Assembly: GCA_964454175.1 (NCBI GenBank)
Contig: CAYVSA010000001.1
Span: 9,993-73,992 of the forward strand
Origin: an uncultured Pseudomonadota bacterium
GTDB lineage: Bacteria > BMS3Abin14
Direction of reading: 5' to 3'
DNA length: 64,000 bases
In this document: piece after piece, positions 1-64,000 of the stretch
Numbering within the stretch: the first letter of the stretch is position 1
Layout of the letters: each line of letters starts with the position of its first letter
Program-made: the position numbers and the translations under genes
Notes under the pieces: generated by a model
The model's database searches: none
Seen by the model: the letters and a program-made list of their open reading frames with translations, nothing else
Told to the model about the DNA's origin: nothing

Positions 1-520
1 TGCCAGGGAGATAGAGCTTCGCAGGGTGGCAGCTGCGGTCATGGAACTTGTCGTCGAAGACATCAACGGTGCCTTTATCCGAGAGGGGGTGCTCCCGTTT
101 TTCGTTGGTACTGATGACTTTAACCAGGACGACCCCTCAGACAGGGTAGCCTTCATTACTACTTCCTCGCTGCCGGTTGATCCCATGTCTTTTTCAGGGG
201 ACCTGGCCGAGGTGGAGTACTCCATTTTTGTTGACGGCGACGGAAAGAGAGCGCTCTTCAGGCGGGAGCAGTCTCCTCCCCAGACGCCTGACGAGGAAGG
301 CGGGCCTAGCCAGGAAGTGACAGCCCTGATCCGGTCCCTGAACATACGCTACTGGGACGGTTCCGGCTGGTTAGATGAGTGGGACAGCCTTGACAGTACG
401 AGCAAGAGTGCCTACGGACGGCTTCCCAGTCGTGTTGAGGTCGAGATGACCTTTATGGCCGGCGGATCCGAGGTTACTTTCAAGACGGGGGTGGCACCGC
501 CAATGGCGGCTGTTGAGTAA
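1..520 (+). CDS. Pseudopilin-like protein (type II secretion GspJ / type IV minor pilin-like), 5'-truncated at the window edge
   Basis: The reading frame is open to position 1 with no upstream stop. The C-terminal 'IRYWDGSGWLDEWDS' region resembles the conserved C-terminus of GspJ-type pseudopilins. Recalled from memory only; no search was run. Confidence 0.35.
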   Translation, partial: AREIELRRVAAAVMELVVEDINGAFIREGVLPFFVGTDDFNQDDPSDRVAFITTSSLPVDPMSFSGDLAEVEYSIFVDGDGKRALFRREQSPPQTPDEEGGPSQEVTALIRSLNIRYWDGSGWLDEWDSLDSTSKSAYGRLPSRVEVEMTFMAGGSEVTFKTGVAPPMAAVE

Positions 521-581
521 GATCAGCTCAATGTCCCAATCTCTTCTTGTTACCATAGGTGCCTTCCGCTAAACTTCAAAC

Positions 582-1700
582 ATGCCATCTTCCGACCTTC
601 CGTTATTCCACTTCGCTCAGAGCTACAAAGACTCAAATCAGTTCTATCTGACACAGTTCCTGTGCCCCGACCCCTTTGCTGTTCTTGAGCTGCCAGGGGG
701 AAGGGCAGTCGCGGCTGTCTCAGCCATGGAGCACGGCAGGGCTGAAAGGGAGTCAACCTGCGAGGCCGTCGAGGTTCTCACCCGCAGGAAGGGAGGGCCT
801 CCGGAGTCGGCCCTGACGGCTTTTCTGAAAAAGCACCGGGCAGATCGCATCCGTGTCCTGCCTTCTTTCCCGGTTGGCCTGGCAAGGTTCCTTGAGTCTG
901 AGGGTTTTTCCCTCGAAATTGATGGTACTTCCGTATCCGGCCGACGCCGGAGAAAGTCCGCCAGGGAGATAGAGCTGATCCAGAACGCCCAGAGATCCAC
1001 TGAAAGAGCAATGGAAACGGCAAGGCTGGTCCTTGCCGGATGCACCGTGAAAAAGAGCACCCTCGAGCACGATGGTCAAGTCCTGACAGCACAGCGGCTG
1101 AGGAGTATCGTAGAAGTCTTTTTGCTGGATGAAGGTTTTGAATCCATGGATACTATTACTGCGCCGGGGAAGTGCGGTGCCGATCCTCACGAAAAAGGGA
1201 TCGGGCCCATACGCGCCGGGGTGCCTATAGTAATAGACCTTTTTCCCAGGGACAAGGTCAGCAGGTATCATTCCGACATGTCCCGGACTTTCGTCGTTGG
1301 CAAGGCTTCCGGTGCGGCAAGGGAGATGCATGCGGCAGTAGCAGAAGCACAGGATGCCGCAATTGACCGTCTGAAACCTGGAGTTTCACTCGCCAGTGTA
1401 CACGATGCGGTATGTGACGTTTTCAGGGCCAGGGGATATCCTGTTCCGGGGAAGCCTGGCAAGGTTTTGAAAAGAGGCTTTCTCCACAGCACCGGTCACG
1501 GGCTCGGGCTCGATGTGCACGAAGCTCCGTCGGTATCTTCTGAAGGGGATGAGTTAAAGGCGGGGGACGTCATTACGATCGAACCCGGGCTTTACGACCG
1601 CAGGGTAGGCGGCATCCGGATAGAGGATGTGATCGCAGTCATGCCGGACGGCAGCGTGAGAAACCTGACCCGATTTGACAGGGAGCTGGAGATACTTTGA
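582..1700 (+). CDS. M24 family metallopeptidase (Xaa-Pro aminopeptidase/dipeptidase-like)
   Basis: The C-terminal pita-bread fold motifs 'HSTGHGLGLDVHE' and 'GIRIEDV' are typical of M24B. A creatinase-like N-terminal domain is present. Length is 372 aa. Confidence 0.8.
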   Translation: MPSSDLPLFHFAQSYKDSNQFYLTQFLCPDPFAVLELPGGRAVAAVSAMEHGRAERESTCEAVEVLTRRKGGPPESALTAFLKKHRADRIRVLPSFPVGLARFLESEGFSLEIDGTSVSGRRRRKSAREIELIQNAQRSTERAMETARLVLAGCTVKKSTLEHDGQVLTAQRLRSIVEVFLLDEGFESMDTITAPGKCGADPHEKGIGPIRAGVPIVIDLFPRDKVSRYHSDMSRTFVVGKASGAAREMHAAVAEAQDAAIDRLKPGVSLASVHDAVCDVFRARGYPVPGKPGKVLKRGFLHSTGHGLGLDVHEAPSVSSEGDELKAGDVITIEPGLYDRRVGGIRIEDVIAVMPDGSVRNLTRFDRELEIL

Positions 1701-2842
1701 CTCTCCCCGTTTCCCTGGTCCGATGTAAAAGTTACGACCCCGATGAAGTCAGATCAGCGGTCCGCGAGTCCCTCGAACCCCTGGGCGGCATGGCGTCCTT
1801 TGTCAGATCCGGCCAGAATGTGCTCCTTAAGCCAAACCTTCTCACACCCCAGCAATCCGACAAGGCTGTAACAACCCACCCTGAGTTCATACGCGCAGTT
1901 GCCATGGAGGCTCAGGAGGCTGGGGGACACCTGTTCCTGGGAGACAGCCCAGCGTTCGGCACGATGGGGGCAGTTTTGTCAAGGAGTGGGGTAGGACGCA
2001 TTGTAAAAGAACTTGGAATTACCGTCGTCCCCTTCAAGAACCCTGTCACCCTTGCTGTGCCTGACGGCATTTATTTTAAAACCCTGGAGATAGCAGAAGA
2101 GTCCCAGAAGTTCGATGTTCTGATAAATCTCCCCAAGTTGAAGACCCACACGCTGATGCTCCTGACCCTGGCGGTCAAGAACCTCTTCGGCACGGTGGTG
2201 GGCGTTTCGAAAACAGGCTGGCACCTCAGGGCGAAAGACGACTGGCGCTTTGCCGACCTGCTTCTTGACGTCGCGAGGCTGGCAGGACCGGACTTGAACA
2301 TCCTGGACGGGATACTGGGCATGGAGGGCAACGGACCCAACTCCGGCGATCCTGCGTGGACCAGTATAGTGGCCGCCTCCCCGTCAGCAATAGCCCTTGA
2401 CCAGGTCGTTGCCTCTGCCCTGGGGGCTGGTCCGGAAAAATTCATGGTCCTGGCTCGCGCTCAGAAGCAGGGCCTTGAGGGCTCTATGCCGGAGCAGGTC
2501 AAGGTCATCGGGCTTCCGGCCGGGGAGGCAGTTGCGGCTGACTTCAGACTTCCCGATACCGCCAGGAGTGTGGATTTTATGATCCCGTCCTTTATCCGGG
2601 GAAGGATGAGGCAGTCCCTGTCATCCTATCCCATGCTGGATCCCGGCAGATGCACATCCTGCGGCGCCTGCAGGGACACCTGTCCGGTGAGCGCTATCAG
2701 TCTGCACGATGGCGGGGGTGGCGATGTGGATCGGAGCCTGTGCATAAGCTGTTTCTGCTGTCAGGAGATCTGCCCGGAATGGGCCATCGATCCTGTGGAC
2801 GGCAAGATGTTGAAGATAATGAAGAAGATGGGGATCGCGTAA
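1697..2842 (+). CDS. DUF362 domain protein with C-terminal 2x[4Fe-4S] ferredoxin domain
   Basis: The N-terminus 'VRCKSYDPDEV...NVLLKPNLL' is typical of DUF362. There are two CxxCxxCxxxCP motifs (CTSCGACRDTCP, CISCFCCQEICP). It overlaps the upstream gene by 4 bp (ATGA). Confidence 0.6.
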   Translation: MTLPVSLVRCKSYDPDEVRSAVRESLEPLGGMASFVRSGQNVLLKPNLLTPQQSDKAVTTHPEFIRAVAMEAQEAGGHLFLGDSPAFGTMGAVLSRSGVGRIVKELGITVVPFKNPVTLAVPDGIYFKTLEIAEESQKFDVLINLPKLKTHTLMLLTLAVKNLFGTVVGVSKTGWHLRAKDDWRFADLLLDVARLAGPDLNILDGILGMEGNGPNSGDPAWTSIVAASPSAIALDQVVASALGAGPEKFMVLARAQKQGLEGSMPEQVKVIGLPAGEAVAADFRLPDTARSVDFMIPSFIRGRMRQSLSSYPMLDPGRCTSCGACRDTCPVSAISLHDGGGGDVDRSLCISCFCCQEICPEWAIDPVDGKMLKIMKKMGIA

Positions 2843-2956
2843 TTTGACAGTTGAAAGTAAAAAATGGCTGACGTTTAACTTTTTAACCTTCAACCTCCGG
2901 CACGACTTAATTCCTAATGCTAGAATTTCCAATTTCCAAGGCTGAAGCTGGCGGCT

Positions 2957-3973
2957 TCAGCCCCCAATATGGCTCATTGTCCTGGAACAGGGCGGCGCGA
3001 AACCAGCGCCGTTGATGTGATGCCCTTCCGGTTTGGTTACAAGGGCGGTCTTGATGGCACTTAGCACCGCCTGGTCGCTGCAGCCCTCTCTCATCAGGGA
3101 AAGAAGATCGGTTTCGGCGTCCGAAAAAAGGCAGGTCCTCAAAAAACCGTCTGAAGTGAGCCTCACCCGGTTACACTGCACGCAGAACTCAGATGATATG
3201 GGAGTTATGAATCCCAGAGTTCCCAGATGTCCGGGTACCTGGTACCTCTGGGCAGGTCCGGCCCCCCGGCCCTTCCCCAGGGAGATCAGGTCGTATTCCG
3301 TTTTGATCCTGGCTGCAGCCTCTTTAGCGGTAAATACCCTGTCCGCAGACCAGAACCCGTTTGCCCCCAGGGGCATGAACTCAATGAAACGAACTTCGTA
3401 CTCCTCGTCGCGAGTCATGGCAACAAAGTCCATGAGTTCATCGTCGTTAAAGCCCCTCATCAGCACCACGTTGATCTTCACAGGGGTAAGGCCGGCCTCA
3501 GAGGCTGTTCGAATGCCCTCAAGGACCCGTGAGAGTCTTATGGCGGTTCCTGGGTCGTTCCTGTGGGTAATCCACCCGAATCTGTCATCTTTGAGGGTGT
3601 CCAGGCTAACATTTACCCTGGATAGGCCAGCTGCCTTGAGGGATAAAGCTCTCTGGGCGAGGAGGGTGCCGTTTGTGGTGAGGCTGAGATCTGATATCCC
3701 CGGTAATTTTGCCAGTGACCCAACGAGGCGCTCCAGGTGTTTTCTCACTAGAGGCTCACCGCCGGTAATGCGGACGCTGGAAACCCCTCGTTCACCCAGG
3801 ACCGCTACTATTCGTTCGATCTCCTCGTAGGTCATTATCTGCCCGTGGGCCAGATCTACGAAGTTATCCGGCGGGATGCAGTAAAGGCATCTCAGGTTGC
3901 ACCGGTCTGTCACCGATACCCTGACGTACTTTATTGGTCTGTTAAAACTGTCTAGCAATCGTTCACTGGTCAT
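2957..3973 (-). CDS. moaA: GTP 3',8-cyclase MoaA (radical SAM, molybdenum cofactor biosynthesis)
   Basis: It has the 'CNLRCLYC' radical-SAM cluster motif and a MoaA-like C-terminal cluster (CVQCNRVRLTSDG). I place the start at the internal Met 'MTSERLL' (ATG at 3971-3973). The 49 in-frame upstream codons overlap a structured leader and are not called coding. Confidence 0.9.
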   Translation of the reverse strand: MTSERLLDSFNRPIKYVRVSVTDRCNLRCLYCIPPDNFVDLAHGQIMTYEEIERIVAVLGERGVSSVRITGGEPLVRKHLERLVGSLAKLPGISDLSLTTNGTLLAQRALSLKAAGLSRVNVSLDTLKDDRFGWITHRNDPGTAIRLSRVLEGIRTASEAGLTPVKINVVLMRGFNDDELMDFVAMTRDEEYEVRFIEFMPLGANGFWSADRVFTAKEAAARIKTEYDLISLGKGRGAGPAQRYQVPGHLGTLGFITPISSEFCVQCNRVRLTSDGFLRTCLFSDAETDLLSLMREGCSDQAVLSAIKTALVTKPEGHHINGAGFAPPCSRTMSHIGG

Positions 3974-4138
3974 AGAATACAAAAAGGCTCGCTTCTGGCG
4001 AGCCCGGCCGCATAAGGACCTCTCCTTTCCAAAAACGGGAGGCCCATCCGTTTCCAGATGAACCCGTCGGCCGCTGACCGTAGGCTTGTCCGTTAGGCGC
4101 GCGGCTCGGAGAGCATGCATGAACTTAACAGAAATACC
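3974..4138 (-). ncRNA. Candidate Moco (molybdenum cofactor) riboswitch in the moaA leader
   Basis: The minus-strand leader contains 'CUCUCCGAGCC', 'CCUACGG' and 'GGAAAGGAGAGG' elements reminiscent of the Moco RNA motif. A terminator expression platform sits immediately 5' of the moaA ATG. Moco riboswitches classically precede moaA. The motif is recalled from memory, not scanned. Confidence 0.35.
3976..4004 (-). terminator. Intrinsic terminator hairpin (GGCUCGC-cagaa-GCGAGCC + UUUUU), about 10 nt upstream of the moaA start
   Basis: A perfect 7-bp GC-rich stem (3986-4004 on +) is followed on the minus strand by a U5 tract. It lies between the MshEN gene and moaA, with no room for a promoter downstream of it. 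Confidence 0.6.
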
Positions 4139-5200
4139 CTACAGCATCAATATCTTGCTTTTCAGGATGAGTATCTCGAAGGCGATAGAGGCCTTTCGCA
4201 TTATCCGGACAAGAAACTCCAGGTCATCTTCTCCGGGTTCGTTTTTCCAGGAGAAACCTACGATCGCAGCCACCGTGCGTTTCCTGAGAACGAGGGGGCA
4301 GACTGTTATCTCCGCAGGCGGGGAGGAGGACAGGTTGGCCAGCCACGGGTTGGTGCTGTACAGGTCCTTGCCACTCCCCCTGAAAACACTCCTTGATTCC
4401 TGAATAAGGCTCAGGATGTTATGGGGCTCCAGATCGATCTTCCATGAACCGAAATCTCCTCCAGGCTTCACCTTGCCTCCGGACATCCAGCCCTGCGCCT
4501 GATTCCCCTTTAAAAGAAACATGAACACGTCGTCAAGGACCTGCAGGCTGCCGCTCACTACCGTGTGAGCCACATCGTTCCTGTTAGATATCTCCATGAA
4601 TGACCTGGTGATATCCTCCAGCATCGCGGCATCTTCTTCAAGGATATCGTGAGCTTCAAGATCGTGGATCTCTTCAGGTTCATCCCCGGTTTTTTTCACG
4701 CGTTTTGGCGTGTGTGATGGAACCGCGATATAACGGGCTTCACTTTTTATGTTGTAGTACCTGTCCAGTGCCTGTGTGATCCGCAGTTCGCTCGCCACCG
4801 CCGATTTGATCACACAGTCGGTCCTGAAAGAGACCTCGTCGACTACGTCCAGCCTGGTCGGGTCTCGCATGGCCAGGACGATACGTTTTCCTTCTTTTTT
4901 TAGAGGAATTATCCGGTGCTGTTCGATAAGATCCCTGGGGACGCAATCCAGTATGTTCTGGGTGATGTTTTCAAAGTGGTGTGCTTCTGCAAAGGGGACG
5001 TTGTGCTGCGAGGCAAGCTCTTTGAGGAGGGTTTCCTCATCCACGGCACCCATCTCCAGGAGATTTGTTCCAAGCCTCCCCCCAAAGATCACCTGTCTTT
5101 GAAGTGCCTCTTCCAGAATGTCCATGGTGATGATGCCATGGTCCAGAAGCAGACTACCCAGGTTCTTCTTCATCAGGTGTGTCCTCACCTTCATCGACAA
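4139..5200 (-). CDS. MshEN / T2SSE_N domain protein (putative c-di-GMP receptor) with an uncharacterised C-terminal domain
   Basis: The N-terminus carries two tandem MshEN c-di-GMP-binding motifs: 'KNLGSLLLDHGIITMDILEEALQRQ' and 'RLGTNLLEMGAVDEETLLKELASQ'. There is no ATPase domain. Confidence 0.55.
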   Translation of the reverse strand: MSMKVRTHLMKKNLGSLLLDHGIITMDILEEALQRQVIFGGRLGTNLLEMGAVDEETLLKELASQHNVPFAEAHHFENITQNILDCVPRDLIEQHRIIPLKKEGKRIVLAMRDPTRLDVVDEVSFRTDCVIKSAVASELRITQALDRYYNIKSEARYIAVPSHTPKRVKKTGDEPEEIHDLEAHDILEEDAAMLEDITRSFMEISNRNDVAHTVVSGSLQVLDDVFMFLLKGNQAQGWMSGGKVKPGGDFGSWKIDLEPHNILSLIQESRSVFRGSGKDLYSTNPWLANLSSSPPAEITVCPLVLRKRTVAAIVGFSWKNEPGEDDLEFLVRIMRKASIAFEILILKSKILML

Positions 5201-5921
5201 GAGGTTTGCGGCCGAAAACTTTGGCCACCTGCACGCTCACCTCGAAAAGGATGAGCAGCGGACCTGCCATCATCATTTGCGTTGCGATATCCGGCGGCGT
5301 CAAGGCCGCGGACAAAACAAATACGATGACGATGGCATAGCGCCTGTTTTTTGCCAGTGATTCATATGATAATAGACCGATCCTGGAAAAGAAATAGGAT
5401 ATAAGGGGCAGCTCAAACACCAGCCCGAAGGCAATAAGCAGCTTTGTGGCAAAGGTGAAATACTCCCTGACCGATGGAAAGGGGCGTATCCCCTCGTTGG
5501 CAAATCCCATGAAGAATTTGAAACCGAAAGGAAATACAACGAAGTAACCGAACATGGATCCTGTTACGAAAAAGATCGTGGAGAAAATTACGAAGGGAAT
5601 AACGACAGTTTTTTCTTTCTTGTACAGGCCCGGTGCTACAAAAGCCCAGAACTGGTAGAATATCACCGGCAGTGCGAGGAATATCCCGGCCAGCAGCGAC
5701 ACCTTCAGGTAGGTAAAAAACGCCTCGGCAACACCGGTAAAGATCATCCACGAGTTCTTCTCCGGCAGACTGGCCAGCAGGGGGATCGCTATTAACTCGA
5801 AGATACGGTCCTTGAAGGCGTAGCAGCCGAGAAACCCGACCCCGACCGCAATGACGCAGATAATGAGGCGCCGCCGCAGCTCTTCCAGATGGGAGGAGAA
5901 GGGAAGCCGTTGTTCAGACAT
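5154..5921 (-). CDS. tatC: Twin-arginine translocase subunit TatC
   Basis: It is polytopic with TatC-like 'SHLEELRRRL' and 'PGLYKKEK' motifs. I place the start at the internal Met (MSEQRLPF), which overlaps tatA by a few nt. Confidence 0.85.
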   Translation of the reverse strand: MSEQRLPFSSHLEELRRRLIICVIAVGVGFLGCYAFKDRIFELIAIPLLASLPEKNSWMIFTGVAEAFFTYLKVSLLAGIFLALPVIFYQFWAFVAPGLYKKEKTVVIPFVIFSTIFFVTGSMFGYFVVFPFGFKFFMGFANEGIRPFPSVREYFTFATKLLIAFGLVFELPLISYFFSRIGLLSYESLAKNRRYAIVIVFVLSAALTPPDIATQMMMAGPLLILFEVSVQVAKVFGRKPLVDEGEDTPDEEEPG

Positions 5922-6288
5922 CCCTGTCTTCGTCATCCGCTATGCCGCCCTCGATCTCTTCGGGTGAGTATGTGAGCTCAGGTTCTGTGTCAGGGTCGCT
6001 GGGAACGTCCCCGGCTGGCTTCAGGTCCGTCTGTTCGGTGGTAGTGTCGGAACCCTCCTGGTCCTGCTCGCCATCCGGGATGAGATGAGGGTATTTTTCG
6101 GCCAGATCCTTGCGGTGCTCCTTTTCAAGGTCTACCCTGACTGAATCCTGAAAGTCGTCCGTGGCCTTTTTAAACTCGGCAAGTCCTTTACCGAGATGCC
6201 TGGCAAGCTCGGGAAGGCGTTTGGGACCGATCACAATGAGAGCGACCACCAGGATAACCAGTATTTCGGGCATACCTATGCCGAACAT
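5914..6288 (-). CDS. tatA: Sec-independent translocase TatA/TatB family protein
   Basis: The N-terminus 'MFGIGMPEILVILVVALIVIGPKRLPELARHLGKGLAEFKKA' is the canonical TatA/B TM + amphipathic helix. It has an acidic C-terminal tail. Confidence 0.8.
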   Translation of the reverse strand: MFGIGMPEILVILVVALIVIGPKRLPELARHLGKGLAEFKKATDDFQDSVRVDLEKEHRKDLAEKYPHLIPDGEQDQEGSDTTTEQTDLKPAGDVPSDPDTEPELTYSPEEIEGGIADDEDRDV

Positions 6289-6436
6289 TCTATCTCTCCG
6301 TTGGGAAAAATCTCCTAAACCTCTTTGATGTAAAGGATTTATATGTTATTTAGAAAACCCTGTCAACGAAAGGTGCCAGGGATCGGTTGATGGCTGGGCG
6401 GGACATCCTGCGAGCCGGAAGCGTTGGCGATAACTT

Positions 6437-7372
6437 GTGAGGAAGCTTGAGATGCATGACGAAAAAACAAAGGCGAGGATCAGGGAACTCCTGAAGGAAC
6501 GAAATGCTGTAATGCTGGCGCACAATTATCAGCGGGATGATATCCAGGAGATTGCAGACCATACAGGTGATTCTCTCGGGCTTTCACAGCTGGCCGCCAA
6601 GTCAGATGCCGAGGTGATAGTCTTTTGCGGCGTCCACTTCATGGCCGAGTCAGCCGCAATACTTGCTCCAGACCGAACGGTGCTCTTGCCGCGCCACGAA
6701 GCAGGGTGCCCCATGGCCGACATGATCGACCCGGAAGGCGTCCGATCCATGCGCCAGCGTTATCCCGGGGGAACTGTCATTGCCTACGTGAACACATCTG
6801 CTGCTGTGAAGGCTGAAAGTGACATATGCTGCACCTCGGCCAATGCTGTAAGGGTGGCCGAATCCCTTCCCGTGGAAGGTGCCCCCCTGATCATGGTCCC
6901 TGACATGAACCTGGCACAGTACATCGCATCTCAGGTTGATAGAGAGGTGGTCTGGTGGGAGGGTTACTGCCCCATTCACAATGCCTACGGTGCGGAGGAT
7001 GTGCTCAAAGTAAAAGAACGTCACCCTGACGCGGTGTTTGCGGCCCATCCGGAGTGCAGGCCAGAGGTTCTTGAGCTGGCGGACCACATAACGAGTACTT
7101 CGGGAATGTACAGGTTTGCCAGGGAAACTTCTGCAGAGGAGATCATTGTTGGCACAGAAAAGGGCGTCCTGTACCGTATGAGACTGGAAAGCCCGGGAAA
7201 AACCTTTATTCCCCTTTCCGAGAACATGATCTGCCCCAACATGAAGCTGACAACCCTGAAAGATGTAATGGATGCTCTGGAAACCATGGCTCCGGTCGTC
7301 ACGGTCCAGGAAGACATACGGCTCAAAGCCGTCATGGCCCTTGAAAGGATGCTGGCAGTGCCGAGGGACTGA
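6437..7372 (+). CDS. nadA: Quinolinate synthase NadA
   Basis: It has the conserved 'MLAHNYQ', 'VHFMAESA' and 'CCTSANA' regions of NadA. Length is 311 aa. Confidence 0.9.
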
Positions 7373-7440
7373 ATTGCAGTGAGGGTCCCATGGCCCAGGT
7401 CCCACGCCCCACGAAAAAAATCTATCAGAAAAAAATCAGA

Positions 7441-7490
7441 AAAATGCCTGCCGTAGAAAAACCTCCGGCAGGCATTTTATTGGAGTATTG
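7441..7490. terminator. Bidirectional rho-independent terminator between the convergent nadA and moaC
   Basis: 'AAAATGCCTGCCG-n12-CGGCAGGCATTTT' forms a 13-bp stem flanked by T-runs on both strands. Confidence 0.6.
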
Positions 7491-7538
7491 AAAATTAAAT
7501 TTTGGATATTGGACATTTGATATTTCTGCCCTGGTGTT

Positions 7539-8018
7539 CTATTTAGCCCTGTACACTCCGCTCTTGCCGCCATCCTTGAAAGTCAGCCTGACGTTCTGAA
7601 TCCGCATGCCCTTGTCAACCGACTTCAGCATGTCGTAGATCGTGAGAGCAGAGACAGCTACTGCGGTGAGGGCCTCCATCTCCACGCCGGTCCTCCCTGT
7701 AGTGGATGCGGCTGCTTCTATCCTGATGCCGGGAAGAGATTCGTCCGGTTCAAGCTCAACCCTGAGTGAGTTCAACGGTATGGGGTGGGTAAGGGGTATC
7801 AGGTCAGATGTTTTTTTCCCGCCAGAAATTCCCGCGATACGGGCAGCAGCAAAGACATCTCCCTTCGGTACCTGACCGTCAAGGACCGACCTGAGAGTCT
7901 CGGGCAGGGTCACAACCTCACCACGGGCAATTGCAGTACGTCTTGTCTCGTCCTTGCCGCCGACATCCACCATTCGGGCCTGTCCAGAACCGTCCAGATG
8001 GGTGAGTTTGCGGCTCAA
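7539..8018 (-). CDS. moaC: Cyclic pyranopterin monophosphate synthase MoaC
   Basis: 'MVDVGGK...TRRTA' and '[20 protein letters not shown]' are the MoaC signature. Length is 159 aa. Confidence 0.9.
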
Positions 8019-8019
8019 T

Positions 8020-8388
8020 TTACTCTTCCTCAGAGAGAAACTCTGTTATGATGAGAAGGTCTTCATCGGCGACCTGATCGAATCGAATGCCGAGCCCGAA
8101 GTGACCGTTTTCGAGCTCTCTCTGGTGAATTATTGCCCCGCGTGCCTTGATTATATTATCCTGAATTCCAAGGGTAAGCTCGACTTCTCTGGCGGTGGAG
8201 GGGAGAGGGTTGGGGATCTCCAGCATGATGCCTCCCTCTGAGAGGTCGAGGGTCCGGCCGGCTGTTTCGAGGTCAACGTGCCCTTCCGGAGCGTAGTGTG
8301 AAAACGATACCAGGTTGACGGTCTCGAGACGCTTTAGCCTTGGTTTGAGCTCCTTTTTGGTCACTAACGAACCTCCTTGGTGAGCCAA
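8020..8388 (-). CDS. PilZ domain protein (c-di-GMP binding)
   Basis: It has the 'DLSEGGIML' (DxSxGG) motif and an upstream R-rich 'PRLKRLE' segment. Its start lies 1 bp from the moaC stop. Confidence 0.55.
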
Positions 8389-8528
8389 CCGTTAGCATAT
8401 TTCCTTAACTATTGCAATTGGTTTGCCGGTTATCTTTGACATTTCATCTGACCTTATTCTATATTCAGATGATTTACCGGCAAAGTTGCGTAATACAGGA
8501 AACTTTCTTCGATGCGGTGACCCGTTAT

Positions 8529-8924
8529 ATGGATGAGTTCAAGATAGTTACGAGAAAAAGGGAAGAGCTCATCGACATCACCGCCAGTGTTGCCGACATC
8601 CTCTCCTCCGCCGGCGTATCTTCTGGAATTTGTGTCCTGTACTGTCCCCACACTACTGCGGCCATTACGATAAACGAAGGAGCGGATCCGGATGTTGCGT
8701 CGGATATTATCATCGGCCTGGCCCGGCTGGTTCCGTCCACCTGGCCATTTGCACATCTGGAGGGCAACTCTGACGCACACTTGAAAGCGAGCCTGGTGGG
8801 CCCCTCCCAGACAGTGATGATCAGAGAAAACGAACCTGTCCTTGGTACATGGCAGAGGATTTTTTTCTGTGAGTTCGACGGTCCCCGCACCAGGTCCGTC
8901 CTGGTTAAAATAGTAGAGGGCTGA
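8529..8924 (+). CDS. YjbQ / UPF0047 family protein (secondary thiamine-phosphate synthase-like)
   Basis: 'TASVADIL...GICVLYCPHTTAAITINE...HLKASLVGPSQTV' matches the YjbQ family. I place the start at the internal ATG at 8529; the upstream in-frame extension looks non-coding. Confidence 0.7.
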   Translation: MDEFKIVTRKREELIDITASVADILSSAGVSSGICVLYCPHTTAAITINEGADPDVASDIIIGLARLVPSTWPFAHLEGNSDAHLKASLVGPSQTVMIRENEPVLGTWQRIFFCEFDGPRTRSVLVKIVEG

Positions 8925-8926
8925 GA

Positions 8927-10870
8927 GTGCAGGGGACGAAGGATGAAGGTTTGAGCATCGAAGGCTATCGCGAGTGCCACCTGTGTTCAGTCCAGAACAA
9001 GACAAAAGCACGAAGGTGCAGGATGTGCACAGGACTTCTGAGCATGCGCGACCTTCTCTACCTGGAGATAGAGCGGGCACGGCGAAAGAAGATAGCCCCC
9101 TGGCTGTCCGCCATTGTGCCAGGCCTCGGGCACTGGTTCACCGGCAGAAGGTATATCGGGACTTTCTATTTCGCACTGTCACCCCTGGCCCTGGGCCTTG
9201 TTCTGTCTACCTACCGCGGCTGGAACTGGGGCTACACCATTCTCTCCCTAGGTTTCTTCCTGATATGGGTCATGGCTATTGTGGACGCTGGCAGGGGCCC
9301 TGGTGAATTTCACGCGCCGTGCCAGCTGGCGTGTCCTGGAAAGGTTCCGTGTTCCCACTACGTTCACCTTGCTGCCGAGGGAAAAGACCTTCAATCTCTG
9401 GAAATAGTAGAGCTTGTGTGTCCTTTCCCCGGGACTATCGGAAGGATATGCCACCATCCATGCGAAAGGGACTGCAACAGGGGCAAGGATGGAGAGCCCA
9501 TAGCCATCTGTGTTATCAAGCGATTTGTAGATGATCAGGTCAAAAGGCCCTACAACATCTACCGTCGGGAGATCCAGGATCATCCCGCCGCAATCGACAA
9601 GAGCATTGCTGTCGTCGGTTCCGGCCCCGCAGGTCTAACAGCTGCACTATTCCTCAGGATACTGGGTTTTTCAGTCACCATCTTTGAGGAACGGGATACT
9701 GCGGGAGGGACACCGGACATATACTCTCCTCATTTCCGGCTTCCGCGTGATGTTTACAAAAGAGAGGTCGACAGGATCCTCGACCTGGATGTAGAGACAA
9801 AATTCGGACAGTCACTGGGTAGAGATTTTTCCCTGGCGGACCTTAAAGCCCAGGGTTTTGCCGGTGCTTTTCTCGCGATCGGGTCCATGAGACCCGTCCA
9901 GCTCCCCCACACGGGAAAAGCAGAAGAAGGGTTCCTGGACGGCAGGGACCTTCTGGTCAGAGCTGCAGCGGGTGATGTCCATCCTCTTTCCGGAAATGTG
10001 ATCGTAATTGGCGGGGGGAACGTCTCGATGGATGTTGCCAGGACCGCTCTGAGGATCGGCGCTGAGAAAGTAACTGTGGTCTGTCTGGAAAAAAGGCCTG
10101 AACAGCGGGAAAAGATGTTCAGGCACATAGGGGCAGAGTGGACGGAGATAAAATACGAGGATCATGGCGAGTTCATGCCGGCTAACCTCTGGGATATTCA
10201 GGATGCGGTGGACGAAGGAGTTGAGATCATGGACAGTTCGGCTACCATCTCCTTCGATACCGATAGCGGCAGCCTGTCGAGGGCTTTTTGTCAGAAAGTG
10301 TCACATATTGAAAGTTCCGAGCATGGACGGCTGGTTCCGGTTTTCAAAGAGGGAACGGGTTTCTGGCTCGACGCGCAATGGGTGATCACCGCCGTGGGAT
10401 CTGTTCCCGACTACTCTTTCCATGGGGGAAAGCCCGACATGAACCCCCTGCTTGCGGAAGTGCCGTTAGCCGAGGTTTCGGCCTTGTCAGATGAATCATT
10501 CATCGTTCTTGCGGGTGGGGACAACGTACACGGGCCAGCTTCGATCATTGAAGCTATCGCTGCCGGCAGAGAGGCTGCCAAGCACTTTTACAGTAGTGTC
10601 GTTGGCAAAACACCTGTCAGCATAAGGTACACGAGCCGTCGGATCAAGCCTCCATGGGCCAACTACCTGGACAGCTACGATATGAGGCGCCGCAGGCAGG
10701 AAGTCTCTCTGGCGCCCGGAGCAAGAGTGACTGATTTTGCCGAGGTACACAAAGGTTTCCCCAAAAGGGTGGCAATGGAGGAAGCCGACCGCTGCATGCG
10801 CTGCGACTGGACACTCACAAGGCAGTCCAAGGTGGATAAATATCTTGCTAAACTGAAAAAAGAGGAATAG
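8927..10870 (+). CDS. Membrane-anchored GltD-like NAD(P)H-dependent FAD/Fe-S oxidoreductase (zinc ribbon + TM2 domain + glutamate synthase small-subunit-like domain)
   Basis: The N-terminal CxxC...CxxC zinc ribbon is followed by a TM2-domain signature 'LSAIVPGLGHWFTGRRYIG' with two TM helices. Next comes a GltD-type Cys cluster 'ICHHPCERDC', a Rossmann 'VVGSGPAGLTAA', a second 'VIGGGNVSMD', and a C-terminal 'RCMRCD'. Confidence 0.6.
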   Translation: MQGTKDEGLSIEGYRECHLCSVQNKTKARRCRMCTGLLSMRDLLYLEIERARRKKIAPWLSAIVPGLGHWFTGRRYIGTFYFALSPLALGLVLSTYRGWNWGYTILSLGFFLIWVMAIVDAGRGPGEFHAPCQLACPGKVPCSHYVHLAAEGKDLQSLEIVELVCPFPGTIGRICHHPCERDCNRGKDGEPIAICVIKRFVDDQVKRPYNIYRREIQDHPAAIDKSIAVVGSGPAGLTAALFLRILGFSVTIFEERDTAGGTPDIYSPHFRLPRDVYKREVDRILDLDVETKFGQSLGRDFSLADLKAQGFAGAFLAIGSMRPVQLPHTGKAEEGFLDGRDLLVRAAAGDVHPLSGNVIVIGGGNVSMDVARTALRIGAEKVTVVCLEKRPEQREKMFRHIGAEWTEIKYEDHGEFMPANLWDIQDAVDEGVEIMDSSATISFDTDSGSLSRAFCQKVSHIESSEHGRLVPVFKEGTGFWLDAQWVITAVGSVPDYSFHGGKPDMNPLLAEVPLAEVSALSDESFIVLAGGDNVHGPASIIEAIAAGREAAKHFYSSVVGKTPVSIRYTSRRIKPPWANYLDSYDMRRRRQEVSLAPGARVTDFAEVHKGFPKRVAMEEADRCMRCDWTLTRQSKVDKYLAKLKKEE

Positions 10871-10959
10871 CGGGATTTTGTTCGCTGATGTGGGTAAACC
10901 TGGTCCAGGACCCAAAATCTAATGGCTAATGTTCTAATATCCAATGTTCTAATTTCTAT

Positions 10960-11250
10960 CTAATAGATTTCTTCCTCGATCTTCTCGCTGGAAATAACGG
11001 TGTAGCAGGACTGTCCCTTTGCAGGGGTCGCGGGTATCTCTTCGACCCTGATGATAACTTTTTCCCGGGGGTATCGTATAGCTATCTCGTCTCCAACCCT
11101 GACGCTCTTACCCGGGGGCGCCAGCCTGCCGTTAAGTGTTACCCAGCCATTTCCGCATAGCTTGGAGGCGAGGGACCGTCTTTTGACGAGACGGGCGCGT
11201 TTCAAAAACAGGTCCACCCTGAGCTTTTCCAGCCCGAACCTATCCCTCAT
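10960..11250 (-). CDS. S4 domain RNA-binding protein (Hsp15/YlmH-like)
   Basis: 'LRVDLFLKRARLVKRRSLASKLCGNGWVTLNGRLAPPGKSVRVGDEI' is an S4 domain. Confidence 0.6.
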   Translation of the reverse strand: MRDRFGLEKLRVDLFLKRARLVKRRSLASKLCGNGWVTLNGRLAPPGKSVRVGDEIAIRYPREKVIIRVEEIPATPAKGQSCYTVISSEKIEEEIY

Positions 11251-12154
11251 CCGTAAAGATCTCTATGTAGGTCTTCTCCTTCAGGTCTTTTATCCATAGG
11301 CCACGCTGGGTGCCTTCCTTTTCAGACCTGATCTGGTCGATGATCTTTTCCCTGACCTTTTCAAGTGGCTGGCGAAGTGAACTTCGTCCCGTGAGGTAAA
11401 GCAGGTGAACTCCGAGGTCTGATCGAATCGGTCCCGCTATTTCTCCCTCCCGCAGTTCAAGGGCAGCCTTTTCAAGGGCAGGCAAAAGCTCTCCCCTGGC
11501 AAAAGTACCCAGGTTCCCTCCCAGTGAGGCTGTTCCCTGGTCCTCGGAGTATTCACTGGCCGCTGCGGCGAAGGAAAGACCGTTGTGGATCTTTTCCAGA
11601 AGATCGTCAGCTTGAATCAATGCAGCCTCTTCATCCTGAGGCGGGGCATCGGTAGGCAGCCTGAACAGTATGTGGCTCAAGGACAGCATTGGCCTGGGAG
11701 GGTAATCCCTGTCGTACGCCACCCTGATCTCATCTTCTGAGATCTGTACTCTTGTCGCCAGGGCAGCGGATACGGCTCTGCCAATGACCACCTGCTCACG
11801 GACTCGCTGCCTGTACGTTTTAAAATCCTGACCTCTGGCAATGAGCGCGCTTTCCAGTTCCTCTCTCGTGGTTTTGTTTTTTTCCATAACGGACACAACG
11901 ATCTTGTCAAGCTCCTTGTCCGTAACTCGGACCTCGTTCTGCCCTGCCCACTGCAGGACCAGGCTTCGCTCTATGAGCAGGTCAAGTGCCTGCAGGTAGG
12001 AAAGTTTGCCAGACTCTTCCAGAACCATAAGGACTTCCCTGTTAGTGATGGGCTCATGACCCACCGCCGCTACAACAAAGTCAGAGGCGGAGGCGGGGAT
12101 AGCTGATATCATAAGCACTGATGATATTAATATTGTCAGAAGATATCTTTTCAA
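11240..12154 (-). CDS. SurA-like periplasmic chaperone / parvulin-type peptidyl-prolyl isomerase
   Basis: It has a signal peptide, a SurA-N-like region, and a PpiC domain 'LSHILF...GGNLGTFARGELLPALEKAA'. Confidence 0.65.
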   Translation of the reverse strand: MKRYLLTILISSVLMISAIPASASDFVVAAVGHEPITNREVLMVLEESGKLSYLQALDLLIERSLVLQWAGQNEVRVTDKELDKIVVSVMEKNKTTREELESALIARGQDFKTYRQRVREQVVIGRAVSAALATRVQISEDEIRVAYDRDYPPRPMLSLSHILFRLPTDAPPQDEEAALIQADDLLEKIHNGLSFAAAASEYSEDQGTASLGGNLGTFARGELLPALEKAALELREGEIAGPIRSDLGVHLLYLTGRSSLRQPLEKVREKIIDQIRSEKEGTQRGLWIKDLKEKTYIEIFTDEG

Positions 12155-12225
12155 GCTTCTATCTCATGTCTGGTTTTTGTTTCCATAATAATGACTCTGG
12201 ACATTGGACTTTTGGGCTTGTCTGC

Positions 12226-13191
12226 TTACTCTTTATTTTCAAGATTCTCCAGATAGAGAGTGATCTGGGCCTGGTCTTTCAGGTGCCCGAGCCATTCATT
12301 GAAAAACGATTCCTGTCTTGCCTGAAAGATCTTCTGCCTTATCTGCTCGCTCACCTCGTCCAGGGTCTGGGTCCGTGGCCTTATGCGGTGCTCTACCTTG
12401 AATATGTGAAACCCGTAGGGTGATTTCACGACGCGACTGACTGAGCCAACACGATATCGGAACACTACTTTATCGAATTCCTCCGGCATCTGTCCCTTGG
12501 CAAACTTCCCAAGGTCCCCGCCCTGCTCCGAATCGGGACTCAGAGAAAAACGTTTTGCCATATCAGCGAAATCCGCGCCTTTTAGTATCTTCGACCTTAT
12601 AGAGCGCGCTTCTTCCTCAGTAGCCACAACTATCTGCCTGGCTCGCACCATAAGGGGCTGCTGAAACTCTTTTTTATTTGCCTTATAGTACTCTTCCACG
12701 TCCTGGTCGCTCACGTGTATGATGCTGTCGATCTCCTGCTCTATCAGTTTGTCGATAAGCAGCTTTTCGACCCTGTCCTTCTTCCATTCCTCCAGCTGCA
12801 CGCCGATCCTTTCCAGGGCCTCACTGAGGGTGTCCTTGGGATAATCCTCCTTCAGGAGGTTGATCTCGTGGTTAAGTTCCTCATCCGAAACAGTCAGCAT
12901 GCGCAGATCCGCCTCCTGCTTGAGCAGCTCGGTCTCGATTATTTTGTTCAAGAAGCTAACCTTGAGTTCTCTTATTGCCTCCGGGCTGCTTCCCGGCAGG
13001 TGGATCCGTTTGGTGAAGCGATCATATTTCGCCTGGAAGATCTCCCGGGTAATGGGTTTACCGTTCACTTCCGCGACAATACCTTCTGTCGGGATCGGCT
13101 TTTTTTCTCCAGTGGGTTGCTCCAGGCCGTTGACCCAGATAAAAACGGCGACGGCGATTGCGAATATGATTACTGCAGCTAATTTTTTCAT
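12226..13191 (-). CDS. Parvulin-type peptidyl-prolyl cis-trans isomerase (SurA/PrsA/PpiD-like)
   Basis: It has a signal anchor and a PpiC domain 'ARQIVVATEEEA...GGDLGKFAKGQMPEEFDKVVF...GFHIFKV'. Confidence 0.65.
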   Translation of the reverse strand: MKKLAAVIIFAIAVAVFIWVNGLEQPTGEKKPIPTEGIVAEVNGKPITREIFQAKYDRFTKRIHLPGSSPEAIRELKVSFLNKIIETELLKQEADLRMLTVSDEELNHEINLLKEDYPKDTLSEALERIGVQLEEWKKDRVEKLLIDKLIEQEIDSIIHVSDQDVEEYYKANKKEFQQPLMVRARQIVVATEEEARSIRSKILKGADFADMAKRFSLSPDSEQGGDLGKFAKGQMPEEFDKVVFRYRVGSVSRVVKSPYGFHIFKVEHRIRPRTQTLDEVSEQIRQKIFQARQESFFNEWLGHLKDQAQITLYLENLENKE

Positions 13192-13201
13192 GGCAGGATA
13201 T

Positions 13202-16200
13202 TTAAGTAACAGATGATTGGAGGGAGCGCAAGATTTCCTTTAGGAATACGACTCTGTCATCAGGAGAGCCCAGATTGGATACGTCGATCCGTAAGGTCGT
13301 CGGAGGAATAAAACTGACCCTTCTATCATTAGACAGCATGTTTACCAGCGCGTCAGGAGACACCCTGGCCTCAGGATGAAGCACGATAATGTAATATGGT
13401 TCGGCCATGTCGATGTGCTCCACAAGAAGCTGTCTTGCAAGCACTGTTACTTCAGCCTGCTTGAAAAGGGCTCTCACCTCAGGGGTAAACCGGCCGAATC
13501 GGTCCAGGACCTCTTCCCTCATGGCATCGAGTTCCTCGTCGGAAGAGGATCTGGCAAGTCGTTTGTAGAGAGTCAGCCGCTCTCCCGCGTCGGGAAGATA
13601 TTCCTGAGTGAGTAAGGCTGGGAGACCGAGATTCACGGAAGGCTCCACAGCGGGCATGGGCTCATCGCCTGAGGCTTCACGAACGGCCTGCTCCAGGAGC
13701 TGCGAAAACAGGTCAAGCCCCACGGATGCGATCTGGCCTGACTGCTCCTCCCCAAGGAGGTTCCCGGCCCCCCTTATTTCCATGTCATAGGAGGCCAGCT
13801 TGAAGCCTGAACCCAGTTCCGCCAGATCTTTAAGAACCGAGAGCCTTTCCCGGGCTTTTTTTGTCAGGCTTCCTTCCTGGGGTATCATGAGATAGCAGTA
13901 GGCTCGCAGGCTGGACCGCCCCACCCTTCCCCTGAGCTGGTAAAGCTGAGCCAGGCCGAACCGGTCAGCTCTGTTCACAATGAGGGTGTTCACGTTTGGA
14001 ATATCAAGACCTGATTCGATGATCGCTGTGGTCACGAGAACATCGAATTCGCCCTTTAAAAACAGTACCATTATTTCTTCCAGTTCCTTTTCGGCCATCT
14101 GGCCATGGGCCACCGCGACCCTGGCCTCGGGTACAGTTTTTTTGACCAGATCAGAAAAAGCGTGGATGCTCAGGACCCTGTTGTGCACCACGTATACTTG
14201 TCCTTCGCGACCCATTTCTCTGAGGATGGCGTCCCGCATCAGTTCCTCGTCGAAATACCTGATCTCAGTATGGACGGCTTTTCTGTCCACAGGAGGTGTG
14301 TGGATTAAGGAAAGGTCCCGAAGTCCTGAAAAAGCCTGATAAAGAGTCCTGGGTATAGGTGTTGCCGAGAGGGTCAGGACATCTACCGTCTTCTTGATCT
14401 TTTTAAGCCTTTCCTTGTGGCGGACCCCGAATCTGTGTTCTTCGTCGATGACGAGCAGGCCGAGCTCACTGAACCTGACGTCCTCAGACAGGAGCCTGTG
14501 TGTTCCGATCACGATATCCACAGTACCCGCGGCGAGTCCCTCCAGTGTTTTTTTCGTTTCGTTTCCCGAAACGAACCTGCTCATCACGGCTACCCTCACG
14601 GGAAAGCGTTCCAGCCTCTCGGTAAAGTTCTGAAAATGCTGCTGAGCAAGTACGGTAGTGGGCACCAGGACAGCGGCCTGTTTGCCTCCCAGCACGGCCA
14701 TGAATGAAGCCCGCAGGGCTACCTCGGTTTTGCCGTATCCGACATCTCCACAGACGAGCCTGTCCATGGGCCTTGGCGACATCATATCTGTGAGGACTTC
14801 CGAAATACATTTTTCCTGGTCTGGTGTTTCAGTCCAGGGAAAGGACGCTTCAAACTCCCTGAAGATGGAATCCGGAGGGTCGAATTTATGCCCCGGCCTG
14901 CTTTTTCTGGCTGCGGACAGGCTGATGAGTTCGGTGGCCATGTTTTTCAGAGTTCTTCGTGCGCGTTCTTTGACTTTTCCCCAAGCTCCGGAGCCGAGCT
15001 TGCTGAGGGGCGGCGGTTTTTCTGCGGCGCTTCGATAGCGCTGTACCCTGTTCATGTCCTGCACAGGAACATACAGGGTGTCGCCTCCGGAAAAGGCCAG
15101 GTGAAGGTATTCACCGAACTGTGCGGCCACGTCCATCTGTTTGAGCCCGTCGAAGCGGCAGATCCCGTGCTCAATGTGAACGACCGTATCACCGGAAGTC
15201 AGCGATCCGACCGGAAGGTCCCATTCAGGAGAAGCTGATCTGCCGATCCTCGCCTTTTTGGGTTGCCCGAAAATATCTGAATCGCTGAGGATGGCGAGCT
15301 TGTCATCCTGAAGGACAAAACCGCCGGACAGTTGACCGGGTACAATGCCGAACCCTGTTTTTGGAGGCGCAGCCGAAAAACTCTCATATCCGGGCGCGTC
15401 AATGCCCTGGTCCGTGAGCAGCATGGTGATGCGCTGGGCAGAGGACTTTGATCTTGCGGCGATCAGGGCCCCAAAACCGTGTTTTTTTCTGATCATGCGC
15501 ATAAAATCAAGAACACCCTCAAGCCGTCCGGGACGGGAACCAGGAGCCAGTGGAGGACTGCACCGAACGTGGGTGGATCCCCTGGTGCCGGCGAGGCCGG
15601 CAAGAATATGCCGCCTGGAGACCAGGTGTGAATAGATCTGGTCTGGGTCTTTGTAGACCTTGCCGAGGTCCGGAAGGCCTTCCCCTGCTCTTTCGGCGGC
15701 AAAAGTGTAGAAATTTTTCATGGCAGAGATGATCTCACCAGGTTCAACCAGCAGCAGCGTGGAATTTTCATTCAAATAGTCCGCTGGAGAACTGTGTTTT
15801 CCATAGATCGCTGGTAAAAAAAGGTTGATCCCCGGAAAGCCTGATCCGTTATCCCATCCCTCAAGGAAACGCTCCCTTTCTCTGGATGTTACTTGTACGG
15901 CAGACAGGGCCGCAGAAAGTCTTGCCCTCCCTTCAGCCCTCACGTCTGCATTACGGACGATTTCGGAGACTGGAAGAATCTGGAATTCGATGAGCGTCCC
16001 GGTGCTCCTTTGGAGGTCGGGGTCAAAAGCCCTCAGGGAATGGACCTTGTCCTCCCAGAGTTCGATCCGGCACGGGAGCTCGTGGGCAGGGGAAAAAATA
16101 TCCAGGATGCCGCCCCTGACTGCAACCTCCCCTGCCTGTGTTGTCACAGGTACCCTTCTGTATCCCCAGGCAAGGAGAGTCCTCAGAAGTTCGTCCCTGT

Positions 16201-16603
16201 CCAGCACACTGGCCGCACGAACAGTTACGATGGCTGATGTCAGAGTCTCTGGGGGAGGGGCTGGCTGCAGTAGTGCCAAAGCGGGGATCACGACTGGTCC
16301 TGTACCGCGAGAAATGGCCAGAAACGCGCGCATTCTTGCAGAAGCCGTTTCCATGTCCGGCAGCATTCGCTCCATGGGATTGTTCTCAGTTGCGGGGAGG
16401 ATCACTACCTCGTGCCCGGACAGGAAAAAGGAAATATCCCCTGCGAGGGCCGCTGCTGAGGCGGCATCGGGGGCAACTGCGACGAGCTTGTCAGGTTCGG
16501 GTAGTTTTGATACCAGGTAGGCCGCGGCTGATGGGGGCAGGCCTGAAAGACTCACATGCCCAGCTCTGTCCAGGTCCGTTGCGACCTGTACTGAGAGGGT
16601 CAT
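13202..16603 (-). CDS. mfd: Transcription-repair coupling factor Mfd
   Basis: The helicase motifs 'GDVGYGKTEVA', 'DEEHRFGV' and 'LSATPIPRT' are present, with RNAP-interacting and TRG domains. I place the start at the internal Met 'MTLSVQV' (16603), which abuts the upstream gene's stop at 16605. Confidence 0.9.
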   Translation of the reverse strand: MTLSVQVATDLDRAGHVSLSGLPPSAAAYLVSKLPEPDKLVAVAPDAASAAALAGDISFFLSGHEVVILPATENNPMERMLPDMETASARMRAFLAISRGTGPVVIPALALLQPAPPPETLTSAIVTVRAASVLDRDELLRTLLAWGYRRVPVTTQAGEVAVRGGILDIFSPAHELPCRIELWEDKVHSLRAFDPDLQRSTGTLIEFQILPVSEIVRNADVRAEGRARLSAALSAVQVTSRERERFLEGWDNGSGFPGINLFLPAIYGKHSSPADYLNENSTLLLVEPGEIISAMKNFYTFAAERAGEGLPDLGKVYKDPDQIYSHLVSRRHILAGLAGTRGSTHVRCSPPLAPGSRPGRLEGVLDFMRMIRKKHGFGALIAARSKSSAQRITMLLTDQGIDAPGYESFSAAPPKTGFGIVPGQLSGGFVLQDDKLAILSDSDIFGQPKKARIGRSASPEWDLPVGSLTSGDTVVHIEHGICRFDGLKQMDVAAQFGEYLHLAFSGGDTLYVPVQDMNRVQRYRSAAEKPPPLSKLGSGAWGKVKERARRTLKNMATELISLSAARKSRPGHKFDPPDSIFREFEASFPWTETPDQEKCISEVLTDMMSPRPMDRLVCGDVGYGKTEVALRASFMAVLGGKQAAVLVPTTVLAQQHFQNFTERLERFPVRVAVMSRFVSGNETKKTLEGLAAGTVDIVIGTHRLLSEDVRFSELGLLVIDEEHRFGVRHKERLKKIKKTVDVLTLSATPIPRTLYQAFSGLRDLSLIHTPPVDRKAVHTEIRYFDEELMRDAILREMGREGQVYVVHNRVLSIHAFSDLVKKTVPEARVAVAHGQMAEKELEEIMVLFLKGEFDVLVTTAIIESGLDIPNVNTLIVNRADRFGLAQLYQLRGRVGRSSLRAYCYLMIPQEGSLTKKARERLSVLKDLAELGSGFKLASYDMEIRGAGNLLGEEQSGQIASVGLDLFSQLLEQAVREASGDEPMPAVEPSVNLGLPALLTQEYLPDAGERLTLYKRLARSSSDEELDAMREEVLDRFGRFTPEVRALFKQAEVTVLARQLLVEHIDMAEPYYIIVLHPEARVSPDALVNMLSNDRRVSFIPPTTLRIDVSNLGSPDDRVVFLKEILRSLQSSVT

Positions 16604-16604
16604 T

Positions 16605-17087
16605 TTAACTGCTGGATCCTGTGATCCTGTCGATGATGCTGGAGGTGGATTCTCCCAGCCGGAAGGGAAGGGCGAGCACTTGGCCTCCGTTTCCCTTAAC
16701 GAAATCTCCCCCGACGATCTCATCCACTGGCCAGTCTCCGCCCTTGACCAGAATGTGGGGTTTGACTGCCTGGATCAGAGCAATCGGTGTTTGTTCCGCA
16801 AAGGGCACGACGGCGTCTACCCACCTTAACGAGAGAAGGATCTCGACCCTGGCGGCCTGGTTGAGAACAGGCCTTCCGGGGCCTTTCAGTTCCCTTACAG
16901 AATCATCAGAATTCAAGCCAACCACGAGAATATCACCCAGTGCTTTTGCCTGTTTCAGATAGCTGGTGTGGCCGGGATGGATCAGGTCAAAGCATCCGTT
17001 AGTAAAGACCACGGTCAAATCGTTGGCACGCCAGTGCGCTGCCCTTTCCTTTATGGATTCATGTGTATATTCGGATGGTTCAACCAT
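16605..17087 (-). CDS. hldE: D-glycero-beta-D-manno-heptose 1-phosphate adenylyltransferase (RfaE/HldE domain II, cytidylyltransferase family)
   Basis: 'VVFTNGCFDLIHPGHTSYL' is the nucleotidyltransferase (H/T)xGH motif, and 'VLVKGGDW' matches RfaE-II. Length is 160 aa. Confidence 0.75.
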   Translation of the reverse strand: MVEPSEYTHESIKERAAHWRANDLTVVFTNGCFDLIHPGHTSYLKQAKALGDILVVGLNSDDSVRELKGPGRPVLNQAARVEILLSLRWVDAVVPFAEQTPIALIQAVKPHILVKGGDWPVDEIVGGDFVKGNGGQVLALPFRLGESTSSIIDRITGSSS

Positions 17088-18079
17088 CAGGGCATCTGTT
17101 CCTTGACCAGAGCCAGCAGTAGGGGGAGGAGGATCTCATGATGGCCCGTGAGGGCAAAACTGCGCCCGCCGTAGGCAGTGGGCCGACCCAGTACGTTCAC
17201 GCGGGGTCTGTAATGCTGGATGAAATCCATATTCACGGTAGTAAGGCCCTTGACCGGATGTCCGAGGTTCCGTGCAAGCGAGAGGGCCTTGAGGAACACC
17301 TCAGGCATAATGACAGCCGACCCGAGATTTATGTATACACCATTATCCAGGGCAGCGACCTGACTTGCGAAAAGTAAAAAATCGGTCATGGATGCCGCGC
17401 CGGTGGCTGCTCCGTCACAACTTGGATGCATGTGGATTATGTCCGTGCCGATGGCTACGTGGACCGTAGCTGGTACAGGGGTTCTGGCAGCCGCAGCAAA
17501 AACACTGAGCCCGGAATGCTTCAGCCCGCCCCCTTCTATCATGCTTCCGACCGCATGCCCGATCCCTGTTCCTTCAGCAGCGGCCTGCGAAATAGCACTG
17601 TTGAGCGACACTGCTGTCTGCTCTGCCATCCCGAACTGACCGGACTCAAGACCTGCGCCCACATCCTCGGAAGTTTTTCCTGAGGCTGCAAGCTCATAGT
17701 CGTGAATGATCGCTGCACCGTTGGTGGCAATCCCGGTGAGTATGCCGGTTTCGATTGCATCTGCCAGGAGCGGGCCGAGTCCGACCTTGATCGGGTGGGC
17801 TCCCATGCCGAGAAGGACTCCGCAGCCATTTTTCCTGGCGACTGCTATTGCCTCGGCCGTTTCTTTCAGGTCACTGGATGCAAGGATATCCGGCAAGCTG
17901 TCAGTAAATTGGGATAATGTTGAGCCGCCCACGAGGGGTTTGCCCAGATCCTCAGCGCTGACTTTGCTTTGCCGTGAGTGAAGGGAGCAGGTTTTTACCT
18001 CACCCGGGATTATGCCTCTTGTCGGGGTGTTGGGATACTTTTTATCAATCATTTTTTCCTGCAAAGACAAGTATCTCAA
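17087..18079 (-). CDS. Conserved hypothetical protein of unknown function, sitting between gmhA and hldE-II
   Basis: It is a 330-aa Gly/Ala-rich soluble protein. It has no ribokinase-like kinase motifs and I do not recognise the family. Its 5' end overlaps the gmhA stop, so the true start may be an internal Met. Confidence 0.3.
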   Translation of the reverse strand: MRYLSLQEKMIDKKYPNTPTRGIIPGEVKTCSLHSRQSKVSAEDLGKPLVGGSTLSQFTDSLPDILASSDLKETAEAIAVARKNGCGVLLGMGAHPIKVGLGPLLADAIETGILTGIATNGAAIIHDYELAASGKTSEDVGAGLESGQFGMAEQTAVSLNSAISQAAAEGTGIGHAVGSMIEGGGLKHSGLSVFAAAARTPVPATVHVAIGTDIIHMHPSCDGAATGAASMTDFLLFASQVAALDNGVYINLGSAVIMPEVFLKALSLARNLGHPVKGLTTVNMDFIQHYRPRVNVLGRPTAYGGRSFALTGHHEILLPLLLALVKEQMP

Positions 18080-18635
18080 GGAGTTCGGCCATGATGTGGA
18101 GGACCAGGTGATGGATTTCCTGCACTCTGGGCGTGCTGATCTCGCCGGGTGCCAGATAATAGTCGCACAAATCGGCCATAGGGCCTTCCTCGGGACCGCT
18201 CATGCCCACTGTCATCAGGGACTGCCTGTTTGCCGCTTCCAGAGCTCTCAGGATGTTGGGCGAGGTCCCGCTTGTGGATATGGCGATCAGTGCGTCTCCC
18301 TCTTTTCCCACTGCTTCGATCTGCTTGCTGAAGATCAGGTCGTAGGAGTAATCGTTTGAGATGGAGGTTATGACCGAGGTGTCTGTCGCAAGAGAGATGC
18401 AGGGAAGGGGCCGCCGCTCCATGAGAAACCTGTTTACAAGTTCCCCTGCGAAATGCTGTGCGTCAGCCGCGCTGCCGCCGTTGCCCGCAACAAGGATCTT
18501 TCCTCCGCTACCTACTGCTCTTGCCAGGCTTCTGGCAGCCTGCAGGATCTGCTCCGAGGCCCGGTGGCAGTATACTTCCTGGGCCCGGGCGCTCTCGGCG
18601 CCCCTCTGTACAATTATTTCTTCCAGTTTTTTCAT
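18045..18635 (-). CDS. gmhA: Phosphoheptose isomerase (SIS domain) GmhA
   Basis: 'ILVAGNGGSAADAQHFAGE' and 'ISTSGTSPN' are the SIS/GmhA motifs. Confidence 0.8.
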   Translation of the reverse strand: MKKLEEIIVQRGAESARAQEVYCHRASEQILQAARSLARAVGSGGKILVAGNGGSAADAQHFAGELVNRFLMERRPLPCISLATDTSVITSISNDYSYDLIFSKQIEAVGKEGDALIAISTSGTSPNILRALEAANRQSLMTVGMSGPEEGPMADLCDYYLAPGEISTPRVQEIHHLVLHIMAELLEILVFAGKND

Positions 18636-18677
18636 GGCATGCCGTTTTTATATTATAAAGGGTCCACCCGCGGTAAA

Positions 18678-19322
18678 CTACTCGTTTGCAAGCTGGAATG
18701 CCAGACCCTCCAGGTCGATGGCAAAATCAACATTTCTCAGTATCGTTCCTGGCGGTACCTTGAGGGTAGCCGGAGTAAAGTTAAGTATGCCTTTTATGCC
18801 TGCATCAACAAGTTGATGGGCAACCTGGAAGGCGTTTTCCGGGTTTACCGCGATTATTCCTATCCTGATGCCCAACTCTTCCACAACGCGCCTCATCTTG
18901 TCCATGGAAAAGAGGGGGATATCCTTGAATGAACCCATCTCAACGAGTATGGGATCCTGCTCGAATATCGCCGCAATTTCAAATCCTCTCTTGGCCAGGG
19001 AATCGGTTCCGAGGAGTGCGAATCCCAGGTTTCCTGCTCCCACCAGAGCACAGCTCCAGGATCTGTCTATGCCGAGGGCCCTCTTGATATCCTCCTGAAG
19101 GTTCTCCACGTAGTACCCTACACCCCTGACCCCGAACTCGCCGAAATATGCAAAATCCTTCCTGATCTGAGCCGGGTTGGTCCCGCATTTTCGGGCAATG
19201 TCAGAGGAGGAAATGATCCTCTGTCCCGACTTCTGAACCTCCTCAAGGCACCTGTCGTAAAGGGAGAGGCGCCTTATAGTCGCTTCCGGGATCTTAACCC
19301 TGCTGACTTTTCTAAATACCAT
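18678..19322 (-). CDS. rex: Redox-sensing transcriptional repressor Rex
   Basis: The N-terminal wHTH 'IPEATIRRLSLYDRCLE' and the Rossmann NADH-binding 'ALVGAGNLGFAL' are present. Length is 214 aa. It overlaps the upstream cytochrome gene's end by 11 bp. Confidence 0.85.
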   Translation of the reverse strand: MVFRKVSRVKIPEATIRRLSLYDRCLEEVQKSGQRIISSSDIARKCGTNPAQIRKDFAYFGEFGVRGVGYYVENLQEDIKRALGIDRSWSCALVGAGNLGFALLGTDSLAKRGFEIAAIFEQDPILVEMGSFKDIPLFSMDKMRRVVEELGIRIGIIAVNPENAFQVAHQLVDAGIKGILNFTPATLKVPPGTILRNVDFAIDLEGLAFQLANE

Positions 19323-20676
19323 TTCTCACCTGCCTTGTAAGTTGCATAGCATTATCCAGGTCACTGCTGACTTTTTCCAGCACTTTCATAGTATAGCTGT
19401 AATTGTGGACCGGCACTCCGGCTTCGACAAAGGAGAGGTCGTTCCTGCTTTCAGACAGAAGCCTGCTGGCTTCATCCTTTCGATCTGATTGCGCCATGGA
19501 GGAGATGCCGGTATCGGCACTGCGAATCCTGGCCCGCACCGCGGCTATGGTTCTTGCCAGTTCATCACTCCAGGAAAGGAGCAGGTCCCCGCGACCAGTC
19601 TCATGGCAAAGTTCGCACCTTTTGCCGTCGGCCCTCATGCCGGGTTTGGCGGAATCGGTGCCGGACCCCTCCCTGGCGGCAGGTCCGTGACATGCCACGC
19701 ATTCTACTCCAGCGAGATACATTGGGGATGGTTCGGGCTCTACACCGGATATCCCTTCTCCGCCGTATAGCGACATGATGGCCCTGTGCCCGCCGCCATG
19801 ACAGAGGACGCAGCCGTTTTCAAGAACGACTCTCTGCTCCGGAAGCTGATGGCGTATAACGCTGTGGCATTCGCTGCACTCTACCTTGTGATCGGTTACG
19901 TGGCGTCTGTGAATGGTCTCGACGGATTCAGATGCTGTGACTTTGCCTGTCCTGCTGTGGCAGTCGGCGCAGTTCTCGTACAGGACATCGCCGCTTCCCT
20001 GGACAATGTCCAGGTGGCAGTAGCGGCAGTCTACTGATCTTTCCATAAAATCGGTGTGATCCAGCTTTCCGCCGGCATATTCCACAGGGTTTTCCGGCGG
20101 AGTGTGGCAAAGGGTACACGTGGCGGTGGGGGGATTGTTCTCGAACCCTTTGAAATGGCAAATAAAGCAGGCGCTTTCAGCAACGGTCATGTGATCTCCC
20201 ATGGCGATATGGGAGTGACACGTGGTACAGCGCAGTATCTTGCCACGGCTTAATTTCTGCATGTGGGGTTTGTGATCGAAAATAACGCCTTCCTTGTAAA
20301 CGACCTGACCCTCCAGCAGCCTGCCGGAATGGCATTCTGTCTGCAGGCAGTTAGCGTCCAGGACCTCTGCCCTGGTTCTTTCGCCATATGTGCGGGTGAA
20401 ATAGCTGCCGAGCTGCATAAAAGCGCGGAACCTGGGCATCAGGTGGCCGTCCTCATCAGGCCGGGTGTGGCACTGGACGCAGGGTACATTGTTGTGAGTC
20501 GATCCCTTCCAGTCTTGGTAATAGTGCTTCATGACGTGGCAGGTGTTGCCGCAAAATACCGCGGTTTCAGTCACCTTCAGAGTTGCCCACGTTGAGAAGA
20601 ACAGCAGCGCCAGGACAATGAGAAGAACTTCATAGAAGCGAAGCTTCCCGAGAAATTTAACTCCCCTCTCTTTCAT
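19312..20676 (-). CDS. NapC/NirT/NrfH-like membrane-anchored multiheme cytochrome c (about 12 CxxCH)
   Basis: There is an N-terminal TM helix, then 'CGNTCH' plus at least 10 further CxxCH motifs, including a CxxxCH variant. It is the last cytochrome gene of the operon. Confidence 0.8.
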   Translation of the reverse strand: MKERGVKFLGKLRFYEVLLIVLALLFFSTWATLKVTETAVFCGNTCHVMKHYYQDWKGSTHNNVPCVQCHTRPDEDGHLMPRFRAFMQLGSYFTRTYGERTRAEVLDANCLQTECHSGRLLEGQVVYKEGVIFDHKPHMQKLSRGKILRCTTCHSHIAMGDHMTVAESACFICHFKGFENNPPTATCTLCHTPPENPVEYAGGKLDHTDFMERSVDCRYCHLDIVQGSGDVLYENCADCHSRTGKVTASESVETIHRRHVTDHKVECSECHSVIRHQLPEQRVVLENGCVLCHGGGHRAIMSLYGGEGISGVEPEPSPMYLAGVECVACHGPAAREGSGTDSAKPGMRADGKRCELCHETGRGDLLLSWSDELARTIAAVRARIRSADTGISSMAQSDRKDEASRLLSESRNDLSFVEAGVPVHNYSYTMKVLEKVSSDLDNAMQLTRQVRNGI

Positions 20677-20880
20677 GACTGCCCTCTGACCGGGTCTTTA
20701 CAGGCTGGAATCTCGCTGTATAACAGGCCCGGTAAAGTCGAGATTGTGAATAACCCGACAGTTTGAGAAGATTAGCACAGGTCACCTTTGGTGTCAATTA
20801 ACATGCGGGTTTCACTAACATCGTGCCAGCAATATTAACCCCATACAGGCAAAGTTTAAGATACATCTGGGTACAAGTCC

Positions 20881-21750
20881 TCATCGGATCTCCATGAGGG
20901 CAGAGTAGATGATAAAGAGGACCATGGTCAGCCCGAGACCATAGGCCGCAAAACCTGCGATCCGTGACCAGATAACGGTGGTTCGGGTTGGCGGATCTGT
21001 TGTCAGATCTTCCAGTTTGCCCGCTTCAACAAGCCTTCTGTACTCTGCGGGTCTTTCGTGGACCAGTTCTTCCTCGGTTATCCTGCCCGTGAAGATGACA
21101 TTGTCCAGGGGGAACTTCTCGGGGCGAAGGTGGGTATTGAAAAAATGTACCGTGAATATGAAGCCTGCCGCCAGCAGTGCCTCATCGGAATGCAATATAA
21201 TAGAGACGTTAAAAGCCCAGCCAGGAAGGAACTTTGAGAAGAACTCCGGGAACCATAGAGTCAGCCCTGAAAAACCGATTATCCCGACACCCCAGAAGAC
21301 AGCGAGGTAGTCAAATTTCTCCCAGTATGTGAACCTGTCAAAATCAGGCCTGCTGCCCTTGCCGAGGAACCACCTGAAATGCCCGATGATATCTTCAAGA
21401 TCTTTTTTCCAGGGCATCATGGAATTAGGCCCTGTCAGGAAGGCAAAGAAGGGCTCCTCCCGAAGGCAGACAATATAATAGGCTGCCCATGCGAGGTGCA
21501 GCGTGAAGTAAACGAATGTAATGAAGCCGCAGACGCGGTGGATATAACCTGCAGTCTGGATGCCGCCCAGAAAAAGCGCAAAGGTCCTGGCCCAGGCAGC
21601 CTCACTGTACTTTAAGGGCATGCCGGTCAGGACCAGACCCATGAAACTGATGATTATCAGGGCGTGCAGAAATCGGTGGTAGTATTGGAACCGGAGGTAG
21701 TAAATGGGGTTTTTCTCCCCGTTCCGGAGGTCGTTTGCATAATTTATCAT
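20881..21750 (-). CDS. Membrane b-type cytochrome (Ni/Fe-hydrogenase or formate dehydrogenase gamma / PhsC-like di-haem b subunit)
   Basis: It has 5-6 TM helices with conserved His pairs in the TM segments (HRFLHAL, IHRV, HLAW, HFFNTH). It is flanked by the two multiheme c genes. Confidence 0.55.
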   Translation of the reverse strand: MINYANDLRNGEKNPIYYLRFQYYHRFLHALIIISFMGLVLTGMPLKYSEAAWARTFALFLGGIQTAGYIHRVCGFITFVYFTLHLAWAAYYIVCLREEPFFAFLTGPNSMMPWKKDLEDIIGHFRWFLGKGSRPDFDRFTYWEKFDYLAVFWGVGIIGFSGLTLWFPEFFSKFLPGWAFNVSIILHSDEALLAAGFIFTVHFFNTHLRPEKFPLDNVIFTGRITEEELVHERPAEYRRLVEAGKLEDLTTDPPTRTTVIWSRIAGFAAYGLGLTMVLFIIYSALMEIR

Positions 21751-21770
21751 TTCGTCCTCCCGCCTGTATT

Positions 21771-22967
21771 TCAGTTCAAATTATCTTTTTTCCTCTCTTC
21801 GATGTGCCCCCTCACCAGCCACAGTGCTGTGTGGATACCGAAGAATATGAATACCCCGGAGAGCAGGAGCACCATTGCCAGGTAGAGGTAATAGAGTCCG
21901 GGATAATTTTCCTTGTCGTGGTAATCGGCATGCGGAAGGTATTTGACGAAGTTGGCGTTGGCCCCAGGGTGGCAAACCCCGCAGGTTTTGACCAGGTTGC
22001 CGGGATGGACCATTGATTCATTGTCATCCCTTGGCAGGATGTTGTGAGCTCCGTGGCAGTCTGGACATTGGGCGGCTTTCGAATACCCCATGCCCGTCAC
22101 CTGCCCGTGGTAGGTGTTCTTGAAGGTGTCACTCTCCTTTTCGTGACAGCCTGAGCACCGCCTGGTCACTGTAAGCATAAAATCCTTGTCCATGGCACGG
22201 TCTACCTTGTGAGCACCGTGACAGGAGATACAGGTTGGTGCCTCCTGGCTGCCCTCGGTGAACGCACTGCCATGGACACTGGAATTGTAAACGTTCACTA
22301 TGCCGGCGTGGCACGAACTGCAGGTGGTATTGATCCTGTTTCTGTGGGTCATTGCCCTCTCATCGTCTGCGGAATAGATGTTGTGGCTGCCGTGGCAGTC
22401 ATTGCATACGGCCGAAAAGATCATGCCGCTCCTGAAAAGAACGATGCCGTGCATGCCCTCCTCGAAATCGGAGCACACGTCAGATCTGAGAGCAGGATGT
22501 CTTTCGAGGATCTCAGGGCTGTCGTGACAGGTGCAGCATGTTGCCGGCAAGTTCAGCTCATAGGCTCTGGATTGGACGTTGCTGGTTGGCAAAATGTCGT
22601 GCTTGCCGTGGCAGCTGGAGCAGACCGGCAGGTCCGTCCGGGTCCGCGCATTCCCTGGCGAGTGGTCGCTTACCCTGAATTTGGCGACCATGTCGTCATG
22701 GCAGCGGCCGCAGTCTACAGCTTCCACTTCCTCATCGTGTTCATCTTCAGCGTCTTCCAGTTGAACATGACAGTCTGTACAGTCCAGGTCCCCGTGTATC
22801 GATCGGGAGAAGACATCCTCATCTATAAACAGAGAAAGCTCCTCCCCATCTACTTCTTTTGTGAGTGTGTCATCAGAATGACAGTCGAAGCAATCTGAGG
22901 TGGTCAGGGCCTGGGCCGGAGCGTAAAGAAGAAGTATGGCCACCGACAGAATAAACGCATATCTCAT
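21771..22967 (-). CDS. Periplasmic multiheme cytochrome c (11 CxxCH) with a C-terminal TM anchor
   Basis: It has a Sec signal peptide and 11 CxxCH motifs, and ends in 'LYYLYLAMVLLLSGVFIFFGIHTALWLV'. It is the first gene of the operon. Confidence 0.8.
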   Translation of the reverse strand: MRYAFILSVAILLLYAPAQALTTSDCFDCHSDDTLTKEVDGEELSLFIDEDVFSRSIHGDLDCTDCHVQLEDAEDEHDEEVEAVDCGRCHDDMVAKFRVSDHSPGNARTRTDLPVCSSCHGKHDILPTSNVQSRAYELNLPATCCTCHDSPEILERHPALRSDVCSDFEEGMHGIVLFRSGMIFSAVCNDCHGSHNIYSADDERAMTHRNRINTTCSSCHAGIVNVYNSSVHGSAFTEGSQEAPTCISCHGAHKVDRAMDKDFMLTVTRRCSGCHEKESDTFKNTYHGQVTGMGYSKAAQCPDCHGAHNILPRDDNESMVHPGNLVKTCGVCHPGANANFVKYLPHADYHDKENYPGLYYLYLAMVLLLSGVFIFFGIHTALWLVRGHIEERKKDNLN

Positions 22968-23082
22968 TTTGCCCCCCTTCAGAACTTGATCGCGCTGGGC
23001 GCCGGATCGCTTGATAAAGTGTTAACTTTCACAAGTTCAAGCGAAACAAAAGGGGAGGGTGTTGTGCTCCTCCCCTTGGGGT

Positions 23083-23427
23083 CTACAGTTTAAACAGGAG
23101 CATCAGGGAAATAACCAGAGAGTAGATAACCAGTGACTCGATGAGAGCCAGACCGATGATCATGGTCGTCATAATCTTTCCTGAAGCACCGGGGTTCCTG
23201 GCAATACCCTCCATGGCTCCCCTGATAGCGATGCCCTGACCAATACCGCCGCCTAAAGCAGCGATGCTGACACAAAGAGCAGAGCCAAGCGCTAAGGCGA
23301 AGCCAATATTTCCGGGTTGAACGTCAACTCCAGCTGCCTGCGCTCCTTCCTCAGCTGCAAGGGCGAGCGGCGCCAAAGCTAGCACAACGATGGCCGCCAG
23401 AAGTGATATGGCGATCTTCTTCTTCAT
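23083..23427 (-). CDS. atpE: F-type ATP synthase subunit c with an N-terminal signal-like extension
   Basis: It is a c-subunit hairpin with 'GGGIGQGIAIRGAMEGIARNP' and 'IIGLALIESLVIYSLV'. I place the start at Met 'MKKKIAISLL'. Confidence 0.85.
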   Translation of the reverse strand: MKKKIAISLLAAIVVLALAPLALAAEEGAQAAGVDVQPGNIGFALALGSALCVSIAALGGGIGQGIAIRGAMEGIARNPGASGKIMTTMIIGLALIESLVIYSLVISLMLLFKL

Positions 23428-23488
23428 GGATGCACTCCTCCTTTCCAAGATTCTATTCATATATATCAATCAGCATAAAAAGGCCAGC

Positions 23489-24202
23489 TTAATGAGCCTC
23501 CTCCAGTGCTCCAGTGATGTAAATGATAGAGAGAAGAGTAAATACGAAAGCCTGGATAAGGGCAACGAATATGCCTAGACCCATAAAAATTACGGGTATG
23601 AAAAGAGGCACAAGGCTGACAAAGATAGCAAGGAGCAGATGGTCTCCGAACATGTTGCCGAAAAGGCGGAATGAAAGGCTCACGATCCTTGCAAAATGTC
23701 CGATGAGCTCAACGATTATCATGAGAGGGGCCAGCCACAGGACCGGGCCCATAAAGTGCTTAATGTAGCTTGCCCCGTGGGTTTTAATTCCCACATAGTG
23801 GGTGGATAAAAAGATCACCAGAGCACAGGCAATGTTGGTATTCAGGTTGCTGGTGGGCGGTTCGAAGCCCGGGATGGTTCCCAGTAGATTTGAAAAGAGG
23901 ATGAAAAAGGCTGTTGTCCCGATGAGGGGCAGGAAACGTCTTGCGTTTTCACCCATGAGTTGTTCCATGAAATCAAGGAGCAGCTTGACCCCCAGTTCCA
24001 GGAGGTTCGGTATGCTGAAGGTGCGGCCCTCAGGCATTACCCTGCCGCTTTTAAGTGAGCGATTAATTAGAATTGCTGCTCCTATGAGCAACAGGGAGAC
24101 CAGGGCTGCGTGCATCACGGGCGCGGCATCAAGGCCCTCGATCTTCTCCAGGGCGTGTGCAATGGGTGTGTGTTCCAGATATATGAAAGATTCAGCTACC
24201 AT
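23489..24202 (-). CDS. atpB: F-type ATP synthase subunit a
   Basis: It has the conserved 'LSFRLFGNMFGDH' region containing the essential Arg. It is polytopic. Confidence 0.9.
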   Translation of the reverse strand: MVAESFIYLEHTPIAHALEKIEGLDAAPVMHAALVSLLLIGAAILINRSLKSGRVMPEGRTFSIPNLLELGVKLLLDFMEQLMGENARRFLPLIGTTAFFILFSNLLGTIPGFEPPTSNLNTNIACALVIFLSTHYVGIKTHGASYIKHFMGPVLWLAPLMIIVELIGHFARIVSLSFRLFGNMFGDHLLLAIFVSLVPLFIPVIFMGLGIFVALIQAFVFTLLSIIYITGALEEAH

Positions 24203-24590
24203 CAGTGCTCCCGTTTTTCTTTTTGTTCCCCGGGAAGATCAGAAAGTCAGCAATCAGGCCTGCCGGCAGGACCAGAAGTCCGATTACCAGACCCAGGTAT
24301 GAACCAATTTTCCAGTGCATGAATCCAGCTATAATACCTGCAGTAAGGGCAAGTTTGGTTAGGTAGATCAACCCGTAAACCGCTCTTGCCAGAACCCCAC
24401 CGGTAAAAAATGAGCCTACGACCTTCTCTGTGCCAAGAAGGTTCAAGATGATCAGGAAACCGCCCGCCATGACACCCTTGGTATATGGCGGTTTTCCCAG
24501 TATGAGAAAAAACAGTGCGGCTCCAAGCGTCAGTACCACGACCCAGAACTTGAGCCGCCTGAGCCTTCCACCGTCAGGGTGGGAATTCAA
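24192..24590 (-). CDS. atpI: ATP synthase protein I-like small membrane protein
   Basis: It is a 4-TM hydrophobic 132-aa protein upstream of atpB. Confidence 0.45.
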   Translation of the reverse strand: MNSHPDGGRLRRLKFWVVVLTLGAALFFLILGKPPYTKGVMAGGFLIILNLLGTEKVVGSFFTGGVLARAVYGLIYLTKLALTAGIIAGFMHWKIGSYLGLVIGLLVLPAGLIADFLIFPGNKKKNGSTDGS

Positions 24591-24820
24591 TCTTTCGCTT
24601 CTTCCTCTTCTTCGAACACTGAGCCGCGAACGGCTTTTATGAGAGCCCGCCCCGCGGCAACGAAACCTAAGATCATGAAGAGCAGAGTCAGCCAGGGATC
24701 AGTGCCCAGCTTACGGTCCAGAAACATTCCAATAAGGAGGCCTATAACGACTGCCGCCCCCATTTCCAGACCCAGGCTGCTGTACTTTAAAAGATCGTAG
24801 AACGCCCGACCCTTGGCCAT
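24587..24820 (-). CDS. atpZ: AtpZ/AtpR-family small membrane protein (PF09527-like)
   Basis: 'SSLGLEMGAAVVIGLLIGMFLDRKLGTDPWLTLLFMILGFVAAG' matches the family signature. The start is uncertain: the ORF could extend to 24928. Confidence 0.45.
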   Translation of the reverse strand: MAKGRAFYDLLKYSSLGLEMGAAVVIGLLIGMFLDRKLGTDPWLTLLFMILGFVAAGRALIKAVRGSVFEEEEEAKD

Positions 24821-24997
24821 TCGCTCTTCTCCTGCCGGGTCCGGATAATAAACCCTCCCGGGAACACCGCCGAAAAGATACAGAGTGACCAAGTGATTGT
24901 CAAGCAATATGGGGTTACTGACGACCATTTGCAGAGCTTAAACACTCTGGAATCAGCGTGTTTTCAAACGATATAAATTAACGGTCCAGATCACTGA

Positions 24998-26281
24998 TTA
25001 TAGCATGACCTTTTCAATAGCCTTTTCATGCGCTTCTGCAGTTCTCGCAATATCCTCTTCAGTATGCGCCAGGGACACGAAGGCCGCCTCGAACTGTGAC
25101 GGGGCAAGATAAACACCCTCAGAGATCATCGCCATGAAATAGGATCCAAATATCCGGGTATCAGATGCCTTTGCGCCCGCGAAATCTGTAACGGGTCCCG
25201 GGTTGAAAAACGTTGTGAACATGGATCCAACCCTGTTGAAGGCGAGCTTGGCCCCGAGCTTTTTGTTGACGGCGGCCAAGGCCATGGCCAGATCAGATGC
25301 CATTTTCTCCAGGGATTCGTAAGTGCCGGGCCGTTCGAGAATCTCCAGGGTGGCTACTCCTGCTGCCATGGCAAGAGGGTTCCCGGAAAGGGTGCCGGCC
25401 TGGTAAATGGGCCCTTCCGGTGCCATTTGCGACATGAACCTGGCTTTGCCGCCATAGGCTCCAACGGGAAGGCCTCCCCCAATGATCTTGCCCAGAGTGG
25501 TGAGGTCCGGATCGATGCCGTAAAGCTCCTGGACGCCCCCAAGGGCGACCCTGAACCCGGTCATTACCTCGTCGAAGATGAGCAGGGCCCCCTCGCGGCT
25601 GGTTATCTCCCGAAGACCTTCCAGAAAACCTTTTCCGGGAACCATCACGCCCATGTTGCCGGGTACGGGTTCAACGATCACCGCAGCTATCTGTTCGGGG
25701 TTCTGTTCGAAAAGAGCCTCTACCGATCCCAGGTCGTTGTACTCTGCTATGAGTGTGTTCTTTGCGTAATCTTCGGGTACGCCCGGGCTGTCGGGTACGC
25801 CGAGGGTGAGGGCGCCGGAGCCGGCCCTGACCAGGAGGCCGTCTGCGTGGCCGTGGTAGCATCCGTTGAACTTGATTATTCTGTCCCTGCCTGTTGCCCC
25901 CCTTGCAAGCCTTATAGCGCTCATAGTGGCCTCGGTGCCGGAGTTGACCATCCTGACCATCTCCATGGAAGGAACCGCGGCTATGACTTTACCGGCAAGG
26001 GTCAGCTCCATCTCGGTCGGGGCGCCGTAGCTCGTTCCCCTCCCTGCGGCTTCAATCACTGCGGAGATGACCTCCCCATTGGCATGTCCCACTATCATTG
26101 GTCCCCAGGACCCCACGTAGTCGATATAGGTGTTGCCGTCAACATCCTCGATCTTTGATCCATGCGCCCTGGCAATGAACAGAGGATTGCCCCCTACAGA
26201 GCGAAAAGCCCTGACAGGACTGTTCACTCCACCGGGAATGAGTTTGATGGATTTAGAAAAAAGGTCTGATGATCTGGTCAT
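24998..26281 (-). CDS. hemL: Glutamate-1-semialdehyde 2,1-aminomutase HemL
   Basis: '[13 protein letters not shown]' and the PLP-lysine region '[19 protein letters not shown]' are present. Length is 427 aa. Confidence 0.9.
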
Positions 26282-26413
26282 GAAGCGGCTCCTTTAATAA
26301 AAAAACCCTTTAAAATTAATGGTTTTCCATCTAGCATAGAGCAGTTTGACTGTCAAGTACCAAGTGTTATTTGCTCCCGGGTACGCAATATTGGTGAAGA
26401 AATTCTCTTTTCA

Positions 26414-26443
26414 TTGACATGTCAGGTGATTTTCGTGTATAGA
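26414..26443 (+). promoter_or_regulatory. Candidate sigma70-type promoter for the nuo operon (TTGACA-N18-TATAGA)
   Basis: A TTGACA at 26414-26419 and a TATAGA at 26438-26443 lie about 130 nt upstream of nuoA, in the hemL/nuoA divergent region. Confidence 0.3.
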
Positions 26444-26571
26444 CTTGCATCTGAATAAGTACTGCCTGCATACATTATACTGAATACATTAGAGTTTTTG
26501 AGTAGCCTGGCTGTACAGTCCGGTTGAACTGGGGGGGCGGCATCCATGGTTGACGCGGCCTCCACGAGGGA

Positions 26572-26958
26572 TTGGCTCGAGCGATGCAAGAAGATCTAAT
26601 TCTTGGTTACCTGCCCATATTCATTTTCCTGATAATTGTCGCGGGCATGGGGTCCATGATGATCATGGTCTCGGCGATAATTGGAAGGAAAAACCCCTCA
26701 AAAGAAAAGCTATCCACCTACGAATGCGGAATGACTCCGACTAAGGACGCTCGCAGAAGACTGGACATCCGCTTTTACCTGATCGCCATGCTATTTATCC
26801 TTTTCGATATCGAGGTAGTCTTCCTATATCCATGGGCTATCCTCTTTGACCGATTTGACCCCATCGTCTTCGGGTTCATCGAGATGGTAATGTTTATCAT
26901 CGTCCTGCTCTTCGGGTACATCTATGTGTGGAGGAAGGGTGCGCTTAACTGGTCATGA
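26572..26958 (+). CDS. nuoA: NADH-quinone oxidoreductase subunit A
   Basis: It is a 3-TM protein with 'YECG...[22 protein letters not shown]'. Confidence 0.9.
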
Positions 26959-27506
26959 AGAAGAATCGCAGCAGTTTTTCCAGAGGTCCGTTACCCACAG
27001 AAGATAATATCCTCCTGACTACAGTCAGCGCGGTGATGAACTGGGCTCAGCGCTCGTCCGTCTGGCCGCTTCAGTTCGGCCTGGCTTGCTGTGCCATCGA
27101 GATGATAGCCGTGGGATGCGCAAGATACGATATTGCAAGGTTCGGCGCAGAGGTTTTCAGGGCCTCCCCCAGGCAGGCCGACCTGATGATAGTTGCCGGC
27201 ACTGTAACCAACAAGATGGCGCCCGTTGTAAAAAAGCTCTACGATCAGATGTCCGAGCCCAAGTGGGTGCTGGCCATGGGAAGCTGCGCTACCTGCGGTG
27301 GTATCTTTCAGACCTACAGCGTGGTACCCGGTGTTAACCGTATCATACCGGTAGACGTTTACGTTCCTGGGTGCCCCCCAAGGCCCGAGGCCCTGCTCCA
27401 CGGCCTTATGACCCTTCAGAACAAGATCGACAGCCAGGTCCATTTCCGCGCTGCGCCGCTGGATCTCAAGCCGGGTTTCAGGGGCCCCGGAATAAAGGAT
27501 GACTGA
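26955..27506 (+). CDS. nuoB: NADH-quinone oxidoreductase subunit B
   Basis: '[14 protein letters not shown]...GSCATCGG...PGCPP' are the N2 cluster ligands. Confidence 0.95.
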
Positions 27507-27509
27507 GAG

Positions 27510-28016
27510 ATGACTGTAGGTTGGAATAGACAGAATTTCTCAGGGGACAGCCCCGGAGAACACCCCGCTGTAAAGGCCATCGAAGAGAATTTCCCCGCGG
27601 CATTCATTGAGTCCGGATCCTTCAGGGGTGAAGTGTGGGCGGTAGTAAAACCTGAAAAATGCAGAGCTGTCCTGCACTTCCTGGCAGAGGAGCCATCGCT
27701 CTCCTTTAATTACCTGTCCGACCTGACGGCCGTACACGAACCCCGCAAAGACGAACAATTCGAAATAGTATACCAGGTGTATTCCCTGTCAAGGCACTCC
27801 CGCTTCAGGGTCAAAACAAGGCTCGAAGAGGGCATGGAGGCCGACAGCGTTGTCTCCATCTGGCAGGGCGCTAACTGGCTCGAGAGGGAAGTTTACGATA
27901 ATTTCGGTGTAGTTTTTTCCGGTCATCCCGACCTGAGGAGGATCATGAATCCTGAAGGTTTCGACGGCCACCCTCTGAGGAAAGATTTTCCCGTCGGCGG
28001 ACGGGTGAAATGGTGA
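27510..28016 (+). CDS. nuoC: NADH-quinone oxidoreductase subunit C
   Basis: It has a NuoC/30-kDa fold: 'YQVYSLSRHSRFRVK...ANWLEREVYDNFGVVFSGHPDLRRI'. Confidence 0.9.
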   Translation: MTVGWNRQNFSGDSPGEHPAVKAIEENFPAAFIESGSFRGEVWAVVKPEKCRAVLHFLAEEPSLSFNYLSDLTAVHEPRKDEQFEIVYQVYSLSRHSRFRVKTRLEEGMEADSVVSIWQGANWLEREVYDNFGVVFSGHPDLRRIMNPEGFDGHPLRKDFPVGGRVKW

Positions 28017-28025
28017 GGTAGGATC

Positions 28026-29198
28026 TTGGCAAGACAGGAGATAATGACCATTAATATGGGTCCCCACCACCCCTCGACCCACGGGGTGCTCAGGGTGATC
28101 CTTGAGCTGGACGGTGAGACGGTGATAAATGCCGTGCCGGATATCGGCTATCTCCACCGGGGCATAGAAAAACTCGCCGAGCACAAGAAATACATCCAGG
28201 TCCTGCCGCTCACCGACAGGCTGGATTACCTCGCTTCTGGTACGAACAACCTCGCCTATATCCTGGCAGTGGAAAAGCTGCTGGGTCTCGAAGCCCCCAG
28301 ACGGGCCAGGTACATCAGAACCATATTCGCCGAGCTGACGAGGATCGGGAGCCATCTTCTCTGGCTGGGTACTCACGCCGCCGACATCGGAGCCATGACT
28401 GTGCTCCTTTACGGCATGAGAGAGCGGGAGGACGTCCTGGACATCATCGAGGAAACAGCGGGTACACGCCTCATGATGACGTACTTCAGGCCAGGCGGAG
28501 TCGTGAGGGATCTCCCTCCCGGCTTTGACAAGAAGATAAAGAGCTTCCTGAAAACATTCCCCGCAAGGATCGACGAATATGAAAGGCTTCTGACGAAGAA
28601 CAGGATATGGCTCCAGAGGACTGTGGGCATCGGTACGATAAGCCGGGATGAAGCCGTATCCCTGGGGCTTTCGGGTCCGGCTCTGCGCGGTTCGGGAGTG
28701 GACTGGGATATCAGGCGTGACGAGCCTTACGAGGCCTATGATGAGATCGAGTTCGACGTCCCCGTTTATGAGGGCGGCGATGTCTATTCCAGGTATCTGG
28801 CCAGAATAGGTGAACTCAGGCAGAGCGTGCGAATGCTTCTTCAACTCGTGGAAGGCCTGCCCGAAGGGCCATATATCGAAAGGACCGCCAAGTACGTACT
28901 CCCTGCCAAAGAAAGGCTGGACAGCTCCATGGAGGCCATGATCCACCACTTCAAGCTCGTTGTTGAGGGTATGACCCCCCCTGTGGGCGAAGTGTACTCC
29001 ACAATAGAATCTCCCAAGGGTGAGATCGGGTTCTACATCGTGAGCGATGGCAAGCCGCATCCGTACAGGCTCAGGATCAGGCCGCCGTCTTTCGTAAACC
29101 TCCAGTCCCTGTTAACCATGGCAAAGGGGAACATGATTGCTGATGTTGTAGCAATTATCGGAAGTCTTGACATAGTTCTTGGGGAAATTGATCGGTAG
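28026..29198 (+). CDS. nuoD: NADH-quinone oxidoreductase subunit D
   Basis: 'MTINMGPHHPSTHGVLR' matches the 49-kDa subunit. Confidence 0.95.
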   Translation: MARQEIMTINMGPHHPSTHGVLRVILELDGETVINAVPDIGYLHRGIEKLAEHKKYIQVLPLTDRLDYLASGTNNLAYILAVEKLLGLEAPRRARYIRTIFAELTRIGSHLLWLGTHAADIGAMTVLLYGMREREDVLDIIEETAGTRLMMTYFRPGGVVRDLPPGFDKKIKSFLKTFPARIDEYERLLTKNRIWLQRTVGIGTISRDEAVSLGLSGPALRGSGVDWDIRRDEPYEAYDEIEFDVPVYEGGDVYSRYLARIGELRQSVRMLLQLVEGLPEGPYIERTAKYVLPAKERLDSSMEAMIHHFKLVVEGMTPPVGEVYSTIESPKGEIGFYIVSDGKPHPYRLRIRPPSFVNLQSLLTMAKGNMIADVVAIIGSLDIVLGEIDR

Positions 29199-29200
29199 CG

Positions 29201-29683
29201 ATGATGAAACTGTTCGATTCGGAAGAAACAAAAGAGATGGAGGGCATAGCATTACGCTATGCGGCTCCTGCATCCGCGATAATGCCGCTCCTGCACTTTG
29301 TACAGGAAAGGAAGGGCTATCTGGCCGAGGAGTACCTGGTCTTTATCGCCGATTTTCTGGAGATCCCCCACGTCAGGGCCTTCGAGGTGGCAACCTACTA
29401 CACCATGTACTTCACTAAACCCGTAGGCAGGCACCTCATTCAAGTCTGCAGAAATCTGAGCTGCTCTGTAAACGGTGCGCCCGAAGTTATTGCATCTCTC
29501 AGGGAGACCCTGGGTGTTGGCATCGGTGAGACCACTTCCGACGGCATGTTCACGATCGTGGAAGTTGAGTGCATCGGCGCCTGCGACAAGGCGCCAGCCA
29601 TGATGGTCGACGACAAACTCTTCGAGATGGTCAGCCCTGAAACCCTGGGGATGATACTGGATTCATACAGGAAGACCGCGTGA
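29201..29683 (+). CDS. nuoE: NADH-quinone oxidoreductase subunit E (2Fe-2S)
   Basis: The ligands CRNLSC...CIGACDKAP and a thioredoxin-like fold are present. Confidence 0.9.
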   Translation: MMKLFDSEETKEMEGIALRYAAPASAIMPLLHFVQERKGYLAEEYLVFIADFLEIPHVRAFEVATYYTMYFTKPVGRHLIQVCRNLSCSVNGAPEVIASLRETLGVGIGETTSDGMFTIVEVECIGACDKAPAMMVDDKLFEMVSPETLGMILDSYRKTA

Positions 29684-29684
29684 A

Positions 29685-30980
29685 ATGACTAAGATCCTGA
29701 CCCGAAACATAGACCGGCCCAACCCGGCGAATATTGACTCGTACCTCTACAACGAGGGTTACCAGGCGCTTCCCATGGCACTGAATGATATGATGCCTGA
29801 AGATGTGATCGATGAGGTAAAGGCCTCCCGCATCAGGGGCCGCGGCGGTGCCGGGTTCCCGGCAGGCATGAAGTGGGATTTTGCCTCCAGGGACCCAAGG
29901 GGGCCCAAGAACATTATTGCCAACGCCGATGAGGGTGAGCCCGGGACGTTCAAGGACAGGGTGCTCATCGAAAAAGATCCCCACGCTCTCCTGGAGGGCA
30001 TGGCCATAGCGGGCTACGCTGTCGGCGCTGAGTTGGGATTTGTCTACATACGGGGGGAATACCCGGAAGGCGCCAGAATACTTGAAAAGGCCATCGCTGA
30101 TGCAGAGGCCAGGTCGTTCCTTGGCAAAAACATCCTGAACTCGGGGTTCGATTTCACCATAACAGTTCACAGGGGTGCAGGTGCCTACATCTGTGGGGAG
30201 GAAACCGCCCTTATCGAGTCACTGGAGGGCAAGAGAGGCCAATCAAGGATCCGGCCGCCTTTCCCGGTGAACGTCGGCTACATGAATCTGCCAACAGTAG
30301 TTAACAACGTTGAGACCCTTGCTAATATCCCTCAGATCATTCTCAGGGGCGGTGAGTGGTATGCCGGGTTCGGAACCCGGGAGTGTACAGGCACCAAGCT
30401 CTACTCGATAAGCGGTAAGGTGGCCAGGCCCGGGGTATACGAATTGCCCATGGGGACCACACTCAGAGATCTGATATTCGAGCACTGCGGCGGGATGAAG
30501 GACGGCAGGAGCTTCAAGGCCGCATTCCCGGGCGGTGCTTCCAGCGCCTGTCTTGACGAGACCGGGCTCGATGTCCAGCTGGACTTCAACTCCCTCGCGG
30601 CAGCTGGCAGTATGCTGGGTTCAGGGGCCGTCATGGTCCTCGATGATTCGGACGATATGGTCAAGGCTGTTCATGTCCTCATCAAGTTTTTCGAGCACGA
30701 GTCGTGCGGTAAATGCACTCCCTGCAGGGAGGGGCTGTTCTGGATAAGGCAGATATTGGACAGGATCCTCGCAGGGGGAGGGACCGAGAGCGACCTGGAA
30801 CTTCTTCTGAACATAAGCGAAAATATTGCGTCCACTTCATTTTGCGGCCTTGGAGAAGCTTCGGTAAGCGCTCTGGTCAGCACTATTAAAAAGTTCAGGA
30901 GCGAATTTCTGGCTTACATAAACTCTCCTGAGGAAAAAGCCGAAGAAACATCGGCATCGGGGCAGGAGCAGGCATCGTGA
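29685..30980 (+). CDS. nuoF: NADH-quinone oxidoreductase subunit F (FMN/NADH-binding, 4Fe-4S)
   Basis: 'GRGGAGFPAGMKW', 'ESCGKCTPCREG' and 'CGLG' are present. Confidence 0.95.
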   Translation: MTKILTRNIDRPNPANIDSYLYNEGYQALPMALNDMMPEDVIDEVKASRIRGRGGAGFPAGMKWDFASRDPRGPKNIIANADEGEPGTFKDRVLIEKDPHALLEGMAIAGYAVGAELGFVYIRGEYPEGARILEKAIADAEARSFLGKNILNSGFDFTITVHRGAGAYICGEETALIESLEGKRGQSRIRPPFPVNVGYMNLPTVVNNVETLANIPQIILRGGEWYAGFGTRECTGTKLYSISGKVARPGVYELPMGTTLRDLIFEHCGGMKDGRSFKAAFPGGASSACLDETGLDVQLDFNSLAAAGSMLGSGAVMVLDDSDDMVKAVHVLIKFFEHESCGKCTPCREGLFWIRQILDRILAGGGTESDLELLLNISENIASTSFCGLGEASVSALVSTIKKFRSEFLAYINSPEEKAEETSASGQEQAS

Positions 30981-33652
30981 TGGTCAAGATCGAAATTGAC
31001 GGCCGTCAAGTTACTGTTAACGGCCACATCACCGTGCTGGAGGCTGCGAGCAAGCTCGGTATCTACATACCGACCTTCTGCCACCATCCAAGGCTCTCGG
31101 AGCTCGGCGCCTGCAGGATGTGCCTCGTGGAAGTGGAGGGCATGGGTAAACTGCAGACGGCCTGTACGCTTGCAGTTGCAGAGGGAATGGTGATCAGGAC
31201 CAGCACTGACAGGGTGGAAAAATCCCGCCGCGCCATGCTCGAATTCCTGTTGATCAACCATCCACTGGAATGCACTGTGTGCGACGCTTCGGGAGAATGC
31301 ACCCTCCAGGACTTCGCTTTCAAGTTCGGCAGCGCCGAGACGAGGTTCACCGAGAAAAAGAGGGTATTGCGCGACCATATCATAAGCCCCCTCATCGACA
31401 GGAATCTGAACAGGTGCATCCAGTGCAAGCGGTGCGTTAGAATTTGTGACGAAGTTCAGGGCGTCACTGCCCTGGGTATGTCCTACCGCGGGGCAAAGAC
31501 TGTGGTGGGGCCATTTATGGAAAAATCACTGGACTGCGAATACTGCGGCCACTGCATATGGGCCTGCCCGGTGGGTGCCATCACTTCGCGGGTTATGAGA
31601 CACAAGATCCGCACGTGGGAGATGGACAAGGCTGAGGCTATATGCGCGTTCTGCAGCTGCGGCTGCACGCTCACATACAATCACAGGGACAACAGGGTCT
31701 ACAAGGTCACCCACGCTGACGGCAGGGGTGTTAATCAGGGCAGTCTCTGCTCGAGGGGTTATTTCGGATATGATGTGATAAACAGCCCGGAAAGGCTAAC
31801 GACACCACTTGTCCGAAAAGATGGTGAACTGGTTCAGGCAACATGGGAGGAGGCCCTTGAGACCGTTGCATCCGCGCTGGGCAAAGCTGCCGGTGAGGGC
31901 GGTGAAAACGCGGTGGGAGGCATCGTATCAGCTCGGCTTACAAACGAGGAACTATATCTGTTTCAGAAGCTGATGAGATCCTGCCTGTCCAGCAACTGTG
32001 TTGATGTGACCACCGGAGAGTGGAACAGAACAGTCCTTCCAGTACTTGAGGAAAGGCTGGGTGTCTTTGCTGCCACCAACTCCTTAGACGAGGTCACCTA
32101 TGCTGACTCCCTCATCATAATCGGCTGCGACATTACGGTGGAAAACCCCATAACTGGTATAAAGGTGAAGTCGGCCATCCACAGAGGGGGGTCGGTTTCC
32201 GAGATCAACCCCAGGAAAACAGCCCTGTCCCGCATGACAAAGAGGACCATGCTGGTTAGGCCCGGCAACGAACTTACCCTGGTTAAGGGCTTGATCAGGG
32301 CGGTCTTTGACGAGGATCTGATCAGCCAGGAGGACGGGAGCACCTGCAGCAACCTGGATGAACTCAGGCTGTCGGTATTAGACCAGGACCTGAAGTCGAT
32401 CTCCGATGAAACAGGAGTGTCTCAGGAAGACATCACAGGCCTTGCCAGGGAGTTCATGGGGGCGCGCAGGGCGTCCATAATATTCGGTGAGTCTGCTGTC
32501 ATGACTGAGCAGGGTCCGGCTCTTATCAATGCACTTATCGACCTGCTCATGCTCACCGGGAAATTGGGTCAGGAGGGTTTCGGCCTGTATCCCGTAAACG
32601 GTACAGCCAATTTTCAGGGAGCAGTGGACATGGGGGTCGCGCCGGCTCACCTGCCTGGCCACGCCCCCCTTGCTGTAAAGGGCTCGGCTAAAATGCTGGC
32701 CGACGCATGGAAGTCCTCTATCCCGGAAGGCCAGGGTCTTTCGGCTCCACAGATGCTTAAGGCTGCAGTGGAAGGTTCCCTGAAAACGCTCTATGTAGTG
32801 GGTGTAGACATAACCGGTTCTTTCCCCGACAGTTCGATCGCAGAAAAGGCCCTGTCTAACCTGGATTTCCTTGTTGTGCAGGACCTTTTCCTCACGGATA
32901 CAGCAAGGGCGGCAGATGTTGTTCTGCCCGCTGGCAGCCTGGCTGAAAAAAACGGCACCCTTACCAACGTGGAAAGGCGAATCCAGAGAACACGCAGGGC
33001 CATCGACGGGCTGGGGAAGTCCATGCCTGACTGGAGGATCTTTTCTGAACTCGGCGTAGCCCTGGGCCATATGGAAATGAAATATGTGAATGCTGCAGAG
33101 GTGCTGGACGAGATCGCGCAGACCGTGCCCTACTACTCCGGCATCAACCATCGAATACTGGCAGATAATGGGCTCCAGTGGCCCTTCACCCAGGATGACG
33201 CCAGGGAAGTTTACCATGAAGGTTATCTCGGGACCCGCCACCTCCTTTCAGGAGGAGTCGCTGACAGTCTCAGGTCATTTGCAGCCGTGAAATCCTGGGG
33301 CAAAGTGCCAGCGAACGCCGATTATCCCTATACCCTGGTCACAGGAGATCTCCTGTCCCATTCGGGCACCTTCACGCGCTACTCTGAATCGTTGAACAAG
33401 ATAGACTCTGAAGGTGCTGTCGTTATGAATCCGGAAACCGGGGCCAGCCTGGGCATAGATGATGGAGGAAAAGCCAGGGTTGTTTCGGCCCATGGTGAAC
33501 TAACTGTAAAGACCATTTATTCAGAAGACCTCATGGAGGATATTTTCTTCCTTCCGAAACATTTTGCCGACGTACCTGCAGGCAGGTTGATGAGTGCGTC
33601 GGGAAACGGCAGCGAGACTGCTGTTGTGCAGGTACGCGTGGAAAGAGCGTGA
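30977..33652 (+). CDS. nuoG: NADH-quinone oxidoreductase subunit G (long form, Mo-free molybdopterin-oxidoreductase fold)
   Basis: The N-terminal 2Fe-2S 'CHHPRLSELGACRMC', the clusters 'HPLECTVCDASGEC' and 'CIQCKRCVRICDE', and 'CAFCSCGCT' are present. There is no Cys/Sec or His at the FDH active-site position. Confidence 0.9.
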   Translation: MMVKIEIDGRQVTVNGHITVLEAASKLGIYIPTFCHHPRLSELGACRMCLVEVEGMGKLQTACTLAVAEGMVIRTSTDRVEKSRRAMLEFLLINHPLECTVCDASGECTLQDFAFKFGSAETRFTEKKRVLRDHIISPLIDRNLNRCIQCKRCVRICDEVQGVTALGMSYRGAKTVVGPFMEKSLDCEYCGHCIWACPVGAITSRVMRHKIRTWEMDKAEAICAFCSCGCTLTYNHRDNRVYKVTHADGRGVNQGSLCSRGYFGYDVINSPERLTTPLVRKDGELVQATWEEALETVASALGKAAGEGGENAVGGIVSARLTNEELYLFQKLMRSCLSSNCVDVTTGEWNRTVLPVLEERLGVFAATNSLDEVTYADSLIIIGCDITVENPITGIKVKSAIHRGGSVSEINPRKTALSRMTKRTMLVRPGNELTLVKGLIRAVFDEDLISQEDGSTCSNLDELRLSVLDQDLKSISDETGVSQEDITGLAREFMGARRASIIFGESAVMTEQGPALINALIDLLMLTGKLGQEGFGLYPVNGTANFQGAVDMGVAPAHLPGHAPLAVKGSAKMLADAWKSSIPEGQGLSAPQMLKAAVEGSLKTLYVVGVDITGSFPDSSIAEKALSNLDFLVVQDLFLTDTARAADVVLPAGSLAEKNGTLTNVERRIQRTRRAIDGLGKSMPDWRIFSELGVALGHMEMKYVNAAEVLDEIAQTVPYYSGINHRILADNGLQWPFTQDDAREVYHEGYLGTRHLLSGGVADSLRSFAAVKSWGKVPANADYPYTLVTGDLLSHSGTFTRYSESLNKIDSEGAVVMNPETGASLGIDDGGKARVVSAHGELTVKTIYSEDLMEDIFFLPKHFADVPAGRLMSASGNGSETAVVQVRVERA

Positions 33653-33665
33653 GGAGGTATAGACG

Positions 33666-34133
33666 ATGATCGATATCAGCCAGCTCAAGGCAATATCCTC
33701 CCTTGAAGGAGTGTCAGAGGACGCACTGTCGGAATTGGCCAGGGTAATGCAGAAGAGGGTCTACAAAGACTCTGACCCTATTTTTAACGAGAACACCGAA
33801 GGCGGTGACCTTTATCTCGTGGGCGAGGGATCCGTGAAGTTGGAGAAAAGGGCAAAAGAGGGAGAGGCCCAGAGCCTGTCAGTGGTTCGTGCCGGCGATT
33901 TCCTCGGGATAATGACCTTCCTTGTGGGCGGCAAGCACTCTGCAAGCGCCGTGGCCCATGACGACTGCACACTTTACGTCCTGGACAAGGCCTCTTTTGA
34001 TGCTTTCGTTGAAAAGTTCCCGGCCGATGCCAACAGCATCTTCATGATATTTATAGAACGGCTCATCGAATCAGTCAGAAGCATGTATGAGCGGTACATC
34101 GATATGGTCAACTACATGTGGAGGTGGCGGTGA
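33666..34133 (+). CDS. Standalone cyclic nucleotide-binding (CAP effector-like) domain protein
   Basis: 'LYLVGEGSVKLEK...VVRAGDFLGIMTFLVGGKHSASAVAHDDCTLYVLDKASF' is a cNMP-binding beta-barrel. There is no DNA-binding HTH. Its stop overlaps the next start by 16 nt. Confidence 0.6.
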   Translation: MIDISQLKAISSLEGVSEDALSELARVMQKRVYKDSDPIFNENTEGGDLYLVGEGSVKLEKRAKEGEAQSLSVVRAGDFLGIMTFLVGGKHSASAVAHDDCTLYVLDKASFDAFVEKFPADANSIFMIFIERLIESVRSMYERYIDMVNYMWRWR

Positions 34134-34651
34134 ACCCTGAGGAAATTGAGGGATACGAGGAAGAAGAAGAGCTCGATCTTTCTCCCGTCAATGACATACT
34201 GAGTGACCTGGGCGACGCGAAGGGGATGCTGATCCCGCTTCTGCAGGAAGTCCAGAAGGTTTTCGGGTATGTACCTGAAGACGCCGCCAATATGGTTGCC
34301 GATGGGCTGGGCCTTTACCGCAGCCAGGTCTATGGTGTTCTGACATTTTATACGCAGTTCCACCTGAGCCCCAGGGGACGGCATATCATACGCGCATGTT
34401 CCGGGACTGCCTGCCACGTCAGGGGCGGTAAGAGCGTTATTGCCAGGCTGGAGAATCTCCTGGAGATCGAACATGGAGAGACCACAGAAGACGGGCTTGC
34501 TTCCTTTGAAAAAGTTGCCTGCCTCGGGGCGTGCGGTCTCGCCCCGGTGATCATGATAGACAACGATGCCTTCGGACAGGTGGATCCAACAAAGACCGAG
34601 CGGATAATCGAGAACCTGCGCGAGGTGTCCGGCACACAGAAAAGTGATTGA
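34118..34651 (+). CDS. Second NuoE/HoxE/FdsG-like 2Fe-2S subunit
   Basis: The ligands 'CSGTACHVRGG...CLGACGLAPV' are present. It has an acidic N-terminal extension. Confidence 0.85.
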   Translation: MEVAVNPEEIEGYEEEEELDLSPVNDILSDLGDAKGMLIPLLQEVQKVFGYVPEDAANMVADGLGLYRSQVYGVLTFYTQFHLSPRGRHIIRACSGTACHVRGGKSVIARLENLLEIEHGETTEDGLASFEKVACLGACGLAPVIMIDNDAFGQVDPTKTERIIENLREVSGTQKSD

Positions 34652-34681
34652 TCGGCCGTAACAGGGAGGGCCGAAAGAGAT

Positions 34682-37600
34682 ATGTCTAAAAGTTCAAACG
34701 ATAAACTGATCGTACTGGGAATGGGCACATGCGGCCTGGCTTCCGGCGCGCGTGGAGTCCTCTCCCAGGTTGAAGAGGAACTTACCAGCCTCAAGCTGGA
34801 TGTGCCTATCCTTAAGACCGGCTGCATAGGGATGTGCTACCAGGAGGTTCTCCTGGACGTGTCACTCCCTGGCCGTACCAGGGTCACCTACGCCAAAGTT
34901 CAGCCCGAGATGGTCTCAAAGATCATTGAAAGCCATGTCGTAAAGGGAAAACCCGTAAACGATTACGCCATCGGGCAGATACAGCAGAACGGTGAAAAGG
35001 CGTATAAGGGCATCCCGACTTACGACGAGATGGATTTCTTCGCGAAGCAAAAGCGGATCGTTCTTCGGCGCTGTGGATTCATCGACCCTGACAAGATCGA
35101 GGATTACCTTGACACAGATGGTTACAAGGCCGCGGAAAAGGCCCTGACAACGCTATCGCCGACCGTGATCAGGGAGATCGTCAAGAAGGCTGGCCTGAGG
35201 GGCCGCGGCGGAGGCGGATTCCCCACCGGTCTCAAGTGGGAGTTCTGCGCCACGGCGGCAGGGGAACCGAAGTACCTCATCTGTAACGCGGATGAGGGTG
35301 ATCCGGGCGCCTTTATGGACAGGAGCGTTCTGGAAGGTGACCCGCACGCGCTGCTGGAGGGAATGATCATTGCGGCCTATGCTATCGGCGCAGAATACGG
35401 CTATATTTACTGCCGCGCAGAGTATCCCCTGGCGATCGAGAGACTGGGAACCGCTATTGCCCGGGCCGAGGAAAAAGGATTCCTGGGAAAGAATATATTC
35501 GGTACTGACTTTTCCTTTACCCTCAGGATCAAGGAGGGCGCCGGAGCTTTCGTCTGCGGCGAGGAAACTGCTCTCATGGCGTCCATCGAGGGTAAACGGG
35601 GCATGCCCCGATCGAGACCGCCTTTCCCTGCTCATAAAGGTCTCTGGGGTAAACCTTCCAACATCAACAACGTCGAGACTTTTGCCTGTGTCGCCCCCAT
35701 CATCCTTGGAGGCGCTGACAGTTATTCCTCGATCGGGACCGAAGGCACCAAGGGCACGAAAGTTTTCGCCCTTACCGGAAAGATCAATAACACGGGGCTG
35801 ATCGAGGTCCCCGCCGGTACCCAGCTAAAGGAGATAATTTACGATATCGGGGGCGGTATTGTTGGTGGAGGCAAGTTCAAAGCCGCCCAGCTCGGGGGCC
35901 CTTCAGGAGGCTGCCTGCCCGCCGAGATCGTTGAAACACCCATCGATTACGATTCACTGATCGAAGCCGGAGCCATGATGGGTTCGGGCGGCGTAGTTAT
36001 AATGGACGAGCGGACTTGCATGGTGGACGTTGCCAGGTTCTTTTTGAACTTCACAACTTCCGAGTCCTGCGGGAAATGTGTGCCCTGCCGCCTTGGGACC
36101 AAGACAATGCTCAGCATCCTGGAGCGTATCACCGCTGGCAAAGGTACCATGCAGGACCTTGTCAACCTGGAGGAGATGGGTGCACAGATAAAGACTACTT
36201 CCCTGTGCGGTCTGGGACAGACTGCCCCGAACCCGGTACTTTCCACCATCAGGTACTTCAGACACGAGTACGAGGCCCACATATTAAACAAGAGATGCCC
36301 CGCGGTAGTTTGCAAGGAGGTCATCTCATCACCGTGCCAGCATGTATGCCCTATCGAGACGGATGTTCCAGCATATGTAACCCTTATCGGGCAGGGGAAA
36401 TTCACGGCCGCTCTTGATCTCATCCGCATGACCAATCCCCTCCCGGCTGTCTGCGGCAGGGTCTGCCATCATCCGTGCGAAAGCAAGTGCAGACGCGGAG
36501 AACTGGACAGGCCTATCAGCATCAGAAACCTCAAGAGGGTAGCCTCCGATAACGCTGCCGCCGATGCTGCCACCGGAAAGTACCAGATCAAGTCAAAGAA
36601 GATCTCCGGCAAGGGAAAGAAGGTCGCTATCATCGGGGGCGGGCCTTCCGGTCTCACGGCAGCCCACTTCCTCGCACTCAAGGATTTTTCCCCTGTCATT
36701 TTCGAAAAACAGAGGGTAGCGGGCGGCATGCTTATGCTGGGAATACCTGAGTACCGCCTGCCGAGACAGACACTGAACCATGAGATCAGGGCAATCGAAG
36801 ATATGGGTGTCCAGATCCATTACAGCACCCCGGTGGGCGAGGCTGTCTCCTTCGATCAGCTCAGGATGGATCATGAAGCTGTATTTATTGCATCCGGTGC
36901 CCACGTCGATCTCAAGATGGGCATACCAGGTGAGGATTCCGAAGGGGTGTATGAAAGCCTCAGCTTCCTCAGAAGGGTTAACCTGGGAGAAGAAGTGGCA
37001 CTGGGAAACAAGGTTGCAGTCGTTGGTGGAGGCAATACCGCCATTGACGCATCGAGGATCGCCAGGCGCCTGGGTGCTGACGTGACGATCCTCTACAGGA
37101 GAACGCAAAATGAAATGCCCGCTGATGACATGGAGATCCATGAGGCTCTCCTGGAGGGTATAGAGCTGGAAACGCTCGTGGCCCCGGTGAAGGTACTTTC
37201 GTCCGGCGGGAAAATGACTGGCGCCACCTGTATCAGGATGGAACTTGGCGAGCCTGATTCTTCCGGAAGACGAAGGCCGGTTCCCATAGAGGGGTCCGAG
37301 TTTGACATTCACCTCGACAACCTGATCGTTGCAGTTTCAGGCAAGCCCGACCTTTCATACCTCACCGACAAACACGGGATAGGACTTTCCAGGTGGGATA
37401 CGGTGGATGTTCACCCCTACACGCAGATGACCAACGTGGAAGGCGTGTTTGCCGGGGGCGACGTGGTTACAGGCCCATGGATGGTCATAGATGCAATTGC
37501 AGCCGGCAAGAGGGCGGCAGCACACATGGAGCTGTTCTTAAACGGGGAGGAAGTTGCCCCATTGTACGATGTCACAAAACCCAATATCTCGGGAATAGAG

Positions 37601-37765
37601 GCAATTGAGCTTACGGATGAGGACATGACCCTTACGAGGCCTGACATGCCCACACTCGAAGTTGTCAAGAGGTTAAAGGACTTCGCTGAGGTTGAACTGG
37701 GTTTTTCCAAAGAAGAGGCTATGAAAGAGGCCAGGCGCTGCCTGCGCTGTGACATTTCTGATTAA
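34682..37765 (+). CDS. Fusion protein: thioredoxin-like 2Fe-2S domain + NuoF/HoxF/FdsB-like FMN-NADH domain + GltD-like NAD(P)H/FAD domain
   Basis: The N-terminus 'GMGTCGLASGA...CIGMCYQ' precedes the NuoF core with 'GRGGGGFPTGLKW', 'ESCGKCVPCRLG' and 'CGLG'. After that comes 'CQHVCPIE...CGRVCHHPCESKC', then the Rossmann folds 'VAIIGGGPSGLTAA' and 'VAVVGGGNTAID', and a C-terminal 'RCLRCD'. Length is 1027 aa. Confidence 0.85.
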   Translation: MSKSSNDKLIVLGMGTCGLASGARGVLSQVEEELTSLKLDVPILKTGCIGMCYQEVLLDVSLPGRTRVTYAKVQPEMVSKIIESHVVKGKPVNDYAIGQIQQNGEKAYKGIPTYDEMDFFAKQKRIVLRRCGFIDPDKIEDYLDTDGYKAAEKALTTLSPTVIREIVKKAGLRGRGGGGFPTGLKWEFCATAAGEPKYLICNADEGDPGAFMDRSVLEGDPHALLEGMIIAAYAIGAEYGYIYCRAEYPLAIERLGTAIARAEEKGFLGKNIFGTDFSFTLRIKEGAGAFVCGEETALMASIEGKRGMPRSRPPFPAHKGLWGKPSNINNVETFACVAPIILGGADSYSSIGTEGTKGTKVFALTGKINNTGLIEVPAGTQLKEIIYDIGGGIVGGGKFKAAQLGGPSGGCLPAEIVETPIDYDSLIEAGAMMGSGGVVIMDERTCMVDVARFFLNFTTSESCGKCVPCRLGTKTMLSILERITAGKGTMQDLVNLEEMGAQIKTTSLCGLGQTAPNPVLSTIRYFRHEYEAHILNKRCPAVVCKEVISSPCQHVCPIETDVPAYVTLIGQGKFTAALDLIRMTNPLPAVCGRVCHHPCESKCRRGELDRPISIRNLKRVASDNAAADAATGKYQIKSKKISGKGKKVAIIGGGPSGLTAAHFLALKDFSPVIFEKQRVAGGMLMLGIPEYRLPRQTLNHEIRAIEDMGVQIHYSTPVGEAVSFDQLRMDHEAVFIASGAHVDLKMGIPGEDSEGVYESLSFLRRVNLGEEVALGNKVAVVGGGNTAIDASRIARRLGADVTILYRRTQNEMPADDMEIHEALLEGIELETLVAPVKVLSSGGKMTGATCIRMELGEPDSSGRRRPVPIEGSEFDIHLDNLIVAVSGKPDLSYLTDKHGIGLSRWDTVDVHPYTQMTNVEGVFAGGDVVTGPWMVIDAIAAGKRAAAHMELFLNGEEVAPLYDVTKPNISGIEAIELTDEDMTLTRPDMPTLEVVKRLKDFAEVELGFSKEEAMKEARRCLRCDISD

Positions 37766-37813
37766 CGGGAGCAGCCTGCGTTAAAGCAGTTAATGAGGAG
37801 TAGGGAAAAGAGC

Positions 37814-40597
37814 ATGTTCAACGTCATCGTAGACGGCAGACCGGTAAGCGTACCCAGGGGCTCAACGATCCTGGAGGCAGCCAGGAAACTGGAAATCGAA
37901 ATTCCGACTTTCTGCGACCACAAGCACCTGTTCCCATACGGATCGTGCCGTATGTGTGTTGTTGAGCTTGAGGGCTCAGACAGGCTGTTTGCCTCCTGTG
38001 TTACGCCGGTTACCGACAAGATGGAGATATATACTGACACTGCCAGGGTCAAGGCGGCAAGAGAGACTGTGCTTGAGCTTCTCCTGACCTATCATCCCCT
38101 GGAGTGTCCCGTGTGCCCTCAGTCGGGCCGCTGCATGCTGCAGGACATGACCTTTGAGCACGGGAAGGACAGCGGCAGGTTCGGCTCGGTGGGCGTTGAC
38201 AAGAGAATTGACTACCTCTCGCCTCTAATAGAGATGAACCAGAACAGGTGCATTCTCTGCGGAAGATGCGTGAGAATATGCGATGAGGTTCAGGGCGAGG
38301 GGGAGCTGGATTTTGTGAATCGCGGGTTCCCCACTGTGGTTGAACCGTCCTTTGAAAGGCCGATGGATTGTGAATTCTGCGGCCAGTGTGTACAGGCCTG
38401 CCCCGTGGGCTCGCTGTACAGCAGAATCTACAAGCACACGGCCCCATCGTGGGAACTGACTCCGGTAAGGACTACATGCCCCTTCTGCGGCGTAGGCTGC
38501 ACCCTCAATCTTGAGGTCAAGGGGGATCATATCTATCACGTACTGGGAGTGGATGACGAGGGCTCCAATAACGATGGGAACCTGTGCTGTAAAGGCAGGT
38601 TCGGATACGAATACGTCCATAGCCCAGAGAGAATAATGCAGCCAATGGTGCGCAAGGGCGAAGACCTCGAACCCGCAACGTGGGAAGAGGCCTACGATCG
38701 CATCAAAGAGGGCTTCGGCCGGATTCGTGACGAGCACGGACCGGATGCCCTTGGCGGTATAGCATCCGCAAGGTGCACTAACGAAGAAAATTATCTCTTC
38801 CAGAAGTTCATGAGAGCCGCGATAGGAACAAATAACATTGACTCTGTTGCCAGATTTGGCCACTTCCCCGGGATGGAGGCACTGCTAAAAGCTTTCGGCG
38901 TCGGGGCACCCACCAACTCCCTGGCAGACCTGGCACACACTGATCTGATTTTTGCCATCGATTCCAACATCACTGAAGACGACCATGTGGCGGGGTTGAA
39001 GGTTCTCAAACGGGTTCGCTACGGTGGGGCTCAGCTTATTGTTGCCAATAGCCGCAAGATCAAACTTACAAAATTTTCAGATGCCTGGATGAGGCACAGG
39101 CCCGGTTCCAGTGTGGCACTGTTAAATTCGATGGCGTGGGTTGTTCTGGAGGAGGGGCTGGAAGATGAGGAGTTCTGCCGCAAGAGGGTTGGCGGAATAG
39201 ATGATCTGAGAGCTTTTCTCAAAGACTACGCGCCTGAAAAGACGGCCGCCATTACTGGTGTGGCCGCAGAAGCAGTGCGGGAAGCCGCCAGGGCCATCGC
39301 TTCCTCCGCGAACGTCACCATACTGCTCACCCTCGGCGGTGCGAGCCCATACACCGGGGAAGACACCGTTGCAGCAGCAGCCAACCTCGCTCTCATTACC
39401 GGCAACGTTGGCCGCCAGGGCGCGGGGATAATTCCCTTGTCCGAGTACAACAATGTTCAGGGCTCCATGGATGTGGGGGCCCTCGCCCAGTTCCTGCCCG
39501 GTTACCAGAGCGTTACAGATAGCGGAATAAGATCCTGGTTCGAGGAGACCTGGGGAGTTGACCTGCCCGGGAAGCCTGGGCTTGAAGCTATGGAGATGTT
39601 TGCCGCGGCGAAAGAGGGAAAACTCCGCGGGCTGTACATAATGGGGGAGAACCCGCTCTCTGCATTCCCGGACAGGGAGTCGGTGATCGACGGTCTTTCA
39701 AGCCTGGACTTTCTTGTGGTTCAGGACATGTTCCTGACGCAGACAGCCCTCTTTGCCGACGTGGTATTGCCCACCTCTGGCGGGCCGGAAAAGAACGGTA
39801 CCTTCACCAACACCGATCGCAGGGTCCAGAGGGTGCGAAAGGCGATCAAGTCGCCGGGAGATACCAGGGACGACTGGAGGATCCTTACCGATCTCTCCGC
39901 GGCGATGGGGTATCCTGCCGAATATGCCGATGTTATGGAGATCACGGAAGAGATTGCAAGCGTGGTTCCTTTCTACGCCGGGATAACGCCTGAAAGGCTT
40001 GAGGGAAACGGCCTGCACTGGCCCTGTCCCAGGGAGGATCACCCCGGGACGGATTTTCTTCATGAGAACAGATTCCCTTCAGGGCTTGGCCGCACTCGCG
40101 CAATTGACGGCAGGCTCCAGAAGAAATCCTCTGCGAACTACCCTTTCCTGCTGGTGCCGGGCCTTCTCCTGTACCACTCCGGGACGACCACCACGAGAGC
40201 TAAAGGTCTCAACGAAGTTGCTCCTATCGCCCTTGCGGAGATAAACCCCGAAGACGCCCGGAAGCTGGACGTAAAATCCGGAGACTGGGTAAAGCTCACC
40301 AGTCTGAGAGGTATGGTGGACATAAAAGTTCTCGTCACGGATAAGACTATGGAAGGGACGATCTTCGCACCCACTCACTACCACGGCACACCTGTCAATG
40401 CCCTGCTGACTTACGACCACGTGAACGAGAATGCCGTCACAAGCGTCTCCGTGGAGAGGATCGAGAAGAGATTAGAAGATGAGAGAACAGAGCCGGTGGA
40501 AGGACAGGTAACCAGGCTGAAGAAGATCGTTAAGGATATACAGAAGAAGAGGCAAAGAGCCCACCATGGACAGGGCTCCGACGCCTCGGGAGGATGA
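37814..40597 (+). CDS. Second NuoG-like / degenerate formate-dehydrogenase-alpha-like subunit (FdsA/SfrA-like)
   Basis: The 2Fe-2S 'CDHKHLFPYGSCRMC', 'HPLECPVCPQSGRC', 'CILCGRCVRICDE' and 'CPFCGVGCT' are present. The motif 'VARFGHFPG' aligns with FdhF 'CARV-U-HGPS', with Gly at the Sec/Cys position but Arg and His kept. I place the start at the internal Met 'MFNVIVDG'. Confidence 0.8.
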   Translation: MFNVIVDGRPVSVPRGSTILEAARKLEIEIPTFCDHKHLFPYGSCRMCVVELEGSDRLFASCVTPVTDKMEIYTDTARVKAARETVLELLLTYHPLECPVCPQSGRCMLQDMTFEHGKDSGRFGSVGVDKRIDYLSPLIEMNQNRCILCGRCVRICDEVQGEGELDFVNRGFPTVVEPSFERPMDCEFCGQCVQACPVGSLYSRIYKHTAPSWELTPVRTTCPFCGVGCTLNLEVKGDHIYHVLGVDDEGSNNDGNLCCKGRFGYEYVHSPERIMQPMVRKGEDLEPATWEEAYDRIKEGFGRIRDEHGPDALGGIASARCTNEENYLFQKFMRAAIGTNNIDSVARFGHFPGMEALLKAFGVGAPTNSLADLAHTDLIFAIDSNITEDDHVAGLKVLKRVRYGGAQLIVANSRKIKLTKFSDAWMRHRPGSSVALLNSMAWVVLEEGLEDEEFCRKRVGGIDDLRAFLKDYAPEKTAAITGVAAEAVREAARAIASSANVTILLTLGGASPYTGEDTVAAAANLALITGNVGRQGAGIIPLSEYNNVQGSMDVGALAQFLPGYQSVTDSGIRSWFEETWGVDLPGKPGLEAMEMFAAAKEGKLRGLYIMGENPLSAFPDRESVIDGLSSLDFLVVQDMFLTQTALFADVVLPTSGGPEKNGTFTNTDRRVQRVRKAIKSPGDTRDDWRILTDLSAAMGYPAEYADVMEITEEIASVVPFYAGITPERLEGNGLHWPCPREDHPGTDFLHENRFPSGLGRTRAIDGRLQKKSSANYPFLLVPGLLLYHSGTTTTRAKGLNEVAPIALAEINPEDARKLDVKSGDWVKLTSLRGMVDIKVLVTDKTMEGTIFAPTHYHGTPVNALLTYDHVNENAVTSVSVERIEKRLEDERTEPVEGQVTRLKKIVKDIQKKRQRAHHGQGSDASGG

Positions 40598-40601
40598 TGA
40601 G

Positions 40602-41600
40602 ATGATCTGCCCGGAATGCAATCTGCTCATACCGGAGGACAGCCGGTTCTGCAAGGAGTGCGGCTATAAACTGGAGGCCAGTGTGGAGGAGCGTGATGCT
40701 CTCTCCAACCAGGAAAAGGCGGAGAAGCTTTACCGGGAGGGTATCGTCCAGTACCACCAGGGTCAGTTTGACGAGGCTATTTCACTTTGGGACGAGGCGG
40801 TTGGTCTTATTCCGGACTTTCAAATGACGAACTACTACCGGGGAGTGGCGTACTACGACAAGGGCATGCTGTCTGTTGCCATGGAGTGCTTTAAAAAATC
40901 TGAGGCTTCGCATCCCACCTCCTCTGCTGTCCACTACCGTCTTGGTCTGACTTATTATGCATTGGGGCTTTTAAGCGAATCTGAATACCACTTCAAGAAA
41001 GTGGAGGCACTGATACCCAATACCGCCCAGATCCACTACAGGCTGGGCCTTCTGTACCAGAAAAACGCGGCCCTGGACGAGGCCGTTTCAGAACTGCTGA
41101 AATCACTGGAATTTTCACCTGACTTTGCCAGAGCTTACTTCACACTCGGAGTGACTTATTTCCAGAAGGGAATGCTTGCCGAAGCAGCCGAGGCGCTGCG
41201 CAAAGTTGTGGATATTTCACCGAGATATGTCATGGCCTACTATCACCTGGGCATTGTGCTGTTTCACAAGGGCAACCTTCCCGAAGCCATCAAGGCATTT
41301 GACGAGGCGGTTCTGCTGTCCCCGAACTTCACGGCGGCCTACTACCACCTGGGAGTGTCCCACGCCAGGAAGGGTGCCCACGAAGATGCAGTGTCAAGCT
41401 TCATCAAGGTGAACGGTCTGGACCCCATGGATTCCTCAGCTCTCTACCACCTTGGGAACAGTTATGTGCATCTGGGGATGCTGGACAAGGCTGAAGATAC
41501 ACTGCAGGAGGCACTGAGGCTTAACCCCGACAACTCCGAGGCCTACTTCCTCCTTGAAAAGGTTGGAGAGATCAAGCGCTCCGGGGCGTTGGAGTACTAG
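40602..41600 (+). CDS. Zinc-ribbon + TPR-repeat protein
   Basis: The N-terminal 'CPECN...CKECGY' ribbon is followed by about 8 TPR repeats (AYYxLG/AxxxxxxAL periodicity). I place the start at 'MICPECN', after the upstream stop. Confidence 0.6.
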   Translation: MICPECNLLIPEDSRFCKECGYKLEASVEERDALSNQEKAEKLYREGIVQYHQGQFDEAISLWDEAVGLIPDFQMTNYYRGVAYYDKGMLSVAMECFKKSEASHPTSSAVHYRLGLTYYALGLLSESEYHFKKVEALIPNTAQIHYRLGLLYQKNAALDEAVSELLKSLEFSPDFARAYFTLGVTYFQKGMLAEAAEALRKVVDISPRYVMAYYHLGIVLFHKGNLPEAIKAFDEAVLLSPNFTAAYYHLGVSHARKGAHEDAVSSFIKVNGLDPMDSSALYHLGNSYVHLGMLDKAEDTLQEALRLNPDNSEAYFLLEKVGEIKRSGALEY

Positions 41601-41612
41601 GGGCAAAAAAAT

Positions 41613-42632
41613 ATGGATAACACAACCATGTACATACTTCTTTCTCTTTTCAAGATCGTTCTGGTCCTTGCCATAACGCTGACTTCGGTCCCGATAATGG
41701 TCTGGGTGGAGAGGAAGGTGTCCGGCCACATCCAGAACAGGCACGGACCGCTCTACGTTGGGCCCTTCGGGCTGCTGCAGCCCTTTGCCGACGTTGCCAA
41801 GCTGCTCCTTAAGGAAGACATTATACCCACCGAGGCGGACAAGGTGCTTTACGTTCTGTCGCCGCTCATGTCCTTTGTACCGGCGCTTCTGACTTTTGCG
41901 GTCATACCCATCGGGCCGCACCTGAACATAACAGACATCAACATCGGCATAGTCTACGTTCTGTCCGTTTCATCGCTGGGTGTATACGGGCTTGTTATGG
42001 CAGGGTGGTCGTCCAACAATAAATACGCCCTCCTGGGCGGTCTCAGGTCAGCGGCGCAGATGATAAGCTACGAGATAACCCTGGGGCTGTCCATTATAGG
42101 CGTTCTTATGTACTCCAGGTCACTTTCAATGGTCAGGATCGTGGAGATGCAGGCAGACACGTGGTTCGTCCTGCCCCAGTTCCTGGGATTCATTCTGTTT
42201 CTCGTGGCATCTTTTGCAGAGACCAACAGGCTGCCCTTTGACCTTCCGGAGGCGGAACAGGAGCTCATAGCGGGCTACCACGTCGAGTATTCCAGCCTCA
42301 AGTTCGCCCTGTTCTTCCTTGCCGAGTACGTTGCCATGCTCTCGGCTTCGTGTCTTATCGTCACCCTTTTCTGGGGGGGCTGGCTGCCGATCCCTTACAT
42401 CGGACCGCTGGTGGAGGGCCTCCTGCCGCAGGTTGTAGTAATGTACGTAATGCCTATCCTGTGGTTCCTGGTTAAGGTTGCTTTCTTCATGTTCTTCTTC
42501 GTGTGGGTTCGCTGGACCTTCCCCAGGCTGCGTTACGACCAGCTGATGTCACTCGGCTGGAAAGTGCTGCTTCCCCTGGCGGTATTAAACGTTTTCATCT
42601 CTGGCGTCATCAGGATGTCGGGAGTTATGTAG
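41613..42632 (+). CDS. nuoH: NADH-quinone oxidoreductase subunit H
   Basis: 'VWVERKVSGHIQNRHGP' and 'RLPFDLPEAEQELIAGYHVEYS' are present. Confidence 0.95.
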   Translation: MDNTTMYILLSLFKIVLVLAITLTSVPIMVWVERKVSGHIQNRHGPLYVGPFGLLQPFADVAKLLLKEDIIPTEADKVLYVLSPLMSFVPALLTFAVIPIGPHLNITDINIGIVYVLSVSSLGVYGLVMAGWSSNNKYALLGGLRSAAQMISYEITLGLSIIGVLMYSRSLSMVRIVEMQADTWFVLPQFLGFILFLVASFAETNRLPFDLPEAEQELIAGYHVEYSSLKFALFFLAEYVAMLSASCLIVTLFWGGWLPIPYIGPLVEGLLPQVVVMYVMPILWFLVKVAFFMFFFVWVRWTFPRLRYDQLMSLGWKVLLPLAVLNVFISGVIRMSGVM

Positions 42633-42643
42633 GAGACTGACTA

Positions 42644-43090
42644 TTGGGTTTGATCACGAATATATTCCAGACTGACCTTTTAAAAGGTCTTTCACTGACA
42701 CTCAAGAACTTCTTCGTTCGGCCTGTCACCCTGAGGTACCCGGAAGAGAAGTGGGAGATGCCCGAACGGTTCAGGGGCGCCCAGGTGCTCAAGAGGCACG
42801 AAGATGGAAAAGAACGATGTGTGGGCTGCGGCCTGTGTGGGGAGATCTGTCCTTCCAGCGCTATTACTATTGTCACCTCGGAGGGAGTTGACCACGCAAA
42901 GAAGATAGACTTCTACCAGGTCGATCTTGGCCTTTGCATCTACTGTGGTTTCTGCGAGGAGGTTTGCCCGGTCAACGCAGTTTTCATGGGTAAGGATTAC
43001 GAGCTGTCTGTGACCGATCCCGGCAGGCTCAAAGTTTCCAAAGAACAGATGCTCGAGAAGGGGGACTCCCCCCGATACGATAAACTCTAG
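42644..43090 (+). CDS. nuoI: NADH-quinone oxidoreductase subunit I (2x4Fe-4S)
   Basis: 'CVGCGLCGEICP' and 'CIYCGFCEEVCP' are present. Confidence 0.95.
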   Translation: MGLITNIFQTDLLKGLSLTLKNFFVRPVTLRYPEEKWEMPERFRGAQVLKRHEDGKERCVGCGLCGEICPSSAITIVTSEGVDHAKKIDFYQVDLGLCIYCGFCEEVCPVNAVFMGKDYELSVTDPGRLKVSKEQMLEKGDSPRYDKL

Positions 43091-43097
43091 GGAGTTA

Positions 43098-43613
43098 GTG
43101 ATGGGCCTTCAGGACATATTTTTCTACTATTTTGCCATCGTATCCGTTGTTACTGCTCTGCTGGCGGTCTCTCGATACAATCCTGTCCACTCGGTGCTGT
43201 TCCTGGTTCCCTGCTTTTTCCACATAGCGGGGCTGTTCGTGCTGCTGGGGGCAGAGTTCCTGGCTGCCATCCAGATACTGATCTACACAGGTGCCATCAT
43301 GGTCCTGTATCTGTTTGTCATCGCCCTGCTTAACCTCTCAGGCATCAGGGGACGCAAGATCACTCACCGGCAGAGTTTCCTCGCGGCCATCGCCGTGCTG
43401 GTCCTTGTTGTCCAGCTCGTAGTGCTGGCTATCACAGCGACCTTCCCCGGGCCTTTCGAGAAATTCGCGTCGGCGTCGTTTCTGGGTAACACAGAGGCGG
43501 TGGGGTCGGTGATGTATACAACCTTCCTGTTCCCCTTCGAACTGGCTTCCCTGGTTCTGCTCGTCGCTATTTTCGGGGCGGTTGTCCTTGCCAAGAGGGA
43601 GGCGGGTGAATGA
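43098..43613 (+). CDS. nuoJ: NADH-quinone oxidoreductase subunit J
   Basis: It is a hydrophobic 171-aa protein in the conserved operon position, with '[21 protein letters not shown]'. Confidence 0.85.
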
Positions 43614-43912
43614 TCACACTGACCCACTATCTGGTGCTGGCCGCTATTATTTTCCTGATCGGAGTTCTCGGTGTGCTCATGAGGCGCAACATCATCATAA
43701 TTCTCCTGTCAATTGAACTGATGCTCAACGCCGTCAATATCAACCTTGTGGCCTTCTCACATTACTTTCACAACATGGCTGGCCAGGTTTTCGTGTTTTT
43801 CGTTCTTACCGTTGCCGCTGCAGAAGCTGCGGTGGGATTGGCTATTGTCGTCGCACTCTTCCGCAACCGCGAGACGGTCAACGTGGATGAGATCAACCTG
43901 ATGAAGGGCTAG
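43610..43912 (+). CDS. nuoK: NADH-quinone oxidoreductase subunit K
   Basis: It is a 100-aa 3-TM protein with '[18 protein letters not shown]'. Confidence 0.9.
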
Positions 43913-43923
43913 GAGATCAAACG

Positions 43924-45858
43924 ATGTTAGAAGCTGTAGCCCTGGTTCCTCTTTTTCCGCTGTTGGCGGTGCTGACAAACCTCCTGCTTGGCAGAAGGCT
44001 GTCGAGGGCTGCCGTGGGTGTTCTGGCCTGCGGAGCGCTCGCAGCGTCATTCCTGGCTTCGGTAGTTGCAGTGTTCGGCCTGGCTACGGCAGAGCATGGG
44101 GCCAGGTCTTTTACCTACACGCTCTACGAGTGGATCGGCTCCGGGAGCTTCACCCTGGACCTGGGATTGTTACTGGACCCACTCTCGGCGGTGATGATCC
44201 TGGTGGTGACCGGCGTTGGGTTCTTGATCCACGTCTACAGCATCGGCTACATGCACCACGACGAGGGTGTAAGGAGATATTTCCTCTACCTCAACCTCTT
44301 CGTTTTTGCCATGCTCCTGCTCGTGCTCGGAGACAGCTACCTGCTCATGTTTGTCGGCTGGGAGGGAGTTGGCCTTTGCTCCTACCTGCTCATCGGGTTC
44401 TGGTTTAAAAAAGAGAGTGCAAGCTCAGCCGGCCGCAAGGCCTTCGTGGTTAACAGGGTGGGGGACTTCGGTTTCATCCTTGGCATGCTTCTCATCACCG
44501 TCAAATTCGGTACCCTGTCTTACAATGAGATCTTCGCCAATGCCGGGCACCTGTTCGCCAAGGGTGATCCCACGGTGACAATAATAACGCTCCTGCTCTT
44601 TGTGGGGGCCACAGGGAAGTCCGCCCAGCTTCCCCTGCACGTCTGGCTTCCAGACGCAATGGAGGGCCCGACCCCGGTTTCGGCCCTCATCCATGCTGCA
44701 ACAATGGTTACTGCCGGCGTCTACATGATCTGCCGGAGCCATGTTCTTTACGAACTCGCACCACTGTCCATGACGGTGGTTGCTGTCATAGGTGTCACCA
44801 CTGCCTTCTTTGCCGGGACTATCGCCCTTGTACAGAACGACATCAAGAGGGTGCTTGCCTATTCCACGGTGAGCCAGCTCGGATATATGTTCCTTGCTGC
44901 AGGCGTGGGCGCCTACACTGCCGCTATCTTTCACCTCATGACCCACGCTTTTTTCAAAGCCCTTCTCTTTATGGGTTCGGGCAGCGTTATACACGGCCTG
45001 GACGGAGAACAGGACATTCGTAAAATGGGCGGCTTAAAGGACATTATGCCCGTCACACACAAGACGTTCCTCATTGCTTCCCTCGCCATATCGGGGATCC
45101 CGCCGCTTGCCGGGTTCATGTCAAAGGATGAGATACTCTACTCGGCATTTAACTCCAGTCATGGCGGCGGAGCAGGGTTTATATTGTGGCTGGTGGGAAT
45201 AATCACAGCGCTCATGACCGCTTTTTACATGTTCAGGCTTGTTTACAGGACTTTTTACGGTGAATCGAGGCTGGATCCTGAAGTCGCCAAACACGCTCAC
45301 GAATCACCTCCAGTAATGACAGTGCCGCTTTCGATACTGGCTTTCCTTTCCATAGTGGGTGGTTTCGCGGGTGTACCCATATTCAAAAAGTTAAACATCA
45401 TGCACAACTGGCTGGGCCCGTTGTTCGAGGCAGTAGCGGAACACGGGGCAGATGCAGCCGAGACAGCACACCACCTTTCTACCGAGCTGGGCCTCATGGG
45501 ACTGTCGGTCCTGGTGGCGGCAGGGGGCATAGGTCTTGCGTTCCTCATCATCCTGCGCAAGCCGGAAGTGTCCGAGGAGCTGAGAAACGATTACAGTTTC
45601 CTCTACGACCTGTTCCTTAACAAGTGGTGGGTCGACGAACTGTACGACACGGTAATCATAAAACCCCTCAGGGCAGTATCCCGTTTCTTCTGGACGGATT
45701 TCGACGTCAAGCGGATAGACGGGGTTCTTCACGGGACTGCCGAGGCCGCACAGCGTTCCGGCGGGTTCCTGGCAAGCCTGCAGACGGGTTTTGTGCAGAA
45801 CTACGCACTGGTGATGACTGTCGGCGTAGCCCTGATGCTTGTGCTGGCCTTCTTTTAG
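43924..45858 (+). CDS. nuoL: NADH-quinone oxidoreductase subunit L
   Basis: It is an antiporter-like subunit with 'WLPDAMEGPTPVSALIHAATMVTAGVY' and a long C-terminal amphipathic extension. Confidence 0.95.
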   Translation: MLEAVALVPLFPLLAVLTNLLLGRRLSRAAVGVLACGALAASFLASVVAVFGLATAEHGARSFTYTLYEWIGSGSFTLDLGLLLDPLSAVMILVVTGVGFLIHVYSIGYMHHDEGVRRYFLYLNLFVFAMLLLVLGDSYLLMFVGWEGVGLCSYLLIGFWFKKESASSAGRKAFVVNRVGDFGFILGMLLITVKFGTLSYNEIFANAGHLFAKGDPTVTIITLLLFVGATGKSAQLPLHVWLPDAMEGPTPVSALIHAATMVTAGVYMICRSHVLYELAPLSMTVVAVIGVTTAFFAGTIALVQNDIKRVLAYSTVSQLGYMFLAAGVGAYTAAIFHLMTHAFFKALLFMGSGSVIHGLDGEQDIRKMGGLKDIMPVTHKTFLIASLAISGIPPLAGFMSKDEILYSAFNSSHGGGAGFILWLVGIITALMTAFYMFRLVYRTFYGESRLDPEVAKHAHESPPVMTVPLSILAFLSIVGGFAGVPIFKKLNIMHNWLGPLFEAVAEHGADAAETAHHLSTELGLMGLSVLVAAGGIGLAFLIILRKPEVSEELRNDYSFLYDLFLNKWWVDELYDTVIIKPLRAVSRFFWTDFDVKRIDGVLHGTAEAAQRSGGFLASLQTGFVQNYALVMTVGVALMLVLAFF

Positions 45859-45957
45859 GTAATATTTTTGAGGTCAGGTAATGACGGCTTTGACGAAAAC
45901 ATGACGGCCGGAAAATAACAGACGCACTTAAACGAAAAAAGGACTGAGAAGGAATAA

Positions 45958-47550
45958 ATGGAAACACTTAACATGCCAATCTTATCGGCGATCGTCTACC
46001 TTCCAGCTGTTGGTGCGCTCCTGCTGGCCCTCTTTGTGCCGGGCCGTAAAACAGGGCTGGTGAAGAAGGTCGCCCTGGGTGTTGCTCTGGCTGATTTCGT
46101 ACTGTCTCTTCTGCTCCTCGCAAGGTTCAACGTCGGGTCCGGCGACTTTCAGCTAGTTGAAAGAGTGAACTGGATTTCCGGGATTGGGATCCAGTACCTG
46201 ATGGGTGTTGACGGAATAAGCCTGCTCCTGGTCCTGCTCACAACAATGCTGGGGGCTCTGGCAATACTCTCGTCTTTCACGGCCATCACCGACAGGGTGA
46301 AGGAGTACATGGTATGCCTGCTCCTTCTGCAGACCGGTATGCTGGGTGTGTTTTTCGCCCTTGATATAGTGCTCTTTTACGTGTTCTGGGAAGTTATGCT
46401 AATTCCCATGGCGCTGCTCATCGGTATATGGGGAGGCCCGAGGCGGGTCTATGCTGCGGTTAAGTTCTTCCTGTACACGCTCGTCGGGTCCCTTTTCATG
46501 CTCATCGGCTTCCTGGTCATCTATTTTTCCTATCATTCAGCCACCGGGATCTACACTTTTGACCTGACGCGGCTGATGGCGGCCGATTTCCCGTCAAACG
46601 TGCAGACATGGGCCTTCTGGGCGCTGTTTCTTGGCTTTGCCATCAAGGTGCCGCTCTTCCCGTTCCACACATGGCTCCCTGATGCTCACGTTGAGGCACC
46701 CACTGCGGGCTCTGTGATCCTGGCAGGCGTACTGCTCAAAATGGGAACCTACGGATTCATACGTTTTTCAATTCCCGTCCTTCCGGAGGCCTCCATTAAA
46801 GCGGTTCCGGCCATCGCTACCCTCTCAATAATCGGCATCATTTACGGGGCCCTCGTTGCCTGGGTGCAGCATGATGTGAAGAAACTGGTAGCTTACTCTT
46901 CGGTGAGTCACCTTGGATTCGTGATGATCGGGCTGTTCACCTTCACTATCCAGGGCATTCAGGGCAGTGTCCTTCAGATGATCAACCACGGCATTTCAAC
47001 CGGTGCACTGTTCCTCCTGGTCGGAGTACTATACGAGCGGCGCCATACAAGGATGATGGACGATTTCGGTGGTCTTGCTGCACAGCTGCCGCTTTTTGCC
47101 GCTGTCTTCGGGATAGTCACATTCTCTTCAATCGGTCTGCCGGGACTGAACGGATTTATCGGGGAGTTCCTGATACTCCTTGGCACCTTCAAGGCAGGCA
47201 TGTACGGGTTTGGAGCGCTCGCTGCCACGGGGATCATCCTTGGAGCTGTGTACATGCTGCACATGTACAAGAACGTCATGTTCGGCGAGATCGTACACGA
47301 TGAAAACAAAAAGATATCAGATTTCAATTTCAGGGAGATCATAACACTGGCCCCCCTGGTAGTACTCATTTTCTGGGTTGGCCTTTATCCCAAGCCGTTT
47401 CTGAATATCCTGGAGCCCTCGGTAACCAGGGTCGTGGTAAGAATGGACACGGCAAGGAGCGGGATGGAGCAACTTAAAAACGACAAGACCGGCGAAGTTC
47501 AAGTGGCTGGGACCGAAGACCTGCACATCGCTGTCGATAATAGGGAGTAG
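45958..47550 (+). CDS. nuoM: NADH-quinone oxidoreductase subunit M
   Basis: 'WLPDAHVEAPTAGSVILAGVLLKMG' is present. Confidence 0.95.
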   Translation: METLNMPILSAIVYLPAVGALLLALFVPGRKTGLVKKVALGVALADFVLSLLLLARFNVGSGDFQLVERVNWISGIGIQYLMGVDGISLLLVLLTTMLGALAILSSFTAITDRVKEYMVCLLLLQTGMLGVFFALDIVLFYVFWEVMLIPMALLIGIWGGPRRVYAAVKFFLYTLVGSLFMLIGFLVIYFSYHSATGIYTFDLTRLMAADFPSNVQTWAFWALFLGFAIKVPLFPFHTWLPDAHVEAPTAGSVILAGVLLKMGTYGFIRFSIPVLPEASIKAVPAIATLSIIGIIYGALVAWVQHDVKKLVAYSSVSHLGFVMIGLFTFTIQGIQGSVLQMINHGISTGALFLLVGVLYERRHTRMMDDFGGLAAQLPLFAAVFGIVTFSSIGLPGLNGFIGEFLILLGTFKAGMYGFGALAATGIILGAVYMLHMYKNVMFGEIVHDENKKISDFNFREIITLAPLVVLIFWVGLYPKPFLNILEPSVTRVVVRMDTARSGMEQLKNDKTGEVQVAGTEDLHIAVDNRE

Positions 47551-47565
47551 GGGAGAGCAAGGCTG

Positions 47566-49035
47566 ATGCTGACGATACTTCTTCCGGATTTCAGGGTTAT
47601 CGCACCGGAGCTGATACTGACTGGCACTGCTTTTGCGGTGATACTGTGGGAGCTTATCACCCGCGTAAAGGACCATACAGTTTCAGCCATGATCTCAGCT
47701 GCAGGCGTTCTGGCTGCCCTGGCTGTTGCGGTAAAGTACTCAAGCCTGGTTATCTCAACATTTTCTGGAACCATCGTTCTCGACCCCTATGCGTCATTTT
47801 TCAAAGTAATTTTCCTCTTCGGGCTGATCCTCACGATCACGATTTCTCTGCGGTATATAAAGGATGGCGGCACAGCTGACCACGCCGAGTACTATGCTCT
47901 TTTACTCCTTGCCACAGTGGGTATGATGGTGATGGCCATCGGACGCGAGCTGGTAACCATCTTTCTGGGTCTTGAACTTCTGTCCATGTCCCTTTACATT
48001 CTTGCCGGGTTTTTCAGGGATGACGGCAGATCGAACGAAGCGGCGGTCAAATACTTTATCCTGGGATCCTTTGCCACCGGTTTCATGCTCTTCGGGATGT
48101 CATATGTCTACGGCGTTGCTGGCAGTACCCACCTGAAATCTATCGCTTCCATTCTTTCACAACACCCCGGGGCATTAAAATCCAATGCACTGCTCCTGGG
48201 GATGTTCATGATCATAATGGGGTTCGGGTTCAAGGTGTCTGTTGTGCCTTTCCACCAGTGGACACCTGATGTTTATGAAGGTGCCCCAACGCCGGTGACC
48301 GCTTTCATGTCTGCCGGGCCGAAAGCTGCCGGGCTGGCCGCACTTATCAGGATTCTAATGGAAGCCATGCCCCAGCTGATGGGGAAATGGGAACTCCTGT
48401 TGACGATCCTGGCCATCCTGACCATGACGCTGGGCAACCTCGGTGCCCTGGCACAGAAGAACATTAAACGCATGCTGGCTTATTCGTCCATCGCCCACGT
48501 GGGATACATCATGATCGGCATCGTTGCTTCCGTGAATGGGCGTTTTGACAGGGCTCTTTCCTCGGTGTTGTTTTACCTCCTGGCCTATACTTTCATGAAC
48601 ATCGGTGCTTTCGGGATATTGATATTCATGAAGCGTGAAGGAGTGAAGGGAGATAACCTTGAAGACTTCACGGGCCTTTCACGCAGAGCACCAGGAGTGG
48701 CCCTGGCCATGCTCGTCTTTTTGTTTTCTTTGGCGGGGATACCTCCAACAGCGGGCTTTGCTGCAAAATTGTCTATATTCTACGCTGCTGTCCAGGGAGG
48801 CTACTATACGTTAGTCGTGATCGGCATCCTGAACAGCGCGGTCGCAGCTTACTACTACCTGAGAGTGATCGTTGTCATGTATATGCAGGAACCTTCCACC
48901 CAGGAAGGTTTCTCTGGCACCTCGCCGCTCCTGTGGGCGGGAATTTTCATTGCTCTTGCCGGCACGCTGGTCCTGGGAATACTTCCCGGCGGCGTCCTGG
49001 AAGCGGCCCGCCTGTCCGTCATGTCCCTCCTCTAA
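47566..49035 (+). CDS. nuoN: NADH-quinone oxidoreductase subunit N
   Basis: 'FHQWTPDVYEGAPTPVTAFMSAGPKAAG' is present. Confidence 0.95.
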   Translation: MLTILLPDFRVIAPELILTGTAFAVILWELITRVKDHTVSAMISAAGVLAALAVAVKYSSLVISTFSGTIVLDPYASFFKVIFLFGLILTITISLRYIKDGGTADHAEYYALLLLATVGMMVMAIGRELVTIFLGLELLSMSLYILAGFFRDDGRSNEAAVKYFILGSFATGFMLFGMSYVYGVAGSTHLKSIASILSQHPGALKSNALLLGMFMIIMGFGFKVSVVPFHQWTPDVYEGAPTPVTAFMSAGPKAAGLAALIRILMEAMPQLMGKWELLLTILAILTMTLGNLGALAQKNIKRMLAYSSIAHVGYIMIGIVASVNGRFDRALSSVLFYLLAYTFMNIGAFGILIFMKREGVKGDNLEDFTGLSRRAPGVALAMLVFLFSLAGIPPTAGFAAKLSIFYAAVQGGYYTLVVIGILNSAVAAYYYLRVIVVMYMQEPSTQEGFSGTSPLLWAGIFIALAGTLVLGILPGGVLEAARLSVMSLL

Positions 49036-49221
49036 AAAGTAATTTCTCCTGGTTCATCTTTAGAGCAGCCCCTATCGTACGGTGCGGTGCTACTAAATCG
49101 TGTATTCAGTTTTGAGACCAGAGTCAATCCATCAGAAGGTGTTTTCAAAAAGGTATGCGGTCCACCACCGGCACTTCACGCGCGTGGTGCTTGAGGCGCA
49201 CTGACTGGGCCGAGACTGGTT

Positions 49222-49569
49222 TTAACCGGGTTCTTCCAGCGAGAGGCGGCTGTGGACGTATTCGTCAAGCAAATCTGCATCCTGCTGGCTTATATCCTGG
49301 AACTGGATACCCATTCCCGGCGGGCCGGCGGCGGTGGCCATATTTCTGCTCCAGGCAACGGAGCCCGTCACATTGAAAGAGTGACCAGCGTCGGGCAGGT
49401 AGAAGTTGATCTGCAGGAGAGCGCCGGGTTTTAAAGGCGAGAAGGTTTCGATAAAAAGGCCCCCTCTACTGATGTTCAGGATATACTCAGTGACGTCCTC
49501 GGCTACTTCGCCGAAGCTGACTTCAACATATAGGGGTACTCTTGGGTGTCTGCGCTGCTCAGAGTACAT
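49222..49569 (-). CDS. PilZ domain protein (c-di-GMP binding)
   Basis: It has the canonical motifs 'RRHPR' (RxxxR) and 'NISRGGLFI' (N/DxSxGG). Length is 115 aa. It is convergent with nuoN. Confidence 0.7.
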   Translation of the reverse strand: MYSEQRRHPRVPLYVEVSFGEVAEDVTEYILNISRGGLFIETFSPLKPGALLQINFYLPDAGHSFNVTGSVAWSRNMATAAGPPGMGIQFQDISQQDADLLDEYVHSRLSLEEPG

Positions 49570-49866
49570 TTTTCTTTCTCCTGTCAGTTTGATAAGGTGG
49601 GGCAGCTTTGTCTGTTTAGCGGACCTTTATGTAACTTATACATGTTTGGTACTCTTCTTTCACTAATTTTTATCGTTCGGTTTCGCTTTCCCCAAGCTGA
49701 TAAAATCAAGTTGGTTGACCTTGAACAGGGTTATTAGTAAAAGATAATTGGAAGGGACAGGATATTGTAGTTACCAGCTATTTTACTCAGGCCGCCTTCT
49801 GTACCGGCAGGTATATCCGTTTTTCCGAAAATTGTTGATAAACGCGTCAGGGTCCCATGGATCGAG

Positions 49867-51507
49867 GTGAAGATGATGTTTAACAGAGCTGCAGCCCTTT
49901 TATGCGATATAGCCGGGTATGGCAACATGGCCCTTTCTTCTGATGCTACTGTAGGAGAGATGATTGAAAAGATGTTCGAAAATTCAAAGGGCGCTGTTGT
50001 GATCCTGGGAGAAGGGGACCGTCCAGTCGGTATCCTGACCGAAAGGGATGCTGTCAGGATGCTCTTCGAAGGAGTGGATCTGGAGAAACCTGCCATAGAT
50101 CACGCAAAAAAGTCCATCATCTCCGCTCTGGGGGACAGATCCGTTGGACACGCCCTCAATCTGATGCTGGAAAACAATATCCGGAGGCTGGTGGTGGTGG
50201 ACGAAATGGACATCTTCCTCGGTCTGGTGACGCAGCAGGACCTGATGATACACCTGGAGGAAGATTTCTACAGGGCCGCTATTAAAGCCAGACATATAAG
50301 GGATCAGCTCAAAAAGCTGGTCAGTTCATCGCCCAGCGAGTCTATCAGTTCGGTTCTTGAAAAAATGGTTCTGGAAAACGTCAGTGCGGTCCCCGTACTC
50401 CAGAAGGGCAAACCGGTGGGCATGGTAACGGAGATGGATTTGCTGGGAATAGTGATGGAGGGTGTGCCCTTCGGTGACAAGATAGGGCTGTACATGTCTG
50501 ATTCCGTTGAGTGCGTTGAAATGGACGACAAACTGGTGGACATTGTAAAGGTTCTTAATGCAATGGATGTCCGGCGGGTAGTCCTGTGCGACGAGGAAGG
50601 TCTTGCTGTGTCCGTTATCACGAACAGGGATCTGGCCAGCAACCTGGAGGGGGACTACAGCGAATTTCTGGAAAAGAAGCTGACTTACTCCAAGGAGATC
50701 CTGAACCTGTTGCCGGAGATGATCATGGAGCTCGTGGACACAGGAGAAGACCAGCTTGTGCTGTGGTGTAATGACAAGGTGGCGGGCAGGTTCGGTGAGA
50801 ATATCATTGACTCATCCATAACCAGGCTCGTCCCGCCCGAGCGGTGGAACAAGATATGTGGTGTTCTCAGGAGGCAGGGCCGGGTAGAGGACGTAAAGTA
50901 TAAAAAGGACGGAACTGTTTATGAATTTTCAGGGTTTTACCTGCCCCTGGATAAGCCTTCCGAGATGGGACGGATACAGCTCATAGTAAGGGACATTACC
51001 GAAGAGGAGATGCTTGCCACAACGGATCCCCTGACCAGCGTGTACAACAGAAGGTACATGAACGAGTTCCTCGGTAGAGAGATACAGAGGAGCAGCCGCA
51101 TGGCAAAGGAGTTTGCGGTTATCCTGGTCGACATTGACGATTTCAAGAAGGTCAATGACACATTCGGCCATGCGTCTGGTGACTACGTGCTGAAAACAAT
51201 TGTTGGGGTTATCATGTGCGGCACCAGGGATTATGACGTTGTTGGCAGGTATGGGGGCGAAGAGTTCCTGATAATACTTCCTGAAGTGGACCGCCTGGAC
51301 GCCAAGCTGGTGGCTGAAAGGATAAGGAGTGCTATTTCAGAGAAGAAGTTCGAGGTAATTGGCGGCGAGGTAGTAAAACTTACTGCCAGCCTTGGGGGCG
51401 CCTGTTACGGGGTCGACGGAGCCTCCCAGGATGACCTGCTTACCATGGCTGACAGGAGAATGTACAAGGCAAAAGAAGCAGGGAAGAACAAAGTGGTTTT
51501 CGATTAG
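49867..51507 (+). CDS. Diguanylate cyclase with two CBS pairs and a GGDEF domain
   Basis: Four CBS-like modules in the N-terminal 300 aa are followed by the GGDEF core 'DPLTSVYNRRY...DIDDFKKVND..GH..GD..L...RYGGEEF'. The catalytic site is the GGEEF variant. Confidence 0.8.
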   Translation: MKMMFNRAAALLCDIAGYGNMALSSDATVGEMIEKMFENSKGAVVILGEGDRPVGILTERDAVRMLFEGVDLEKPAIDHAKKSIISALGDRSVGHALNLMLENNIRRLVVVDEMDIFLGLVTQQDLMIHLEEDFYRAAIKARHIRDQLKKLVSSSPSESISSVLEKMVLENVSAVPVLQKGKPVGMVTEMDLLGIVMEGVPFGDKIGLYMSDSVECVEMDDKLVDIVKVLNAMDVRRVVLCDEEGLAVSVITNRDLASNLEGDYSEFLEKKLTYSKEILNLLPEMIMELVDTGEDQLVLWCNDKVAGRFGENIIDSSITRLVPPERWNKICGVLRRQGRVEDVKYKKDGTVYEFSGFYLPLDKPSEMGRIQLIVRDITEEEMLATTDPLTSVYNRRYMNEFLGREIQRSSRMAKEFAVILVDIDDFKKVNDTFGHASGDYVLKTIVGVIMCGTRDYDVVGRYGGEEFLIILPEVDRLDAKLVAERIRSAISEKKFEVIGGEVVKLTASLGGACYGVDGASQDDLLTMADRRMYKAKEAGKNKVVFD

Positions 51508-51703
51508 ATTTCAGCTGGACTACGCTGAGTAGTATCGCTATGAAATGATATCAAAAAGATAGCTTGTCCTGGATTCTTTGCGACCTTTTGCATATTCCCG
51601 GGCAGCCGGGACTTAGAAGACCTACCGGGTTCTGGCGCCACATGAACTCCAGCCCTGGAACTATTTGTACACGCCTTGTTATCACAGGCTCAGACAGGGT
51701 GAA

Positions 51704-52606
51704 TCAGACCGACTCAGGTTCAATAAAAATACGCTTTACCTCAGGATGGTTCTCCTTAATGGACCTGTCCAGTTCCATAAGGATCCTTTCCACCTCGCCG
51801 GCGGGTATTTTGTCGGTAAAGTCCACGGCAAGGTTTGCCAGGATGTAATCAGGGCCCATGTGAAGTGTCAGGACTTCCTTGACAGACTCAATTTCGGGAA
51901 CGGACTCAGCAAGGAGGCGAATGCTTTTTACCGTCTCTTTATTCGCGCTCTCTCCGATCAGGAGGCTTTTGGTCTCATAAGCAAGCCAGATCGCTGTTCC
52001 GCCGAGGATCAGTGAAATGACGATGGAGGCCGAGCTGTCGAAAAAACTATTCCCTGTAATGTGACTCAGTAATACTCCTGCAAATGCGGCAAAGATCCCG
52101 AGAATGGCAGCAGAGTCTTCAAAGAATACAACGAACAGGGAAGGGTTCTTGCCCCTCCTGACGGCCTCGAAATACCCAAGATTGCCTTTGGTTTTTGCGA
52201 ACTCCCGCCTGGCGATGTTCCAGGTAATACCCTCAAATATCATTGCCAAAGCAAGAACCATGTAGTTCACGTATGGACTTCCGAGTGTGCCGGGGTGGCG
52301 CAGGTTGTGTATGCCTTCGTAGGCAGACAATCCCGAACCCAGTGAAAATATCAAAATGGCTACGACAAAACTCCAGAAATAAATTTCTTTACCATGTCCA
52401 AAGGGAAACTCATCATCAGGAGGTTGGGATGCTCTGTTGATGCCGTATAAGAGCAGGACCTGGTTGCCCGTGTCTACGAGCGAGTGTATGCACTCAGCCA
52501 CCATCGCTGAGCTGCCGGTGATGGCGGCAGCGCCGAATTTCGTCACTGCTATCAGCAGGTTGCCGGCGAAGGCGGCAAGGATGACTTTTTTTGAACCCGT
52601 CGACAT
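51704..52606 (-). CDS. Cation diffusion facilitator (CDF) family metal efflux transporter
   Basis: 'AAFAGNLLIAVTKFGAAAITGSSAMVAECIHSLVDTGNQ' is present, with 6 TM helices and a C-terminal cytoplasmic domain. Confidence 0.8.
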   Translation of the reverse strand: MSTGSKKVILAAFAGNLLIAVTKFGAAAITGSSAMVAECIHSLVDTGNQVLLLYGINRASQPPDDEFPFGHGKEIYFWSFVVAILIFSLGSGLSAYEGIHNLRHPGTLGSPYVNYMVLALAMIFEGITWNIARREFAKTKGNLGYFEAVRRGKNPSLFVVFFEDSAAILGIFAAFAGVLLSHITGNSFFDSSASIVISLILGGTAIWLAYETKSLLIGESANKETVKSIRLLAESVPEIESVKEVLTLHMGPDYILANLAVDFTDKIPAGEVERILMELDRSIKENHPEVKRIFIEPESV

Positions 52607-52801
52607 CAGTTCAACTCCGGTCAGCTAGACTTCCATATGGTATTTACCATCTGCCGGCAGAAAGATACAGCAGGCAGGAGATTTGATTCCGTAATCTTTC
52701 GGAGTGCGTTGGCATAATACAGGACATTGAAATGGAGTAAAAGCATCAGGGAACCGGCTGAAACAAGGACTTCATTTTGATGGTAAACATTAAACATCTA
52801 T

Positions 52802-52820
52802 TGATATCATTTTTATATCA
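52802..52820. promoter_or_regulatory. Inverted repeat TGATAT-N7-ATATCA in the AT-rich divergent region between the CDF transporter and slyD
   Basis: The two arms are perfect 6-bp inverted repeats seen directly, in a 380-bp AT-rich intergenic region flanked by metal-related genes. Confidence 0.25.
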
Positions 52821-52986
52821 CAGACTGATATTCTGTTCATTAAGTTCATATTTGGCTGCGTGGCTGCTGATCCACCGCCAGAAAAATCGCTAACTTATGT
52901 TCAGGCGGGTTATAGATTCCGGTGGGTTGCAATTTCCGGAAATAGACTTATAATCCACGCTTATGCCTTGAAAGGAGGACGTAAAA

Positions 52987-53466
52987 GTGAACGTTAAAAA
53001 GGACATGGTAGTAACTATTGATTACACGCTCCGGGATGAGGACGGGGAAGTGATAGACTCGTCCAGTGATCACGGACCGCTGACATATCTGCATGGTGGC
53101 GGGAATATCATACAGGGCCTTGAAGATGCCCTGGAAGGAAAGTCGGCAGGTGACACCTTGAATGCTGAGATAGCCCCCGAAGGCGGTTATGGCCTTCGCG
53201 ACGAAGGCCTGACTCAGGTTATTCCCAGGGATGTATTCGGTTTTGAAGGGGACCTCGAGGCCGGAATGCAGTTTCAAGCGCCGACAGAAGACGGCGACAT
53301 CGTGGTAACTGTTGTGGAGGCCACAGAGGACAGCGTTACTGTAGACGGCAACCATCCCCTCGCCGGAATGCCTCTTCATTTCGAAGTGACTGTACTTGAA
53401 CTCAGGAAGGCAACGGCAGAGGAACTGGAAAGCAGCCACGTACACGGAGCCTCCTGCGAACACTGA
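52987..53466 (+). CDS. slyD: FKBP-type peptidyl-prolyl isomerase SlyD-like (metal-binding C-terminus)
   Basis: 'VVTIDYTLRDEDGEVIDSS...PLTYLHGGGNIIQGLEDAL' is an FKBP + IF domain. The C-terminus is His/Cys-rich: 'SSHVHGASCEH'. Confidence 0.8.
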   Translation: MNVKKDMVVTIDYTLRDEDGEVIDSSSDHGPLTYLHGGGNIIQGLEDALEGKSAGDTLNAEIAPEGGYGLRDEGLTQVIPRDVFGFEGDLEAGMQFQAPTEDGDIVVTVVEATEDSVTVDGNHPLAGMPLHFEVTVLELRKATAEELESSHVHGASCEH

Positions 53467-53626
53467 GAAAACATTTACCCTGATTTGCTGGCGGTCGGGG
53501 CCCGAGTCTATTGAACCTGATGCATCTCCCGGAATCTTCATTTCCTTGACGCAGGCTTTAGTTGCGTCTAGATTAATTTAAGTTCATCTGTTTCGGTTTG
53601 AGGAGTCCGAGCCGTCCTGCTCGACA

Positions 53627-54625
53627 ATGATGGGCCGCAAAACAAATGCGTGGTCCGGCCAGAGGAGGTGTGTTGTGAAGAAGCTGTTTGTTTCCTGGAT
53701 AATTGTTGTAATTGCTGTGAGTATCGGGGCCCCGGCTGGTGCAAGGAGCTACACTGTTTCGGTGAACCAGATAGTGGAACACCCTGCACTTGATGCCGTT
53801 CGAAAAGGGTTTCAGGATACGCTGAAAGAGAAGGGGTACGATGTTAAGTACAATGTTCACATTGCCCAGGGCAACATCTCCACGGCAAACCTTATAGCCA
53901 GACAGATCCTCGGTGAGAAGCCCGACCTGGTGCTCGGCATTGCAACACCAACATCACAGGCATGCGCACAGGTCATCAAAAAGACGCCTATACTGATCAC
54001 CGCTGTGACGGATCCTGTTGGTGCGGGACTCGTAAAAAGTCTTGATAAACCAGGGGCCAATATTTCCGGGATGACAGACATGAGCCCCGTTGACCGCCAG
54101 GTTGAGCTTATTAAGGAGTTCCTGCCCGGGATCAAGAAGCTGGGTATTATTTATAATTCAGGTGAGGCTAACTCTCTCAGTATCCTGAAGGTCCTGAAAA
54201 AAGTCAGCGCCGAATCGGGGATAACTGTTGAGGAGGCGACCGTAGTCAACTCCGGGGGAGTCACCCAGGCCGCAAGAAGTCTTGTTGGCAGGGCCGAAGC
54301 CATCTACATCCCGACAGACAACACGGTGGTTTCCGTGTTCGAAGCCATAACGAAAGTATCATCCGAAAGCGACCTGCCCCTTTTTGCAGCTGATGTAGAC
54401 TCCGTCCCGAGGGGGGCAATAGCAGCCCTTGCCATTGACTACTACAGAATGGGGCGTCAGACGGGGGATATGGCCATCAGGATCTTTGAAGGTGCCGATA
54501 CGGCAACCATGCCAGTTGAGACCCTTAAAGATCTCAAATTGTACGTGAACCTCAACTCGGCCAGAGACATGGGAGTGAAGGTCCCGGAATCGGTAATGAA
54601 GGGTGCCGACAAGATAATCCAGTGA
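53627..54625 (+). CDS. ABC transporter substrate-binding protein (COG2984-type)
   Basis: It has a signal peptide (a start at the internal GTG/'VKKLFV' is likely) and a periplasmic-binding fold. It is followed by cognate permease and ATPase genes. Confidence 0.65.
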   Translation: MMGRKTNAWSGQRRCVVKKLFVSWIIVVIAVSIGAPAGARSYTVSVNQIVEHPALDAVRKGFQDTLKEKGYDVKYNVHIAQGNISTANLIARQILGEKPDLVLGIATPTSQACAQVIKKTPILITAVTDPVGAGLVKSLDKPGANISGMTDMSPVDRQVELIKEFLPGIKKLGIIYNSGEANSLSILKVLKKVSAESGITVEEATVVNSGGVTQAARSLVGRAEAIYIPTDNTVVSVFEAITKVSSESDLPLFAADVDSVPRGAIAALAIDYYRMGRQTGDMAIRIFEGADTATMPVETLKDLKLYVNLNSARDMGVKVPESVMKGADKIIQ

Positions 54626-54709
54626 CCCCGGCGTGGGAGCAACTATTTGGAACAGGGAGGGCGTAATGGGAATTGCGCCCTCTTTTGCTGAGAATACAGA
54701 AAGCCGCAG

Positions 54710-55597
54710 ATGACCTGGTACGCTTTCTCCGGAGCCCTTGAGCAGGGGTTTGCGTATGGGCTCATGGTCCTGGGGGTCTACCTGACGTTCAGGGTACTTG
54801 ATTTTCCTGACCTCACTGTGGACGGCAGCCTGCCCCTGGGAGCAGCCGTCAGCGCTGTGGCAATAACAAAGGGCGTTGACCCCTATGTTTCTCTTCTTCT
54901 AGCCGCCGGAGCCGGCTTCCTGGCCGGTATGGTCACCGGTATCCTGAATACCAAATTCCGGATTCTACACCTCCTGGCCTCTATCCTGACCATGATTGCT
55001 CTTTATTCGATCAATATAAGGATCATGGGAAGGCCCAACATGACGCTCCTTGGCAAAAGGACCATACTTGACCCGCTTTACTCAGCCGGCATGTCACCGT
55101 CCCAGGCGGCGCCACTGCTGTTTGGGGTTGTTTCCATCCTGGCAGTCGTATTCCTGATGTGGTTTCTCCATACCGAAATGGGCCTTGCCATACTGGCTAC
55201 CGGCGACAACAAGCAGATGATAACCAGCCAGGGGGTCAACACCCACAGTGTGATCATTTTCGGTGTGGGTCTGTCTAATGGCCTCGTGGCGTTGTCCGGG
55301 GCAATGGTCTGCCAGAACCAGGGGGCCGCAGACGTTAATATGGGCGTCGGTACAATAGTGGCGGGGCTGGCATCGGTGATAATCGGAGAGACTGTCCTTG
55401 GCAGCAAGTCGATTAACATGGCTGTGATAGCAGCTCTTGCCGGTTCAGTCATCTACCGTGTGTCTATAGCTCTGGCACTGGGCCTAAAGCTGGGCAGGTT
55501 CTCCTTCACCCCCAGTGACCTGAACCTCATTACAGCTATCCTGGTGGTCGCGGCCTTGACCCTCCCGAAGGTCAGGCAGAAGTTGAGGCTGAAATGA
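54710..55597 (+). CDS. ABC transporter permease (COG4120-type)
   Basis: It is a polytopic 295-aa protein that overlaps the ATPase gene by 4 bp. Confidence 0.7.
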   Translation: MTWYAFSGALEQGFAYGLMVLGVYLTFRVLDFPDLTVDGSLPLGAAVSAVAITKGVDPYVSLLLAAGAGFLAGMVTGILNTKFRILHLLASILTMIALYSINIRIMGRPNMTLLGKRTILDPLYSAGMSPSQAAPLLFGVVSILAVVFLMWFLHTEMGLAILATGDNKQMITSQGVNTHSVIIFGVGLSNGLVALSGAMVCQNQGAADVNMGVGTIVAGLASVIIGETVLGSKSINMAVIAALAGSVIYRVSIALALGLKLGRFSFTPSDLNLITAILVVAALTLPKVRQKLRLK

Positions 55598-56388
55598 TCC
55601 AGCTGGAACAAATTACAAAGTACTTTCACAGGGGCAGTATAAACGAGGTCCTGGCCCTGGAGGATATCAGCCTCAAGGTGAAGAGAGGGGACTTCATAAC
55701 TATTATCGGGTCAAACGGCGCCGGCAAATCGACCCTCCTTAACTGTCTTGCGGGGAGCTTTCCCGCGGATGCCGGTTCCGTACTGTTTCACGGTCAAGAT
55801 GTCACAGCCTGGCCAGAGCACCGACGGGCCGCGTTTATCAGCAGGGTATTCCAGGATCCACTGCTGGGAACCTGCGCATCACTCACTATTGAACAGAACC
55901 TCGCCCTGTCGGCAATGCGTGGCAGAATACACGGACTTGGCAAGGGCGTCAGGAAGAGCAGTCGTGAGCTGTTTCGGGACAGGCTGGGCAACATAAGTCT
56001 TGGGTTAGAGGACCGCCTCAAAGACAGGGTGGGACTGTTATCGGGCGGTCAGAGGCAGGCATTAACGATGCTGATGGCTGTTATGGTGCACCCGGAGGTT
56101 ATGCTCCTTGACGAACATATCGCAGCGCTTGATCCTAAAACGGCCAATCAGATCCTCCATCTTACCGAGAAAATGGTATCTGAAAACAGGCTCACGACCC
56201 TTATGGTGACTCACAACATGAAGCAGGCGATCCGGATGGGCAACCGGCTCATTATGATGCACAGGGCAAAAATTATCCTGGATGTTGAGGGAAAGGAGAA
56301 AATGAGCCTCACGGTTGAAGACCTGGTCGAGAGGTTCTACACGGCAGGGGGGGAGGAATTCTCTCAGGACAGGATGTTACTTATTTGA
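55594..56388 (+). CDS. ABC transporter ATP-binding protein (COG1101-type)
   Basis: The Walker A 'GSNGAGKST', signature 'LSGGQRQ' and Walker B 'MLLDEH' are present. Confidence 0.85.
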
Positions 56389-56402
56389 ATAAGGGGCTGT
56401 AA

Positions 56403-57473
56403 ATGGACAATACAGAGATCGTTGACCTGCGTTCTGACACTGTTACAAAGCCCACATCTGCCATGAAGCGGGCAATGGCCGAGGCCCGGGTTGGGGACGA
56501 CGTATACGGTGAGGACCCCACTGTAAACAGTCTGGAAGAGCTGGCTGCGGAAAGGCTGGGAAAAGAGGCGTCTCTTTTCATGCCTTCTGGAACCATGGGC
56601 AACCAGACTGCTCTGCACACCCATTGTTCGCCCGGCAGTGAGGTCATCGTTGAAGAAAAAAGCCACATCTCCAACTTCGAGATGGCTGCCATGGCAGCGC
56701 TCTCAGGTCTCCTGGCACACCCGGTCTGCACCGATGACGGCCTCCTTACTGCGCAGCAGGTAAAGGACGCAGTCAGGCCGGATATCTACTACCTGTCCAG
56801 GACGGGCCTTGTCGCGCTGGAAAACACCCACAACATGGCCGGCGGCAAGGTTATGGACAGAAGTTGTACGGAACAGATCCTGGAAGTTGCAGCGAAAGCC
56901 GGTGTACCCACCCATCTTGACGGGGCCCGTATATTTAACGCTGCTGCTTTCCTCGGCAGGCAGGCAAGTGACCTTGCAGAGGGGTTTGACTCGGTTATGT
57001 TCTGTCTTTCAAAGGGCCTCGGAGCTCCGGTGGGGTCTATGCTGTGCGGCTCTGAGAAGTTCGTGGCAGAGGCGCGGCGTGTGCGGAAGATGTTCGGCGG
57101 CGGCATGAGACAGGCAGGTGTGATAGCAGCTGCAGGCCTGGTAGCCCTGAGGGACATGACCGGGCGCCTTGGCCAGGACCACGATGCGGTTCTGGCGCTG
57201 GCAGAAGGGCTTTCATCGATCAGGGGGCTCGAGGTCCCCGTTTTACCGGAAACAAATATCCTGATGGTGAAGATCGGCAGCGAGTGGTACCAGGATCAAC
57301 TGGGCAGACCGGTCCCTGGTGACATGAGCCTTGCGGGAGGTTTTGTTTCCCACCTCAGGAGGGCCGGCGTCCTCATGCTTGCCCTGAACGATGAACTTGT
57401 GAGGATGGTCACTCATTACGACCTGCCGGAGAACGGGATAGAGAGGGCTGTTGAGGCGGCACTCACAAACTAA
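56403..57473 (+). CDS. ltaE: Low-specificity L-threonine aldolase
   Basis: It has the characteristic N-terminus '[12 protein letters not shown]' and a PLP-fold-type I '[10 protein letters not shown]'. Confidence 0.85.
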
Positions 57474-57821
57474 TCTATATATGTCCGGGAACCCGGTGCA
57501 ATCCCCCGCCTTCGCAAGAGCCTTTGAGCTTCGCTTCGTGATTCACCCGGACCCCTCTTTACATAATGTTAACAAGAAAAAAGACTGCCTAAAAAATACG
57601 TCTTTTTGGGCCCGCCTCAATGTAGAATCCAACGCTGACTGGATTTTTGTCGGAGCCCAAAGTCACTTGACCCAGGCCAGGTATGGAAAATCACGGTTCT
57701 TGATTTTGATTAGCGGTTTTGTGTAGTCTGAGGGTTGTTGGCGGAGTGTGGGGTTTGCAGGCTGGTCAGGTTTAAATCCTCAGATCAATGATCCAGGTAA
57801 TAGAAACAAAGGAGAACTTTT

Positions 57822-59108
57822 ATGGCAGACGTTTCCAGTAGAGATTTCGAGAAGGCTCTTGCAGTTGGGCGCCCGCCCAATATAGTGAGGCTGTTTCCCA
57901 ACTCCAGAGCACTTATTGTGAGTGGGAAGGTTATAGACAGAGCCTTGATCGCCAAGGGAAATGCCATGACCATAGCCGCAAATGGCCGGAATCAGTTTGT
58001 CATAAGGGGCGCTCTTGCGGCAGCACAGAGGGCCAATGCAGCTGTCATCCTGGAGATAGCAAAGTCCGAGGGGGGCGCCAGCGCGTACTGTGCGGTCAAT
58101 TTCTGGAACCTGGCCAGGATAGCAGACGCCATTGCCAATGAACTGAAGATCACTGTTCCAGTGGCCATTCACGCCGATCACTATGGCATCAAGGGAGACG
58201 AAGATGTCGAGAGGGCAAAAGTCGAGATACCCTCCATGTTTGATGCTGGCATAACTTCCATCGCCATTGACGCGTCTCACCTGCCCGACGACCGAAACCT
58301 CCTTGCGAGCCTGGCCCTGGCGGATTACGTTCCAAAATGGGCCGGACTCGAGACGGAAGTTGGAGAGATCAAGGGAAAGGAGGGCCTTTCTACCGAAGAG
58401 GAAGCACTGTTCCTGGTGCAGGGACTTAATGCCCACGATGTGTTCCCCGACTGGATAGCCCTGAATAACGGCACTACCCACGGCATAGAGAGTTCTGATG
58501 CCGGTATTCAGGTAGATCTGACGTCAAGAATTCACAAGACTATCGAGCCCTACAAAATCTCCGGTGCCCAGCACGGAACTTCCGGCAACAGCAGTGAACG
58601 CTTGAGAAAGATAGCGTCCGAAACCAACACCACGAAAGCTAACGTTGCCACTGCACTTCAGATGATAACTTGGGGTGTGAAGGTGAATGATTACGGCAAT
58701 GCGATGCTCGACGATGCGGGAAATTTTGCCAAGGTTTCCGAATCCGGCGTAACAGATAAGATGTGGTCCGATATGGTTGCTTTTGCAGCAGAAAAAGGCC
58801 TCAAGGGCGGGGATTACAAGAAGCTCAACCTCCCCTTTGAGAACCACCTCCTGGGCCAGCCGGAAGATGTCAGGGTAAGGATGGCCGGTGCGGTAGAGGA
58901 TTTTGTCTACACTCTTCTGACAGAAGTTTTCAACGCCGGCGACACAGCCACCCTTGCATTAGATGCAATTCTTTCAGCCGGTAATTACGACCTCGGCCCC
59001 AAGACAGGCAGGACCGAAGACCCTGCCGAGTGGACAGAGGACAAGATCATCTCAAAGGCTGCTGCTATCGACTCGGACAAGGGGCCCTCAGGCGATTTCG
59101 AGGATTGA
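57822..59108 (+). CDS. Class II (metal-dependent) fructose/tagatose-bisphosphate aldolase family protein, long form
   Basis: 'VAIHADHYG', 'ALNNGTTHG' and 'GAQHGTSG' correspond to the class II aldolase metal and phosphate-binding motifs. Length is 428 aa. Confidence 0.6.
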   Translation: MADVSSRDFEKALAVGRPPNIVRLFPNSRALIVSGKVIDRALIAKGNAMTIAANGRNQFVIRGALAAAQRANAAVILEIAKSEGGASAYCAVNFWNLARIADAIANELKITVPVAIHADHYGIKGDEDVERAKVEIPSMFDAGITSIAIDASHLPDDRNLLASLALADYVPKWAGLETEVGEIKGKEGLSTEEEALFLVQGLNAHDVFPDWIALNNGTTHGIESSDAGIQVDLTSRIHKTIEPYKISGAQHGTSGNSSERLRKIASETNTTKANVATALQMITWGVKVNDYGNAMLDDAGNFAKVSESGVTDKMWSDMVAFAAEKGLKGGDYKKLNLPFENHLLGQPEDVRVRMAGAVEDFVYTLLTEVFNAGDTATLALDAILSAGNYDLGPKTGRTEDPAEWTEDKIISKAAAIDSDKGPSGDFED

Positions 59109-59137
59109 CCGCCATTGTCCGACGTGAACATGAACTG

Positions 59138-59170
59138 AAAATGGCGCCCTATGGCGCCATTTTCTTGTTT
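59138..59170. terminator. Bidirectional intrinsic terminator between the aldolase gene (+) and the cupin gene (-)
   Basis: 'AAAATGGCGCC-ctat-GGCGCCATTTTCTTGTTT' forms an 8-bp GC stem with T-tracts on both strands. Confidence 0.6.
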
Positions 59171-59219
59171 ATGAAAAAAGGGTCCCCGTTCCGCACATGT
59201 CGCACGTGCCGGTACCGGT

Positions 59220-59570
59220 TTAATCCCGGACCATCACCAGCAGCATCTTGAAGCGTTCAATGGCACTAAGGGCGTGGGGAATGTTGGCCGGCATCATCAC
59301 TGACTGGCCTGTGGAGGCTGTTACTGTTTCTTCCCCGATCTTTATCTCAACCTTTCCGTCCAGGACCTGGACAAGAGCGTCGAAAGGAGCGGAGTGTTCG
59401 CTGAGCCCCTCTCCCTGGTCGAATGAAAACAGGGTCACAGTGCCTTTACTGCTCTTGACTATAGTGCGGCTAACAACCGAACCTGATGAGTAATCAACGA
59501 GGCTCTCCAGGTCCAGCGCTTCTGAGTGGGGCATGCCGGATGACATGTCGCCCTGCTTATGTTCTGCCAT
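59220..59570 (-). CDS. Cupin domain protein
   Basis: It has a small beta-barrel signature: 'LFSFDQGEGLSEHSAPFDALVQVLDGKVEIKIG...GQSVMMPANIPHAL'. Confidence 0.6.
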   Translation of the reverse strand: MAEHKQGDMSSGMPHSEALDLESLVDYSSGSVVSRTIVKSSKGTVTLFSFDQGEGLSEHSAPFDALVQVLDGKVEIKIGEETVTASTGQSVMMPANIPHALSAIERFKMLLVMVRD

Positions 59571-59814
59571 CGTAAACTCCTTTCAATAATAGTGCTCTAT
59601 ACGCTGATTTTAACAGGTTTCGAGTAAAGAATATCCAAAGATACGTCGCCCGACATTGATATACCTCAAACAGAACATTGTTTTTGACCAGTGTGTTTTT
59701 GGTTGTTGATTCGAGAGGAAAGGGAAAATGACACTTTTCGTTTTCCGAGGAGTAAAAAGCCACTCATGGACTTTTTACGACACTATCAAAGTTATATATT
59801 GAAGGTTAACGGAC

Positions 59815-60930
59815 TCAATCTTTTTCGTCTAATTTACGCTGGACAACGCAGTATATCCCTCCCTCTCTCATGCCCGGCCGGAAGCACAGGTTGCACGAGA
59901 TGCAGGTGGCTCGGTGAGATGGGTCATCCTTCCAGATATTTATCAGGTTCGGTTCCCTGATCAGGGGCCTCGAGAGGGCGAACATGTCAGCGGCGCCGTC
60001 CCTTAAGAGGTCCTCAATAAGGGAAAATGTCCTCAGGCCGCCCACGAGGATCACTGGTATACTGACGTTCTTTCTTATCTCTGAGGACAGGCGTGCATTG
60101 TAGGCTTCCTTTTCTGGCCTGTTAATGCCCTTGCGAACGGGGACGCCGTCGCCGGACCCGGAGGTGCCGGCGCTGACCTCGATAGCGTTAATACCCAGTT
60201 TCTCCAACCGGACAGCTGTCCGGACAGCTTCCGCAATTTCGATGCCTCCCTCAAGATTGTCCGATCCGGAAAGTTTGATAGTCACGGGGAAGCTATCTCC
60301 TACGGTGCTTCGAACTGCTTTAACAATTTCCGCCAGGAAGCGGAAGCGCTTTTCTTCCGATCCTCCGTACTCGTCCGATCTCCTGTTGGTGAGGGGTGAC
60401 AGGAACTGGTTGATCAGGTAGCCATGGGCCCCGTGAAGCTGGATCCCGTCGAAGCCTGCTGCAGCAAGCCGACCCGCGGCGAGCGCAAAATCCATTATAG
60501 TTCCATCGATCTGCGTGACCGTCATCTTCCGGGGAACTCCTGAATAGAACGGGCTCGGAACAGGAGACGGCGCCATGGGTATTCTTCCTGTTGCCCTCTG
60601 GGATGTCTGGGCACCGGCGTGCATCAGCTGGGGAAACACAACTCCACCTGCTTCGTGTACAGCCTCGGCCAGGTGTCGAAGGGAAGGGATGATATCATCG
60701 GCCCACGCGCCGAGAGTACCAACCATCTGCTTTCCGTGGGGGTGTATATAGGTGTAGCCGGTTGTTATGAGGCCTACGCCGCCCCCGACGAGGTCACAGT
60801 AGAGTTTTTCGAGCCTTTGAGTCGGGCGGCCGTCATCATCACACATCCCCTCCCAGGTTGCGCTCCGCACGAACCTGTTTGGGATAATTACATTGCCGAT
60901 CTCGATCGGTTCGAACAATCTGCTGTCCAA
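59815..60930 (-). CDS. Old Yellow Enzyme family NADH:flavin oxidoreductase
   Basis: 'IGNVIIPNRFVRSA', 'HAGAQ' and 'GFDGIQLHGAHGYLINQFLSPLTNRR' are the OYE TIM-barrel motifs. Confidence 0.8.
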   Translation of the reverse strand: MDSRLFEPIEIGNVIIPNRFVRSATWEGMCDDDGRPTQRLEKLYCDLVGGGVGLITTGYTYIHPHGKQMVGTLGAWADDIIPSLRHLAEAVHEAGGVVFPQLMHAGAQTSQRATGRIPMAPSPVPSPFYSGVPRKMTVTQIDGTIMDFALAAGRLAAAGFDGIQLHGAHGYLINQFLSPLTNRRSDEYGGSEEKRFRFLAEIVKAVRSTVGDSFPVTIKLSGSDNLEGGIEIAEAVRTAVRLEKLGINAIEVSAGTSGSGDGVPVRKGINRPEKEAYNARLSSEIRKNVSIPVILVGGLRTFSLIEDLLRDGAADMFALSRPLIREPNLINIWKDDPSHRATCISCNLCFRPGMREGGIYCVVQRKLDEKD

Positions 60931-60958
60931 TCTTTCCTCCTGCGGGGTGCCTTCCTTT

Positions 60959-62089
60959 TTACGGTCTTATTGTCCGGTCCAGGACTTCCCTGTACCTGTC
61001 TGCCAGGCTGTCCCAGGAGAGGTGTGTCATATCTGGCGCCTTCCGGCATCTGATCTCGTCGGGGTTCCTCACCATTTCCCTTAGCCTGCCTGCAAGTTCG
61101 ACAATCTCCGCATCCGGGTCATTCAAACAGGACTTGAACCTGAAATCATCAGGTATGAATTCCATATAGGCCAATCGGTCAGGAACCAGGGGAAGACACC
61201 CTGAAGCAACCGCCTCCAGCAGGGCGATACCCTGGAATTCGTGAAGCGATGTGGATACTACTACATCACTCTGTCGTATTATCTTTCTGTATTCTGACAC
61301 ATCTTCAACAAAACCCCACGTGCTTATGTGTCGTGCAAGGCGTTTTCTGGCCTCAGGAAAGATCTCCGGGCACTCTCTGAAACGCTGTCCGAGTACGTTG
61401 AGCCTGAAGCTGCCGCCACCTTCAGATATCTCGTAAAGAGCTCTGAAAAAGCGATCAGGCGCCTTGTCGTATTCCCAGCGGTGGTTCCACAAAATTGTGA
61501 GTGGTGAACCTTTTTTGGGTGGTTTTCCGGGGTTGTAGCAGTAACTGTCAAGCGGCACGGGGACAATCTCGGAACGGGCTTCAATGCCCTGGATAACTCC
61601 GTCAGGTATACAGTCAGGGAGCATACCCAGGAGGCTGGCGGCACCTTCCAGAAATGAGTCCCTGTTGTAAATTGAGTTAAATACTACCAGATCGGAGGCC
61701 ATGGCTGTGTAGAGGTTCGTTATCATGTAATTCTGCCCCTCTTTACGTTCCAGGCGTTCGGGGTATGCGAACTGATTTTCATGAAAGTAGACAACACTGG
61801 GTAGTGCTGCAAGGGAAGGGACCATCCCCTTCAGGGCCGAAAGGTCGGTCATGGATGTTGCCAGGAGAAGGTCGTGGCCCTGTTCCAGAATATCACGCGA
61901 ACCTGCCGCCCAGGTAAGAGCATTTCCCCTGCTTCGCCATGCAAAATTACGTGGCGGCAGGGACAGGACAGACCAGGAATGTTCTGGAATGTGCTCTTCG
62001 AGTTGCTCCCTCCAGCGCCGGTGGCTGCCGGCATCGTAAGCGGAAAGCAGCAGCACCCTTGTCTGGGCTGATCCGGGCTCTGTTTTCAA
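60959..62089 (-). CDS. DUF3524 + glycosyltransferase family 1 protein (GTDC1/queuosine-tRNA mannosyltransferase-like)
   Basis: The N-terminus 'VLLLSAYDAGSHRRWREQL' is typical of DUF3524. The C-terminal GT-B half contains 'EFQGIALLEAVASGCLPLVP'. Confidence 0.55.
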   Translation of the reverse strand: MKTEPGSAQTRVLLLSAYDAGSHRRWREQLEEHIPEHSWSVLSLPPRNFAWRSRGNALTWAAGSRDILEQGHDLLLATSMTDLSALKGMVPSLAALPSVVYFHENQFAYPERLERKEGQNYMITNLYTAMASDLVVFNSIYNRDSFLEGAASLLGMLPDCIPDGVIQGIEARSEIVPVPLDSYCYNPGKPPKKGSPLTILWNHRWEYDKAPDRFFRALYEISEGGGSFRLNVLGQRFRECPEIFPEARKRLARHISTWGFVEDVSEYRKIIRQSDVVVSTSLHEFQGIALLEAVASGCLPLVPDRLAYMEFIPDDFRFKSCLNDPDAEIVELAGRLREMVRNPDEIRCRKAPDMTHLSWDSLADRYREVLDRTIRP

Positions 62090-62133
62090 CAGCCTGCACC
62101 GAAGAAATTAATGTATGTAAGTGGGATCAAATC

Positions 62134-62634
62134 TCAGCCGATGGCAGCCAGAGCGCTGTCATAGTCAGGTTCCTGAGAGATTTCCGGGACCTGTTCGCTG
62201 TAAAGGATCCTTCCGTCCTCTCCAATTACAATAACAGCCCTTGACATGAGCCCGGCAAGTGGTCCGTCTGCGATCCTGACCCCGTAATTGTCACCGAAGC
62301 TCCTGTACCTGAAGCACGAGAGGGTGATTACGTTATCCAGGCCCTCGGCTCCGCAGAACCGCTTCTGGGCGAAGGGCAGATCCTTTGAGATGCAAAGCAC
62401 TTCAGTGTTGGTGAGTTTGCCGGCCTCCTCGTTGAATTTCCTGACTGAGGCTGCACAGACGTCAGTATCCAGACTGGGAAAAACGTTCAGGACAAGACGT
62501 TTGCCGGCGAAATCCTCCAGGGAGACATCTGCAAGATCATTCGAAGTCAACAAAAAGCCTGGAGCCATGCTCCCGTTTTCGGGCAGGTCTCCGACAGTAT
62601 TGGCCGGATTTCCCTTAAGAGTGATCTGAGCCAT
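62134..62634 (-). CDS. tpx: Thiol peroxidase (atypical 2-Cys peroxiredoxin) Tpx
   Basis: '[21 protein letters not shown]' carries the peroxidatic Cys, and '[11 protein letters not shown]' the resolving Cys. Confidence 0.85.
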
Positions 62635-62776
62635 TAGTAACCTCCTTGTTCGGATGTCATGTAAAATATCATTATAAACCTTATTTCTATTATAATTTAA
62701 GTTTTACAAAAGGCTATTTGGTAACGCATTAATTGAAGTCAGACACCTTAAAAATCTGACAATTGACAACAAAATC

Positions 62777-62790
62777 TATTAATATTAATA
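62777..62790. promoter_or_regulatory. Perfect 14-bp palindrome TATTAATATTAATA overlapping a TTGACA-N17-TAATAA promoter-like element in the tpx/thioesterase divergent region
   Basis: Both are seen directly: the TTGACA at 62763-62768, and the palindrome at 62777-62790 in the spacer/-10 region upstream of the + strand thioesterase gene and the - strand tpx. Confidence 0.3.
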
Positions 62791-62819
62791 ACTTACATCA
62801 TGTTTAGCGTTGATTAATC

Positions 62820-63320
62820 TTGCTTCGAATTGAATATGAGTGTAACCTCCAAGGCTGGAAAAGGGGCGGCACAAAAAGGGAGGACCAATTGGATAAAAAC
62901 CTGGATGGACTCAAAAAGTTTATGTTGGAGGAAGTTCCGTTCCATTCATTTCTCAAGCTGAAGATCGTTGACCTCGAAGAAGGCTACGCAAAACTCATGC
63001 TCCCGTTCAGGAAGGAATTCCTGGGTGACGTGCGAAGGCCAGCCCTTCACGGCGGTATCATATCTACGCTGATCGATGTCAGCGGCGGCGCTGCAGTCTG
63101 GACCCACTTCAGCGTAGATGACGGCATCTCAACTATCGACATAAGGGTAGATTATCTGCGGCCTGGCCCTGACGGCGACCTCGTTGCCGAGGCAAATGTG
63201 GTAAGAGTTGGCAACCGGGTAGCGGTAGTGAGCACTAAGGTCTACATCAAGGGCAATAAGGAGAAGGTGATCGCCGAGGGCCGTGCGGCTTACAATATCA
63301 GGCGCGCCGACGATATATGA
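62820..63320 (+). CDS. PaaI/YbgC-type hotdog-fold thioesterase
   Basis: 'GDVRRPALHGGIISTLIDVSGGAAV' and 'EANVVRVGNRVAVVSTKVY' are present. The true start is probably an internal Met (MLEEV). Confidence 0.65.
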   Translation: MLRIEYECNLQGWKRGGTKREDQLDKNLDGLKKFMLEEVPFHSFLKLKIVDLEEGYAKLMLPFRKEFLGDVRRPALHGGIISTLIDVSGGAAVWTHFSVDDGISTIDIRVDYLRPGPDGDLVAEANVVRVGNRVAVVSTKVYIKGNKEKVIAEGRAAYNIRRADDI

Positions 63321-63486
63321 TCAGTTCCACATCGAAATTTCTTTGCGGCCCTTCACGCCGTGTATTTTCACCGGTATTTTCCAGGCAAAAATAATACGCA
63401 ATGTGCTAAATTTTGTAATGGATCGCCTCCAGGGTTGTCTAACCTTTATTGAACAGTAAGGCTTATGGTTTCAAAGCCCGTTCCTG

Positions 63487-63783
63487 GTGGGGCGCGTTGT
63501 TTCCGGAGGCCTGTTGTTGAAAGCCCACCCGGTGGGCATAGAGGAGGCTGCAATGCTGATCTGGATAATAATAGCTCTGATCCTCGCTTTCCTGACGCTG
63601 GCCGAGGTAGCTCTTGGCTTTACTATTCCTTTCGTCGCCCTGAGGAGCTCTGCTCTCTTCCTGGTGATCCTCGGAATGGCGTACAGGATATATATCATGC
63701 AGCGAATGGGCGAGAAGGAGGACATGAAGAGGCGCATTAAAGAACTTGAGGATAAGGCCAGGGAGGAAACATTGACTGTTTGA
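63487..63783 (+). CDS. Small membrane protein (2 TM) with a charged C-terminal coiled segment
   Basis: It is hydrophobic: 'MLIWIIIALILAFLTLAEVALGFTIPFVALRSSALFLVILGMAY'. It is followed by a strong terminator. The start is probably the internal Met at about 63553. Confidence 0.4.
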   Translation: MGRVVSGGLLLKAHPVGIEEAAMLIWIIIALILAFLTLAEVALGFTIPFVALRSSALFLVILGMAYRIYIMQRMGEKEDMKRRIKELEDKAREETLTV

Positions 63784-63808
63784 AATAACGAGAATTTCCT
63801 GCAATGCA

Positions 63809-63836
63809 GGAGGCCCTTCGCGGCCTCCTTTTTTTA
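63809..63836 (+). terminator. Rho-independent terminator (GGAGGCC-cttcgc-GGCCTCC + T8)
   Basis: A 7-bp GC stem followed by TTTTTTTATT lies 25 nt after the stop at 63783. Confidence 0.7.
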
Positions 63837-64000
63837 TTCTGCCTACCCTCAGACAGCCCCGTGTCTGTTCCGGGTGCCGGCCCTGGAGGTGCGGGCTTTC
63901 CCAATTTGTCTGTCTACGGAAGACATCATCCTGTCAGCGCCTGGCCTTGCCGCGGGCCTTCCTGTACAAGGACATGAGCTCAGGGTTTACCATGGCTGGC

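Follow-up and report, generated by a model that had tools for sequence, protein, structure and literature searches.

The operon of respiratory complex I in the window (the whole stretch of 64,000 nucleotides that was analysed, from an uncultured Pseudomonadota bacterium) contains the complete series nuoA to nuoN on the + strand, and the list of open reading frames reveals that five additional co-directional genes split nuoG from nuoH. They encode successively a cNMP-fold protein, a second NuoE (E'), a second NuoF fused to a GltD module (F'), a second, FdhA-like NuoG (G') and a protein with a zinc ribbon and TPR motifs. On the basis of the sequences, E'F'G' is no second copy of the local NuoEFG and belongs to the Bfu lineage (HydBC, Stn, NfnABC). 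That it represents a three-armed Fe-S flavoprotein module of this lineage, recruited to complex I, falls a little short of an even chance; a docking N-module and a soluble co-expressed transhydrogenase are two readings that we consider about equally likely. The analysis points to a link between NADPH (ferredoxin in sister lineages) and complex I that has not yet been described.

Organization and conservation of the locus

The positions of the open reading frames agree exactly with those of the original prediction, and Pfam and NCBIfam searches bore out its complete 14-gene nuo set and its gene content (Table 1), including the families that it had proposed to search for on F' (PF01512, PF10589, PF14691 and PF07992) and on G' (PF00384). 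The 19 genes of the operon comprise an intact canonical nuoEFG in addition to the insertion. With a full co-directional set from nuoA to nuoN, and with NuoE, NuoF and NuoG above the curated NCBIfam cut-offs, the operon corresponds to a respiratory complex I. Every Fe-S cysteine ligand is present in the canonical NuoEFG, and the motif check and the alignment detected in the canonical NuoF neither the Zn-site residues nor the N-terminal or C-terminal domain of Bfu proteins. The inserted genes are tightly packed: 13 nt separate nuoG from the cNMP-fold gene, which is preceded by a GGAGG Shine-Dalgarno sequence and overlaps the E' gene by 16 nt; gaps of 30 nt and 27 nt precede the F' and G' genes, respectively; the G' and TPR genes overlap by 32 nt and nuoH begins after a gap of 12 nt. 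Counts of internal promoters and terminators in the insert did not exceed the shuffle expectation, and the scan for Rex operators upstream of nuoA gave two matches against 2.5 expected, i.e. chance level.

Table 1. Genes of the complex I operon and parts of F' (nucleotide positions in the window).
Feature	Position	Strand	Basis
nuoA	26572-26958	+	PF00507 (Pfam)
nuoB	26955-27506	+	PF01058 (Pfam)
nuoC	27510-28016	+	PF00329 (Pfam)
nuoD	28026-29198	+	PF00346 (Pfam)
nuoE, canonical N-module	29201-29683	+	TIGR01958 cut-off exceeded
nuoF, canonical N-module, 431 aa	29685-30980	+	TIGR01959 577.6 bits, cut-off 558.65
nuoG, canonical N-module, 891 aa	30977-33652	+	TIGR01973 496.1 bits, cut-off 470.05
cNMP-fold protein, 155 aa	33666-34133	+	PF00027 68.9 bits
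E', NuoE/BfuC-like [2Fe-2S] subunit, 177 aa	34118-34651	+	PF01257 168 bits
F'-GltD fusion, 1027 aa	34682-37765	+	PF01512, PF10589, PF14691, PF07992
F' N-terminal half, aa 1-549, BfuB-type core	34682-36328	+	Alignment with 7t2r_B, 9n5u_B, 8oh5_B
F' C-terminal half, aa 550-1027, GltD/NfnB-like module	36329-37765	+	PF14691, PF07992
G', 934 aa	37793-40597	+	PF13510, PF10588, PF22117, PF04879, PF00384, PF01568
Zinc-ribbon + TPR protein, 344 aa	40566-41600	+	TPR Pfam families; CPEC...CKEC
nuoH	41613-42632	+	PF00146
nuoI	42644-43090	+	Fer4 families (Pfam)
nuoJ	43098-43613	+	PF00499
nuoK	43610-43912	+	PF00420
nuoL	43924-45858	+	PF00361
nuoM	45958-47550	+	PF00361
nuoN	47566-49035	+	PF00361

The original prediction had located the insertion inside the operon and proposed a comparison of synteny in related genomes. 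The same five genes recur in one deep clade of uncultured anaerobes, in at least 17 independent assemblies. They are found in five other GTDB species genomes (including the closed chromosome CP070698.1), in 11 metagenome contigs and in the loci L128 and L129. Over a range of 54% to 89% protein identity, the five genes invariably separate nuoG from nuoH and have tight junctions, and each contig spanning this part has canonical nuoEFG upstream of them. The Mfd protein of the window represents a deep lineage, with at most 42% identity to Desulfuromonadales/Geobacter-type proteins.

The unusual location alone could point to a relic without function, a recently acquired mobile insertion or an error of assembly, and pseudogenisation or misassembly had been named as possibilities in advance. 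The locus L129 at first resembled a broken copy; its interpretation as a decayed operon was rejected, the break being a run of N (assembly gap). The five inserted ORFs are intact, closed chromosomes included, and display pN values of 0.07-0.12, far below a saturated pS of about 0.7 (as dS is saturated, selection is given only as pN versus pS). The purifying selection on all five genes is at least equal to that on canonical nuoE and nuoG. The GC content is even across the insert, and the search for border repeats and for scars or genes of mobile elements flanking it found none. Because of the number of independent assemblies and of this strong purifying selection, the insert is neither a misassembly nor a remnant; this explanation is refuted by these data and keeps practically no probability.

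Features of E', F' and G'

E' is a BfuC/NuoE-like protein with the putative [2Fe-2S] ligands C94, C99, C135 and C139. Its start codon is uncertain, the alignment of the orthologues beginning at residue ~14-19. The protein shares 36% identity with the local NuoE and 45-50% with the E subunit of standalone trios containing an F/GltD fusion (see below).

The original prediction described the module as Fds/Sfr-like, which proved imprecise for F': among PDB chains, F' scores 700-739 bits against HydB, StnB and NfnB, versus 404 against Nqo1 and 394 against FdsB. Its core aligns end to end with the chains 7t2r_B, 9n5u_B and 8oh5_B (718-739 bits). The FMN/NAD(H) site (GRGGGGFPTG and CNADEGDPGAF) and the B1 [4Fe-4S] ligands (C463, C466, C469 and C509) are present. 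The alignment with Tsi NfnB, whose B2 Zn site is formed by C437, H524, C529 and C534, places the corresponding site of F' at C446, H533, C539 and C544; the His of this site is a signature of the Bfu family that is missing in non-bifurcating homologues (PMC12018979). The residues 6-130 align with the N-terminal, thioredoxin-like domains of BfuB, which bind [2Fe-2S] or Zn (B5), and three ligands of the B5 domain were mapped, namely C17 and those of the motif TGCIGMC (C48 and C52), as in Sov and Tsi NfnB.

The alignment with BfuB stops at residue 549 of F', where the Fer4_20 part of GltD follows (ligands C552, C556, C591, C595, C599 and C603), and no CxxCxxCxxxCP motif was detected in F'. This module aligns with the GltD domains of 9bov_A, 8oh5_C and 9n5u_A, and contains the FAD motif GxGxxG (VAIIGGGPSG) and a putative NADPH site, VAVVGGGNTAID...LYRR. 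The YRR motif, which we take as a mark of NADPH specificity as in GltD/NfnB-type enzymes, suggests by analogy that the GltD module of F' is specific for NADPH. The Fd-like C-terminal domain of BfuB (clusters B3/B4, ferredoxin-binding) is lacking in F' and present in L092 and L128, two sister lineages with a full BfuC/BfuB core and a G' without catalytic site. Judging from these alignments, the GltD module occupies the place of the BfuB ferredoxin-binding C-terminal domain, so that no canonical ferredoxin site is left in F'. The predicted NuoF-GltD fusion thus exists, but GltD is not merely added to NuoF: it replaces a domain, and the substrate-specifying arm alternates between ferredoxin-type domain and GltD among proteins whose cores are 84% identical.

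G' contains the ligands of five putative clusters (C41/52/55/69; H101/C105/108/114; C153/156/159/203; C163/193/196/199; C229/232/236/265). These 20 ligands, including those of the His-ligated N5-type cluster, are all invariant among orthologues. The best match in the PDB is FdsA from Rhodobacter capsulatus (6TG9; 608.8 bits over residues 4-873), in agreement with the formate dehydrogenase (FDH) ancestry predicted for G', but by its residues G' is not a functional FDH. Gly356 (nt 38858-38860, motif ARFGH) occupies the position of the Mo-ligand Sec/Cys and Ser550 (nt 39440-39442, motif PLSEYNNVQG) that of the catalytic Arg; of Cys386, His387 and Arg587 in RcFdsA, the first is thus replaced by Gly and the last by Ser. 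Gly356 is fixed in every orthologue covering the motif and Ser550 in every window-type copy covering it, whereas L128 keeps Gly and has Pro at the position of Ser550. Since the Fe-S ligands are kept while Sec/Cys and Arg are fixed as Gly and Ser, G' is probably a wire and not a catalyst, corresponding to the large subunit of Stn with its catalytically inactive FdhF-like domain. A basic C-terminal tail (aa ~890-934; nt 40460-40594) is unique to G'.

G' could nevertheless have kept Mo or W catalysis and act on another substrate, the metal having no protein ligand as in arsenite oxidase; in that case the module, co-expressed with complex I, would be an oxidoreductase linked to NAD(P)H. Consistent with this, the score of G' against TIGR01591 (661.9 bits) is just under the cut-off (666.25), His357 and Lys267 are kept, the substitutions are fixed and not random, and the window also encodes MoaA behind a Moco riboswitch. 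However, of 124 positions that FDH pterin domains share without exception, G' has lost 44, and the changes affect conserved blocks (DHC to DS[VI], Y.M.ITQH to [LI].L.GASP, RGQ to SEY and TTGR to [VI]PG[LT]). The copy of L128 is more degenerate still (SRWGL, PEFANSQG), which looks like drift and not like a conserved new site, and the same trajectory is observed in NuoG and in the FdhF domain of StnC. We regard an active G' as very improbable.

Relationship to characterized and predicted enzymes

Schut et al. (2022, PMC9304861) predicted Nuo-Bfu, a complex I of 14 subunits with a Bfu-type N-module, in Geobacter, Deferribacteres, Planctomycetes and Nitrospirae. More than 25 Nuo-Bfu operons were recovered (L094-L125); their G is 36-48% identical to G', and their F is 51-57% identical to F'. 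Many have E/F/G of this general type as their sole N-module, with a G that shares 42-48% identity with G', no less than the closest active FDH does. As in the window, E/F/G of Bfu type are located in the middle of a nuo operon, G has a degenerate FDH domain and a three-armed core would feed quinone. However, the Bfu module of Nuo-Bfu replaces NuoEFG, whereas the insert of the window accompanies an intact NuoEFG; F' has GltD instead of the ferredoxin-type C-terminal domain, and the insert brings in the genes of the cNMP-fold and TPR proteins. The trees do not group G' with Nuo-Bfu G (1% support) or F' with Nuo-Bfu F (11-24%), and an identification of G' with Nuo-Bfu G is not supported by the G tree. 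According to the original prediction, no complex I with a GltD-fused second N-module inside the operon is known to have been described. The searched literature contained no such arrangement, nor anything specific on a dual N-module or on a formate dehydrogenase with NuoF-GltD, but Bfu-type N-modules in nuo operons are known as Nuo-Bfu.

The best PDB matches of F' are chains of Stn/Nfn-Bfu enzymes (StnABC from Sporomusa ovata, 8OH5; NfnABC from Caldicellulosiruptor, 9BOV, and from Thermococcus sibiricus, 9N5U). These share with the window a NuoE-like subunit, a HydB-like subunit with Zn site and N-terminal domain, GltD, and a NuoG-like chain, to which Stn adds the inactive FdhF-like domain. Their GltD domain is located inside the large NuoG-like subunit (BfuA/StnC) and BfuB keeps the ferredoxin-binding domain, whereas G' has no GltD domain and GltD forms the C-terminus of F'. 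Stn/NfnABC are soluble and are not normally found in nuo operons, with L125 as an uncharacterised exception.

Full-length NuoF-GltD fusions, 53-56% identical to F', were detected in standalone NuoE - NuoF/GltD - FdhA(Sec/Cys) trios (L076, L078-L083), whose G is 39-45% identical to G'. L078 contains all four genes, including a homologue of the cNMP-fold protein. These trios differ from the insert in that they lie beside CODH/ACS, MTHFR and FTHFS genes, never in nuo operons, and have no TPR gene. The G subunit of the trios has CAR[LY](U/C)H and, in the sequences that extend to it, PLRGQ[NS]NVQG; because of these active-site motifs, the trios are real FDHs or CO2 reductases. The combination of NuoE, NuoF/GltD and Sec-FdhA in Wood-Ljungdahl clusters appears to form an abundant and so far uncharacterised class of CO2 reductases, for which no describing paper was found in the searched literature. 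In the G tree, the active FDHs form a clan without G' with 100% support, and G' goes with canonical NuoG at 55% and with the FDHs at 45%. A direct derivation of G' from the FDH of the F/GltD trios was weakened by this tree and rescued only in part by the four-gene match of L078.

Other systems are more distant. FdsGBA has NuoE/NuoF-like partners for FdsA, but FdsB lacks the Bfu sites and GltD, and the enzyme is soluble and non-bifurcating. SfrAB reportedly associates a GltD-type NADPH-binding Fe-S flavoprotein with an FDH-like non-catalytic partner (in part from PMC3543383). F' differs by its full BfuB core with FMN/NAD(H), and it does not have the SfrB architecture (PRK12814: N-terminal Fer2 followed by GltD), its score against NF009454 being 463.3 bits (cut-off 916) over residues 549-1025 only. 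The mbx-like complexes combine a GltD-type subunit with a complex-I-like membrane module (PMC4758237), and their operons lack a NuoEFG-type module.

Possible role beside complex I

The original prediction offered two functional alternatives, an additional input to complex I and a co-regulated soluble enzyme linking NADH, NADPH or ferredoxin, and this pair is indeed the one to be considered. As an input, the first arm of E'F'G' would be the FMN/NAD(H) site of F' with the [2Fe-2S] cluster of E' beside it. The second arm, the fused GltD, would exchange electrons with NADP(H) via FAD and two [4Fe-4S] clusters, where ordinary BfuB docks ferredoxin. The third arm would be the five-cluster wire of G' with its dead former FDH site; as this arm has no catalytic end and the genes are packed between the N-module genes and nuoH, we propose that G' passes electrons to the Q-module. 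One membrane machine would then have two alternative inputs, NuoEFG (NADH only) and E'F'G' (NADH and NADPH, or NADH and ferredoxin in L092/L128). We infer both the direction of electron flow and the physical docking of E'F'G'.

The docking of E'F'G' is supported by the constant position between nuoG and nuoH, with tight junctions, in all these assemblies. The purifying selection on the five genes, the Bfu sites of F' that are missing in the local NuoF, and the features of G' (20/20 Fe-S ligands and 10/16 complex-I-type signature positions in its N-terminal Fe-S part) would also support it, although this N-terminal signature is non-discriminating, since it is common to the active Sec-FDH of L078. 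Every member of the Bfu family requires a third substrate, delivered through BfuA (PMC9304861); by analogy, for L092 and L128, whose complete BfuC/BfuB core is combined with a G' without catalytic site, the obvious third partner in a nuo operon would be quinone via complex I, as proposed for Nuo-Bfu, whose E/F/G must dock because they are the sole N-module of these operons. GltD-type subunits are also predicted NAD(P) coupling sites in mbx-like operons (PMC4758237), which were detected at L060, L066, L069 and L072. One point against docking is that every genome keeps a canonical NuoEFG under constraint, so that the use of the same site would require two enzyme populations.

Several other features would argue against docking, namely the conservation of only 1/10 complex-I-type positions in the C-terminal domains of G', the 1% value for G' with Nuo-Bfu G, the occurrence of E + F/GltD alone without nuo context in the close relative L077, and the self-contained NfnABC-like trio of L125 between nuoJ and nuoK, which indicates that nuo operons can harbour the genes of a soluble transhydrogenase. 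By analogy with Stn, in which a dead FdhF-like domain serves solely the oligomerisation of a soluble enzyme (PMC10482914), G' may be a structural scaffold. According to this second reading, a real possibility to which we would give somewhat less than even chances, E'F'G' is an unattached, co-transcribed Stn/NfnABC-like transhydrogenase between NADPH (GltD FAD) and NAD+ (FMN), converting NADPH, e.g. from an NADP-linked TCA cycle of Geobacter type, into NADH for the canonical complex I, with the cNMP-fold and TPR proteins as accessories in its regulation or assembly. The domain inventory shared with Stn/NfnABC and the intact canonical NuoEFG are in line with it. However, the use of ferredoxin and the bifurcation by Stn/NfnABC depend on the Fd-like C-terminal domain, which is missing from F', and a plain transfer from NADPH to NAD+ requires no 934-aa subunit with five clusters, the ligands of which are nonetheless all invariant. 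If soluble, the Fd-type modules of L092/L128 would run only an uncoupled ferredoxin:NAD+ transfer, which is hard to rationalise, and a strict position between nuoG and nuoH over deep divergence is unnecessary for mere co-regulation.

The broader proposal that the complex I of this clade is a dual-input enzyme, with shared Q/P modules, interchangeable canonical and Bfu-type N-modules and an arm re-plugged between ferredoxin and NADPH, is more doubtful and we advance it tentatively. If true, it would be the first complex I to combine proton pumping with the oxidation (or, in reverse, the generation) of NADPH, and the clade would offer a natural series of module swaps, from N-module acquisition to the decay of an FDH subunit into a NuoG-like wire. 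According to the current view of its evolution, complex I arose by the joining of modules that existed before, and NuoG descends from a formate dehydrogenase that has decayed. The clade would represent the same process caught in a second round, with a Bfu-type module, closest to those associated with formate dehydrogenases, fixed beside the canonical N-module, its FDH site dead and its wire intact. Two questions become testable: whether Bfu-type modules attach to complex I, which for Nuo-Bfu is a prediction awaiting proof, and whether the ferredoxin branch of the Bfu flavobicluster can be replaced by a pyridine-nucleotide branch. Docking would imply an NADPH-linked, energy-conserving complex I; otherwise the module would be a third architecture of Stn/Nfn-type transhydrogenase.

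The two remaining proteins would be a regulatory or accessory subunit (cNMP-fold protein) and an adaptor or assembly factor (TPR protein). The original prediction of a standalone cyclic-nucleotide-binding domain holds for the fold, a single CNB domain with neither a DNA-binding nor a second domain in 155 aa, but an invariant His91 (KHSA) stands in place of the phosphate-binding Arg, and with neither this Arg nor an effector domain such as HTH the protein is not a regulator of CRP/FNR type. The C-terminal MVNYMW is also invariant, in an alignment that includes the 34%-identical homologue beside the Sec-FDH operon of L078. About 40 clusters of homologues at 54% identity or more, nearly all of ~155 aa, were found, and the protein is a dedicated accessory that is also encoded beside a related FDH operon. 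The TPR protein, cytoplasmic by sequence, has the predicted zinc ribbon (CPEC...CKEC, N-terminal); its gene is absent from all standalone loci and occurs only with the nuo-embedded module. Its orthologues display 69-83% identity in L003-5 and L084-90, and 34% in L128.

Operon layout and conservation of the insertion

The complete nuoA-N set that had been proposed from the sequence alone was confirmed by Pfam and NCBIfam matches, the canonical NuoE, NuoF and NuoG exceeding the curated TIGR cut-offs of the NCBIfam profiles. The ORF map places five co-directional genes between nuoG and nuoH, at exactly the coordinates originally predicted. Neighbouring genes overlap slightly or are separated by 12-30 nt, the insert is even in GC content, and the start codon of the cNMP-fold gene is preceded by GGAGG. 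Promoter-like and terminator-like sites in the insert do not exceed the shuffle expectation, and no repeat scars were found at its borders. Immediately 3' of nuoN, the window contains a diguanylate cyclase gene, replaced in the metagenome contig L084 by another GltD-like gene.

Features of the window and of related contigs
Feature	Sequence	Position	Strand	Remarks
nuoA-N	window	26572-33652, 41613-49035		
cNMP-fold protein	window	33666-34133	+	155 aa
E', NuoE-like	window	34118-34651	+	177 aa
F', NuoF-like/GltD fusion	window	34682-37765	+	1027 aa
G', NuoG/FdhA-like	window	37793-40597	+	934 aa
G' C-terminal tail	window	40460-40594		residues ~890-934
Zinc-ribbon/TPR protein	window	40566-41600	+	344 aa
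MoaA-like ORF	window	2957-4120	-	radical-SAM
Moco riboswitch	window	4006-4123	-	RF01055, 63.5 bits
YjbQ-family gene	window	8412-8924	+	
GltD-like Fe-S flavoprotein	window	8927-10870	+	647 aa
Electron-transfer cluster	window	17087-22967	-	Geobacter-like
Rex-like regulator	window	18678-19322	-	
NrfH-like multihaem cytochrome	window	19312-20676	-	
b-type FdnI-like membrane protein	window	20881-21750	-	
c7/decahaem-like cytochrome	window	21771-22967	-	
Diguanylate cyclase	window	49867-51507	+	CBS-CBS-GGDEF
E + F/GltD pair	L077	9489-13087		
GltD-like gene	L084	21725-22690		after nuoN
F', unfused	L092	8165-9991		608 aa
F', unfused	L128	10977-12764		595 aa
NfnABC-like trio	L125	15526-21077		NuoE-like, 154 aa; BfuB with Fd-like domain, 596 aa; Fer2 + GltD + NuoG-N-terminal, 687 aa

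Five other species-level genomes (L001-L005), among them the closed 2.03-Mb chromosome CP070698.1, carry the same five-gene insertion at the same nuoG/nuoH position, as do eleven metagenome contigs (L084-L093 and L121). So does the far more divergent contig L128 (54% identity for the cNMP-fold protein, 58% for E', 53% for G' and 34% for the TPR protein), in which synteny with the window extends upstream to the ATP-synthase and aminotransferase genes. Contig L129 at first looked like a broken copy, but its break is a run of N, i.e. an assembly gap. With L084, the nearest full-length relative, as reference, synonymous sites are saturated (pS ~0.7) and the pN values of the five genes are 0.07-0.12, not above those of the canonical nuoE and nuoG (0.15-0.16); amino-acid identities agree with this picture. 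Two ways in which the original prediction might have failed are thus excluded: a pseudogenised remnant, by the conservation in relatives and the low pN, and a misassembly, by the recurrence of the insertion in other genomes, the closed chromosome among them, and in metagenome contigs.

The host belongs to a deep, uncultured lineage: identities of its Mfd are 55-80% within the clade and do not exceed 42% for any named taxon, those of Desulfuromonadales/Geobacter type coming nearest. The flanking genes encoding NrfH-like, b-type and decahaem cytochromes, a GSU2086-family protein and a Rex-like protein are also Geobacter-like. Together with an SIS-domain protein, they form a cluster similar to Cbc-type quinol oxidoreductases. 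The region upstream of nuoA yielded no Rex operator.

The proteins of the insert

F' shares only ~45% identity with the local NuoF, and the F trees clearly reject it as a duplicate of this protein. Its residues 1-549 align end to end with BfuB, the F-like subunit of the electron-bifurcating Bfu family (7T2R_B, 9N5U_B, 8OH5_B, 9BOV_B and 7Q4V_B; 693-739 bits, versus 404 bits for Nqo1 and 394 bits for FdsB). The fusion to GltD noticed in the sequence is real; its core is of BfuB type, which makes 'Fds/Sfr-like' an imprecise label. Cluster names follow the NfnABC cryo-EM papers (PMC11829005; PMC12018979). Alignment to the BfuB chains identifies the FMN/NAD(H) motifs, the B1 ligands (C463, C466, C469 and C509), an N-terminal B5 domain (C17, C48 and C52) and all four ligands of the B2 zinc site (C446, H533, C539 and C544, corresponding to C437, H524, C529 and C534 of Tsi NfnB), the histidine of which is described as a Bfu signature (PMC12018979). 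None of the extra Bfu sites was found in the window's canonical NuoF. The ferredoxin-like C-terminal domain with clusters B3/B4, the docking place of ferredoxin in Bfu enzymes (PMC12018979), is missing from F'. From residue 550 it is replaced by a GltD/NfnB-type module with the Fer4_20 cysteines and the FAD motif GxGxxG, which aligns with the GltD domains of NfnA and StnC (9BOV_A, 8OH5_C and 9N5U_A). The second Rossmann motif of this half is followed by LYRR, which we take to be the NADPH signature of GltD-type enzymes.

The best solved relatives of G' are genuine formate dehydrogenases (FDHs; R. capsulatus FdsA, 608.8 bits); its score against TIGR01591 is 661.9 for a cut-off of 666.25. The molybdenum ligand Cys386 of FdsA is replaced by Gly356 (ARVCH vs ARFGH) and the catalytic Arg587 by Ser550 (PLRGQNNVQG vs PLSEYNNVQG). 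Gly356 is fixed in every orthologue covering the motif, and Ser550 in all covering copies of window type (with GltD-fused F'), L128 having Pro. Nine active FDHs share 124 invariant pterin-domain positions, of which 80 are retained in G' and 57 in the canonical NuoG; the losses of G' are concentrated in conserved blocks, and the L128 copy is still more degenerate. None of the 20 ligands of the five Fe-S clusters varies among the full-length orthologues that were examined. Because the metal ligand and the arginine are replaced and the pterin blocks lost while the cluster ligands are kept, G' is predicted to serve as an electron wire whose FDH domain is burnt out. That it represents a neofunctionalised molybdoenzyme is very improbable, as conserved pterin-domain residues have been lost block-wise. 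The organism itself makes the molybdenum/tungsten cofactor, though G' looks pterin-dead, since a Moco riboswitch lies in the leader of a MoaA-like gene, the true start of which must be downstream of the riboswitch.

Window-type G' ends with a basic, charged and conserved tail of ~40 aa (…GQVTRLKK.V..IQ.K…SGG) that overlaps the start of the TPR gene. This tail is unique to these copies, being missing in L128 G', canonical NuoG, active FDHs and the G subunits of Nuo-Bfu operons (predicted complex I with a Bfu-type N-module), and may serve the TPR protein as a docking peptide. The cNMP-fold protein displays an invariant His where the phosphate-binding Arg is expected and an invariant C-terminal MVNYMW; no DNA-binding domain was found in it.

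Relatives outside and inside nuo operons

Full-length F/GltD fusions with ~53% identity to F' are abundant. The gene order E - F/GltD - G is found in all seven standalone loci having a G gene, six of which (L076, L078, L080-L083) lie in or beside Wood-Ljungdahl genes (CODH/ACS, AcsE-like pterin-binding protein, MTHFR and FTHFS); the seventh, L079, adjoins hydrogenase-maturation and antiporter-like genes. In L076 and L078-L080, the loci from which the motifs were extracted, G keeps Sec/Cys then His and, in contigs that reach it, also the Arg motif, the FdhA ligand being Sec in L076 and L078 and Cys in L079 and L080. From these residues, the trios are predicted to be real formate dehydrogenases or CO2 reductases linked to NAD(P)H, an abundant enzyme type apparently undescribed as far as our literature search reached. 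L078 contains four of the five insert gene types, including a cNMP-fold homologue (34% identity, 94 bits) with the same C-terminal motif. None of the standalone loci lies in a nuo operon or has the TPR gene. In L082, a second E - F/GltD pair beside a short NuoG-N-terminal protein and a DUF5981 (MetV-like) gene hints at a tie to methylene-THF reductase as well. The closest relative outside a nuo context is the L077 pair, without a G gene and among housekeeping genes (F/GltD identity of 74% over the full length and 83% in the core), which points either to relocation or to a pair that functions alone.

The five-gene insertion is also carried by L092 and L128, two divergent representatives of the dual-operon clade. 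Their F' has no GltD and ends in a classical ferredoxin-like domain with two CxxCxxCxxxC motifs (2x[4Fe-4S]); core identities to the window F' are 84% and 68%, respectively. In the NJ tree of F cores, all F' and L077 form one clade (80%) where L128 is basal (100%) and window-type copies group with L092 to the exclusion of the GltD-bearing L077 (78%). As cores 84% identical bear either arm, the C-terminal arm has been swapped at least twice.

More than 25 metagenome contigs carry operons of the Nuo-Bfu type as described by Schut et al. 2022 (PMC9304861), in the order nuoABCD - E - F(BfuB) - G - nuoH...N and with canonical NuoEFG missing. In those of L094-L124 (e.g. L111 6112-8100), there is a gap of ~1 kb between nuoD and E, and a separate small ORF like the BfuB N-terminal B5 domain just upstream of F. 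One Nuo-Bfu operon type (L125 and, with a partial copy, L116) includes an extra NfnABC-like trio between nuoJ and nuoK, complete in L125. This makes it an independent example of a nuo operon that houses an NADPH-linked Bfu module.

The G subunits of Nuo-Bfu operons share 36-48% identity with G', and the closest ones are about as similar to it as the best active FDH is (L078, 45%). The G tree unites active FDHs in a clan without G' (100%), and G' as sister of Nuo-Bfu G obtains 1% support. Complex-I-type signature positions are kept at 10/16 in the N-terminal Fe-S part of G', a similarity common to the L078 FDH, and at 1/10 in the C-terminal domains. An FDH of an L078-like operon and a Nuo-type G are both candidate ancestors, neither being supported over the other by NJ trees and present sampling.

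Proposed function and precedents

In the proposed mechanism, NAD(H) would react at the FMN of F', with the E' cluster adjacent. NADP(H) would be handled by the GltD FAD together with two [4Fe-4S] clusters, at the usual docking place of ferredoxin. The third arm would be the cluster chain of G', its catalytic end lost. By a narrow margin, we tentatively favour that G' passes electrons to the Q-module of complex I, the operon thus encoding two alternative input modules. Every characterised Bfu enzyme requires a third substrate, fed via BfuA, the G-like subunit (PMC9304861), and the ferredoxin-type sister modules, if soluble, would perform uncoupled ferredoxin:NAD+ transfer; these two points, the strict position between the N-module genes and nuoH, and the Nuo-Bfu precedent argue for docking. 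The main rival, almost as likely, is a soluble Stn-like NADPH/NADH transhydrogenase supplying NADH to the canonical complex I. It is consistent with the oligomerisation role of the dead FdhF domain in Stn (PMC10482914), the L077 pair alone outside nuo, the self-contained trio embedded in L125, the retention of intact NuoEFG and the C-terminal domains of G' devoid of complex-I-type signatures.

Each component can be assigned to a type that is already known, namely the Bfu family, Nfn-Bfu/Stn, Nuo-Bfu and FDH-derived NuoG-like subunits. The searched literature, which does not cover all journals, contains no description of a canonical and a Bfu-type N-module in one nuo operon, of a BfuB with GltD replacing the ferredoxin domain, or of cNMP-fold and TPR genes associated with such a module; the earlier note likewise knew of no described complex I with a GltD-fused second N-module encoded inside the operon. 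The window also encodes a free-standing second GltD-like flavoprotein (Fer4_20 + Pyr_redox_2), directly preceded by the YjbQ-family gene; it scores under the PRK12771 and PRK12814 cut-offs and has an N-terminus of ~120 aa without family.

Follow-up and report, generated by a model that had tools for sequence, protein, structure and literature searches.

Within the complex I operon of the 64-kb stretch of DNA analysed here (the window), a 155-residue protein composed of a cyclic-nucleotide-binding (CNB) domain is encoded between nuoG and a second nuoE gene (nuoE2), and we propose, with evenly divided confidence, that it serves in trans as a CRP-derived accessory or regulatory partner of NuoE/F/G-type NADH-dehydrogenase modules, with a non-canonical ligand. 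The reality of the gene, its fold, the limits of its family, its non-canonical phosphate-binding cassette, its neighbourhood and its coupling signals are established (Table 1).

Table 1. Features in and around the CNB gene, with positions in the window.
Feature	Position	Strand	Evidence or remarks
MshEN-domain protein	4142-5200		not adjacent to CNB gene
nuoA-G	26572-33652		upstream of CNB gene
nuoG, canonical 75-kDa-type, 891 aa	30977..33652	+	Pfam Fer2_4, NADH-G_4Fe-4S_3, Fer4_Nqo3, Molybdopterin, Molydop_binding; stop TGA 33650-33652
SD GAGGAGG of CNB gene	33651..33657	+	overlaps nuoG stop, 8 nt before ATG
CNB gene	33666..34133	+	ATG start, 155 aa; CRP/FNR-type effector domain only (beta-roll and C-helix)
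beta4-beta5 flap, residues 61-71 (KRAKEGEAQSL)	33846..33878	+	near-invariant in family; aligns with CRP flap residues 51-61
Non-canonical phosphate-binding cassette, residues 79-97 (FLGIMTFLVGGKHSASAVA)	33900..33956	+	alignments to T. thermophilus CRP 4ev0 and E. coli CRP
Ile82 codon	33909-33911		canonical cassette Glu position
His91 codon	33936-33938		canonical cassette Arg position
Predicted long C-helix, residues 119-153	34020..34124	+	AF2 secondary structure
Hinge-derived motif RYIDMVNYMW, residues 143-152	34092-34121	+	conserved; aligns with CRP hinge AFLDVTGRI
CNB/nuoE2 junction	34120..34133	+	SD GGAGG 34120-34124, nuoE2 GTG 34130-34132, CNB stop TGA 34131-34133
nuoE2, second NuoE/HydC-like [2Fe-2S] subunit	34130..34651	+	Pfam 2Fe-2S_thioredx E 1e-49; program-called ORF start 34118
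nuoF2::GltD fusion, 1027 aa	34682..37765	+	Pfam, PDB matches
nuoG2, NuoG/FdsA-like subunit	37793..40597	+	Pfam
Zn-ribbon and TPR protein	40566..41600	+	Pfam TPR families; closes inserted module in window's clade
nuoH	41613..42632	+	ORF list, synteny; canonical operon resumes
CBS-GGDEF protein	49867-51507		not adjacent to CNB gene

The forward-strand reading frame of 155 codons that a preliminary description of this DNA had reported is a real gene rather than a chance one, because its homologues are of fixed length (nearly all of 40 homologue clusters are exactly 155 aa), purifying selection is strong (pairwise dN/dS 0.05-0.24, with dS saturated) and its SD region, TGAGGAGG, is conserved in 9/9 orthologous loci. 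Together with some 109 unique homologues of fixed length, these observations rule out a spurious ORF or a truncated CRP pseudogene. The family is discrete. Its 109 unique members, 153-159 aa in length, come without exception from MAGs and metagenomes of uncultured organisms, with hydrothermal sulfide, cold seep and mangrove sediment among the source environments. With the family profile they reach 166 bits or more, whereas the matches that follow, at no more than 104 bits, are CRP/FNR regulators of about 235 aa that carry a helix-turn-helix (HTH; PF13545/PF00325). A metagenome scan with a broad CNB alignment yielded matches limited to the window's clade.

Pfam, the AF2 model and Foldseek agree with the preliminary description that this is a standalone CAP-effector-like domain lacking an HTH or other output domain. 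PF00027 (cNMP_binding) matches residues 31-117 over profile positions 2-88 of 89 (E 3.9e-19; 68.9 bits against a gathering cutoff of 27.5 bits), the Pfam search returned no second domain and no HTH match, and the chain ends at residue 155. In the AF2 model (pLDDT 89.4) a beta-roll is followed by a single long C-terminal helix, again with no HTH, and the best Foldseek matches are the CRP/FNR effector domains (E about 1e-11 to 1e-12, query TM 0.72-0.79) of T. thermophilus CRP (4ev0), C. glutamicum GlxR (4byy/4cyd) and M. tuberculosis CRP (3i54/3d0s), which have the beta-roll and long C-helix in common with the CNB protein; the best full-length sequence match to CRP/FNR structures covers residues 16-136. 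The hinge motif [FY][LI]D[VLM] of CRP/FNR regulators is likewise shared, and the chain, whose version reads [YF][IV]DM, terminates 9 residues past the Asp aligned with CRP FLDV. Of the CRP/FNR-type architecture the protein thus has the effector domain, the predicted C-helix and the hinge, and lacks the winged HTH (HTH_Crp_2 / Crp). It differs also in two cassette residues (Arg to His, Glu to Ile) and in the placing of its gene, which lies within respiratory or dehydrogenase operons, whereas genes of CRP/FNR regulators are free-standing. The best reading is that it descends from a CRP/FNR-family regulator which lost its DNA-binding domain and kept the beta-roll, the dimerisation-type C-helix and the hinge motif. 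Standalone proteins of similar size and single-domain make-up are represented in structural genomics by 3gyd (Mfla_1926), 5d1i (Brucella) and the N-terminal domain 2pqq, at about 21-23% identity, and 3gyd gives the top query TM-score, 0.80; to our knowledge, none of the three has a known function or a genomic tie to NADH dehydrogenases. No homology to the 14 core subunits NuoA-N was found by Pfam, where PF00027 is the sole match, nor did tblastn with the window's Nuo proteins match the CNB gene.

As previously described, the gene lies inside a complex I operon, with nuoA-G upstream and nuoE2 through to nuoH and onward downstream. The genes between it and nuoH form an inserted module. NuoE2 carries an acidic N-terminal extension; the N-half of NuoF2 resembles Bfu-type flavoprotein B subunits (7t2r_B; 9n5u_B, NfnB; 8oh5_B), and the C-half of the fusion is a GltD-like FAD/NAD(P)H domain (9bov_A; 8oh5_C; 9n5u_A, NfnA). 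NuoE2 and these two halves match the A, B and C subunits of Bfu-family bifurcating enzymes (NfnABC 9n5u; HydABC-type 7t2r/7q4v; 8oh5) with E of 1e-106 to 1e-220, a likeness that concerns the adjacent module rather than the CNB protein; we know of no characterised Bfu-family enzyme with a CNB-domain subunit. In the window, unlike in these enzymes, the NuoF-like subunit and the GltD part form one polypeptide, and a complex I operon encloses the module. NuoG2 probably does not work as a catalytic formate dehydrogenase, because Gly stands in for its Mo-ligand Cys (ARFGH, aligned with ARVCH of the FdsA-type chain 9wxb_B). The gene for the Zn-ribbon and TPR protein is syntenic in all complete loci. 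We also considered whether the module might be the 'NUO-2' of Nitrospina and Kuenenia (Lucker et al.), and rejected this, as NUO-2 is organised differently and its description names no CNB protein.

Conservation within the CNB protein is highest in the phosphate-binding cassette, where the conserved positions are G81, M83, T84, F85, G89 and H91; six cassette positions do not vary within the clade, and His91 is almost invariant across the family. The preliminary description would have taken an unconserved cassette as the mark of a degenerate domain; conservation proved strong, but both hallmark residues are missing. The cyclic phosphate is contacted by the cassette Arg and the ribose 2'-OH by the cassette Glu, and substitutions of Arg82 and Glu72 in CRP abolish cAMP activation. 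In alignments to 4ev0 and E. coli CRP, these positions are held by His91 and Ile82, and the window's cassette reads G81-I82 ... H91-S92-A93 against the receptor pattern Gly-Glu ... Arg-[Ser/Thr]-Ala. Across the family, 107/109 members carry His in place of the Arg. Where the receptors have Glu, 58 members carry Ile, 40 retain Glu and 11 have some other residue; in the window's subgroup this residue is Ile, Thr, Val or Met in 62/62. PROSITE-type cNMP signatures match none of the 109 members, whereas the E. coli CRP control matches both. Since both hallmark residues are replaced, canonical sensing of cAMP or cGMP, as implied by the preliminary description, appears unlikely from these alignments. 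A role as a canonical second-messenger receptor, binding cAMP or cGMP in the usual cassette and relaying the signal to the respiratory module, is improbable on the same grounds, despite the significant cNMP_binding match, the cAMP/cGMP-binding proteins that head the PDB sequence and fold matches, the cassette Gly, Ser and Ala retained in the family alignment, the Glu kept by those 40 members of other subgroups, and one distant member (P0253, from a canonical nuo operon) that has both Glu and Arg; moreover, no nucleotide cyclase is encoded within the 64-kb window. Nor does the window encode a second CNB protein. The claim that the neighbourhood is rich in c-di-GMP components reduces to two distant genes in 64 kb, one CBS-GGDEF and one MshEN, and the connection of the CNB gene to c-di-GMP is weak.

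The His-type cassette may itself be inherited rather than adapted to a role, because the nearest full-length CRP/FNR regulators have His too (46/48, in a retrieval biased by word index). A His-Ser pair may also stand where the cassette Arg-Ser would sit in CooA, in which the CNB pocket is re-used for a non-nucleotide ligand and haem is bound proximally by His77 (PMC12937710); haem binding is described for several CRP/FNR members, HcpR and PgRsp among them. If the cassette His of the CNB family likewise ligated haem, another cofactor or a metal, then the protein could sense gas or redox state on behalf of the NADH-dehydrogenase module; we consider this distinctly improbable. The hhalign result that puts CooA His77-Ser78 on His91-Ser92 is of low confidence (probability 19.6%, with a CooA sequence checked by Pro2/Cys75/His77 numbering only), and it requires deletion in CooA of the cassette helix, which is full in the CNB family. 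CooA further has an HTH and an N-terminal Pro as second ligand, whereas the CNB family has neither, its N-terminus being M-I-[DE] with no Pro2, no conserved Cys and no conserved second axial ligand; and the His could equally touch a phosphate.

Outside the cassette, the flap residues K61, E65, G66, Q69 and L71 are each kept in at least 96/109 members. In the core of the C-terminal tail (within residues 143-152), amino acids are kept while codons vary synonymously, and the core is kept also in lineages with a different downstream junction. We do not read conservation of the whole tail as a protein-level signal, as its last five codons owe their fixed nucleotide sequence to the nuoE2 SD and start; part of the conservation (MWRWR) arises because these elements lie within it, rather than from protein function.

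Translational coupling to nuoE2, proposed in the preliminary description with a 16-nt overlap, stands with a shorter one. The 16-nt figure applies to the longest ORF only, which starts at GTG 34118, and we replace it with the 4-nt GTGA junction: an SD (GGAGG) sits 5 nt upstream of GTG 34130, the junction with an open NuoE2 frame is found in 18/18 complete loci of the clade, and third-position variation begins directly after this GTG, so that the functional overlap is most likely 4 nt. An 18-nt segment at the junction, ATGTGGAGGTGGCGGTGA, is identical in 8/9 loci, both Arg codons included. A promoter and terminator scan gave 2 promoter-like and 17 terminator-like sites, against 8.7 and 13.2 expected from shuffled sequence; around the CNB gene, no promoter or terminator signal went beyond the shuffle expectation. 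Because the gene is coupled both to nuoG upstream and to nuoE2 downstream, the CNB protein of the window would be made in a fixed ratio with NuoE2, NuoF2::GltD and NuoG2.

Co-occurrence with the second nuoE, as the preliminary description envisaged, holds close to the window, where nuoE2 directly follows the CNB gene in 24/24 loci with downstream sequence (the window's clade and L013-L015), but it does not hold throughout the wider family, whose distant members fall to 29-33% identity. In L030, L031, L032 and partial L016, the CNB gene stands between nuoA-G and nuoH-N of canonical operons that have no second nuoE; in L014, L015 and L035, clusters run nuoE-F-[G::G2 fusion]-CNB-E2-F2-CNB'; and in L033/L034 a soluble cluster combines nuoE-like and hydB-like genes, the CNB gene and fdhA(Sec), for a selenocysteine formate dehydrogenase. 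Its occurrence in canonical nuo operons without nuoE2 and in the soluble cluster led us to reject a partnership with the second NuoE alone; the sole feature common to all settings is a NuoE/F/G-type module alongside. Gene order in operons can stay conserved without physical interaction of the products. No fusion of a CNB-family domain to a Nuo subunit was found, and literature searches on CNB proteins within nuo operons, and on inserted nuoE2/F2/G2 genes, gave no relevant account.

Conserved linkage to NuoE/F/G genes in distant lineages fits the regulator or assembly-factor role first suggested, though without its cAMP/cGMP sensing. In the accessory or regulatory role that we propose, the CNB protein may associate physically with the N-module of complex I, or with related Bfu-type or formate-dehydrogenase diaphorase modules, and may act on them allosterically. 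By analogy with CRP, the C-helix and hinge would be positioned according to the state of the pocket, whose His-type cassette is conserved. The two surface elements with the strongest conservation, namely the flap and the motif [YF][IV]DM.x[YF][MV] at the C-terminus, would form a docking or output surface touching the partner in place of an HTH; the ligand would be other than canonically bound cAMP or cGMP. A more specific version is put forward tentatively, as one we think unlikely to be right: the family might be an unrecognised ligand-gated accessory subunit of NuoEFG-type modules, its His cassette binding a non-cNMP effector (haem as in CooA, a flavin or a nicotinamide nucleotide are candidates) and its docking on a respiratory enzyme, whether complex I, a 'double N-module' complex I or a soluble formate-dehydrogenase diaphorase, replacing the DNA-binding output. 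In the window's lineage, such a subunit might gate the electrons that flow between the canonical N-module and the Nfn/Bfu-like NAD(P)H/ferredoxin module inserted into the operon.

The CNB protein could instead be a structural or assembly factor that senses nothing, a scaffold, probably dimerised through its C-helix, that assembles, stabilises or tethers NuoEFG-type modules; it might, for instance, keep the second module attached to complex I. Bacterial complex I does have accessory subunits confined to particular lineages, namely Nqo15/Nqo16 of Thermus; the coupling signals suggest a fixed ratio with structural subunits, and the CNB gene occupies the nuoG-nuoH boundary of canonical operons. 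Many CRP/FNR-family members, moreover, are active without ligand, their cavity being filled by salt bridges (PMC12937710). The cassette is nevertheless more conserved than a mere scaffold would require, except if it is itself the contact surface, and we rate a ligand-free scaffold as possible, though rather unlikely. Alternatively, an HTH-less paralogue might heterodimerise through its C-helix with a full-length CRP/FNR regulator and inactivate it, such that nuo expression would feed back on a regulon; retention of the dimerisation helix and hinge, and a His-type cassette shared with full-length CRP/FNR regulators as nearest relatives, are consistent with a decoy of this kind. Yet the position beside NuoE/F/G-type genes is kept in at least 4 cluster architectures and in distant lineages, the soluble formate-dehydrogenase cluster included, tight coupling to abundant respiratory subunits would be unusual for a titrating factor, and no CRP/FNR-type gene lies within the window, all of which make a transcriptional decoy very improbable.

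In the usual description, bacterial complex I has 14 core subunits and is controlled through transcription. Small non-core proteins are placed by structures at the peripheral arm or N-module, including Nqo15/Nqo16 (Thermus thermophilus) and the NDUFS4/S6/A12 homologues (Paracoccus); these resemble the CNB protein in its proposed role, differ from it in sequence and fold, none having the CNB fold, and contrast with it in that its own association is inferred from gene order. If it proves to be a passive scaffold, then the outcome is a modest refinement of annotation. In either case, genes of this family are probably misnamed as 'cAMP receptor protein' or 'CRP-like cAMP-binding protein'. If instead the CNB protein is a partner, a CRP-derived sensor-fold protein at the N-module boundary would constitute a new type of accessory or regulatory complex I subunit, in which the effector domain of a transcription factor has been re-used to act on an enzyme; and if the ligand-gated version were also true, it would amount to direct small-molecule control of bacterial complex I input. 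The CNB family further flags unusual clusters in which a second Bfu/Nfn-like NuoE2F2G2 module lies within a complex I operon, NuoG-fused in some lineages, and whose carriers, relatives of BMS3Abin14, belong to little-known lineages that are possibly rTCA-autotrophic.

The gene set within the complex I operon opens with ATG and encodes a 155-aa protein whose sole Pfam domain is cNMP_binding (PF00027; residues 31-117, E 3.9e-19, 68.9 bits against a cutoff of 27.5 bits); the ORF list, this match and the neighboring genes bear out the preliminary description of a single cyclic nucleotide-binding (CNB) domain in this position. A search of 5.8 billion proteins returned homologues in 40 clusters (54-100% identity), nearly all exactly 155 aa and all from MAGs or metagenomes, with annotations that go no further than 'cyclic nucleotide-binding domain-containing protein', 'CRP-like cAMP-binding protein' or 'cAMP receptor protein'. 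Among nine orthologous loci, pairwise dN/dS is 0.05-0.24 with saturated dS, and the Shine-Dalgarno sequence GAGGAGG, which overlaps the nuoG stop codon, is kept in all nine. Fixed length, low dN/dS and conserved Shine-Dalgarno sequence argue against an untranslated ORF and mark the gene as translated and subject to purifying selection. Promoter and terminator signals around it did not exceed expectation.

An AlphaFold2 model built on the family alignment (pLDDT 89.4) comprises a beta-roll and one long helix (119-153), and its best Foldseek matches are the effector domains of GlxR, M. tuberculosis CRP and T. thermophilus CRP (E ~1e-11 to 1e-12), together with 3gyd, a CNB protein that stands alone. 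Scored with a profile built from diverse members, the family (153-159 aa) reaches 166 bits or more; the next matches, at 104 bits or less, are ~235-aa CRP/FNR regulators with HTH_Crp_2. As the C-terminal motif R-Y-I-D-M-V-N-Y-M-W aligns with the hinge and helix D start of E. coli CRP (A-F-L-D-V-T-G-R-I), the protein is, on this alignment, a CRP/FNR regulator cut off directly past the hinge, and not a PKA-type domain. The single domain and single C-terminal helix agree with its earlier portrayal as a standalone CAP-effector-like domain; Pfam places it in the CNB fold, and, having no HTH, it does not qualify as a CRP/FNR transcription factor.

Genomic context is the most informative result on this gene. 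The window's clade keeps the order nuoA-G, CNB, nuoE2, nuoF2::GltD, nuoG2, TPR, nuoH, as far as the contigs reach, in all eight species-representative genomes and 13/13 metagenome loci; the fusion is not universal in the broader clade, since NuoF2 of locus L026 lacks the GltD-like half at its C-terminus. An exhaustive profile search found distant family members (29-33% identity, with NuoD ~55% identical) in three further settings. Canonical nuo operons (loci L030, L031, L032 and, partially, L016) carry the gene between nuoA-G and nuoH-N, without a second E/F/G set. Elsewhere (L014, L035, L015) nuoE, nuoF and a NuoG::NuoG2 fusion, a single 1788-aa protein with two complete domain sets, precede the CNB gene, nuoE2, a HydB-like nuoF2 and a second CNB paralogue, and in L015 the cluster continues into nuoJ-N. 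The third setting (L033, L034) is a soluble formate dehydrogenase cluster of folD, nuoE-like, hydB-like (619 aa), CNB (153 aa) and fdhA genes, where an in-frame TGA at the catalytic position of fdhA (ARV-U-H) indicates a selenocysteine enzyme mis-called as two genes. On a short contig, L013, a NuoE-like gene follows the CNB gene. Common to all contexts is a NuoE/NuoF/NuoG-type flavoprotein/Fe-S module, not a second nuoE; co-occurrence with nuoE', suggested earlier as a check, holds in the window's clade, where nuoE2 adjoins the gene, but not in the canonical operons.

Features of the window and of related loci (L handles, each with its own numbering)
Feature	Coordinates	Strand
Moco riboswitch RF01055	4006-4123	-
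Longest moaA ORF	2957-4120	-
MshEN-domain protein	4142-5200	-
UPF0047 gene	8412-8924	
GltD/SfrB-like protein	8927-10870	+
Rex-like repressor and cytochromes	18681-22967	-
nuoA	from 26572	+
nuoB	from 26955	+
nuoC	from 27510	+
nuoD	from 28026	+
nuoE	from 29201	+
nuoF	from 29685	+
nuoG	30977-33652	+
CNB gene	33666-34133	+
nuoE2 (second NuoE-like gene)	likely GTG 34130, to 34651	+
NuoF-like::GltD-like fusion, 1027 aa	34682-37765	+
nuoG2 (second NuoG/formate-dehydrogenase-like gene)	37793-40597	+
Zn-ribbon/TPR protein	40566-41600	+
nuoH onward	from 41613	+
CBS-CBS-GGDEF diguanylate cyclase	49867-51507	+
L026, NuoF2 without GltD-like half	8789-12844	
L014, NuoG::NuoG2	4618-9984	
L035, NuoG::NuoG2	1794-7160	
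L033, soluble cluster	7645-13216	
L034, soluble cluster	4085-9656	

The 16-nt overlap with nuoE2 reported previously holds for the longest ORF only (GTG 34118). GGAGG at 34120-34124 lies inside the CNB 3' end and, 5 nt on, GTG 34130 overlaps the TGA stop as GTGA, a GTG of this type opening the NuoE2 frame in each of the clade's 18 complete loci. In the codons right after it (V-S-A-D-V-T-L-E-D-V; V-N-P-E in the subclade of the window) most variation is at third positions, a coding signature from this GTG on, which together with the conserved GGAGG and the shared opening makes an overlap of 4 nt most likely; translational coupling stands. The final 18 nt of the gene (ATGTGGAGGTGGCGGTGA) are identical in 8/9 loci, including both six-fold-degenerate Arg codons, and Arg codons farther upstream vary freely; by this comparison at least part of the constraint on the terminal MWRWR acts on the nucleotide sequence. 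Other lineages (L030, L031, L035) encode the Arg-rich C-terminus with AGG/AGA/GGAGG codons that form the Shine-Dalgarno sequence of the next gene, and such 3' ends, including 34120-34133, are evidently under dual coding and regulatory constraint.

The second module, with its Zn-ribbon/TPR protein (34130-41600), is inserted into a complete complex I operon, with nuoG on one side and nuoH on the other; as far as the contigs reach, 21/21 related loci keep this arrangement. The N-terminal half of its NuoF2 (1-549) best matches Bfu-type bifurcating B subunits (7t2r_B, 1e-220; NfnB 9n5u_B, 7e-215; 8oh5_B) and the C-terminal half (550-1025) the GltD-like part of 9bov_A, 8oh5_C and NfnA 9n5u_A; the whole resembles a Bfu-type B subunit joined to the GltD-like portion of an NfnA/StnC-type subunit. 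NuoG2 best matches FdsA-type formate dehydrogenase alpha subunits and, because Gly replaces the Mo-ligand Cys (ARVCH to ARFGH), is probably a non-catalytic subunit for electron transfer only. The insertion has the look of an Nfn/Bfu-type NAD(P)H/ferredoxin module that has been rearranged, and the NuoG::NuoG2 fusion, read as a Rosetta stone, hints at physical attachment to, or docking on, complex I. One member of the clade is annotated from 'bacterium BMS3Abin14', and rTCA-cycle genes are reported in that candidate phylum (PMC12400630); this cycle would be consistent with a requirement for reduced ferredoxin or NADPH.

Elsewhere in the window, a 647-aa GltD/SfrB-like protein (Fer4_20 + Pyr_redox_2) downstream of a UPF0047 gene is a second NAD(P)H-flavoprotein of the F2 C-half type. 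A Rex-like redox-sensing repressor (Put_DNA-bind_N + CoA_binding) adjoins two multihaem c-type cytochromes and a cytochrome b, followed by ATP synthase genes upstream of the nuo operon. The longest moaA ORF has the Moco (molybdenum cofactor) riboswitch (63.5 bits) inside its 5' end, so the start of the ORF is over-called. The neighborhood, described earlier as rich in c-di-GMP components, is scarcely so: the CBS-GGDEF protein, shortly past nuoN, and the MshEN protein are the only such genes, which leaves the c-di-GMP argument weak, and the 64-kb window holds no nucleotide cyclase and no second CNB gene.

In the phosphate-binding cassette (LGIMTFLVGGKHSASAVA, against FGEMSLLDEGERSASAVA in T. 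thermophilus CRP), Ile82 falls on Glu72 of E. coli CRP and His91-Ser92 on Arg82-Ser83. Cassette Glu and Arg are the residues that define canonical cAMP/cGMP binding. G81, M83, T84, F85, G89 and H91 are invariant in the clade, and no part of the protein is more conserved than the cassette, which is therefore not degenerate through drift; the conservation on which the earlier reading depended is present, but both canonical residues are absent in the window. Of the 109 unique family members, 107 have His at the Arg position; at the Glu position 58 have Ile, 40 Glu and 11 another residue, with Glu absent from all 62 of the window's subgroup; 0/109 match PROSITE-type cNMP signatures, both of which CRP matches. 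The protein fails this sequence criterion for cNMP receptors, and cAMP or cGMP bound canonically is an unlikely ligand; a canonical receptor is correspondingly improbable, although P0253, a distant family member, keeps both Glu and Arg. A CooA-like cofactor sensor seems more improbable still: hhalign sets the haem-ligand His77-Ser78 of CooA on His91-Ser92 at a probability of only 19.6%, and the likeness is a lead only. The His may be inherited from a CRP/FNR subgroup, given G-E...P-H-S-A-T in 46 of the 48 nearest full-length regulators retrieved, a set biased by retrieval through shared 5-residue words. Retrieved proteins P0260-P0309, ~235-aa full-length CRP/FNR regulators from outside the window, carry the same His-for-Arg cassette (FGELALLDGAPHSAT); their closest solved structures, actinobacterial CRP/GlxR, carry Arg, and their ligand appears uncharacterised.

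With moderate confidence, we propose that the CNB protein is an accessory or regulatory subunit that binds NuoEFG-type modules. The grounds are that the gene is translated and encodes a CRP-derived effector domain alone; that the pocket, though non-canonical, is conserved, as are the flap (61-71) and the hinge-derived tail (143-152); and that the gene is obligately co-located with, and translationally coupled to, NuoEFG-type genes. In CRP, flap and tail touch the hinge and the DNA-binding domain; here they would form the output surface, their conformation set by the state of the pocket. A ligand-free scaffold or assembly factor, which would share the association with these modules, we consider unlikely, and an HTH-less decoy of a CRP/FNR regulator, which would share the CRP ancestry, the least probable reading of all. 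Our literature search found no paper on a CNB protein in nuo operons or on this nuoE2F2G2 insertion. Function and contact stand at the stage of a proposal; what is new is the conserved and hitherto unreported association of a familiar fold, CNB, with NADH-dehydrogenase modules, a context that will surprise specialists in complex I.

Follow-up and report, generated by a model that had tools for sequence, protein, structure and literature searches.

The window analysed here, a 64,000-nucleotide stretch of DNA from an uncultured Pseudomonadota bacterium, carries a nuo operon for complex I in which a second set of nuoEFG-like genes (E2, F2 and G2) follows the canonical set (E1, F1 and G1). The gene order is nuoABCD-E1F1G1-cNMP-E2-F2-G2-TPR-nuoHIJKLMN (Table 1). 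The genes lie on one strand and are tightly packed, with gaps of 12-30 nt or overlaps, and a scan for internal promoters and terminators found nothing above the chance level given by shuffled sequence (4 promoter-like signals against 10.5 expected; 21 terminator-like signals against 18.6). This layout is kept in loci L002-L005, including the position of E2-F2-G2 between nuoG1 and nuoH, and it is conserved within a deep-branching uncultured lineage; the Mfd protein of the host is merely 40-42% identical to that of its nearest named taxa (Desulfuromonadales, relatives of Geobacter). A Moco riboswitch and moaA are also found within the window.

Table 1. Features of the nuo operon and domains of the F2 protein, in window positions
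Feature	Position	Strand	Basis
nuoA	26572..26958	+	ORF just upstream of nuoB, start codon uncertain; L079 orthologue matches Oxidored_q4
nuoB	26955-27506	+	Pfam Oxidored_q6
nuoC	27510-28016	+	Pfam Complex1_30kDa
nuoD	28026-29198	+	Pfam Complex1_49kDa
nuoE1	29201-29683	+	NCBIfam NuoE, 161 (cut-off 142.4)
nuoF1	29685-30980	+	NCBIfam NuoF, 577.6 (cut-off 558.65)
nuoG1	30977-33652	+	NCBIfam NuoG, 496.1 (cut-off 470.05)
Stand-alone cyclic-nucleotide-binding-domain (cNMP) protein, 155 aa	33666..34133	+	Pfam cNMP_binding, E 4e-19; between both N-modules
E2, BfuC-type NuoE homologue (2Fe-2S 'C1' subunit)	34118..34651	+	Pfam 2Fe-2S_thioredx
F2	34682-37765	+	1027 aa, ATG start, no internal stops
F2 thioredoxin-like N-domain ('B5' site), residues 1-110	34682..35011	+	C17, C48, C52, E55; alignment and AF2 model
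F2 NuoF/BfuB core, residues 125-544	35054..36313	+	Pfam, BfuB structure alignments
F2 GltD/NfnB-like domain, circularly permuted, residues 550-1027	36329..37765	+	Structure alignments, invariant residues
G2, NuoG-like, from FDH alpha subunit	37793..40597 (start perhaps 37814)	+	HMM scores, FdsA alignment
Zinc-ribbon + TPR protein, cytoplasmic	40566..41600 (likely start 40602)	+	Pfam TPR; N-terminal CPEC...CKEC
nuoH	41613-42632	+	Pfam NADHdh
nuoI	42644-43090	+	Pfam Fer4
nuoJ	43098-43613	+	Pfam Oxidored_q3
nuoK	43610-43912	+	Pfam Oxidored_q2
nuoL	43924-45858	+	Pfam Proton_antipo_M
nuoM	45958-47550	+	Pfam Proton_antipo_M
nuoN	47566-49035	+	Pfam Proton_antipo_M

Among solved structures, E1 is closest to the NDUFV2/NuoE subunits of complex I, and the best solved relatives of E2 are BfuC subunits (HydC, StnA, NfnC) in eight of eight cases. 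A recent tandem duplication of nuoEFG is ruled out by the identities between the two sets (E1/E2 37%, F1/F2 46%, G1/G2 38%). The cNMP-binding gene occupies the same position in L001-L005 and L084, and a homologue with 33% identity adjoins a formate dehydrogenase (FDH) trio in L081. No signal peptide was found in the TPR protein, which is 55% identical to the gene following G in an operon with a single N-module (L083).

F2 was confirmed to be a real and conserved fusion protein. The original prediction had allowed that a frameshift artefact might have made it out of two genes; such an artefact, whether of sequencing or assembly, can be ruled out for all practical purposes, because the ORF is intact within the nuo operon, the same full-length architecture occurs in more than 120 protein clusters (90% identity clustering; ~10 full-length representatives at 50% identity) from independent assemblies with the junction at the identical place, and each of the four segments, junction and both halves included, has a dN/dS of less than 0.1, indicating purifying selection. 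The AF2 model of the protein is also confident (pLDDT 87.8). Proteins that join a NuoF-type core to a GltD-like domain form an uncharacterised, fairly widespread fusion family, whose partner is often a Sec/Cys formate dehydrogenase in Wood-Ljungdahl gene clusters.

Domain anatomy of F2

The N-terminal half of F2 contains the anticipated NuoF core, with Pfam matches to Complex1_51K (residues 167-338, E 1e-46), SLBB (361-410) and NADH_4Fe-4S (449-533, E 1e-34) and an NCBIfam nuoF_fam match over residues 137-534. It carries an FMN/NADH site and the ligands of the [4Fe-4S] B1/N3 cluster (C463, C466, C469 and C509), and it is nearer to BfuB than to NuoF: F2 scores below the cut-off of the NuoF equivalog TIGR01959 (490.0 vs 558.65), and its N-terminal half scores 740 bits against NiFe-HydB, 721 against NfnB and 719 against StnB, vs 404 against Nqo1. 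In Foldseek alignments this half is 55-58% identical to BfuB structures (up to 70% for the truncated 7t2r_B chain), with target-normalised TM-scores of 0.87-0.96 for F2 against BfuB chains. F2 also has the Bfu-type motif GAFMDR where NuoF1 has GTFKDR, and a candidate B2 zinc site of three Cys and one His (C446, H533, C539 and C544) that is invariant in 40 homologues and whose motifs are absent from NuoF1. Ligand types in F2 were assigned from the NfnABC structure paper. The pair C539/C544 (RCPAVVC), earlier counted among the GltD clusters, belongs to this B2 motif according to the BfuB alignment and the 40 homologues. Judged by sequence, residues 1-549 are a bifurcating-type NuoF, that is, a BfuB as in HydB, StnB and NfnB.

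The N-domain was identified solely through BfuB alignments and the AF2 model, which is confident in this region; it can be aligned with the StnB and NfnB N-domains and has a similar fold, and Pfam gave no significant match in residues 1-130 of F2, nor when residues 1-155 were searched alone. The thioredoxin-like fold proposed for residues ~1-100 is borne out in this way, but the 2Fe-2S cluster proposed with it is doubtful, since the only three Cys of the domain (C17, C48 and C52) together with E55 match the 3Cys+1Glu pattern that ligates Zn in C. saccharolyticus NfnB (NfnABC structure paper). On these residues the B5 site, like B2, is a candidate zinc site.

In Bfu enzymes the low-potential electron reaches ferredoxin through a C-terminal 2x[4Fe-4S] domain (clusters B3 and B4), which the published family definition includes (PMC9304861). 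F2 lacks this domain: PDB alignments of F2 to BfuB chains end at residue 549, and no CxxCxxCxxxC ferredoxin motif was found in F2 or in 133 homologues. The published survey of BfuB demanded a ferredoxin-type domain (Schut et al. 2022, PMC9304861) and would therefore have missed F2. Standing exactly at the ferredoxin-domain junction, directly after the RCPAxxC motif, is a GltD-like domain.

The domain searches recovered this GltD-like C-terminal domain as predicted (Pfam Fer4_20, residues 536-627, E 4e-25; Pyr_redox_2, residues 646-942, E 9e-28; NCBIfam GltD-like families, residues 503-1025). Among solved structures it is closest to the GltD-like inserts that NfnA and StnC carry, and it aligns with residues 102-568 of 9bov_A and 102-567 of 8oh5_C, respectively. 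It also matches T. maritima NfnB (331.6 bits), with the N-terminal CxxC segment moved to the C-terminus; the permuted domain begins with SPCQHVCP and finishes with RRCLRCD, a CxxC pair that is N-terminal in classical NfnB. The sequence, with its Fer4_20 di-cluster region, predicts two [4Fe-4S] sites, one ligated by C556, C595, C599 and K618, beside the FAD, and the other by C552, C603, C1020 and C1023. The two Rossmann folds of the original prediction are present, although only the FAD fold has a GxGxxG motif (GGGPSG); the second motif is GGGNTA, that is GxGxxA, followed by YRRT, the NADPH type of StnC and NfnB. From motif homology, the FAD domain is predicted to be specific for NADPH. The cluster, zinc, FAD and NADPH residues of F2 are all invariant across 40 homologues. 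The classical proteins, GltD and the large subunit of NfnAB (NfnSL), resemble F2 in their Fer4_20 region, in having a pair of Rossmann folds and in the NADPH motif YRR, but they are unpermuted and have Glu at the flavin-proximal cluster, whereas F2 is permuted and has Lys (K618). A Lys ligand of this StnC type marks a non-bifurcating NADPH input flavin; in the NfnB type the FAD itself bifurcates.

G2 and the relatives of the module

G2 falls just short of the Fdh-alpha HMM cut-off (661.9 vs 666.25) and further below that of NuoG (433 vs 470). Together with the Moco riboswitch and moaA of the window, and with distant homologous trios that keep Sec/Cys-His-Arg and are located in Wood-Ljungdahl gene clusters, the near-threshold score could mean that E2-F2-G2, like these relatives, has kept NAD(P)-linked formate dehydrogenase or CO2 reductase activity. 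We regard this as highly improbable: in alignment to R. capsulatus FdsA, the catalytic Cys/Sec of G2 is replaced by Gly (ARFGHFP; the adjacent His is kept) and the Arg by Ser (PLSEYNNVQG), and both substitutions occur in all ~25 members of the G2 clade, against 92 of 92 true FdhA proteins that retain C-H-R. The strongest constraint in G2 lies in the Fe-S clusters of residues 101-225, which are 80-92% conserved. The idea that G2 combines a NuoG-like Fe-S domain with a body of FdhA type was only weakly supported, identity over these residues being 50% with G1 and 39-46% with true FdhA.

Two sister loci, L082 and L083, have the order nuoABCD-E-F-G-nuoH..N with the same flanking genes as the window, an F of 604 aa that keeps the ferredoxin domain, and Bfu-type E, F and G as their only N-module. 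Identities between the window and these loci are 72% for F2 residues 1-556, 65-68% for E2, 60-62% for G2, 55% for the TPR protein and 76-77% for NuoD. The placement of the fusion inside a nuo operon, which had been called unusual, is therefore not incidental, since E2, the F2 core, G2 and the TPR protein are orthologous to components of the only N-module of the sister operons. In L084 the two modules occur together, and its F2 is unfused and likewise carries the ferredoxin domain. Away from nuo operons, L080 has an isolated pair of E and F::GltD (a NuoF-type core joined to the GltD-like domain), the nearest fused relative beyond the clade (74% identity), and L076, L077 and L081 hold stand-alone trios of a NuoE-like protein, F::GltD and FdhA with the same fused architecture and junction, their F being 53-56% identical to F2. 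Since Sec/Cys-His-Arg is retained in the G of these trios, the trios are probably genuine formate dehydrogenases; together with the L080 pair they indicate that the E/F unit can work away from complex I.

When compared with related systems, E2-F2-G2 is a variant of the known Nfn-Bfu/Stn and the predicted Nuo-Bfu kinds. The components found here recur in identical linear order in Nfn-Bfu/Stn enzymes (StnABC of Sporomusa ovata, 8oh5, and the NfnABC enzymes 9bov of C. saccharolyticus and 9n5u of T. sibiricus). First comes a NuoE-like subunit, then a BfuB core that bears zinc motifs and a thioredoxin-like N-domain, followed by the permuted GltD-like FAD/NADPH domain with its Lys-liganded cluster and lastly by a subunit resembling NuoG/Fdh. 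In these soluble three-subunit enzymes, however, the GltD-like domain is inserted in the NuoG-like BfuA; here F2, the NuoF-like subunit, carries it as a C-terminal fusion, G2 is free of any insert, F2 lacks the B3/B4 ferredoxin domain, and the genes sit inside a nuo operon. The 'Nuo-Bfu' complex I predicted for Geobacter, Deferribacteres, Planctomycetes and Nitrospirae (Schut et al. 2022, PMC9304861) likewise has Bfu-type E, F and G in the middle of the nuo operon, and L082 and L083, with their orthologues of E2, F2 and G2, match this type. In that complex the Bfu set stands in for NuoEFG and still has its ferredoxin domain, whereas in the window it lies beside the canonical E1F1G1 and has an NADPH/FAD domain instead. 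With the co-resident NuoEFG the module shares the FMN/NADH fold, the N3 cluster, the NuoE 2Fe-2S and the NuoG Fe-S chain, but at an identity of merely 37-46%, and F2 adds the N-domain, the zinc motifs and the FAD domain.

A possible second input module of complex I

The original prediction took two flavin and pyridine-nucleotide sites in one chain as a hallmark of bifurcating or transhydrogenating enzymes of the Stn and Nfn type. The kinship is correct and strong, as the N-terminal half is nearest to BfuB subunits and the C-terminal half to the NfnA and StnC inserts; Stn-like ferredoxin-dependent bifurcation is unsupported, given the missing B3/B4 domain. For F2 to bifurcate among NADPH, NAD+ and ferredoxin, ferredoxin would have to bind elsewhere. 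The flavobicluster core (B1-FMN-C1), held to be the site of bifurcation, does appear intact and Bfu-type, but the relay and ferredoxin-binding domain is absent from the whole fusion family and the GltD domain occupies its exact junction, making this very unlikely.

Our best explanation, held with moderate confidence, is that E2, F2 and G2 form a second electron-input (N) module of the operon's complex I, with NADP(H) in ferredoxin's place. The three genes derive from the bifurcating BfuABC lineage rather than from the adjoining canonical NuoEFG, with F2 retaining the BfuB core (FMN and NADH site, B1 cluster, both zinc-type sites) and having exchanged the 2x[4Fe-4S] ferredoxin domain for an StnC/NfnA-type NADPH-FAD domain with two [4Fe-4S] clusters. 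NADP(H) would exchange hydride with the FAD of F2, from which single electrons would pass through the two clusters of the GltD domain to the centre formed by E2 2Fe-2S, FMN and B1, where NAD(H) would also react; the route between the FAD domain and FMN is the one we infer. From there electrons could travel along the G2 Fe-S chain to NuoI and NuoB and on to quinone, assuming that E2-F2-G2 docks on the membrane arm. Flux could presumably run as NADPH oxidation for respiration or as quinone-assisted NADP+ reduction. In this way the complex I of this operon may be linked to both NAD(H) and NADP(H), the latter at the position that ferredoxin holds in the 'Nuo-Bfu' module.

The main rival to a second module is that E2-F2-G2, or E2-F2, is a soluble NADH:NADP+ transhydrogenase like Stn and NfnABC, co-transcribed for redox balancing and never on the membrane arm, with G2 as a scaffold or electron reservoir. 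Its best solved relatives are themselves soluble, and the stand-alone L080 pair and the stand-alone FDH trios of more distant relatives count in the same direction, as does the complete canonical NuoEFG in the operon, owing to which complex I does not need E2-F2-G2. Nonetheless, L082 and L083 have a single N-module, and it consists of orthologues of E2, of the F2 core, of G2 and of the TPR protein; the place of the genes between nuoG1 and nuoH is also conserved, and G2 has lost FDH chemistry yet holds its Fe-S domain under the strongest constraint. We consider the soluble enzyme possible, but less probable than a second module.

A further, rather unlikely reading of a second N-module is that the Bfu-type flavin centre of F2 splits the two electrons of NADH, sending one to quinone via G2 and the proton-pumping membrane arm and the other to NADP+ via E2 and the FAD domain. 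The result would be a respiration-driven transhydrogenase that makes NADPH (2 NADH + Q + NADP+ -> 2 NAD+ + QH2 + NADPH) or, in the reverse sense, an NADH + NADPH:quinone oxidoreductase with obligate coupling. Whether this module or the canonical NuoEFG is used would then be the cell's choice, possibly made through the cNMP-binding protein.

To our knowledge, bacterial and mitochondrial complex I is treated as NADH-specific, and that of cyanobacteria and plastids (NDH-1) as ferredoxin-specific. In our search of the literature we found no description of this arrangement (a NuoF-GltD fusion and an NADPH-linked Nuo-Bfu module), or of a complex I input module with an NADPH-FAD domain dedicated to electron entry. 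If E2-F2-G2 docks on complex I, it would link the NADP(H) pool directly to the quinone pool or the proton gradient, and it would offer a natural setting in which the Bfu 'flavobicluster' mechanism is put to the test with NADP(H) in place of ferredoxin. It would also show a formate dehydrogenase converted into a NuoG, a step that has long been proposed in the origin of the complex I N-module.

An intact NuoF-GltD fusion

The 1027-aa product of F2, a gene within the nuo operon, had been predicted from sequence to join a NuoF core to a GltD-like domain. Its reading frame is uninterrupted, and Pfam recognizes NuoF-type domains followed, in the C-terminal half, by the predicted GltD-like unit (see table). 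The NCBIfam model nuoF_fam covers residues 137-534 with a score of 490, below its equivalog cut-off of 558.65, and GltD-like NCBIfam families match residues 503-1025. The same full-length form was seen in all of the best 120 clusters at the 90% identity level (986-1075 aa, query coverage 96-100%), and about 10 representatives at the 50% level align with F2 end to end in one continuous stretch. Compared with five relatives, F2 has a dN of 0.05-0.3 and a saturated dS; in the cases that allowed an estimate of dS, dN/dS was <0.1 in each of four segments. An AlphaFold2 model built from 40 homologues reached a mean pLDDT of 87.8 and a pTM of 0.79. Taken together, the clusters, the representatives, the dN/dS values and the model rule out an artefact, and the intact frame and its recurrence at full length dispose of the frameshift that might have created the fusion. 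Proteins of ~650 aa matching F2 residues ~430-1023 (the NuoF end and the GltD-like domain) were also common in the representative search.

Features of the window and of related loci
Feature	Sequence	Position	Strand	Remarks
F2 ORF	window	34682-37765	+	1027 aa, no internal stops
Complex1_51K	F2 residues	167-338		Pfam
SLBB	F2 residues	361-410		Pfam
NADH_4Fe-4S	F2 residues	449-533		Pfam
Fer4_20	F2 residues	536-627		Pfam
Pyr_redox_2	F2 residues	646-942		Pfam
cNMP-binding-domain protein	window	33666-34133		~155 aa, stand-alone, no DNA-binding domain
cNMP-binding-domain protein	L084	7236-7703		~155 aa
cNMP-binding-domain protein	L081	15984-16442		~155 aa
Zinc-ribbon/TPR protein	window	40566-41600		cytoplasmic, after G2-type gene
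Zinc-ribbon/TPR protein	L083	9822-10820		as above
Zinc-ribbon/TPR protein	L084	12702-13556		as above
CBS-PAS-GGDEF diguanylate cyclase	window	49867-51507	+	~830 nt downstream of nuoN
Second GltD-like Fe-S flavoprotein	window	8927-10870	+	647 aa, Fer4_20 + Pyr_redox_2
Cytochrome cluster	window	19312-22967	-	NrfH/CymA-like multihaem (454 aa), b-type (289 aa), decahaem-like (398 aa)
Moco riboswitch RF01055	window	4006-4123	-	63.5 bits, E 6e-13
MoaA-like radical-SAM ORF	window	2957-4120	-	listed start overlaps riboswitch
E + F::GltD unit	L080	9489-13087		two genes
FdhA	L076	11379-14168		in-frame TGA
FdhA	L081	13266-15968		divided into two called genes

The two halves of F2

Residues ~10-549 align over their full length with the NuoF-like B subunits (BfuB) of solved bifurcating BfuABC enzymes, scoring 740 bits with A. 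mobile NiFe-HydB, 721 with T. sibiricus NfnB and 719 with S. ovata StnB, against 404 for Thermus Nqo1; Foldseek matched F2 to full-length BfuB chains at 55-58% identity and target-normalised TM-scores of up to 0.96. F2 carries the Bfu-type GAFMDR where the canonical NuoF of the same operon (NuoF1) has GTFKDR, and an AHIxxKRCPAxxC motif that NuoF1 lacks. Four residues invariant among 40 homologues (C446, H533, C539 and C544) fit a candidate 'B2' zinc site, described for NfnABC with 3Cys+1His ligands. The N-terminal domain has no Pfam match, but its alignment to the thioredoxin-like domains in StnB and NfnB bears out the predicted fold; the 2Fe-2S cluster predicted with it is doubtful, because C17, C48, C52 and E55 reproduce the 3Cys+1Glu arrangement by which C. 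saccharolyticus NfnB coordinates Zn. Three other members of the fusion family (P0041, P0045 and P0059) have four cysteines in this domain and match PF01257. F2 is without the C-terminal ferredoxin domain of BfuB, which in Bfu enzymes holds clusters B3 and B4 as a low-potential electron relay on the side toward ferredoxin, and the CxxCxxCxxxC motif is absent from F2 and from 133 homologues.

In the window clade, an NADPH-FAD-2x[4Fe-4S] unit substitutes for this ferredoxin-facing domain. Residues 550-1025 match the GltD-like inserts of C. saccharolyticus NfnA (102-568; 401 bits) and S. ovata StnC (102-567; 364 bits) with higher scores than classical NfnB and GltD, and share their circular permutation: the domain begins with SPCQHVCP, and its closing stretch, ...EEAMKEARRCLRCD, lines up with residues 15-43 of T. 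maritima NfnB, at the N-terminus of that protein. Judged from the alignments, the probable ligands of the flavin-proximal cluster are C556, C595, C599 and K618, and those of the second cluster C552, C603, C1020 and C1023. A Lys ligand is the signature of StnC and NfnA, where it is strictly conserved and required for activity, whereas NfnB has Glu; in Stn, the FAD with the Lys-type cluster is regarded as a non-bifurcating entry point for NADPH. The second Rossmann motif of F2 (GGGNTA...LYRRT..EMPA) belongs to the type that forms the NADPH site in StnC, NfnA and NfnB. The window encodes a second GltD-like flavoprotein, a PRK12771-like 'NAD(P)-binding protein' whose gene is preceded by a YjbQ-like gene, and in MAGs of Cloacimonadota, Bacteroidales and Fervidobacterium (L060, L066, L069) unfused GltD-like genes adjoin genes for Nuo/Mbh-like membrane subunits.

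Operon context and relatives

The operon reads, on one strand, nuoA, B, C, D; the canonical nuoEFG set E1, F1, G1; a 155-aa cNMP-binding-domain protein; E2, F2, G2; a zinc-ribbon/TPR protein, which may be an assembly factor or accessory subunit; and nuoH-nuoN. Genes overlap or are separated by 12-30 nt, and promoter-like and terminator-like sites inside the operon were not enriched over shuffled sequence. E1, F1 and G1 exceed the NuoE, NuoF and NuoG equivalog cut-offs, and the closest solved structures to E1 are complex I NDUFV2/NuoE, whereas all eight of the best solved relatives of E2 are BfuC (NuoE-like) subunits. Identity between the two sets is just 37% for E, 46% for F and 38% for G, which rules out a recent duplication of nuoEFG.

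The nearest relatives of G2 are alpha subunits of NAD-dependent formate dehydrogenases (609 bits with R. capsulatus FdsA), and G2 scores 661.9 on the Fdh-alpha HMM (cut-off 666.25). Its catalytic Cys is replaced by Gly (ARFGHFP) and its catalytic Arg by Ser (PLSEYNNVQG); ~25 related clusters, down to 53% identity, have the same Gly/Ala/Ser and Ser substitutions, while Cys-His-Arg is kept in 92 true FdhA matches of 48% identity or less to G2.

Related loci were collected by a pattern-based, non-exhaustive genome scan. The complete layout is kept in four of them (L002-L005; protein identity 54-92%), including a closed 2.03-Mb MAG chromosome, CP070698.1. In the sister operons L082 and L083, a Bfu-type set is the only N-module (nuoABCD-E-F-G-nuoH..N, with a 604-aa F that has a ferredoxin domain and a G2-like G); these loci have flanking genes in common with the window, coding for a HemL-like aminotransferase, ATP synthase and multihaem cytochromes. 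L084 has both sets, the cNMP gene and a 595-aa F2 with a ferredoxin domain. Outside the clade, the closest fused relative is L080, a stand-alone E + F::GltD (NuoF-type core fused to GltD-like domain) pair with 74% identity to F2 and no NuoG-like gene nearby, which may be a minimal NADH/NADPH oxidoreductase. L076, L077 and L081 hold stand-alone E + F::GltD + FdhA trios, whose fusions are 53-56% identical to F2. FdhA catalytic residues were checked in two: L077 has Cys-His and the catalytic Arg, and L076 has the Arg and an in-frame TGA, probably selenocysteine, at the catalytic position (CARL*HSP), followed by His. A similar Sec TGA has possibly split the L081 FdhA; that trio lies, with a cNMP gene, between CODH/ACS and formyl-THF synthetase. 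The cNMP gene occurs beside an FDH trio as well as with the Bfu-type set in dual-module operons, and is missing from L082 and L083.

The window and L082/L083 are 72% identical over F2 residues 1-556, 65-68% in E2, 60-62% in G2 and 76-77% in NuoD, and the TPR proteins of the window and L083 are 55% identical. Directly after the B2 motif, the F sequences part (RCPAVVCKEVISSPCQHVCP... in the window, RCPAKVCTALITYQITDACTGCTLC... in L082). Neighbour joining of NuoF cores, rooted on canonical F1 proteins and giving branches without support values, groups the window clade with L080; L082/L083 are sister to these, followed by L084 F2 and then by the fused FDH trios. This branching order implies at least two domain swaps at the junction.

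A probable second input to complex I

We suggest that E2-F2-G2-TPR most likely make up a second input module of complex I, since these proteins are orthologous to the sole N-module set of the sister operons, occupy the canonical N-module position, and include a G2 that has lost its own catalysis and kept its Fe-S chain. The main competing explanation is a transhydrogenase that is soluble and only co-transcribed with complex I, for which the known stand-alone E + F::GltD relatives and the canonical NuoEFG set in the same operon both speak. As an input module, E2-F2-G2 corresponds to the predicted Nuo-Bfu type, in which a Bfu set replaces NuoEFG and joint oxidation of NADH and reduced ferredoxin was proposed (Schut et al. 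2022, PMC9304861). Every part of F2 and the operon is already known singly; in the literature we found no description of a BfuB core with a permuted NADPH domain replacing the ferredoxin domain within a dual-N-module nuo operon. The published Bfu survey picked BfuB homologues by their ferredoxin-type domain and would therefore miss F2.

The 64-kb window contains no rRNA or tRNA genes. No protein outside its own clade shares more than 42% identity with the window's Mfd, the nearest named matches being in Desulfuromonadales, and isolate names among related MAGs include SZUA-204 and CSMAG_1715. Further genes of the window, for multihaem cytochromes c, a b-type cytochrome, TatC and MoaA, are consistent with a host that respires in a Desulfuromonadia-like style and belongs to a deep, uncultured lineage. 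Cytochrome genes similar to the window's cluster border the nuo operon of L082. A Moco (molybdenum/tungsten cofactor) riboswitch lies upstream of the MoaA-like ORF, whose true start is probably further downstream than listed, given the overlap.

With the ferredoxin-facing domain exchanged for an NADPH-FAD-2x[4Fe-4S] unit, NADP(H) would stand in for ferredoxin in the module of the window clade. The module might then share NADH electrons between quinone and NADP+ in a bifurcating split, or simply oxidize NADPH and pass its electrons to the quinone pool, which would fit a Geobacter-like metabolism whose isocitrate dehydrogenase depends on NADP.
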